Shown here piece after piece: positions 1 to 64,000 of a DNA stretch of 64,000 bases. The DNA is taken from positions 124,064,001 to 124,128,000 of the forward strand of contig CM059431.1 of assembly GCA_030390025.1 (NCBI GenBank), read 5' to 3'. The translations under genes were made by a program, and so were the position numbers. Below the pieces are notes generated by a model. The model was not told the DNA's origin. It did not search any database and worked only from the letters and a program-made list of their open reading frames with translations. Every line of letters starts with the position of its first letter. Within the stretch, counting starts at the first letter, position 1. This DNA comes from Squalus acanthias (taxonomy: Eukaryota).

Positions 1-919
1 CAGGCAGCAGAAGCGTTGTCTAAGGGTGCCAATGTTCTGCTCTATCAGATTCCATGTGGCAGCATTGCTTTTCTAATAAACATGCTGACCACATGTGCGC
101 GGGTTGCGGAGCAGAGTCATGAGCCAGGTGGTCAGCATATGGCCCTTGTTGCCCAGTAGCCACCCTCTGGTTTGTCGTGGTGGCTCAAAGACTGAGGGAA
201 CAGCGGACTGGCGTAGAATAAAAGCATCACAACTGCTGCCAAGATACCAGGCATTCATCATCATGATGTGCTGAGCATGGTCGCACACCAACTGCACATT
301 CAGCAAGTGGAAACCTTTGCAGTTGCGGTACATCTCAGTATTTAGATGTGGCGCCCGTGAAGCTACGTGCATGTAGTCGATGGCGCCTGCACCATGGGGA
401 AGCTCGCTATTCTGGCAAAGCCACGTGCACGCTCCGCCTGCTTCTCTCTGGTCAGTGAAAAGACAATGAAGTCCCCTCTCCTGGCATAAAGAACATCTGT
501 CACTTCTCTTATGCAGCAGTGGATGGCAAACTGGGAGATGTTACAGATGTTACCTGCTCCAGCCTGGAAGGATCCCGACGCGAGGAAATTCAAGGCCACA
601 GTCACCTTCACAGCCACTGGCAGCGCTGTCCTTGCCCTGGAGTGAGGCTGCAGGTCTGGTTGAAAGAGTTGATAGAGTTCTGTGAGCACCTCCTTCGTAA
701 AGCACAGACACCTCACACACTGCTCCGGGCTCAGGCTAAGGTAAGAGAATTGCTCCCCGAAGACCCTAGGTGGGTAAGGCCTACTGCTGAGAGCCATTCT
801 CCCCCCCTCCTCCTCCCTCTGCGAGCATCATGTTCTCTTCTTTGCTGTCTCTGCTCCATCTCCCTCTCATGCTGCAGGCCAAGGGAGATGACAACTACAG
901 CACCCATGACTGGTAGCAA
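1..919 (-). pseudogene. Harbinger/PIF DDE transposase (HARBI1-like), frameshifted, runs off the left window edge
   Basis: ORFs 731-919, 363-797 and 73-372 give ALPVAVKVTVALNFLASGSFQ...ISQFAIHCCIREVT, then YRNCKGFHLLNVQLVCD...GSSCDAFILRQS...GWLLGNKG, which are Harbinger transposase motifs. A GC-rich subterminal region follows to ~1388. Confidence 0.9.
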
Positions 920-2835
920 GTGATCTGACCAGAAACCTTGAAGTCAGAACCAAGGCCTTCTTTACTTGCAGCACTCCTCTCTGTCACCTCACCAACTTTA
1001 AGCAACGCTGGAGAGCTCAAAACACTTCCACAAACTCACACAGAGTCAGTAAAAATTAATCAGCAACTCACTTGGGAGTGGTTGCTGACCCCTTTAAATA
1101 GCACTGTTGGAAGTCTTTGGTGCTGCTGCATGCCTGTTCAGCTGTGCGAGGTTAGGACAGGGCGTTAGCTCCAGCATTGAGGACAAAAATGGCAGCATTG
1201 GCATCAAATCAGCCCATTCACCATATTTCCGGTGCACGCTCCTAACCCCTGCCCTACCACCCTCACCAAGATGCCGTCCGGCGTGGCATGCACCAGAAGT
1301 GCGCGCGCACGGTGCGGACGCCATTTTCGTCACAAAACAGCACATGTAACACCGAAAAATCGTCCGCTACGGAACCGAATTTCTAGTTCCATCTTTCTTG
1401 TCTGTCCATTTGGCACACCGACAGCTCACAGCGTTTTTCAACTATTTAATCCAAACCACTGAGGGAGGAGTGATCATGTGTGGAACTTTGGTAAACTAAA
1501 TCCTTTACTATGAAATATTAATTCAGTAAAATGTTATGAAATTTAATAATGATGATGAGACAGCAGAAGACAGGAAGTACCAAAGGGACACAAGTATGGA
1601 ATACATTATGGAGCCAATAGAGTCTGCCTTAGATAAGCAGCGACAGTGTATGCAAAATTCTATTTCCTCTCTTCTAATTTACAGCATAATCCTTACCTTT
1701 GGATAGTCTGAAGGCTTCTATGTTGAAACTAGCTATTATAAATATCATTACTGTGTCAGGTCACATACTCATCTTTACTCATTATTTAGGGATGGTGTTT
1801 ACTGCTTGTGTCGACAAACTCTTAAGTGTTAGTCAATTGTATCAGAAAAAGAATTAGGACTTCAATGTTCCAATGTGAGAAACTGTATTTCATTAATAAA
1901 GAAGCTGTGAGCAACAGAGATAAAACTAATTCATATGGCATTAATTGAGGTTTACAGATAAAGTGTATTTATATTACCAAGTTCTGCCCATAATCTTTAT
2001 GTGTGATAATTGGCAGTTACTTAGTACTAATATGGTCATGCCTTGATTCCAATAATTTAATTGTCTATAATGCATATCTATTTGTATTTACAATGTAACT
2101 ATATTATTGCTATGTAAATTATGCCAGCTTAATTTGACTTGAGCAAGTAAGAAAATGCACATGAGAAAATTCCTATACCAACAGTTTGTTTAATAGAATA
2201 ACAATTATATATTAATGCAGATTTATTATTTAAATTGATCACATATTTGTTGTATTGTGAACATTTGTGCTTCAGCAGCTTAATATATAAACCATTCTAC
2301 ATTCTAATCACCCTCTCCGTAGCTCACATTATCATTGCTTTTGAGAATTAAAAAGTGTTTTTTCATGGAAGAATTCCAAATATAAAATGATAGCTTAAAA
2401 AATACACTAGAATCTTAGTTTTAAATAATATGGATGCTGTGATTATCATTATTGCTTTCTGAAGTATTTAGTCTTCCACAGAAGTCTTCCCTGCCCTTGG
2501 TTCTTGCCCCTCCTGACAACATTTGCCTCATAAGGAATGGGCGGAGAGTTTCACCCTTAAGGGATGTTGGAAACTCCTGGAAATAGCATTTTCCACGGGG
2601 CTCCAATGGTCTCCTGCTGGAGTTGTGGCTGGAGACTGTCGGAACCCCTGTGAATTTTTAAGCCTCCCACTTTCTACCCTCCGTAGACTTGAAGCCATCC
2701 AAAACCCTGCTGCCCGTGTCCTAACTCGCACCAAGTTCCGTTCACCCATCACCCCTGTGTTCGCTGACCTACGTTAGCTCTTGCTTAAGCAAGGCCTTCA
2801 TTTTAAAATTCTAACATAGCTGTAAAAGATCCCAT

Positions 2836-3097
2836 TGTGGCGGATCGCCACCTAAAACAAGCATAATCCACTCCTCCGTCTGTGGACAAATTTCCAGCAC
2901 CTTCCCCTTTAAGGCACATTAACTTTAAGGCAGAAGTGGGCAGGGTCTCAGGTTTTACCCAGAGAATTCTGGGAGTTTTTCCAGAGAATTCTGGGAGCAG
3001 CTTTCTCAGCCATTTTGTGTGCCATGCAGTGAATAAAAGTTTCTTGTTTTCCACATATGGATTCAGCCTCCATTCGTGTTTCGCGGCAGCCGCAACA
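2836..3097 (+). repeat. Gypsy 5' LTR
   Basis: Direct repeat of 5268-5528 (about 9 differences by eye); contains AATAAA. Confidence 0.95.
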
Positions 3098-3137
3098 TTG
3101 GTGACCCCGACGCTCAGAACGTATTCCGAGCACTGCA

Positions 3138-5267
3138 ATGGTGGACACGAACGCAGTTTCCGTGAAACTGCCGGAGTTTTGGGAAAACCAGCCCGAAGCC
3201 TGGTTTCTCCAAGCTGAATCTCGCTTCCGGCTGCGAAATATCACCACAGATGGGACGAAGTACGACTATCTCGTCACATCACTCAGTAGCGCCGCAGTTT
3301 CCAAGGTTTGGACAACGCTGCAGAACCCACCAGAGGAAGGCAAGTACGCACATCTCAGAACAGCGCTCCTTAAAAAATTTACGGCCTCGGCATATCAGCG
3401 AAACTGTCACCTCCTCGACCTTCCAGGCCTCGGTGATGCCTCACCGTCAGACCTCCTCTCCCACATGCTCTCCCTCACCGACGAGAGCCCACCCGGATCC
3501 CTCTTCCGCACGCTGTTCATCCGCCAGCTCCCTCTCAGCATCCGTCCAGCAATCGTGGCGTCCGGCCTCACGAACCTGGAAGCCCTGGCCGATGAGGCCA
3601 ACAAGCTGCTGTCCGCTCACTCCAGCCGCGACGTCACTCCGGACCTGGCAGCCAATGCCTGTGCGTGCCCCTCACCATCCAGCACACGGCCACAAGGGCC
3701 TGTCACCAGGCCCACGGGGCCTTCACGCCCCACTAACCCGGGCCACTGTTACTACCACGCACGGTTCGGCGCCAGGGCACAACGGTGCACACCTCCCTGC
3801 TCTTTCAAGTCCGCCCCCATTCCAGCCCCCGCGATGGCCGTGGGCCACGCGGGCTCACTGTTGTTCGTCACAGATGACAAAACCGGCCGCTGGTTCCTGT
3901 GCGACACTGGGGCTCAGCACAGCATCATCCCGGCCTCCTCCCTCGACATCCAAAAGGGCGAATGAGGACCGGCGCTGGCTGCTGCTAACGGCTCTGAAAT
4001 CCGGACGTATGGCACCCGGACAGTCACCCTCGACCTCGCTGGTCACTGCTACCGATGGGAGTTCATCACTGCCAAGGTGCTCTCCCCCCTCATCAGCGCA
4101 GATTTCCTGTGTGCCCACGGCTTACTGGTAGACATCCCTCGTCACCGCCTCGTGGACATGAACACCATGTCCCCCATCCTGGGCGCCATGGCCCCCGTCA
4201 ACCCGTCGACATGGCGTCACAGTGCCACGCCCGGGCCACGGATGACTACTTGGCACTCCTGGCCAAATTCCCGGCCCTTACCAATCCGACCTTCTCCGCG
4301 GAGGCCGCCAAACACGGGGTGGAACACTTCATCCCCACCACAGGCCCCCCAGTGTAAGCCCACGCCTGCAGGCTGGACCCGGCCAAACTGGAGATCGCGC
4401 GGACCGAGTTTGTCACCATGGAACAGCTCGGCATCATCCGCCGCTCCAACAGTCTCTGGGCCTACCCACTCCACATCGCCCCCAAACCAGGCGGAGGTTG
4501 GCGCCCCTGCGGGGATTACCGCCGCCTCAATGACGCCACCACCCCTGATCGGTACCCCGTGCCGCACATTCAGGACTTCTCGGCTAGACTGGCCGGCCGC
4601 TCAGTCTTTTCCAAGGTCGACCTGGTGCGCGGCTACCACCAAGACCCCGTCCACCCCGCGGACGTCCCCAAGACGGCCGTAATCACCCCCTTCGGCCTGT
4701 TCGAGTTCCTGCGGATGCCCTTCGGCCGCAAAAACGCGGCCCAGGCATTCCAACGGCTCATGGACTCGGTCCTTTGGGACCTGAAGTTCCTGTTCGTCTA
4801 CCTGGACGACATCCTGGTAGCCAGTTCCTCCAAGCAGGAACACCTCGAACACCTTCGCATCCTGTTCGGGCGCCTCAGCAACCACGGGCTCATCCTCAGC
4901 CCAGCCAAATGCCAGTTCGGCCTGGGCAAGATCGACTTCCTCGGCCACCACATCACCCATGCTGGGGCCATTCCCCTGCCCACCAAGGTGCAGGCCGTCC
5001 AACAATTTCCCCGCCCCACCACCATCAAAGGCCTCCAGGAGTTCCTCGGGATGGTGAATTTCAAGCCAGCACACTCGGAGCCCGGGGAGCAGGTCCCTGT
5101 AGCTCGTCCACCTCCACGGGCCGACCTGCCCTCAAGCCGGTTCACCCGGCTGCTCCACGCCCGGCCGTTCCACGTCCACCGGCGTCCTACAAGAGCCGCT
5201 CCGGCCGGCCCATCAGACCGCCGCACCGTCTCGTCCACACCTCCTAAGCGGATTCTGGGGGGAGCTG
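3138..5267 (+). pseudogene. Gypsy gag-protease-RT with stops/frameshift; RNase H and most of integrase deleted
   Basis: Gag VKLPEFWENQPEAWF and CHCC motif CYYHARFGARAQRCTPPC; protease LCDTGA...LISADFL; RT WRPCGDYRRLN, MPFG, YLDD. FLGMVNF jumps directly to the integrase C-terminal KPAH at ~5062. Confidence 0.9.
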
Positions 5268-5528
5268 TGTGGCGGATCGCCACCTAAAACGGCATAAACC
5301 ACTCTTCCGTCTGTGGACAAATTTCCAGCACCTTCCCCTTTAAGGCACATTAACTTTAAGGCAGAAGGGGGCAGGGCCTCAGGTTTTACCCAGAGAATTC
5401 TGAGAATTTTTCCAGAGAATTCTGGGAGCAGCTTTCTCAGCCATTTTGTGTGCCATGCAGTGAATAAAAGTTTCTTGTTTTCCACATATGGATTCAGCCT
5501 CCATTCGTGTTTCGCGGCAGCCTCAACA
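5268..5528 (+). repeat. Gypsy 3' LTR
   Basis: Direct repeat of 2836-3097. Confidence 0.95.
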
Positions 5529-7444
5529 CCATAGCACTATTTGAAGACGAGCCAGAGAGTTCTCCCTGGTCTCCTGGACAATATTTCTCCCTTAATCAGC
5601 ACCACTAAAACAGATTATCTAGTCATATATCTCACTGTTGTTTGTGGGACCTTGCTCTCTGCAAATTGGCTGCCTTGTTTACCTACCTTTCAACAGTGAC
5701 TACACTTCAAATGTACTTAATTGGCCGTGTATAATCACCCTAGACCTCTGCGCTCCACCTATTCTGGCCTTTTGAACATCCCCGATTTTAAATGCTCCAC
5801 CATTGTCTTCAGCTGTCTAGGTCCTAAGCTCTGGAATTCCCTCCCTAAATCTCTCCAACTTTCCACTTTTCTTTCCTCCTTTAAGACGTTCCTTAAAATC
5901 TACCTCTTCGATCTGCCCTAATATCTCCTTATGTGGTTCGGTGTCAAATGTTGTTTTTTTTTATAACACTCCTGTGAAGCGCCTTGGGATGTTTTATTAC
6001 ATTAAAGGCACTATATAATTATAAGTTGTTGTTCATAGAATCATAGAAATTTATGGCACAGAAGGAGGCCATTCAGCCTAGTGTGTCTGTGCCGGCCGAA
6101 AAAGAGCTATCCCGTCTAATCCGACTTTCTGACTCTTGGTCTGTAGCCTTGTAGGTTACGGCACTTCAAGTGCATATGTTGTTGTTGTTGTTGTTGTGGT
6201 GATGCGCTTTAGGACATCCTGAGGTCATGAAAAATGTTATATAAATGCAAGTTCTTTCTTTTCTTTCTGAAGTCTGTTGTGCTTGGTTGATACTCTTAAA
6301 ATTGTTACAATATTTTGTATCGGAAGCTTTGCAACCTGGTGCCAATTAAAACAAAGGTGGGGGAATAGTTGCCAGGAGTTTCCACTCAGGATGGGAGATG
6401 GTGGTGGCTTGCTTATTGCTTAACTCTACTGGCCAATCCCTGGACAGGGAAATGGTTGGAAGTCAAGCCCTCAACTTCTTGTCCAGAGCAGGAAGAAAAG
6501 AAAAGAGAAAGACAACTTTTAGGTCAGTTGGTAAGATCTGATGAGTGAGGCAGCTAAGGGTCTAGGCCAGTTTACCATAAGAAAAGAACCAACCAGACTT
6601 AGAGTAAGCCTTGATCTGAGTCATTGTGAAAGAGTGACTCAGTCCACCTACAGGGACAGTGTGGCATTTTTAATATTTTCTTTGTTACATGGAGGGACTG
6701 AAATTAGGTTAAAGAAAGGTGAGATTTGCTGACTGTAAAATAAAGCACCTTAATGATTTGTATCTGGTTTCATCTTTCATCTCGTGTTAATCAGTCCACC
6801 TTTCAGAAGATTGGAGAAACTTAGATGAGGGCATGTGAAGATCATGATATACAGTTCATATGACAAGGGGGTCTCGTTGTTAGATAAGAGGCAGTATGGG
6901 TGAACACCTAATCATAAGGAATAGGAGGTTTGATTACAGGAGTGACTAATAATGCTGAGCCAAAGACAATATCTAGTGTAGACCTGAAATTTATATTAGG
7001 CATATTTTTCTCCGTGTATAAAATTTAAGAAATAGACAAAGGTGAATAAGCAGGCGACTGAGACCAGTCGAACATAACGAAGGATTTTTCCTTCCACTTT
7101 CACTAATACTCAGAGTCTCGCGACCATGCAAAAATGTGTCTTTGAATATTAGCTCACAAAAACAAACTTGGGCCACTAAATTTCCTGTAGGTTCCTCCAG
7201 TCTCCTTCTGTAACTCCAATGGGAGACAAGTGGAACCCATAAACTCAGCAAAGTGGTGGACAGCATTTCTGGGAGTTTTCTGGTTGCCTTGTAAGGGGTG
7301 GAACCTCCATCCACCCCTCAAAAGGCTAATGACAGCCAGGGTGTGGAGCCAATTGATAGGGACTCCCTACGCCAGAAGTTCCTGCTCCTTAGGTTTGACT
7401 GGGACTCAGCATATCAGTGGAAGCCATATTTAAAAAAAAAATTA

Positions 7445-7995
7445 AATTCATTTTAATGGGATGTGGGCATCGCTGGCAAGGCCAGCATTTATTGCCCATC
7501 CCTAATTGCCCTTGAGAAAGTGGTGGTGAGCCGCCTTCTTGAACTGCTGCAGTCCGTGTTGTGAAGGTACTCCCACAGTGCTGTTAGGTAGCGAGTTCCG
7601 GGGTTTTGACCCAGTGATGATGAAGGATCGGTGATACATTTCTAAGTCAGGATGGTGTGTGACTTGGAGGGGAACTTTGATGTGGTGGTGTTTCCATGTG
7701 CCTGCTGCCCTTGTCCTTCTAGGTAGAAGAGGTCGTGGGTTTGGGAGGTGCTGCCGAAGGAGCCTTGGCGAGTTGCTGCAATGCATCTTGTAGATGGTAC
7801 ACACTGCAGCCACGGTGCGCCGGTGGTGGAGGGAGTGAATGTTTAAGGTGGTGGATGGGGTGTCAATCAAGCGGGCTGCTTTTTCCTGGATGGTGTCGAG
7901 CTTCTTGAGTGTTGTTGGAGCTGCACTCATCCAGGCAAGTGGAGAGTATTCCATCACACTCCTGACTTGTGCCTTGTAGATGGTGGATATGCTGA
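7445..7995 (-). mobile_element. CR1/L2-group LINE 3' fragment
   Basis: ORF 7502-7957 MEYSPLAWMSAAPTTLKKLDTIQEKAARLI...SLHHRRTVAAVC is the C-terminal region of a LINE ORF2. A related 3' end lies at ~37940-38150 (+). Confidence 0.8.
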
Positions 7996-8544
7996 GTGAA
8001 TTGAATTATACCAGTCTTCATAAAAAGGCCTGTGGTGGTCTGGCCTCTCAAAGAGATTTTTTTTAAATTAAAGGACAACTCAGCCCCCTACCAAGAGGGC
8101 TGAGGGGATTTTAGCTGGGATTAGGATAAGGTGGGGGTGCTGGGCAACCAAGGGTGAATGGTCATTGGAGATTTAGTTCCCATGGGCAGATGGATGCCAA
8201 AGACCCCAATGTTGCTCTTGTACCCAGCTGTCCCATGGTAATTGGGAATCGTTTGACTGACCCCACAAACTCGAGAGGGTCAGCACTGGAGGGTACATTG
8301 GGACTGCAACCCATGGATTTTGACCCCTTGATTGTTAAGGATGGTTAAGTATTTGTAAAAGAAAAATCCAGAGAAACTCAAGTGCAATTTTGTTTGGAGG
8401 CATGGTGGGTTGTTTTAACAGAACAGTGTTAGAAGTGAATAGCGCATCAGAGTTCTATCTGACAACATGGGTGTAGCTGGCTATCTCTCAATGCAGCAGG
8501 AGCACAATGAGCCACTGAGAGAATAAACAAGCGCAGGCAGAGGG

Positions 8545-11500
8545 TGCACAGACTGTGAGGAAAAAGTGTGGAAGAGCTATAGTGATAGGGGATTCAATTG
8601 TAAGGGGAATAGATAGGCGTTTCTGCGGCTGCAAACGAGACTCCAGGATGGTGTGTTGCCTCCCTGGTGTAAGGGTCAAGGACATCTCAGAGCGGCTACA
8701 GAACATTCTGGAGGGGGAGGGCGAACAGCCAGTTGTCGTGGTGCACATAGGCATCAACGATATAGGTAAAAAACGGGATGAGGTCCTAAAAGCAGAATAT
8801 AGGGAGTTAGGAGGTAAATTAAAAAATAGGACCTCAAAGGTAGTAATCTCAGGATTGCTACCAGTGCCACGTGCTAGTCAGAGTAGAAATAGGAGGATAT
8901 TTCAAATGAATACATGACTAGAAGAATGGTGCAAGGGGGAGGGATTCAAATTCCTTGGACATTGGAACCGGTTTTGGGGGAGATGGGACCAGTACAAACG
9001 GACGGTCTGCACCTGGGCAGGGCCGGGACCGATGTCCTAGGGGAGTGTTTGCTAGTGCTGTTGGGGAGGGTTTAAACTAAAGTGGCACGGGGTTGGGAAC
9101 CTGAGCAGGAAAGACAGAGGAAAGGGAAATAAGGATAAAAGCTAAAGACAGGAAGGAGAAAAACAAAAGTAGAAGGCAAAGAACTCAACGGTTTAAATCA
9201 AACATGGGCACAGTAAATAATAATTCATATAGGTCTGAGAGCATTAAAAAAACAAGCCTGAAGGAGCATTCGGAACAAGGTGGATGAATTAGCTGCGCAA
9301 ATAGAGGTAAATGAATACGATTTGATTGGGATTACAGAAACATGGCTCCAGGGTGGCCAAGGCTGGGAACTCAACATCCAGGGGTATTCAATATTTATGA
9401 AAGATAGGCAAAAAAGAAAGGGAGGTGGGGTAGCATTGCTGGTTAAAGAGGGGATTAACACAATTGAAAGGAAGGATATTAGCTCTGATGATGCGGAATC
9501 TGTATGGGTAGAACTGAGAAATAACAAGGGGCAGAAAACATTAGTGGGAGTGGTATTTAGACCTCCAAACAGTAATACGGAGGTTGGGGATGGCATTAAA
9601 AGGGAAATTAGAGAAGCATGCAGTAAGGGCACAGCAGTCATCATGGGTGACTTTAATTAACATATAAATTGGGCTAACCAAATTCGTAAAAATACTGTGG
9701 AGGAGGAATTCCTAGAAAGTTTACGGGATGGTTTTCTGGAACAATATGTCGAGGAACCAACCAGAGATCAGGCCATCTTAGACTGGGTATTATGTAACGA
9801 GAAAGGATTAATTAGCAATCTTGTTGTACGAGGCCCCTTGGGTCACAGTGATCATAATATGATAGAATTCTTCATTAGGATGGAGAGTGAAGTAGTTGAA
9901 TCAGAGAATAGGGTCCTGAATTTAAATAAAGGAAACTACGAAGGTATGAGGCACGAATTGGGTAGGATTGATTGGAGAATGTCACTCAAAGGGGTGACGG
10001 TGGATAGGCAATGGCAAACATTCAAAGACTGTATGGATGAACTACAGAATTTCTTCATCCCAGTGTGGCATAAGAATAAAACAAAAAGGGTGACTCAACC
10101 GTGGCTAACAAGGGTAATTAGGGATAGCATAAGATCCAAGGAGAGGGCATATTAATTGGCCAGAAAAAGCGGTAACCCTGAGGATTGGGAGCAGTTTAGG
10201 ATTCAACAAAGGAGGACAAAGGGATTAATTAAGAAGGGGAAAATAGAATATGAAAGTAAGCTTGCAGGGAACATAAAAACTGACTCTAAGAGCTTTTATA
10301 GATATGTGAAGAGAAAAAGATTAGTGAAATCAAGTGTAGGTCCCTTGCAGTCAGAAGCGGGGGAAGTTATAATGGGGAACAAAGAAATGGCAGACCAATT
10401 AAATGCATATTTTGGTTCTGTCTTCACAAAAGAGGGCACAAATAACCTCCCAGAGATGCTGGACAACATACGGTCTGATGAAAGGGAGGAACTGAAATAA
10501 ATCAGTATTTGCAGGGAAATGGTGTTAGGGAAATTGACGGGATTGAAGGCTGATAAATCCCCAGGGCCTGATAATCTACATCCTAGGGTACTTAAGGAAG
10601 TGGCCTTAGAAATAGTAGAGGCATTGCTGATCATCTTCCAACATTCGATGGGATCTGGAACTGTACCCATGGATTGGAGGGTAGCTAATGTTAGCCCCAC
10701 TATTCAAAAAGGGTGGTAGAGAGAAAGCGGGGAATTACAGACCGGTAAGCCTGACATCGGTAGTGGGGAAAATGCTAGAGTCCATTATAAAGGATGTAAT
10801 AGCTGAGCACTTGAAAAACAGTGACAGGATCGGACAAAGTCAACATGGATTTACAAAAGGTAAATCGTGCTTGACTAATCTACTGGAATTTTTTGAGGAT
10901 GTAACTGGGAAAATAGATAAGGGAGAACCAGTAGATGTGGTGTATTTGGACTTTCAAAAGGCTTTCGATAAGGTCCCGCATAAGAGATTAGCGTGTAAAG
11001 TTAAAGCACATGGGATTGGGGGCAAGGTATTGACTTGGATAGAGAACTGGTTGGCGGACAGAAAGCAGAGAGTAGGAATTAATGGGTCTTTTTCCGAGTG
11101 GCAAGCAGTGACTAGCGGGGTACCGCAGGGATCGGTCCTTGGACCCCAGCTATTCACAATACACATTAATGATCTAGATAAGGGAACTAAATGTAATATC
11201 TCCAAGTTTGCAGATGACACAAAGTTGGGTGGGAGTGTGTGCTGCGAGGATGATACCGAGAAACTCCAGGATGATTTGAACAGGTTGGGTGAGTGGGCAG
11301 AAGCGTGGCAGATGCAATATAACATGGATAAATGCGAGGTTATCCACTTTGGTGTCAAAAACAGAAAGGCAGACTATTATCTGAATGGCAATAGATTGGA
11401 AGAAGGGGAAGTGCAACAAGACCTGGGTGTCCTTGTGCACCAGTCGCTGAAGTTAAGCATGCAGGTGCAGCAGGCGGTGAAGAAGGCAAATGGTATGTTG

Positions 11501-12129
11501 GCCTTCATAGCGAAAGGGTTTGAGTATAGGAACAGGGATGTCCTGCTGCAGTTGTACCACACTTTGAGTATTGTGTGCAGTTTTGGTCGCCTTATCTGAG
11601 GAAGGATGTTCTTGCCATGGAGGGAGTTCAGCGAAGATTCACAAGGCTGATACCTGGGATGGCAGGAATGACATATGAGGAGAGATTGGGTCGATTGGGT
11701 TTATACTCGCTGGAGTATAGAAGAATGAGAGGGGATCTCATCGAAACATATAAAATTCTGACAGGTCTGGACAAACTAGATGCAGGAAGAATGTTCCCGA
11801 TGGTCGGAGAGTCCAGAACCAGGGGTCATAATCTAAGGATAAGGGGTAAGCCATTTCGGACAGAAATGAGGAAGAATTTCTTCACCCAGAGAGTGGTGAA
11901 CCTGTGGAATTCTCTACCACAGAAGGTAGTTGAGGCCAAGTCATTAAATATATTCAAGAATGAGTTAGATATATTTCTTAAAGCTAAAGGTATCAAGGGA
12001 TATGGGGAGAAGGCAGGTACAGGGTACTGAGTTTGGATGATCAGCCATGATCTCATTGAATGGCGGAGCAGGCTCGAGGGGCCGAATGGCCTACGCCTGC
12101 TCCTATCTTCTATGTCTCTATGTTTCTAT
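8545..12129 (+). mobile_element. CR1 (HER1-like) LINE, near full length, degraded: ORF1 SGNH esterase, ORF2 APE endonuclease + RT
   Basis: ORF1 IVIGDSIVRG...HIGINDIG (8555-~9080). APE IGITETWL, MGDFN, SDHNMIEF. RT NYRPVSLTS, GVPQGSVLGP, FADD. CR1 3' UTR ending in TTCTATGT-type repeats at 12108-12129. Several stops and frameshifts. Confidence 0.95.
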
Positions 12130-12481
12130 CATAACAGATGCAGCTACATTGTCCTCATGAAGGAGTAGTGCATGAATATTGCTCAGGTTCAGCAGAAAGG
12201 TCATGAATGAGATGTTCCATCTCATTCACAGTGACCAGCAGGGACAGTCAATTATCAGCGGCAGTAAATAACATCAAATGCCACAGTGTCCTTCCAGGCA
12301 CCTTCAGATGAGATATTCTGATGGTTCAGGACAATACCAAAAATTCCACAGTGTAATTTGATAAAGAGTGGAAAGCTTTCCTGGTGTCCTGGCGAACATT
12401 CCCCCTTCAATTAAGACCAGCAAAAACAAATTGACCCTTTCACTGATGTTTGTGGAATCTGTTCTGCTCAAAATAGCTATT

Positions 12482-13195
12482 GGCCTGGCGTTTCCGCTAG
12501 GTTGTGCTTTTTGTTTCCGCGTAATTCACCCAAAATCGGCCAAACCAGCAAAAAAGATCATGGAGATTCAAGCGCAAATTACATCCAGCGCAAATCGAGT
12601 TTCTCGATCTTTTGCGCTAGTTAAGAAACATCACACTGAAAGCCAGCCCCGACCACAAAACTGGCAACTGGCCACACCCTCAGATCGAATTAATCACCAT
12701 TACGAGTTTCCACTAATTGCGCTCATTTACGGGCCTTCGAGGAGACTCTTAAAATTAAGCTCGTCTTTTGGGCGTGGGAACCAATAGGCACCTTTTAAAA
12801 GCTTTTGAATATATATTTACATTTATTAAGAAACTGACTACTGTACACCAATATAACTAGCAAATGGTTCTGTATAGATTTTTGAAGTAATTTTCAGTTA
12901 TTTAAAATTGGGTTACTCACAGGTAAACCCATTTGCCGCTGTATTAATCAAATGGCAACAAGTTACCACTCTTAAATATATCAAGGAATATTTTTTAAAG
13001 CAAAAGGTTTATTTTTTAAATTACATTCTAAAACGTTGCCAGATTGTGCTGGTTCATGGCAGATTTTACGTTCGGAGATGTGAAAATAAGTTTGAGTGGA
13101 AACTTGAGAAAAAAAAACAATTCTCAAAACGGGCAATATTTTGGTTACAATTTGCGCCCAGATCACCGATTACACCCAAAGCAGAAACTCATACG
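12482..13195. mobile_element. Probable non-autonomous DNA transposon (MITE)
   Basis: GC-richer ends with an imperfect inverted match (GTTTCCGCT / AGCAGAAAC) around an AT-rich core. Confidence 0.4.
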
Positions 13196-13970
13196 TTTGC
13201 CTATGTAACACTTCAAAGCAATTGACTGTAAGTGACTTGATTTGAGATAATTGTGAGAGACAAGTCTTTCTTTTACCTACAAGGGACGTCTCAGGAGTCA
13301 GTCACGATAACATCCATTGCGCATTAAGTACACAACCGAAACCCTGTCTCACCACATACCCACATACATATACTTCAGCAAGGACCATCAGCACCAGCAC
13401 GAATAGGCAGCTACAGTTTTACCACAGTGCTTGCTTCCCTAAGGTACAAGCTTCTAGTGTTTCTGTATGCAGCAATTTGTATGTCTGCCAATAATCCTGT
13501 GACATCTCAAAAAAGGAAAGGAAACCAGAGATAATTTTATGAACTTGTGCTCCTGGCATGGAGTTTCACCTAGTGGGAGAGCATCTCAAGATTCTACAAA
13601 GTGCTGGAGGCATTCTCGAGAGTCTGCACACAAGATGTGTGATAGGCTCAATGCCCTCAGGTTTAATACAAATGATGCAGAAACCCATGGTGCAGCTGGC
13701 CCACGTGAGTAAAATAGATGCGGAAGAAGAGGCCAAGTTGTTTGGGAAAAAAATTAATTCCTGCACATCACTGTCAGTATCCCACCTGACATCCCGGCTC
13801 CAATGCTCACCTTCTTCGATGCCACCTTGCCTTGCTGCCTCTTAACCCCGTCCAAGGCTTGGTGTTCCTCTCTCCACACCGGCCCATTTCCTGGACAACA
13901 AAGGCACAACAGTAGCCTGTCACAAAATTATGCAAACTGGCTGACCTTGCTCTGAACTGAATAAGACATA

Positions 13971-40000: not shown

Positions 40001-41643
40001 GCATCATGAATGGCGTCACCAGACCTGCTCCATCTCATTGGGCCGGGTAACGCACTGGGTGGACTTAATAGGCTCCATTTGGGTAAATTTATTTTGTGCA
40101 GCGGGATGGAGCCAGCAGCGGGGTCGGGACCCGCCACGGACACCAGCCACACCGGACCCACTGAGATAAGGAAAATTCCGGCCTTCATCTTGGGGGAAAA
40201 AAGGAACTTCTATTTTAGAGGCAGATAAGGAAAGGAAATAGATTTTCACATTCATTATTTTTGCATTGTGTACTGATGTTAAAAAGGAAAACATTCCATT
40301 TTCATTCAAGTTTTTTTATAAAGGGGTTTTATAGGTGTACTCATTAACTAATTTTAAAATCATTGTTATATAAGTGGCATGAAATTCATTTTGGCAGTGT
40401 GACCTGCAGTCTCCAGAAAGCAATCCCAATAACACAGGAAGGATCAAGGTACTAAAGTTTAAGAGTTGTGTGTGGAAGGAGACGTGCGATGAGATGATTT
40501 ACTTCAGATTTCATACATTCGCAGTTTTTCTTTTATTTCTACAGTCTCCTTACGTTACCCAAAATAGTCAATATATTTTGCAATCTGTCATTCTTTCATT
40601 GTGCAGAAAAGGAAGTGTCAGCTTTCCAAAGGTCACGGAAGCAAACTGACTGACTCCTGTGATTTCCCCAGTGGCTGCTTGGAAAGATCCCTATGGCATA
40701 AAGGATGAGGACAGTAGTTGATTGTCCCTCGAGGTCAGGGGTTTTCAAACTTTATAGTCTAGAAAACCCTACAAATATTGAGATGATTCCAAGCATGCTC
40801 TACAAATATTGAGATGCTAAGAGGAACCAGCCTATCTTTTAAAACCTAACTTTTAGAGCTTCGGACACTGGGACATGCATCGGGAATCCAGTTATGTGTT
40901 CAATTCATGGGGCCCTGAGATTCTATCATTAATTTTAGTGGATGGAAAATAATGGGCCTGTAAATGGGGTGCATGCCTGAACTCCCAATATGCACTCCTG
41001 AAACTCTGCATCAGGAATGCTAAATAAGAAAATTTATCTAAGTGTTAGTTACCTAAAGGACAACACTGTTATCACTGCAGAAGATAAGTTTTTATTAGTA
41101 TACAGCAACAGAAATAATTGAGGACATTTTAATAGCAAAGAGCACGTGGGTTTTGGTTCAGGAGGATTGTTAAAATCAGCCAAAAATGTCAGTACGTCCA
41201 GAAGCCAGCTCCAATGCACCAACTTCTGGGTTTAACTCAGGCGTGTTTCGATGCGTGTACGTAACTCCCTCCAGACAGGCAGATTACTTCTTATGTTTAA
41301 ATGAGGCAATTTGAATGAGATTTTGACTGAGAGTTAAGTTTAACAAGACATGCACAGGTTTCCCGGGCTTCCTGAAACTCCCCATTGAAACAAAGGCGAG
41401 AAGACAGAACGGCAATTCATGGAGCTCATTAAAAGTCAGGCATACGGACAGCAATAGATATTCAGTGCTCACAGCTGCTTTCTTACCTCCCACTGGGACA
41501 GGTTTTTTTGAGAGTGCTTGTGCTGAGAGGCTAATTTGTGCACTTTAGAGGTATTGGAACTCAAGATCAGGATGGATGGTGCCATGGTTACCTGAGATTG
41601 GACCTGGGATGAGGAGTAAGATGACCATTAGCAGCAGCAACAC

Positions 41644-43366
41644 TGTAGGGAGTGGTGTGGTAGGGTCAGCTTCACCTCTGACTCAGTGAGCGGTTCGAAT
41701 AGCTCCCACGCCCCTGATTCTAGTCCTTGGACTTATTTGGGGGTTGTGAACAAAGATGCAGTAGACAACAGGTTTTGATGAAAGAGTTTTGACTTTTATT
41801 AAAGAAAAGGTAACAAACTTAAAACACACTTAATGCTTAAACACAGGTTGGGGAACACACGGTACAGGCGAGGGAGAATAACAATATACAAAAAAAAACC
41901 TTATCCCTCCCAAAATCCCACTGTCTAGCTAAGTTTTTATTTCAGGAGATCAGGGATAATGCTCACCAAACAGGGGTTTTGACAGTTCGAAATCCAGCCA
42001 GGTAAGTCGGTTGCATTTTTGGGGTACTCTCTTTGTGTCCTTTGGGGCCTGCCGTCCCCACGTGGTACCGGTCTGTGGAATCTGCGAAGGCTCCTCAGTC
42101 TGGTGGAGTCCCCTGAAGCGGTATGGCGCGGTTGTGGATGTATGAGGTGAGTACCCGATTTCTTTGTTTCTAGCTGCAGGTTTAGAGTCTTTGCATGCAA
42201 GTCTTACCCAGGGGTAAGCCAGGAGTAGTTGTAGTGTTGGCGTTTCTTCGGGTTTCCCCTGGTTGGCTGGTTTTGGTTGTGGTTGCCTGGTGGTTGGTCG
42301 TTGCGCGGGGCCTTGGACCCACGGTACTTTTGAGTGGCAGTTTACCTCGTGGAGCCCTTGGCGGCTCTGGTGGTTGATTTGTTGCATTGGAGGCCTGTCG
42401 GGGTGGTACCTCTTGGAGCTGGACCATGGGTTGAGCAATGCCGACTCGCTCCCAACCTCCAGTGACCTTTGCTAGCCCTTGCCTGGCCTTGTCTGTCTCT
42501 GCCTCCGATCTCGCCTCGGGTCTGCCTGCCTCGTGGCCTAGCTGCTTCTCTCTCCTCCTGTTCGTGTCGTGTGGCCCCTGACCCTCTATAGCTGTGAGTA
42601 ACTTGCTGTGTCTTGCTGGGGGAATAGGCCCTCAATTATACCGTTCGGGCCTATTGTGTTTTTCGCGCCAAAACCGCTTTACTAAATCAGTTTCAGTTGA
42701 GGCCTGTTTATTCTATTGTCTTAGGTTTTGGCGGGCTCGTTAAGTTTGATGACTTTTACGTTGTGTTAACTTGTCCTGATGGCTTCCGATGTCTTTCAGG
42801 GCCTTATCTACGCACCAAATCTCGCCCCTTTTGTCTTAGGTTTTTGGCGGGCTTGTAAGCTGTTCCTGTAGATATGTGGCTAATTGGGTTTTGATGGGGT
42901 GATGGGCTAGGAAAACTGTGTACTAGACGTTTTATTGTTTTCAGGCTTCCAGCATCCTGTTTGGGCCTGGGGATTTCAAAAGGGTTCTTGGTTTATTCAA
43001 TTTTGAATGTGTTTGTGATGTTTTGGATGAGGCTCTTCCTCCTTGGTTGGATTGCAGTGCAAACATCTCCCAGACAGCTTGACTGGGCCCCAATATCCAA
43101 AAGCTGTCCACTGCCTCGCCACACCTCTTCCCGCAGCCTGTCTTGTTTCTGTGACTGTAGGGTTTTTCCCAATGGCCCTTTTAAAAGGTATAGTATCATC
43201 CAAAGTCATTTTTTTCTCTTCCCTGATCCTTAAAAATGTCCAAAACTGAGGTTTTTACCTCAAATTCCTTCATTTAGGTCCCATCATTCCAAATTCGTAT
43301 AAAAATCCAAAAATCACCCCCTTTAGGGCTCTGTTCGAGTTTCTGGGGAATTTTGCGAAGCCTACA
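41644..43366 (-). mobile_element. Solo LTR (~1.72 kb), related to the ERV LTRs
   Basis: TGTAGG...CCTACA termini and TSD ACAC. Minus-strand AATAAA at ~41795. The terminus TGTAGGCTTCGCAAAATT resembles the other long LTRs. Inserted into a Harbinger transposase gene. Confidence 0.85.
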
Positions 43367-43370
43367 ACAC

Positions 43371-44020
43371 CCCGCTGTGGAGAGAGCTGCAGGTGGTCAG
43401 CACAGAGTGGAACAGCAGAGGTTGTCAAGGTCACAGGAGGCATGATCCATGTCGCCAGATATACAGGCAGAGGCTCAGCTTCTTTGACCTCTCCTAAGAG
43501 CAGTGCCTCTGGAGGTAGAGATTGCCACGTCAGGTGGTGGTAGACATCTGCAGCCTCCTAGAAGAAGACCTGCTCGCTACTGCACCTGGCGGCCATGCAT
43601 TACCAACGGCTGTGAAAGTGACCACCGCTCTCAACATTTTTGCCACCGTATCCTTCCAGGGCTGTACTGGAGACATGTCAAAGGACTCCCTGTCGGCTAC
43701 ACATAAATGCATAAGGCATTACTAATCGAATGTTTGCCAGGACCGGCGATAATGTAAACTTTGCCTGTGATGACACTAGTCAGAATGAGCGGGTACTCAG
43801 GTTTGTGTCTCTGGCTGGCTTCCTATAGCTGCAGGGTATCATCCACTACACACACATGGCAATCCGCTAACCCCCAGATGAACTAGGATTATTCATAAAT
43901 CACAAGGGATTTCATTCAATGTTCAGCTGGTGTGCAGTCAAAAGAAAAGGTTGATGCAAGTGTGCGCCAGACTCTCAGGGAGCAATCATCAAGCTTTCAT
44001 CCTGTGGCAGTCCAAGCTAT
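43371..44020 (+). pseudogene. Harbinger transposase fragment
   Basis: ICSLLEEDLL...HALPTAVKVTTALNIFATVSFQG and QLVCSQKKRLMQVCARLSGSNHQAFILWQS. Confidence 0.8.
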
Positions 44021-44024
44021 GCCA

Positions 44025-44640
44025 TCGATCTCCATGGCCTCTTCCTCTGATGATGTCAGCTGCACTATCTGTGGCAGCCTACCTGCAATCCTCTCCCTCT
44101 CCCTTGTGTTCTGTGCTCGCTTCACCTGCAATGGGGGAACAACAGACCTTTGAGTGTCTGTAAGGCAAGTGTTCACCCAATGGATGCAGTACATTTGGTG
44201 AGCATAACTTTCAGGCAGATGCATAGAATTACATAAGGATTGTGATGAGTAGCAGTGGTGGACGGATAAATGGGGAGGTGAGAAAGTGCATAGAAAGTGA
44301 ATGATGCATGCTCTTCAAACTTAAGGGGTATGAGGGGTGATGTGATGGAGTACGCTTGACAAGACAGAGTGATGGGGTGGGTGATGCACACTACAGGATG
44401 TAGGTGAACCTGCAACTGTACTCACCTTTCCGGACCTGGTTAGGTCATTAAAGTGCTTCCTGCACTGGATCCAGGTATGGGGCACAATACTCCTGCTGCT
44501 GACCTCCTCTTCCACTTCTACCACGTGTTCTTTGTGACAGCAGCAGGTTTCTTCTTGCCATTGCCAGAGAAGATTATCCCCTTCCTACTCCTTACTGCTA
44601 CCATCAAGTGAGTCATCGTTAAAGTGGACGCAGCCTTTGA
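44025..44640 (-). pseudogene. Harbinger Myb/SANT exons 1-2 remnant
   Basis: HTWIQCRKHFNDLTRSGK|GTGAGT and VKRAQNTRERERIAGRLPQIVQLTSSEEEAMEI; same exon structure as 28453-29172. Confidence 0.75.
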
Positions 44641-44870
44641 AAGTCTTGAGTCCATCTTGTTTTACTACGTTAAAGGCGCTATATAAATGCAAGTTGCTGT
44701 TATTGTTGTCCAATTGTCATCTCTATGCAAAACCTCCCAACTCCTCCAAGTTCCATCTTTGCATTGGCCCTTGAAAAAGTCGAGTTGAAATTGTATCATG
44801 CGGGTGTGTATCATGCCTGCTGACGTGCATTGGAGGCGCGGAACACAGAAGTAAGATGATAATTAGGTAT

Positions 44871-46574
44871 TGTAAGGGGTTTCGGCGTGCTTGTATCACA
44901 GACGATGCTGGTGCGAGGTTAGGCCTTCGTTGCCTAATGCTATTGCTTGCTCTGGTCTCCGGCCAGCCTTGTTGCAATAAGCACCTGTGAGTGGTTCGAC
45001 CCACTCGCCCTTACGGTTCTAACACTGGACTTAGGTGCGAGAGCAGTAATGCAGAGAAAAACTCAAATAGACTCGGTTGAATAGTACGAAATGGAAATCT
45101 TTATTGCATAGCGTCCAAAATCATGAAGTACATGTCATAGGCGCAAATCAACGAGAGTACAAGTATACATACATTCATAAAGCTTGGTCTATGGTAATGA
45201 AGAACGCACGGCACATCATAAAAAGGGGAACACATTATACTTTATCCTTAATAAAACCACCCTCCCCTATCAATACCTACACTACATCTAGATTTGTAGG
45301 ATCGGGAAACATGCTCACCACTCGTGATACTTCGGAGAATTTTAAAGTGAGGCACTCGGCTCGTTTTGCTGCAGTGCCTGACTGTCACGTGTTTGGAGGG
45401 GTCTCTGTACCCCACTTGTTTATCTTCGCTGCTGCGGCAAGCAGGCTGGGCTCTCCGTTGTCATGAAGAACTCGACAGAACTCGGGTCCAGCTGTAGAAC
45501 TCAAAGAAAAATCTTCCTGTACCGACACCAGTTGTCAGTAGAATTCAAAGAAGAGTCTTTGACCGGTTTGTGCAATAACCTGTAGAGTTCAAGAGGTGGG
45601 TCTTATATTTTCGGGCTCGGTCGGGGTTTACTGACCGCGGCGGCACGTGGATTCTTCTTCTTTTCTTGTCATTTCATCTTGTCTTGTTGGGCCTTCGGGT
45701 CCAGACACCGTTTACCGACTCTCGGGATGGTGCACCCGGTCACTTGCCTTTGTCGAGGCGGCTCGTTCCGATTAAGCTCCACCCAACATTCGAATAACCG
45801 TCCAGTGCGGCTAAAGTCCATAGTCAACAGAGTCCAGAGAAACACAGAAGGCTGCTCGTCCAGCAGAGCGATACCCGAGGATCAGAATAGGAGAATAAGA
45901 GTTCAGCCCGAGTCAAGAGTCAGCAGAGATAAGAGAGCGATGGACATTTGTTCACTATAGTTATAGTGCTGTGTTCCCCTATCTCCCGCCCAAATCTTAA
46001 TGTTTGTCCTTTTGTGAAATATTGGTGCTCAAAACTCCCAGCATGGGGCGATTCTTGTCTTTAACGGGTTTCGGTAGCACCTGAAACTGGCCAACTACCC
46101 GTTAATGTTTTTCTCATTGTTGAACCGGCTAGGAACCTCGCTGGCTGGGTTTTGGGGGCCCCCGAATACTTGTTTAATCACCCGAGAATGGCTCTCTCAT
46201 TGTAGAGCCATGGGGGTATTTGTGTATTGATGTGTCTGGATGGGCCTTCGATTGCACAGTACAATGGTCCTTACTTGTGCATGGAAAACGATTCCAGCAC
46301 TCATATCTTTTGCTATTGTCACAAATGCAAACAGGTTGCATCCTGTCTTTATCAGTGCTTATCGAGTATGATCCCGTCTTATATTGAAATGTTTATTCGA
46401 ACGCCATCTTGTCTGCCCACTGTAATTCTGGAAGCTTCTGCCACGATGCGCGGTGGCCATTTTACAGGCTTCTGTGTCCTTTTTAATCATGACAGCATTT
46501 CGTTTAAATAAACTGATCAAACAAATCTGCTTCTCTCTCGTTATTTTGAATCGCGATAATTGCGAAACTTTACA
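44871..46574 (-). repeat. ERV 3' LTR (1704 bp)
   Basis: TGTAA...TTACA termini; minus-strand AATAAA at ~45100; preceded on the minus strand by the purine tract CAGGAGGGAC (46575-46584). Confidence 0.92.
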
Positions 46575-46974
46575 GTCCCTCCTGTTGATGCGAATAACTC
46601 CGCTTATCGTATCAATTAAAAGTGGTGGTGAGCAAAATTATCCCGATTCTCCACATCCAAACACTCCCTTAATTTAAACTATCTATGGCCTCCATGCCGT
46701 CCTCATTTCCCAGGGAAAATTACATTGTTTAAACTTGGACAAACCGTAGGCAGCATTGCCTTTAAACTTACATTGCGTATACATCTTCCAGGTGCAACAG
46801 GCCGATGCCTCTCGCACCACCTGTATATGCATGTTTTTATTATACGAGAAAAAAAAAATAATCAAACAACCATTTTAAAAATACAAAGTTCCAAACTTAG
46901 TTACACATATTCATTACTAACAATCAATTACGAAAACACACATGGTAAAAATGGAGCGGCGTCATCCTGGCCGT

Positions 46975-49299
46975 TTACGCGGCACTTTCTTCGTTCACGC
47001 GCACGTAACGTTCTCTCCACTCCCCTGTGTTCTCCTGCTTTGTGAGGCGTTTGCCTCTTTTGCAGTGCACGACCAATAGGTACACTACAATTATAACTTG
47101 GCACACAACCAAAATGTGGGAGGCTATCCTGATCCATGACAGAACTTCAATATTGGTGAACAGATCCCACCACGGTGGGATTACTATGTCCAAAATTTCT
47201 GTCCCTATTTCTACTATTTTCTGTTCCAGCGTGGCTTTCAAAAGTTTGGTGAGGTGTTCAGGGAGAGGGGGAATGATGTATCCGAAATGCGCGACGAATC
47301 GCTGCAAGTCGGTGAAATTCTCTTTTACTGTAAGGTGAACAGTGGATGGTTCAGGGATCGGGACAATTCGCTGTTGTGCCACTTGAACTTCAGCCCTGGG
47401 TTTAAAACAGAAACTGCTGTCACTCACCGGACACCGGCTGTGGTTTCCATGCTGGTAGTGTTGCGCTGCATTGGTAACGCAATATGTTCCACCCCCTATG
47501 TATGCCACCTGCGGAGGCACATGATCTTGTGTCATTGCCTCCATGGTGCAATTCATGGGCTTGACGCCAGCCGTTCTGAACCCGCATTGTGGTGTTAAAA
47601 AGGCATTCAAGTGCTGGGGACACAGGATTAAGTGTGCTCCCCGGCCACGACAACCCGATAGGTCGGTACCTGTCATCGTTTGCTCCCAGCGGATGACGTA
47701 AGGTGGGACCACTGCGTAGCGAATGTGGGCTCCCCCCTGAATGACACCAATGTTCTCCACCCGATACACCGGGGCGGGCTTTGCCGTGTCACCCAACACC
47801 GGCATACGTAGTACTATACCCATGATGGTATGATTTGACTGTCCGCAGTCCACGGGGACTGGGTATGCCTCTGAGGCTAGCCTGAGCTGGCACGGGCTTA
47901 ATGCGTTCTGAAAAGGGTGGAGCGCCTGCAGGTGTTTGTTACTTATCCAGGACGGGACCAAACCTTGTTTTAAATCCTCCAAATTACTGCGGCCCTCGCC
48001 CAGTAACCACGCCCCGTATAGTACGCACACCTCGTTCTGCGCAGCTTGATCAGATGCGTTCCGATCTTCCCTGATCAGGCCAGTTACCGTTCTCGCATGC
48101 TTCTCCAGCTCTGCTATAATCTCCTTTAAGTGTAGTGTCATGGCCTGGTCCTCATGTAACTCAGACCCTACTACCTTGTTTCCGCTTGTGAGGATGCTTT
48201 TTAATTGTGTTTTTAAACCATTGATCTGGGTCTGCAGCTCCACGTTCTCTAGAGCGTTGACCACAGATGTTCCTGTATTAAAGGCAGTGAACATATCGTT
48301 CACAATACCCCTTCTTTGTCTCCCCACTTGACCCAAAACTTCGCGTGGTGTGGTGTACAAGCTTGTTTTGTCAATCTCAGCAAAATCAAACTCGTAGAAT
48401 TGTCTGAACATGTTTGTCAACAGGACCTGGTACAATTGTTCCGTCTCTTTGGGGTACCACTCTGTTAAACGCACCTCGGTGAGATTTAGAATCACCGAAG
48501 CCACCGCGTAATGTACCCCTTGAAATAGTATCTGGTCTGTTGGTACCAGTACCAAACCATTCCCGGGCCCCTTAGTGGTCTAAGGGCACCCTTCCTTCTG
48601 AGCCAAAACCACCGGAATCGTGGGCGGAGCCTTGCGTGGGCGCGTGATGAGTTCAGTGGCGTTTACCGGGATCAGGGAGAATGGAGCTCCGCACCCCTTG
48701 GTGCTGACATCCCACCTCATCCATTTTCCGTTATCCTGCCACTGGTGTACGAAAAATATGGATATACCTTTGGGGCAAACGTACTTCGATCCCCACATAC
48801 AAACATATATTCCCTCATCCGGTTCCCACCATTTGTCCCAACAGACTTTCAATTGTCCGTTAGTCCCCGTAATTGTCCAATGAGTATTGTTACCCAATCG
48901 CTCCCACTCGACCGAGGAATTTCTCATAGTCTTGCTTAACTTCCGTAACCACCACCATCGGCTCAATGGGACCTTCCCATTGCATGTCAAACAAATCCTT
49001 TTGCCGACGGTGACGCTGATTCTGGGTGCAATGATCCTCACTCTGGGGCACAGCAAAGAAGTCTCTTTGTAGGCAAATCCCGATGCACTGGAGTATTCCG
49101 TTGAATTCGTTCCCAGCCATCCTGGCCACCTTCCCTTGTGGAAATACGTGGCGGTCTCCTCAGCCTTTCGCTCCCCGGTCCCATCCGTCGCGATGGGGGC
49201 CGTGTCCCCGGAGCAATCAAACACAACGACATCCTTGGTGAGGCCCCGATAGGCCAATCCATATCCGATCGTTGCGAGCACTATCAGAATCCTTTCCAT
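46975..49299 (-). pseudogene. env: Envelope: signal peptide + Ig-like domain + class I fusion protein (Mononegavirales F-like); one premature TAG at 48580-48582
   Basis: ORFs 48580-49299 and 46975-48555 are in the same frame. N-terminal hydrophobic MERILIVLATIGYGLA; Ig motifs LTC..W..DEGIYVC; furin RQRR (48310-48321) followed by GIVNDMFTAFNTGTSVVNAL and heptads; Cys-rich region; TM ILVVCQVIIVVYLLVV; short basic tail. Confidence 0.85.
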
Positions 49300-49638
49300 C
49301 TTTCCTGGTTCCTGTGATCAGATAAAATGATGTAGCCAGCCTCCCAAGAGTCTCTGGCTTTTGTGAAGGGTGAGCGGGTCCCTTGACCTCGTCTCACGTA
49401 AAAAGACATGTATTCTGGATAGACTTTAACTATTCCTATCTCTAACTCCCATCATTTTACCATTTTCTTTTAAAATTAAACTACAAACTTACCAAACTTA
49501 TAAAACTATAAACTTAAACTTATAAACTTATCCTAAACTTAAAACTGTACAGTGCCGCCCGTTCCCTGGGCGGCCTACCTAAATTCTGCAAAGGCTGCCA
49601 CGAGCTTTTCCCAGTGCTGGGAGGGCACTGACCCCTTC

Positions 49639-52600
49639 CTATGATCTGCCGCAGCCTGTCGCCGCTGCGCTGGGACTGGGATCTCCCTGGGCTGCCTTGA
49701 CCTTGAACTTACGCCTGGGGGTGCACGGGGGATTTGGCCACGACTTCCTGGGCTGGGGTGTCCGACTTGACCTACGGAGGGCTACTTTGGGCAAGATTTC
49801 CAGGGCCGACGGACCAGGAACCAAGACTTCCACCGTCGCGGCCTGTGGTCCCACCACAGCCACTGGCTCCGTCTCCCCTGGCTCCGCCCCCCTGAACTCG
49901 GGATTTGCAGTTTCTGGCTCCACCCTACTTGGCCCAGTATGTGGTCCTCCACTCGCAATCCCTACCTCCCCCAAGGGCAAGACTTCCAGGTCCGACGGAC
50001 CGGGTACCGAGACTTCCACCGTCACAGCCTGTGGTCCTACCACAGCCGCTGGCTCCGTCTCCCCTGGCTCCGCCCCCCTGGGCTCGGGATCTGCAGTTTC
50101 CGATTCCACCCTGTGTGGAACTCCACTCGCAGCCCCTATCTCCCCTAAGCTTGAGTCGAGGACGAAACCTTCGTCCTCCGACCCCAGCACCTCTCCGAAC
50201 GGGTCACTACCTTGGTCGAGCTCCTCGAGCTCTTCCTCATCTGAATCCCAACTCCAAGAAAAGATCCTACACTTTTCCAGAATGTCCTCTCCCCTCAAGC
50301 AGGCTGCTTTACCGGTCTGTGTGCCCTGCGGTCCTACACGGGGCTGCGAGTCCCCACTCGCAGGTTTGGCCCCTGTGATTGGCCCCTGTGCACCCGGTTT
50401 ATACAACTTGCACTGGTTAATGTGGAACCATTTCGTGCGCCGGGGTACCTTTACGGCGTACACCATGGGACTCGCCTTATCTACAATACTGTAGGGTCCC
50501 ATATACAGTGGTTCCAAACTCCCTACTCTGGCATAGTTCCTAACCATGACCTGATCTCCGACTTCCCACTCCTGCTTCTTACGGGGTTCCAGCAACAGGC
50601 GATTGCCCTGGTGCTGTCTTCCCATGTTCCCAGCCGCCTGCTCGTAAACCTGCTTCAGGCGTTCCAAGAGGGTCTGGATAAACTTGTCCCGTTTCACCTC
50701 TTCGAGCTGTCCCTCAGTGAGCACCGGGGCTAGTACATGAGTGGGGGTTCGCATGATCCTACCAGTCATCACCTCGTACGGGGAATACCCCGTACTCTTC
50801 GACTGGCTGGCCCGGATCCCCATGAGGACTAGAGGCAGAACCCCCGCCCATTTTTGGGGCGAGTTCATAGTCTCTTTCCTCAGCTTCTCCTTGAGGGTCC
50901 GGTTCATGCGTTCAACAATCCCTGATGACTAGGGATTGTGCGCTACGTGCCACTTCCCTTCAATGCCCAAAAGCATGAGGGTGTTCTGCATCACCTGGCC
51001 GGTGAAATTACTCCCTGGTCTGACTCCACGAAACAGGGGAGTCCCCACCGCGAGAACACTTCCCGGACCAAGATCTTAGCAGTACCCAGTGCCGTAGCTG
51101 TTCTACAGGGGAAGGCTTCCACCCATTTGGAAAACACATCCACCAAGACGAGGCAGTATTTGTAGCCTCCCTGGGTGGTGGGCAGGGGCCCTATGTAATC
51201 GATCTGTATCGACTGCCATGGTCCCTCCACCCTCCTGATGTGCCCCATGTGCACTTTCCTTTTCTGGGGGTCTGGGTTGTTTGCAGCGCACACAAGACAG
51301 TTTGCGCAGAACTCACGGACCTGCTCCCTGAGTCCCGGCCACCATCCCGCCTGCTCTACCCGTTGCCAGGTAACCTCGGGCCCGGGGTGCCCTGCCCCCG
51401 GCCCCTCATGAGCCAACTCGAGGAATTCCCTCCTGTGCTGCTGCGGCACAACCCACTGTTCCTCGCGGAACAGCATGCCTTCTTTAACGGAGAGGGTTGC
51501 CGTACTGTACGGGCCCTCTACCTGCTTGCCCTCAGTAATCGTTCTGAGAACTGCTTTTAGGGCGGGATCCTGGTTCTGGACGGTCTTAAGGTCTAGGGGC
51601 AGTGCTACCCTGGTGTTCCCGGGATTCCCTTCCCTGCCTTGGATCGCTGCCACGGGTCCGGGTCCATAGGGGTCCCAGAAAATGCCATTACGGGCACCCT
51701 CCCTGGCTAGCGCATCCGCCTGCTGGTTGCCCTCCCCGCGCGGCTCTGTGGAGGAGGCAGCTTTCACCTTATGGATGAAAATCTCCCCTTCCTCCCCTAC
51801 TGCTGCTAGGATCTTTTCCAGCAAGGGCTTCACCATTAAAGGTCGCCCGTCCGTGGAGGTGTAACCACGGCGGGACCAAATGGCCAGGTATTCCGTACAC
51901 GAATTGCACGTAAACATACTGTCCGAACAAATCGTGTATGGGGTTGGGAAGATCTCTGGGTGGGTCACTACGTATGCCACCGCAGACAGCTCAGCCTGCT
52001 GCGCGCTCATGGTGCTGAGGAGTTTAATCATCAGGGCAAGGTTTGCCGCAGGGTCATAAACTCCACACCCTGTGAGTCGTTCGCCAGCGGACACTGTGCT
52101 GGAACCATCAACATAAATCTCGCGACCTGTGGGATGGATCCCGGCCCTGCAAACCTATGTTGACCTCCCACACCCCTTCTACCGAACACCGGTGGGCTGT
52201 TCCGGGGTATACCAAGTTGGCCGCAAGCCTGGGCTCGCAAATACCTTTAACTCTAAGATCCATCTGGGAAAGGAGAAGGGTCCAGCGCGCAATGCGAGCG
52301 CTGCTTACGGTCCCATCCTTAATCCTCCCATCTAGAAGCATCTTAGTTGGTGTGTGATGGGTGAGGAGAGTGATGGGAGAGAGCCCTGTGAAGATCGCTG
52401 ATCTTTTCACAGCCCAATGCGTGGCTAAAAGATGCCTTTCACAGTTGGAAAAACTCCTCTCCACATCCGTTAACACCCTGGACGAATAGACAACCGGCCT
52501 CAGCTTGCCGTGACGCTCTTGGAGCAGCACAGCGCTCAAGCTGTCTCCGCTGGCAGCTACCTCCAGGAAAAACTCCTTCCCCCCATCTATGTCCCCTAAA

Positions 52601-55600
52601 GCTGGCGCGGTCTGCAAATCCCTTTTTAACTTCTCGAATGCTGCCTGGCAACCCTCGTCCCAAGATCACTCCACTCCCTTATGGAGGAGTCGGAGCAGCG
52701 GAGCTGCTGTGGCCGCATAGTCCTCGATGAAGTCTCTACAGTAACCGGTCAGTCCCAGAAAGGACCTCACACCCATTATGGTGTTGGGAATCGGTAACTC
52801 CTGCACCGACTCCCTCCTTGCCTTATCTATGGCTCTTTCCCCAGCGCGAATGGTCAGACCCAGGAATTTTACTTCCTGCTGACCGATGCGTGCTTTCTTA
52901 GGGTTAACTTTAAAACCCTTTCTCGCTAGCAGCTCCAATAACTCGGCCAGCAGTGGTACATGCTCCTCCCTTGAGTCCGTGAACAGGAGCAAATCATCCA
53001 CGGACTGCACTATCTGATTGGGCTGACTAAACTCCTTTAAACTTCCTGCCATACACTGATGGAAAATACTGGGGCTGTTGTGGAAACCCTGTGGCAAACA
53101 GTTCCATGTGTACTGTTGTCCTTTAAAAGTAAAGGCAAACTTGTACTGGTCCTCTCGCCGCAGCGGGATTGACCAAAAAACGTTCGAGATATCCAGCACC
53201 GTGAACGTAGTCGCGGACGCTGGGATACTCCCTATTAGGTCAGCAACTGCTGCTACTGTGGGCGCGCAGGCGGGGATGTTACGGTTAAGGACTCTGTAGT
53301 CCACCGTGGCCCTCCACGAATTATCCGGCTTCCTCACCGGCCATAATGCGGAGTTCACGTGTGTGGCTATCGGCCTCAACATGCCCTGCTGCACCAAGGA
53401 GGACATTGCTGTCTCCATGTCGGGTTCTGCTTCTTTGGGGAAGTTATACTGCTTTTGGGGCCGGGTCATGGGGTCCCCGTCTACGCTGACCTCAAACCCG
53501 GTAACCCTCCCACAATCGTGCTTGTGGGTTGCAAACGCATGCATATTATCTGACACGTACGCTTGCATGTCCGTTGAGACATCCGCAACCATAAGCCCGA
53601 GGTCGTAACCTCCGGATGGCTTCATGGTACACAGGGCCCCTTTACCTTCCTTCCCTGGGATTACAACTACCTTGCCTTTCCCGCACTTGGCTGCCCAGAG
53701 ACAGTGATTCCTAAGGTCCACGAGGAACCCGTTTTCCGATAGGAGATCCGATCCGAGGATACCTCTGCCACCCCCCTCTTGCCATTTCATCAGTATGCAC
53801 TTCCATGTGGTGTGGAGTGCTCCTAAATGAATGGAGAGCTGTAGAATTCGCAAAATTATCGCGATTTCATAATAATGAGAAGGAGACATAGTTTCGTATA
53901 AACAGCTTTATTTCAGCAAAATGCTGTCAGGTTTCAAAACGGACCCAAACAGCCTGTAAAATGGCCACCATGCCTCGTGGCAGAAGGTTCTAGATTTTCA
54001 GCAGGCAGACAAGATGGCGTTTCAATAAACATTTCAGCAAGATCAGACAGGGCTCAGCATATTGAGATAAGACAAGACGAGATCGTTTTGCATTTTAACA
54101 CCCAAGCCAGGAATATAAGTGCTAGGAATCGGGTTTTTCCATGCACAAATGAGAGCTATTGTACTGGGCAATCTAGGGGCCCATCCAAAAGACATTGATA
54201 CGCAAATTCCCCACGGCTCTACGATGAGAGAGCCGTTCGCGGGTACTCACAACAAGAATCGAAGTCCCCCAAAACCCCTCCAGGGAGACTCCCAGCCGGT
54301 TCCACAATGGGAGAAATATTAACGGGTACTCAGACAGTTACAAGTATCACCGAGACCCATTAACAACAAGTACCACCCCATACAAGAAGTTTGAGCGCCA
54401 AAACATGACAAAAGATGAACATTAAAATTGGGCGGGAGATAAGGAATTACAGTACTATAACTGTAGTGTCCAAACGTCCATCTTTCTCTTATTCGCGCTC
54501 TTATTCGCTCGACTCTTATTCCTTTGACTCGCTTCTCTGATCTGTGGATTTTCCGGGAGTCAACCTTGTGGCTTGCCGCGAAGATCTGTGGAGAGCTGGT
54601 CTGCGAAGGCCGGTCAGCGGGCGCACCATCCCGGGAAGTCGGTAAACGGTGTTGGAACCGAAGGCCCGAGAGGAGATGAGATGAGATGAGATGAGAAGAG
54701 AAGAAGACGACTACATGTGCCGCCGCGGTCAGTAAACCCCGACCGCGCCCGAAAATCGATTAACCATTTCTTCGAATTCTATCGGCTACTCCACAACTGG
54801 TGTCGGTCCAGAAAGACTTTTCTTTGAATTTCACCGGCTAACTGGTGTCGGGCATAGGAAGACTCTTCTTTGAGTTTTATCAGAGTTCCGAGGTCAACAC
54901 AGATCTTCATGACAGCAGACGGTCCAGCCTGCTAGCCGGAGCAAAGCGAGTAAACAAGTGGGGTACAGAGACCCCTGATCAACACGTGGATAGTCAGGTG
55001 CTGTGGTGAAAACATCCGAGCAGAGTTTCGGAATTCTCCAAGTTATCACGAGTGGTGAGCATGAGTCTCGATCCTACAGATCTAATTTAGGACAGGTATT
55101 GATAGGGGAGGGTTTATGTTTTAAGGATAATTATAATGTGTGTCCCCTTTTACGATGTGTCGTGCGCTCCTCGTTTCCCTAAACCTAGTTGCATAAATGT
55201 ATGTAAGTTTGTACTGTTATTAATCTGTGCTTATGACATGTATTTCGTAATCTTGAATAATATGCAATAAAGATTTTCCATTTCGCACTATTCAACCGGG
55301 TCTACCTGAGTTTTTTTTTCTCTGCATTATTGCTCTCGCACCTAAGTCCAGTGTCAGAACCGTAAGGGCGAGTGGGTTGAACCACTCACAGGTGTCTAGT
55401 GCCGCCAGGCTGGCTGGAGACCAGAACAGGCAACAATGCCTAACCCCGCACTAGCACCCAGGCTAAGCACAGAGCCACGCGAAACCCCTTACAGAGCGGT
55501 ATGGAGAACGCGCCAGCCTGCTCTTTTCCCGTGAACCCCGCTAATGTGTATGGGACCTTGGTAGACAGCGGTGAGTCAAAGGGGCTATCCATATGAATCA

Positions 55601-55727
55601 CGGTGCATGAAGCTCCCGTGTCCAACAAATAACTACCCTTCTGCTTCTCTACCTCCATCTCAACCAGGGGTCTTTTCCATGCATCATAGCTGAGCGGACA
55701 CAGGTAAATGGGCTGCACGGGCTCTAG
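49639..55727 (-). pseudogene. pol: pol: protease (split by an LTR insertion), RT, RNase H-like tether, RNase H, integrase with long C-terminal extension
   Basis: PR LLDTGAS...GILGSDLL. RT WPVRKPDNSWRATVDYR, LPQGFHNSP, SVDD (degraded YVDD). Tether LEVAASGD...ERHLLA. RH YVDGSS/AELSA/SDS/ADALA. IN HHCC, IDYIGP, SDQG, VERMNRTLK, GPY. Stop at 52666; frameshifts at ~52150 and ~51015. Confidence 0.92.
53840..55493 (+). mobile_element. Solo LTR (1654 bp) of a sister family, inserted antisense into the ERV protease
   Basis: TGTAG...TTACA termini. TSD GAGC at 53836-53839 and 55494-55497. Clearly homologous to the reverse complement of 44871-46574. Removing it restores GAFSIPL-SIHLGALH. Confidence 0.92.
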
Positions 55728-56090
55728 TCATTGGATACTGGTGGACGGGGTTGTGGCATCTGTGAGGCCGGTAGCGACTGCCACCCTTCCTTGCGAAATC
55801 ATAAGGGACCGCATAGCTCCCAACATTGATTCTATCGCATCGGGATGGATAGGCACACCAGCTCCTCTCTCAGAGACAGGCGCTTGGGTTCGGGCTGCGG
55901 GAGTTTTATCCCTGGGGTCCTTCCAGGGGTTCCTACAGTTCTTACGCCAGTGACCTGTCTTCCCGCACCCGTAACAAGCACCACTGGCTTGTGGGGCGTG
56001 GTTTCCCTCCTGATGCCACTCCTTTTGAGCCGGGGCTGCGGGCCGTGCCTCATGCTACCCTCTCATCCATTACATTTCGCCTATTCACAC
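55728..56090 (-). pseudogene. gag: gag C-terminal remnant with CCHC zinc knuckle
   Basis: Manual translation gives ...QASGACYGCGKTGHWRKNCRNPWK...TTPSTSIQ* (TGA 55728-55730). Most of gag is missing. Confidence 0.85.
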
Positions 56091-56123
56091 CAGGGTCTAA
56101 AACATTACTCTCTCGCTGCCAGT

Positions 56124-56141
56124 GTCCTGCCGCGGTTGCCA
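56124..56141 (-). promoter_or_regulatory. Primer-binding site (possibly a degenerate tRNA-Ser type)
   Basis: Minus strand reads LTR end ...TTACA-GAAAA-TGGCAACCGCGGCAGGA; partial match to the TGGC....CGGCAGGA pattern of Ser tRNA 3' ends. Confidence 0.55.
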
Positions 56142-56146
56142 TTTTC

Positions 56147-56981
56147 TGTAAGGGGTTTCGGTGTGCTTGTATCGCAGACGGTGCTGGTGCGAGGTTAGGC
56201 CTTCATTGCCTAATGCTATTGCTTGCTCTGGTCTCCGGCCAGCCTTGTTGCAATAAGCACCTGTGAGTGGTTCGACCCACTCGCCCTTACGGTTCTAACA
56301 CTGGACTTAGGTGCGAGAGCAGTAATGCAGAGAAAAACTCAAATAGACCCAGCTGAATAGTACGAAATGGAAATCTTTATTGCATAGCGTCCAAAATCAT
56401 GAAGTACATGTCATAGGCGCAACTCAACGAGAGTACAAGTATACATACATTCATAAAGCTTGGTCTATGGTAATGAAGAACGCACGGCACATCGTAAAAA
56501 GGGGAACACATTATACTTTATCCTTAATAAAACCACCCTCCCCTATCAATACCTACACTACATCTAGATTTGTAGGATCGGGAAACATGCTCACCACTCG
56601 TGATACTTCGGAGAATTTTAAAGTGAGGCACTCGGCTCGTTTTGCTGCAGCGCCTGACTGTCACGTGTTTGGAGGGGTCTCTGTACCCCACTTGTTTATC
56701 TTCGCTGCTGCGGCAAGCAGGCTGGGCTCCCCGTTGTCATGAGGAACTCGACAGAACTCGGGCCCGGCTGTAGAACTCAATGAAAAGTCTTCCTGTACCG
56801 ACACCAGTTGTCGGTAGAATTCAAAGAAGAGTCTTTGTTCGTGCAATAACCTGTAGAGTTCAAGAAGTGGGGCTTATATTTTCGGGCGCGGTCGGGGTTT
56901 ACTGACCGCGGCGGCACGTGGATTCTTCTTCTTTTCTTGTCATTTCGTCTTGTCTTGTTGGGCCTTCGGGTCCAGACACCG
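56147..56981 (-). repeat. ERV 5' LTR, truncated (U3 side lost)
   Basis: Matches 44871-45711, then abuts a CR1 fragment at 56982. Confidence 0.92.
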
Positions 56982-57355
56982 GTGGATAGGGGCGTCTCTA
57001 TGGATGTTGTTTCCAGGAACTTCTGAAGACATTTAATAACGTTCCACATAGGAGATTATTAGCAAAAATGAACGTGCATGGAAATGGAGCCAAACTTGTG
57101 ACATGGGTTGCTAATTGGTTGGGAAGTAGGAGCTAGAGAGCAGGGTTTAGGTGAATGTTTGTTCTCTGATTGGTAAGATGTGAAAGTGGTGTTTCCCAGG
57201 GATCTGTGCTGGGGCCTATGCTTTTCTCAATACATATTAATAACTTGGATGAAGGAATAGAAAGTTTTATATCCAAATTTGCATATGACACAAATCTAGG
57301 AGGTACAGTATGTTGTCTAGATGGGAGAAGGAAGTTATAAAGGGACATAGACTAA

Positions 57356-60300
57356 GGGGGCAGTTTTCCCAGCCCCGAGGAGGCGGGTTTGGAGGCGGGA
57401 CAGTTGGCAAAATGGCAAAAATTGAAGGCGGGTTAGGAACCCGCCTCCAACCTGTAGTGGGTGGTGGTTTGTGTCAGCTTTACCTCTGACTTCTGAGTGG
57501 ATCGAATCGCTCCCACTCCCTTCGTTCTAGACCTTGGACTTATTTGGGGGTTGTGATACAAAGGTGCAGCAGACAGCTGAGTTTGATGAAAGAACTTCAA
57601 TCTTTATTAAAAGGTAAGACACAGATAATACCACTCTTAACACTCTAAAGGTGGGGAACACTTCGGTACAAGCGAGGGAAATGACAGTAGAACAATACTT
57701 CACCCCCCGCAACCCCACTTTCCTAGCTAAGTTAGGTTTTGAAGGACCAAGGATAATGCTCACCAATCCTTTGATAGTTGGGCTATATCGCGGTTTTGGG
57801 GTTCACTGTTTATGGCGGTTAGTGTCTGCCGTACCCCATACGCGGTAGAGGACTTCACCTGCGTCTCTGGTCAGTCTTCGTGAGTCCGCTGATGCGGTAG
57901 GATCTCGTTTTGGATCTATCTGGTAAGTACCCAATTTCCTTTGGTCAGGAGTAGGGTTTAGAGTCTTTGGGGAAAATCTTACCCAGGGGTAAGTCAGGAG
58001 TAGTTTGTAGTGTGGAAACTTTGCGGTTCTTCAGGTTTTCTTCCCTGGAGTTGGTCTTTGTTGGTCGCGGTGGCCTGCTATTACCTGGTCAGTTGGGGGT
58101 GATGTGCGGTTGTTGGTTTCGTGAGGCCTTTGGTTTCCGCGATGGCTTTAGGCCTTCTTTAGTGTGTCGGTCGATCTCGTGGTGCCATCGGTGACTTGTT
58201 GCTGCTTGTTGCTCCGGGTGACTGTGTTGGGGCCATTGTTGGAGGTCCGTCGAGGTGGTATCTTCGCGAGCTGGACTCAGGTGTGTCTGAGTGGTGAGCG
58301 ATGCCGACTCGCTTCCAGTTCGGGTTTTCTTCTTCCTGGTTCCTTCTTCTTCTGATGACCACTGGTTGCGACTGATGAGTCGACCTCTACCTTTGAACTG
58401 TTGTGTGTGTTGAACTGCTTGATCGGCCTTCAATTATACCAAATTGAAGTGGCCTTATCTACCCACCAAATCTACTCAGTTCATTGTCTGGTTTTTGGCA
58501 GGTTCGTAAATTGGTAACGACTTACTAGCGCGTTAATTGGGTTTTTAACAGTCCTTCAAACTCACCCATTGAACATGGCCTTATCTACCCACCAAATCTA
58601 CTCAATTCATTGTCTGAATTTTGGCGGGCCTGTTACCAGTAACTGCTCTGTAAGTGTCAAATGGGTTCTGGGATGGTTTGCATCCTGTCGATCTCCTTGG
58701 CTGATCACTGGTGATTGGTTTCGTGTTTTGGGTTTCTAGGCTGGACTCAGTCTTTTCTATAGCCTGGTCCTGAGTGATTTGTATCATGCAAGTTTTCTGA
58801 TGGGCCCTGTAATCAGTTTGATGGGGCCTGTTATTTTGGGTGGGACTGTCTTCTCCCAGGGTCTATTGTCAAAATGTTAATGTTTGCTGGGGCTTGAGTA
58901 GGGTCATCCCGGTTCCCCAGACAGCGCAATTAACTGCAATAACCAAAACTGCTTTTACAGAGGTTGAACCAACTTCCTTCACAGCCTTTTCTCCCTTTAC
59001 AGGCCCAGACATGTTTTAAAATGCCAAAACTTGGGTTTTGGTCTTAAATTCCTTATGTTAGCCCCAAATGCATTTTTATCACTCTGAGGTAGTTCCAAAG
59101 TCCTTTTTCCTCAGGTTGGGGATCTGCAAATTTTGGAAACCTTACAAACCTGCCTCCGCGCAATTTTGCCGGAGGCGGGTTTGATGGGTGCAATTTGGTC
59201 CTGCCTCCATCAGTCGGGAGAGGTAGTTAAGACCCTTAATTAGTAGTTAAGGGCCTCTATAATCCTATTTTGACAGGCCTTCGTTATTTTACCACATTTT
59301 CATTTTATTGTACAACCCTCCTAAATCACGCCAGCTAATCCAGTGTTGACAAGTGCGTGGCCTCCTCACAGCTGCAGCTCCACCATTAAAATGGAGCTTT
59401 CATCAGGGAGCAGTTGTAGGTGGCAGAACATTTTTGTTACAAAGGTCTTTCAGCAATTTTAGCAGGCCTACCGAATTTGGAGGTGCTGCAGCTTCGATCT
59501 CTCAACTGTGGGACATCCTTGGAAGACCCTCTCCCCGCTTGAACTGAGCGCTTCCCCAACGGAGGTATCTGCCAGCAGCATGAGAACCATTTATTTCCTT
59601 TCACCATGGACCTCAGATTCGGATGAGGAACAGCCACGGCAGCAGCAGAACCAGGCAGCTCAGCAGCAACAGCAGCAGGAGCCCCAACCTCCTGCTCACC
59701 CACCTGATGCTGCACAGGGCAGAAGGCGCCAGCGCATGGAAGCACGTCATGCAAGGAATGCACTCATCCTGGCCAGATTTGCATAGGTTCCTCATTGTGG
59801 CACATGTGCGTGGCTCCTTCTTAACACATGATAGACAATGGACATGACTCTCTGGCTTCCTTTCACTCTGACCACCAACCTGACCACGCAAATGTCGCGG
59901 AGCCCGCAATGTGGAGCTGCCTGAGCTGAAATAACAGATGCCATCACGCCAACAGTTTGCCATCACCTAATTTTAATACATTTCCACAGGGATGGCATTT
60001 CACCAATAAACAGAAACAATCACCCACTCTGCACACAGATCTGGAGGTTATATCCCTTGCCAGCTGGACCCACACAGCCTTGGTTTCTTTGGGAGGCCTC
60101 TTCCTCCCAGATGAGGAAAGAGCACCTCCCTGCTAGCTCTCGCCCCCTCAACCAGCATACCCAGCGCCTCATCCGAGAACGTTGGGGAGGCCCTTGCCTT
60201 GGAGCTGGCCATTCTTCAAGGAGATAACAGCTTGGAGGTGGTGCAGCATCGACCAAAAACCAATGGGATGAGCCAAGGCAGCAAGCAGCCCTTAAATGAA

Positions 60301-60478
60301 GCTGGATAAGTGATGTCAGCAGAGGTGAGTTTCAGTCCCAAAACATTAATTGGCCAAGGGGAACCCACACCTCTGAAATCAACTGGCAAATTTTTCCCAC
60401 CTCTCAGTGGAGGCGGGTTTGGAACCTGCCCAAACCGAAACCCACCTCCAACCCACCTCCATTGGGAAAATCGCGCCC
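57356..60478 (+). mobile_element. Non-autonomous Harbinger, containing a solo LTR
   Basis: TIR GGGGGCAGTTTTCCC / GGGAAAATCGCGCCC with TSD TAA. Transposase remnant ARHARNALILARFA* at 59500-59786, similar to the remnant in the element at 28172. Confidence 0.85.
57453..59146 (-). mobile_element. Solo LTR (1694 bp), closest to 41644-43366
   Basis: TGTA...TACA termini and TSD AACC. Shares long blocks with 41644-43366, e.g. CTTGGACTTATTTGGGGGTTGTGA and TCTTACCCAGGGGTAAG. Confidence 0.87.
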
Positions 60479-62616
60479 TAAGTGAGTGGCAAAAGAAGCT
60501 GGAGTTCAATGTGGGAAGTGTGAGGTCATCTACTTTGGATCTGAGAAAGACAAATCAGAATATTTTCTTAATGGTGACAGACTAGTAGCTGTGGAAAAGC
60601 AAAAGGATTTAGGTTCCCATGTGCACAGTTCACTAAAAGCTAGTGCACAGGTACAAAAATTAATCCAAAGGCTAATGTAATGTTGGCTTATATCTCAAAT
60701 GGGTTGCAATACAAAAGGGAGAAATTGATGCTTCAGTTGTGGAGGCCCTTGGTCAGCTGTCATCTGGAGTACTGTGTTGAGTTTAGCACACCCCACTTCA
60801 GGAAAGATATATTGACTGTGGTGGGGCTACAGAGTCACCAGAACTATACCAGAGCTTAAAGGGTTACATTTTGAGGACTGGTTTGTATTCCCTTGACTTA
60901 GAAGGTTGAGGAATGATCTAAATTAAGATGCTCAAAATGATAAAGGAATTCAATTGGGAAACTATTTCCTCAGTAGGAGAATCGAAAACAAGAGTGCATA
61001 TTCTTAAAATTAGACCTGGTCCAGTTATGAATGAAATCAGGAAGCCCTTTTTCACACAAAAGAGTAGTGAAAATCTGGATTTTTTTTCCCCAAAAGGCTG
61101 TGGATGCTGGGACAATTGAAATTTTTAAGACTGAGATCAATCGATTATTTTTAGTTAAGGATATCAAGTGATATGGAGCAAAGGCTGGTAAATGGATTTG
61201 AGGTACAAATCACCAATTATCTAATTGAATGGGGGGAACAGGCTCGAGGGGCTGAATGGCCTACTCCTGTTCCTATGCTCACTAAAATTAACAAAAAAGG
61301 AACGCGATACATTGATTGTCATTTCACATACAACTCTAAAACTTCAGTAGATTGTTTTAAACATTTTTATATTGATGAAACTACGTCCTATCAGATACTT
61401 GATTGTTAACTTTTACTTTTATGAAAAGATAATTTCCTTAAGCATAGATAGCTATTCAATACTTAAATTTATTTACTATTGTTCCTCTTTTGGTGCTTTT
61501 CCCAGTTCTTTACTTTTCTTTCCAGTAATCATTTAGAAATTTCTCAAAGTCAAGCCAAATTTTCCAGTTCCTATTTACTTTACTGTAGACCAGCATTATT
61601 GATCCTTCTCCACATCTACCCTATTTAACCTATGCTCCATTCCTTCTTTTCTACACAATCTGCCCACACAAGTTTACTATCGAATGTCTGAACTCAAAAT
61701 ATCATTCATTTTAGCCTTTTATCTTGCGTGTTCACATTCATGCTATTCATTTCAATACTAAAATATTCCACATGCTCCTTACCCTACCAATTATGATCTT
61801 TGTAGTATGACTCACTTTATTCCAAATAAATAAAAAATTGCACAATTTACCTCCAATTTTCTATGTACTTCTCTCTCCACATATCTAATTATAATTGGTC
61901 TCCCATTAACCCCTGGTGTACCACTTTGCATAAGATAATGATCTAGAAATTGCATCACATATGTGGATACCTAAGGTGGCAAAATTGCAGGTAGGAAGTG
62001 CCCCGATCTTTGATCCCTTTTCAGCCGGTGGGCTCTTAGCGCCTTGCCAGCTTGATGCTAATTAGGTCCAAGGCCCGATATCGGGATGCCTCTGACATCA
62101 CCAGTCAGCCACAGGGATTCCACCCTGCACCCACCATGTGCCCACACCCGAATTTCTCGACCCACATGTTGCCTGAATATGTGTCAATTTAGACGTAGCT
62201 TTATATTTTTTTTCTATGTGAAGGTGACGTTTATTTGTTGCCTTTATTGATATTTTATCATTGCTTTTCCACTTGCGTAGTAAGCCTGAACTTGCTTAAT
62301 AAGCTTTTGAGTAATGTATATGGGCATACATCATACAGTGCTGCAATGACATGTTGCACAGAATGCATTGGAGTGGCTTACATATGCACAAGATGTTACT
62401 GAAGGAGACATGAAAAGTGTGCTTTGTGAAAAAACATCGCATGCCTGAGAATAGAGAACTGTTCTTCAGTGGAAGATTAGATGTCAGCCATATATTAACC
62501 TATCCCAATTAACTATGAAATAGAACCCATAGAGTGTTGTATGTTGGAAGGGTCCTCATAAATCACTGAACAGATGAATTTTTTGCTGAAAGTGCTTGTA
62601 AATTATTACAGACTTT

Positions 62617-64000
62617 GGGCTGGATTTTTCCAACCTCAGTGGGTCCGGGGCGGGCGACGTCCGTGGCGTGTGGGGACCCCGCATCTGTGTCGATCCCAGC
62701 CTCCAACAAGATATTCCGTTGATGGGGCTTGTTAAGCCCGCCCTGTGAGGTTCCCGGCCAATTAATAGGAAGCGGGTCTGATGATGTAATTTGATGACGC
62801 GTCATCAGCCGGTTTCCTTAAAGGGACCATGTCCACATTTTGACATTTGTGCTGTCAGTATTCTACAGCATTGAGGTGCTGCAAACACTGACCAGCACTA
62901 CACAGAGGTGCAGGGCTGCACCCAGGCTCTCCCCTTACTCCTTTCATATGCTTATGGAGGGAGTCATAGCACGCAGGGAGGTTCTCTTCGCTTCCAATGG
63001 GTGGAAGACACCTCCCCAGGAGACCAACGCAGCCTGGTTGCACATTGCACAGGAGGACACAAGCAGAGATGTCATCAGGAGGATCTGGCTGCAGTGGTGC
63101 AATCCTTTCAATGATCTCAGTAGATCACAAAATGTTACTGCAAATCCACACTCAACCTCATCCTGCTGTGCCACTCATCAAATCCCCATCACTCTGCCTT
63201 CCCTACCCTACTCATGCACATCCTTACTCACACCAACTTACCTTACACCTCCACCCATCCCTCTCTATCTATATTATCACTTCCCCTTCTCACTAGCCAC
63301 CCCTCACACTCACCCTCATCCTTGTCCAATCATTCAAACTAACATCACACAAGGGTAGGCACTTGCTTGCTTTAGCCAATGTTCGTGCAAAGTGTCTGTT
63401 AATGTGTTGTAAAGCACTGAAATCTTTATTTTCAACACTTTGCCTTCTTGGACACATTTGTGTGTGTCTTTGGAAGTGTCTTAATGAGTTCCAGTGAAAG
63501 GTGAGACATAACCTCCACCCCCCCCCCCCCCCCCCACGCCAATGGTGACGAGTGTGAAAGGAATGGCTTGGACATTGTGGGGATGCTTGATGATGCTGGG
63601 GTGGGGTGGTGCCAACCTGGTGCATCATGTGGCAGTCAGGGTGTACAGCATCAAGTGAAGTAAATCTGGCCATGGTGAGGCCATCGCTGGCATCCCGGGC
63701 AGCAATGTGCATGGGTGATGATGCCCTCTGTCCAATGCAGCATGAATTGATTACGGAGAAGGTTGGTGTGGATGTTGGTGCTGCTGGTGTGCCCGATGAT
63801 GCTGGTGTTGGGGCGAAATCGTGTTGGGATTCTATGGACCAAGGTGAGATTTTGTTCACTGGCACCAATCCTGATGGAATAGATAGCAGGTGAGATTGAG
63901 ATGACGGAAGTAATCTGTCAAAGTTGAGATATGTTTTTCCATGGAGGTGATAGTGGATGGAGAGATTACTCCAAACACTTCAAAAGTGCATAAAGCTCAA
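62617..64000 (+). mobile_element. Non-autonomous Harbinger derivative with a Myb/SANT remnant; runs off the window
   Basis: Terminus GGGCTGGATTTTTCC. ORF 62840-63358 AAPRLSPYSFHMLMEG...WLHIAQE...WLQWCNPFNDL is homologous to 33644-35291. Confidence 0.78.

Follow-up and report, generated by a model that had tools for sequence, protein, structure and literature searches.

The provirus at 56981..44871 (minus strand) of the window, meaning the whole 64,000-nucleotide stretch of DNA that was analysed, is probably a defective member of a very abundant and fairly young family of cartilaginous-fish endogenous retroviruses, from a deep-branching lineage common to frog and coelacanth elements. On this reading, the family belongs to a retroviral lineage of fish and amphibians that branches deeply and has a Loki-like envelope; sharks, a skate and frogs are the sources of its named homologues, which makes a chondrichthyan host likely. 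The copy itself is unable to replicate: its 5' LTR is truncated, gag has a deletion, a solo LTR is inserted into the protease (PR), and both pol and env are interrupted by stops and frameshifts.

Anatomy and decay of the provirus

In the sense of transcription, the provirus consists of LTR, primer-binding site (PBS), gag with a CCHC knuckle, PR, reverse transcriptase (RT), a dead RNase H (the tether), a live RNase H, integrase (IN), env, polypurine tract and LTR. This minus-strand layout had been proposed in the preliminary description and was confirmed at these coordinates by LTR alignment and by Pfam searches of the window ORFs. Matches covered gag, PR and RT (zf-CCHC, 3.5e-4; RVP, 3.2e-5; RVT_1, 5.4e-34), RNase H (RT_RNaseH_2, 1.9e-22; RT_RNaseH, 1.8e-19; RNase_H, 2e-18) and integrase (Integrase_H2C2, 4.1e-18; rve, 1.2e-8; SH3_Tf2-1, 1.4e-4). 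The two RNase H domains described earlier are thereby borne out by RT_RNaseH_2 and RNase_H.

The 3' LTR (44871..46574, minus strand) is complete, with 1,704 bp and TGT...ACA termini, and is abutted on its upstream side by a polypurine-tract-like run, AGGAGGGAC (46575..46583, minus strand). Of the 5' LTR, originally about 1.7 kb long, only the final 835 bp are left (56147..56981, minus strand; ends ...CCCCTTACA). Its U3-side half is gone and was not found across the rest of the window, and no target-site duplication of the provirus was readable. The LTR length of about 1.7 kb given earlier is therefore correct for the 3' copy and not for the 5' one; in other family copies the same LTR, 1.7 kb long, is also found at the 5' end. 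Alignment of 44871-45710 with 56147-56981 (840 columns, 96.8% identity, E = 0) revealed 18 transitions, 4 transversions and 5 gap columns, corresponding to a K2P distance of 0.027 over 835 sites; the previous estimate had been about 3% divergence. A PBS-like 18-mer, TGGCAACCGCGGCAGGAC (56124..56141, minus strand), lies 5 nt past the LTR and overlaps the gag ATG (56142..56140); other family copies show TGGCGACC... at this position.

The gag remnant (55728..56142, minus strand) comprises the first 30 or so codons and, after a deletion of about 1.4 kb relative to other family copies, the nucleocapsid part with the zf-CCHC match and a single CCHC knuckle (55976..55935). A natural family copy has a Gag of about 600 aa, and a natural family Gag matched the window by tblastn at residues 1-78 and 548-641 only. 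The remnant ends in a TGA (55730..55728) in frame with PR. Its context, TGA CTA G, was found in three of four family copies examined, the fourth having a deletion at that spot.

The N-terminal part of PR (55494..55727, minus strand; RVP, 3.2e-5) contains the DTGA active site (55622..55611) and is separated from the C-terminal part by a solo LTR (53840..55493, plus strand) that belongs to a related family and is nested in the orientation opposite to that of the provirus. This LTR, 1,654 bp long with TGT...ACA termini, displays 76-79% identity to the 3' LTR region 46582..44943 and has a duplicated 4-bp sequence, GAGC, on either side (53836-53839 and 55494-55497); it is the same stretch whose excision had been proposed. 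The remainder of PR (GSDLL) and RT form an unbroken frame (52669..53839, minus strand) followed by a TGA (52668..52666), with RVT_1 at 53337..52849 and the motifs SVDDLL and LPQGFHNSP, the latter present at 53097..53071 as reported before. The tether (52146..52665, minus strand; RT_RNaseH_2, 1.9e-22) is a degenerate Ty3/gypsy-type RNase H with a frameshift near 52146; it carries Ala and His at two positions that we take to be catalytic Asp residues in active Ty3/gypsy RNase H. In the second RNase H (51693..52121, minus strand; RNase_H, 2e-18), the residues that we read as the DEDD catalytic set are presumably complete. Integrase (50401..51449, minus strand) retains H2C2 (51449..51273), core and SH3-like (50568..50401) parts but has lost its open frame through a frameshift (51012-51045) and a TAG (50931..50929). 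Its frame continues into an acidic, proline-rich C-terminal extension (49639..50400, minus strand) containing two 138-bp tandem copies (49789-49926 and 49975-50112). With the gag deletion of about 1.4 kb, the two stops and two frameshifts in pol and one stop in env, the earlier mention of few stops is too mild.

An intact member would be expected to follow a simple-orthoretrovirus mode, with 1.7-kb LTRs and a primer-binding site immediately behind the LTR. Its Gag would have one CCHC knuckle in addition to a coiled coil and a late-domain motif, PPSY, and Pro-Pol may be produced by read-through of the in-frame TGA. Pol would supply RT, the inactivated gypsy-type RNase H serving as tether, a second RNase H that is active, and integrase. 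To judge from sequence and fold model, the single Env would join an N-terminal domain, presumably receptor-binding, to a class I fusion machine of F type, in which furin cleavage at RQRR might free the fusion peptide and allow refolding through heptad repeats A and B.

Position of the polymerase

The maximum likelihood tree of RT included 73 rows and 259 columns, lokiretroviruses being represented by three natural RTs, all of teleost type; the rows comprised no epsilonretrovirus, ERV-L, fish foamy-like ERV or published shark ERV sequences. Such a phylogeny was the check suggested in the preliminary description. Gypsy elements and the three lokiretroviruses were split from the other rows at 100/98, with the window on the canonical-retrovirus side. 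The window grouped with a Logan Pol (100/100), this pair with nine frog and coelacanth Pols (98/90), and the resulting clade was placed outside the one formed by snakehead retrovirus (SnRV), foamy, gamma, beta and lenti groups and ERVs (96/89). Pairwise RT identities were 51% with frogs and coelacanth, 43% with SnRV, 36% with MLV-type, 35% with foamy viruses and 33% with lokiretroviruses. AU tests did not reject the union of the window clade with SnRV (p 0.27) or with foamy viruses (p 0.25), and narrowly did not reject, at 5%, its union with lokiretroviruses (p 0.075), for which the log-likelihood was 20.7 lower when forced. These data establish in part that, at the split from lokiretroviruses, the RT falls with the canonical retroviruses, near SnRV, the exact branch being left free by the AU tests.

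The element had been labelled a lokiretrovirus. This label is supported only in part: the two RNase H domains and the fold and profile of Env are in line with it, whereas membership of the group is not supported by RT, given the PQG motif, the 100/98 branch and the 33% identity. The 'retrovirus-style' RT motif is indeed present, but it cannot serve as a lokiretrovirus sign, since it separates the two groups: PFG is present in each of the 24 lokiretrovirus RTs published by Wang & Han 2020 (Dataset S4, PMC7947760), whereas the window has LPQGF and canonical retroviruses PQG.

It is still conceivable, if unlikely, that the family is a diverged branch of the lokiretroviruses in chondrichthyans and amphibians, or their sister group, with an RT motif that converged on, or retained, the canonical form. 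Env, tether and integrase are the family parts most similar to lokiretroviruses: the best Env profile match is a natural lokiretrovirus Env, and identities with lokiretroviruses and SnRV are 40% against 27% for the tether and 37% against 32% for IN. In a quick IN tree, frog and coelacanth members joined lokiretrovirus IN (SH-aLRT 82), the family's own IN having no firm placement, and the AU test leaves room for the union. The nearest Pol relatives, from frogs and coelacanth, are annotated 'NYNRIN-like', and we take NYNRIN to be CGIN1. Lokiretrovirus IN clusters with CGIN1 according to Wang & Han (PMC7947760), which also speaks for this affiliation. Against it stand the RT characters listed above, including the cost of forcing both together, and the absence of lokiretrovirus RT or IN motifs from all stored homologues of the family. 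Moreover, Wang & Han detected lokiretroviruses in none of the six chondrichthyan genomes they screened (PMC7947760), yet env relatives of the family are present in two of those species.

Another reading, which we consider rather doubtful, is that of a foamy-like endogenous virus, which may equal the 'cartilaginous fish endogenous foamy virus' or the 'ERV-Spuma' shark elements. Endogenous foamy viruses of cartilaginous fish were reportedly described by Wang, Chen & Cui in 2023 (J Virol). A catshark 'ERV-Spuma.0-Sca' has also been published (PMC10699275). The top PDB sequence match of RT is a foamy PR-RT (173 bits, versus 150-154 for MLV-type RT and 107 for Ty3), and the AU test tolerates the union. 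The family Gag has, however, a CCHC knuckle, and Pro-Pol lies in frame with gag behind a stop; to our knowledge, foamy viruses have neither. No match to Spuma_A9PTase, Gag_spuma or Foamy_virus_ENV was found in the window ORFs or in the Gag of a natural copy, whereas real foamy viruses match all three. In addition, foamy viruses fall within the 96/89 canonical clade that excludes the window clade, and their RT identity is lower than that of SnRV.

Envelope and abundance of the family

The env gene (46975..49299, minus strand) has 774 codons and one TAG (48582..48580). A signal peptide is followed by an N-terminal domain of about 240 aa without known fold, and the F-type core begins at GPGNGLVLV (48570..48544). 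A furin site, RQRR (48321..48310), precedes a fusion-peptide-like stretch (48309..48250), and heptad repeats, a transmembrane segment (47145..47068) and a short tail are also present. The fold was modelled on a natural full-length family copy (mean pLDDT 59.9, residues 14-233 being unpredicted). Foldseek returned 229 PDB matches at E <= 1e-3; those listed were paramyxo- or pneumovirus F throughout, the best being 1ztm (2.6e-12). Likewise, all 50 of the VIA-align matches listed were F proteins, with Z from 12.9 to 8.6 (for 8tvg, Z 12.6, rmsd 5.5 A, 325 residues aligned). Similarity to F proteins, on which the preliminary description had staked its interpretation of env, was thus found. Its remark that env is unlike a retroviral SU/TM is also correct, in that the protein is not gamma-type and has a Mononegavirales F fold with a natural lokiretrovirus Env as nearest profile. 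Sequence and model together identify Env as a predicted F-type class I fusogen.

The family Env profile was aligned by hhalign with a natural lokiretrovirus Env (98.4%, E 4.7e-15, 341 columns), SnRV Env (92.1%, 6.4e-7, 283 columns) and 11 foamy Envs (90.7%, 1.2e-6, 223 columns), and at the sequence level it matched the solved foamy Env entries 8rm1 (E 0.0027) and 8ozh (0.0035). The foamy matches lend some support to the foamy-like reading, foamy Env being known as F-like (PMC11468914). An F-type Env is not diagnostic of lokiretroviruses, because Envs of SnRV, foamy virus and walleye epsilonretrovirus match too.

The mosaic of an RT nearest to SnRV with Env, tether and IN nearest to lokiretroviruses may also be explained by domain exchange instead of a deep intermediate position, an SnRV-type retrovirus having taken up the env, and possibly also the IN, of a lokiretrovirus. 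Repeated replacement of RNase H and IN in retrovirus evolution has been argued by Wang & Han 2020 (PMC7947760). We regard such a recombinant as improbable: the tether, also Loki-like, adjoins RT in one ORF, for which slower decay of an ancestral state is a better fit, and frog relatives exist for pol and for env alike. SnRV Env is homologous to the family Env over 283 columns, so that no capture is needed to account for the F-type Env.

A Ty3/gypsy (errantivirus-like) retrotransposon with an F-type env, as opposed to a retrovirus, is hardly credible. A protein-language look-alike search did rank Gypsy/Baculo_F env clusters at the top (0.95), baculovirus F proteins were among the structural matches of the model, and the tether scores well with gypsy RNase H models. 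This reading is contradicted by the dual RNase H seen with Pfam, of which the first copy is dead, and by the RT tree, in which the 100/98 branch separates RT from 18 of 20 gypsy-labelled rows (two lie on the retrovirus side). The LPQGF motif also argues against it, as does the integrase, which combines a zinc-binding H2C2 domain with an SH3-like C-terminal part and lacks a chromodomain.

The family is very abundant in the 3.7-Gb genome of its host, with many copies having an open env. A search of this genome with the env protein yielded 11,609 first-look candidates; 81 were scored, all with 94-100% identity, and 46 of the 81 were stop-free, in open frames of at least 789 aa. One natural family copy has an env ORF of 783 aa.

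Comparison with known systems

Lokiretroviruses share with the window provirus the LTR-gag-pol-env layout, two RNase H domains, of which the tether is well preserved, and an F-type Env that has a furin site, a fusion peptide, heptad repeats and a transmembrane segment. Among the named groups they provide the best profile match of the Env core and the most similar IN and tether. They differ in RT (PFG versus LPQGF, 33% identity, the 100/98 branch between) and in Env, the published F core following the signal peptide directly whereas the window Env has its additional N-terminal domain of about 240 aa. Chondrichthyan hosts, furthermore, were negative in the screen of Wang & Han (PMC7947760).

SnRV resembles the provirus in its RT (43% identity, LPQGFH.SP in both), in gag and pol occupying one frame with a stop between and in the Pfam domain set of Pol. 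Its Env also has a large N-terminal domain, after which homology extends from the beginning of the F core across the furin site and heptad repeat A. Similarity is much lower in tether and IN (27% and 32%), no accessory ORFs were seen in the window provirus, and the window clade lies outside SnRV and the other canonical retroviruses (96/89), although the AU test allows their union (p 0.27). SnRV-related ERVs have been reported as clade 'Huo' (Xu et al. 2018, PMC6001957) and, in a chondrichthyan, as the SnRV-like CmiERV lineage I of elephant shark (Han 2015, PMC4422223).

With foamy viruses, the provirus has in common long LTRs, the highest PDB sequence score of its RT and a C-terminal half of Env that aligns by profile, and by sequence to solved foamy Env; the long fusion subunit has an F-like fold in both (PMC11468914). 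The CCHC Gag, the in-frame gag-pro-pol and the lack of any foamy-specific Pfam match in the window ORFs and in the Gag of a natural copy set it apart, as does the tree.

Residues 245-654 of the Env model have the fold of Paramyxoviridae and Pneumoviridae F (up to 375 residues aligned at the Z values given above), and Foldseek E values for these and related glycoproteins reach 2.6e-12 in PDB and 2.2e-14 in BFVD. The parts also follow one another in identical order, from an F2-like start and a furin site to the fusion peptide, HRA, globular domains, HRB and transmembrane segment. Sequence identity is only 7-15%, Pfam PF00523 did not match the family Env even at E <= 10, and the window Env is encoded by a reverse-transcribing element and appears to have its own N-terminal domain instead of a separate attachment protein. 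Predicted Env structures of classified fish orthoretroviruses match the family model as well (E 1.7e-6 and 1.2e-8), which indicates that F-type Env occurs there too.

Organization, decay and abundance of the provirus family

The minus-strand provirus (56981..44871) is bounded by a complete 3' LTR of 1,704 bp (46574..44871, minus strand), which reads TGT...ACA and carries the purine run AGGAGGGAC just upstream, and by a remnant of the 5' LTR (56147..56981, minus strand) of which only the last 835 bp are kept. The length of about 1.7 kb given for both LTRs in the preliminary description was thus correct for the 3' end only. The missing half of the 5' LTR was absent elsewhere within the 64-kb window and, because of this truncation, no target-site duplication of the provirus was readable at its ends; in other family copies of the genome, the 5' LTR is complete at 1.7 kb. 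Direct-repeat search and self-BLAST aligned the LTR pair (44871-45710 / 56147-56981) at 96.8% identity over 840 columns (E = 0). Eighteen transitions and four transversions per 835 sites, plus five gap columns, gave a K2P distance of 0.027. This corresponds to an insertion age of 6, 13 or 61 My at 2.2e-9, 1e-9 or 2.2e-10 substitutions per site and year, the last being the rate assumed by Han for elephant shark (PMC4422223). With such a span, qualifying the insertion as 'recent' hinges on the host substitution rate.

A second LTR is nested in the element. Self-BLAST revealed that 53833-55433 is an inverted copy of 46582..44943, with 76-79% identity, and the ends could be set at 53840-55493: a solo LTR of a related family, 1,654 bp long, flanked by a 4-bp duplication (GAGC) and splitting PR. 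These bounds are exactly the span previously proposed for excision.

Gene calls based on minus-strand stop-to-stop frames and Pfam gave the order gag, PR, RT, tether, second RNase H, IN and env. Matches were obtained for zf-CCHC in gag (E = 3.5e-4), RVP in PR (3.2e-5), RVT_1 in RT (5.4e-34), RT_RNaseH_2 and RT_RNaseH in the tether (1.9e-22 and 1.8e-19), RNase_H in the second RNase H (2e-18), Integrase_H2C2 in IN (4.1e-18) and rve in the IN core (1.2e-8), followed by an SH3-like domain in the C-terminal part of IN. The first RNase H was assigned as a tether since two positions that we take to be catalytic Asp in active gypsy enzymes are occupied by Ala and His; in the second one, what we take to be the DEDD set is complete. 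PR continues the gag frame, in frame, behind a TGA stop. The context of this stop was TGA CTA G in three of the four copies examined, the fourth having a deletion there. UGA-CUAG is a stop context favouring read-through, and Pro-Pol may be produced in this way. A PBS-like 18-mer begins 5 nt past the LTR and overlaps the gag ATG. With this overlap (56124-56142) so close to the LTR, the element has nearly no untranslated leader, an uncommon arrangement among retroviruses if translation does not in fact begin at a later Met. Different PBS 18-mers, likewise starting with TGGCGA, were found in snakehead retrovirus (SnRV) and in a subfamily copy. Beyond its domains, the IN frame continues for about 250 acidic, proline-rich codons (49639-50400) including two 138-bp tandem copies (89% identity), and about 340 bp of non-coding sequence separate the end of this extension from the env ATG.

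The window copy is damaged. About 1.4 kb of gag are missing, natural Gag matching only at residues 1-78 and 548-641; pol has two stops (TGA at 52668..52666, TAG at 50931..50929) and two frameshifts (near 52146 and at 51012-51045); env has one TAG (48582..48580) and, compared with skate and sawshark homologues and with L002, a natural family copy, is nine residues shorter in its membrane-proximal heptad region. The 'few stops' reported previously understate this decay, which also includes the gag loss, the solo LTR in PR and the frameshifts. As the RT domain is intact, without any break, all analyses were run without repairing pol.

The surrounding region is rich in repeats. Direct repeats at 41638-42237 / 57448-58013 (75-79% identical, offset of about 15.8 kb) lie on either side of the provirus. 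They may be copies of a different dispersed repeat, or else old LTRs belonging to an element into which the provirus was inserted. Self-comparison of the window disclosed five further pairs (34007-35285 / 62622-63941, 18306-18718 / 19924-20340, 2836-3097 / 5268-5528, 11556-12119 / 36423-36984 and 30460-31203 / 59247-59965), with 72-97% identity, some of them inverted.

A protein search of the 3.7-Gb Squalus acanthias assembly with the 534-aa env frame returned 11,609 first-look candidates, which are matches and not copy numbers. All 81 scored candidates were 94-100% identical, and in 46 of them a stop-free env was contained in an open frame of at least 789 aa. The env ORF of L002 is 783 aa long. 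The Gag encoded by another natural copy measures about 600 aa and includes a single CCHC knuckle besides a long coiled coil and a PPSY motif; beyond the knuckle, nothing was recognised in natural Gag by comparison with Pfam and PDB sequences. The many open env frames may reflect recent spread of the family. L059, a copy of a subfamily, has an LTR 90-93% identical and a different PBS 18-mer (6544-6561); its 5' LTR contains an interruption of about 3.1 kb (about 3259-6386) with a 784-aa open frame.

Env homologues were found in named sharks (Pristiophorus, Mustelus, Chiloscyllium, Heterodontus and Scyliorhinus) and in the skate Rhinoraja (78-79% identical), and more distant ones in the frogs Pelodytes and Xenopus. 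Near-identical words occurred in sequencing runs under at least six organism labels, and near-identical family members thus appear to be present under several species labels. Runs of at least five other labels held 25-35% of the sampled env 31-mers, the best holders (presumably Squalus acanthias) reaching 50%. None of the holders listed was an RNA run. In three runs whose RNA nature is a guess, contigs covered 30 of 30 bins, and no leader-to-env joint occurred among the joints listed; these data are uninformative on transcription.

Position of the reverse transcriptase

Reference sequences came from several sources. Gamma-type retroviruses and a 10,688-bp contig (L011) were taken from IMG/VR; the latter was considered as SnRV, its RT sharing an identical 16-residue peptide with the SnRV row of a published alignment. 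Foamy viruses, lentiviruses and betaretroviruses were obtained via a primer-binding-site scan and labelled by Pfam. Word-indexed homologue searches returned no named exogenous retrovirus. In RT Dataset S4 of Wang & Han (2020), PFG is present in 24 of 24 lokiretrovirus RTs, against PQ(G/R) in canonical retroviruses; the invariance of PFG is our reading of this alignment and not the authors' definition of the group. Scanning with a degenerate lokiretrovirus RT motif yielded no stretch in viral_contigs and three metagenome contigs (L055-L057). These combine dual RNase H with an env frame whose match to PF00523 is weak (1.2e-5 and 2.2e-3), and we take them as natural lokiretroviruses. They are probably host DNA within an animal-associated sample. 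The frames of L056 comprise a gag-like one of 659 aa, a pol of 1,745 aa with dual RNase H and an env of at least 568 aa with a weak PF00523 match.

The maximum-likelihood RT tree was built on 73 rows and 259 columns. P0090 and P0023, which were long or fragmentary, had been set aside before, and the sampling did not extend to Odin, ERV-L, epsilonretroviruses, lokiretroviruses from outside teleosts or foamy-like ERVs of fish. The three natural lokiretrovirus RTs, of teleost type only, formed a clade (100/100). The window RT joined a Pol from Logan (100/100), 91% identical to it in the RT core, and this pair grouped with nine frog and coelacanth Pols (98/90). The resulting window clade fell outside SnRV, foamy, gamma, beta, lenti and other ERVs (96/89), and a branch supported at 100/98 split gypsy and lokiretroviruses from all the rest, window clade included. 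Two bird proteins labelled gypsy beforehand (P0024 and P0026) were located on the retrovirus side with dual-RNase-H turtle and unnamed ERV Pols; neither has a second RNase H in the Pfam list, and one is annotated as scavenger receptor class A member 3.

Membership in the lokiretroviruses was not supported for the RT, given this 100/98 branch and its motif, LPQGFHNSP instead of PFG; uniting the window clade with lokiretroviruses led to a log-likelihood loss of 20.7, which the AU test did not reject at 5% (p-AU 0.075). The label of lokiretrovirus-like provirus proposed in the preliminary description is thus supported in part only: the dual RNase H and the F-type Env agree with it, the RT does not. 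Affiliation to Metaviridae (Ty3/gypsy, errantiviruses), which had been put forward as a result that would contradict that label, was discarded, owing to the dual RNase H and to the 100/98 branch between the window RT and 18 of the 20 gypsy-labelled rows. As for grouping inside the foamy viruses, the window RT did not join them in the ML tree, which held no fish or shark foamy-like ERVs; their union cost a log-likelihood of 5.6 (p-AU 0.25), and that with SnRV 8.1 (p-AU 0.27), so that AU tests do not fix the exact branch of the window clade. By RT, the window element is therefore not a lokiretrovirus as the group is defined; its place is on the canonical side, close to foamy viruses and SnRV, where the branching order is weakly resolved.

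Identity levels varied along Pol. The window RT was 51% identical to frog and coelacanth members, 43% to SnRV, 36% to MLV-type, 35% to foamy and 33% to lokiretrovirus RTs. For the tether, values were 46-50% with frog and coelacanth, 40% with lokiretrovirus, 30% with MLV-type and 27% with SnRV sequences, no foamy match being listed; for the N-terminal part of IN, they were 45-47%, 37%, 30% and 32%, respectively, and 30-32% with foamy viruses. In a quick IN tree of poor resolution, lokiretrovirus IN grouped at 82 with that of the frog and coelacanth members, the IN of the shark family taking no clear position. Lokiretrovirus IN reportedly clusters with CGIN1/NYNRIN-type integrases; among the Pols compared here, the nearest carry the annotation NYNRIN-like, and the IN comparison itself contained no NYNRIN sequence.

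Fold and relationships of the envelope

Env opens with a signal peptide and some 240 aa of N-terminal sequence. From GPGNGLVLV, where the core starts, there follow in order a furin site (RQRR), a hydrophobic stretch and heptad repeats, a globular part rich in cysteines and a second heptad region; a TM segment and a short tail close the protein. By direct sequence comparison, no match was obtained in Pfam at E <= 10, PF00523 included, nor by phmmer against PDB sequences. The natural 783-aa ORF was modelled with AlphaFold2 from 30 aligned homologues (mean pLDDT 59.9): residues 234-650 were mostly above 80, and residues 14-233 were below 50, with no predicted fold.

The core has the fold of F proteins. 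Foldseek yielded 229 PDB matches at E <= 1e-3, the rows listed being all paramyxo- or pneumovirus F (best match hPIV3 F, 2.6e-12). With VIA-align, all 50 entries listed were F proteins (Z from 12.9 to 8.6), among which Langya F (Z 12.6, rmsd 5.5 A, 325 residues) and NDV F (Z 12.1, rmsd 5.1 A, 325/357 residues). The best matches among predicted viral structures were glycoproteins of arli-/lispi-like and other negative-strand viruses, baculovirus F and paramyxovirus F0, and a language-model look-alike search returned F, Baculo_F or gypsy-env kinds. A lack of similarity between env and F proteins, named at the outset as a finding that would refute the label, was thereby not observed. The parts of Env also follow the F-type class I order (cleavage site, fusion peptide, HRA, HRB, TM). 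In such a protein, furin cleavage and class I refolding would power membrane fusion, and the N-terminal domain might bind the receptor.

Similar relationships emerged among retroviral Envs. With shark and frog Envs combined into one profile (alignment A2), hhalign detected the lokiretrovirus Env of L056 (98.4%, E = 4.7e-15, 341 columns of the F core, corresponding to model residues 242-615 between GPGNGL and the YCVTT region), the SnRV Env (92.1%, 6.4e-7, 283 columns from the start of the F core to past heptad repeat A) and 11 foamy virus Envs (90.7%, 1.2e-6, 223 columns in the C-terminal half); solved foamy Envs were also found by sequence (8rm1, 0.0027; 8ozh, 0.0035). Within SnRV Env, the part aligned with the shark F-type core spans residues 519-832, beginning at CP..GP.SG and taking in the furin site as well as heptad repeat A. 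Against BFVD models of retroviral Envs, the Env model matched walleye epidermal hyperplasia virus 1 (1.2e-8), walleye dermal sarcoma virus (1.7e-6) and feline foamy virus (6.6e-5). Judging from the two walleye epsilonretroviruses, F-type Env seems to occur in classified fish orthoretroviruses too. In the literature searched, supplements of other papers aside, neither the Envs of SnRV-type viruses nor those of shark ERVs were described as F-like.

F-type Env is therefore not exclusive to lokiretroviruses, since SnRV, foamy and epsilonretrovirus Envs match too, and a tempting label has to be corrected: such an envelope alone does not define a lokiretrovirus. A single shark and frog profile connects lokiretrovirus, SnRV and foamy Envs by sequence, and walleye epsilonretrovirus Envs are connected by fold. 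These links bear on the origin of the envelope in retroviruses and on the idea, expressed in PMC9040795, that Env was gained separately by lokiretroviruses and by canonical retroviruses. Given the great abundance of the family and its many open env frames, the host genome is suited to the study of retroviral F-type Env and its possible co-option.

Comparison with known retroviral lineages

Judged by sequence in Env, tether and IN, the window element is the most lokiretrovirus-like of the canonical-side elements compared. It could be proposed, as a rather doubtful reading, that the shark, frog and coelacanth elements represent a major lineage not described so far, which branches between lokiretroviruses and the entire canonical group, SnRV and foamy viruses included, having kept a Loki-type Env and integrase and a little-decayed tether together with a canonical RT. 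Were this intermediate lineage real, the F-type envelope, now present in lokiretrovirus, SnRV-like, foamy and epsilon lineages, would be ancestral to retroviruses in general, gamma-type Env would be a later replacement, and a living intermediate would join lokiretroviruses and Retroviridae; should the deep position hold, the gap between the two would be narrowed.

Another possibility is that the Squalus family already belongs to a published set of shark, SnRV-type or foamy-like ERVs. Endogenous foamy viruses of cartilaginous fishes have reportedly been treated by Wang, Chen & Cui in 2023 (J Virol). SnRV-related ERVs were described from elephant shark (PMC4422223), an SnRV-related clade, 'Huo', in all major vertebrate groups (PMC6001957) and an element 'ERV-Spuma.0-Sca' from catshark (PMC10699275). 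The lokiretrovirus screen of 2020 covered six chondrichthyan genomes, none of which was positive (Wang & Han 2020 supplement, PMC7947760), and no report of a lokiretrovirus from cartilaginous fishes was found in the literature searched, supplements of other papers aside. Env relatives of the window family occur in two of these six species. A canonical-side RT combined with lokiretrovirus-like Env, tether and IN is in line with the negative screen as well as with the SnRV-like and Spuma ERVs of sharks.

Foamy viruses are not known to have a Cys-His knuckle in Gag and express Pol separately from Gag, whereas the window family has a CCHC knuckle and PR in the gag frame behind a TGA. Spuma_A9PTase, Gag_spuma and Foamy_virus_ENV had no match in the window ORFs or in the Gag of the natural copy, while reference foamy viruses matched all three. 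Dual RNase H is shared with lokiretroviruses, but canonical retroviruses have it as well. In the published lokiretrovirus Env consensus proteins, the F core lies directly behind the signal peptide (Wang & Han 2020 supplement, PMC7947760); the Env of the window family differs by its N-terminal domain. Such a domain is common to the window family and SnRV, in which it is longer, and the two Envs are homologous. The ML tree keeps their RTs apart (96/89), with an AU test not rejecting their union (p 0.27).
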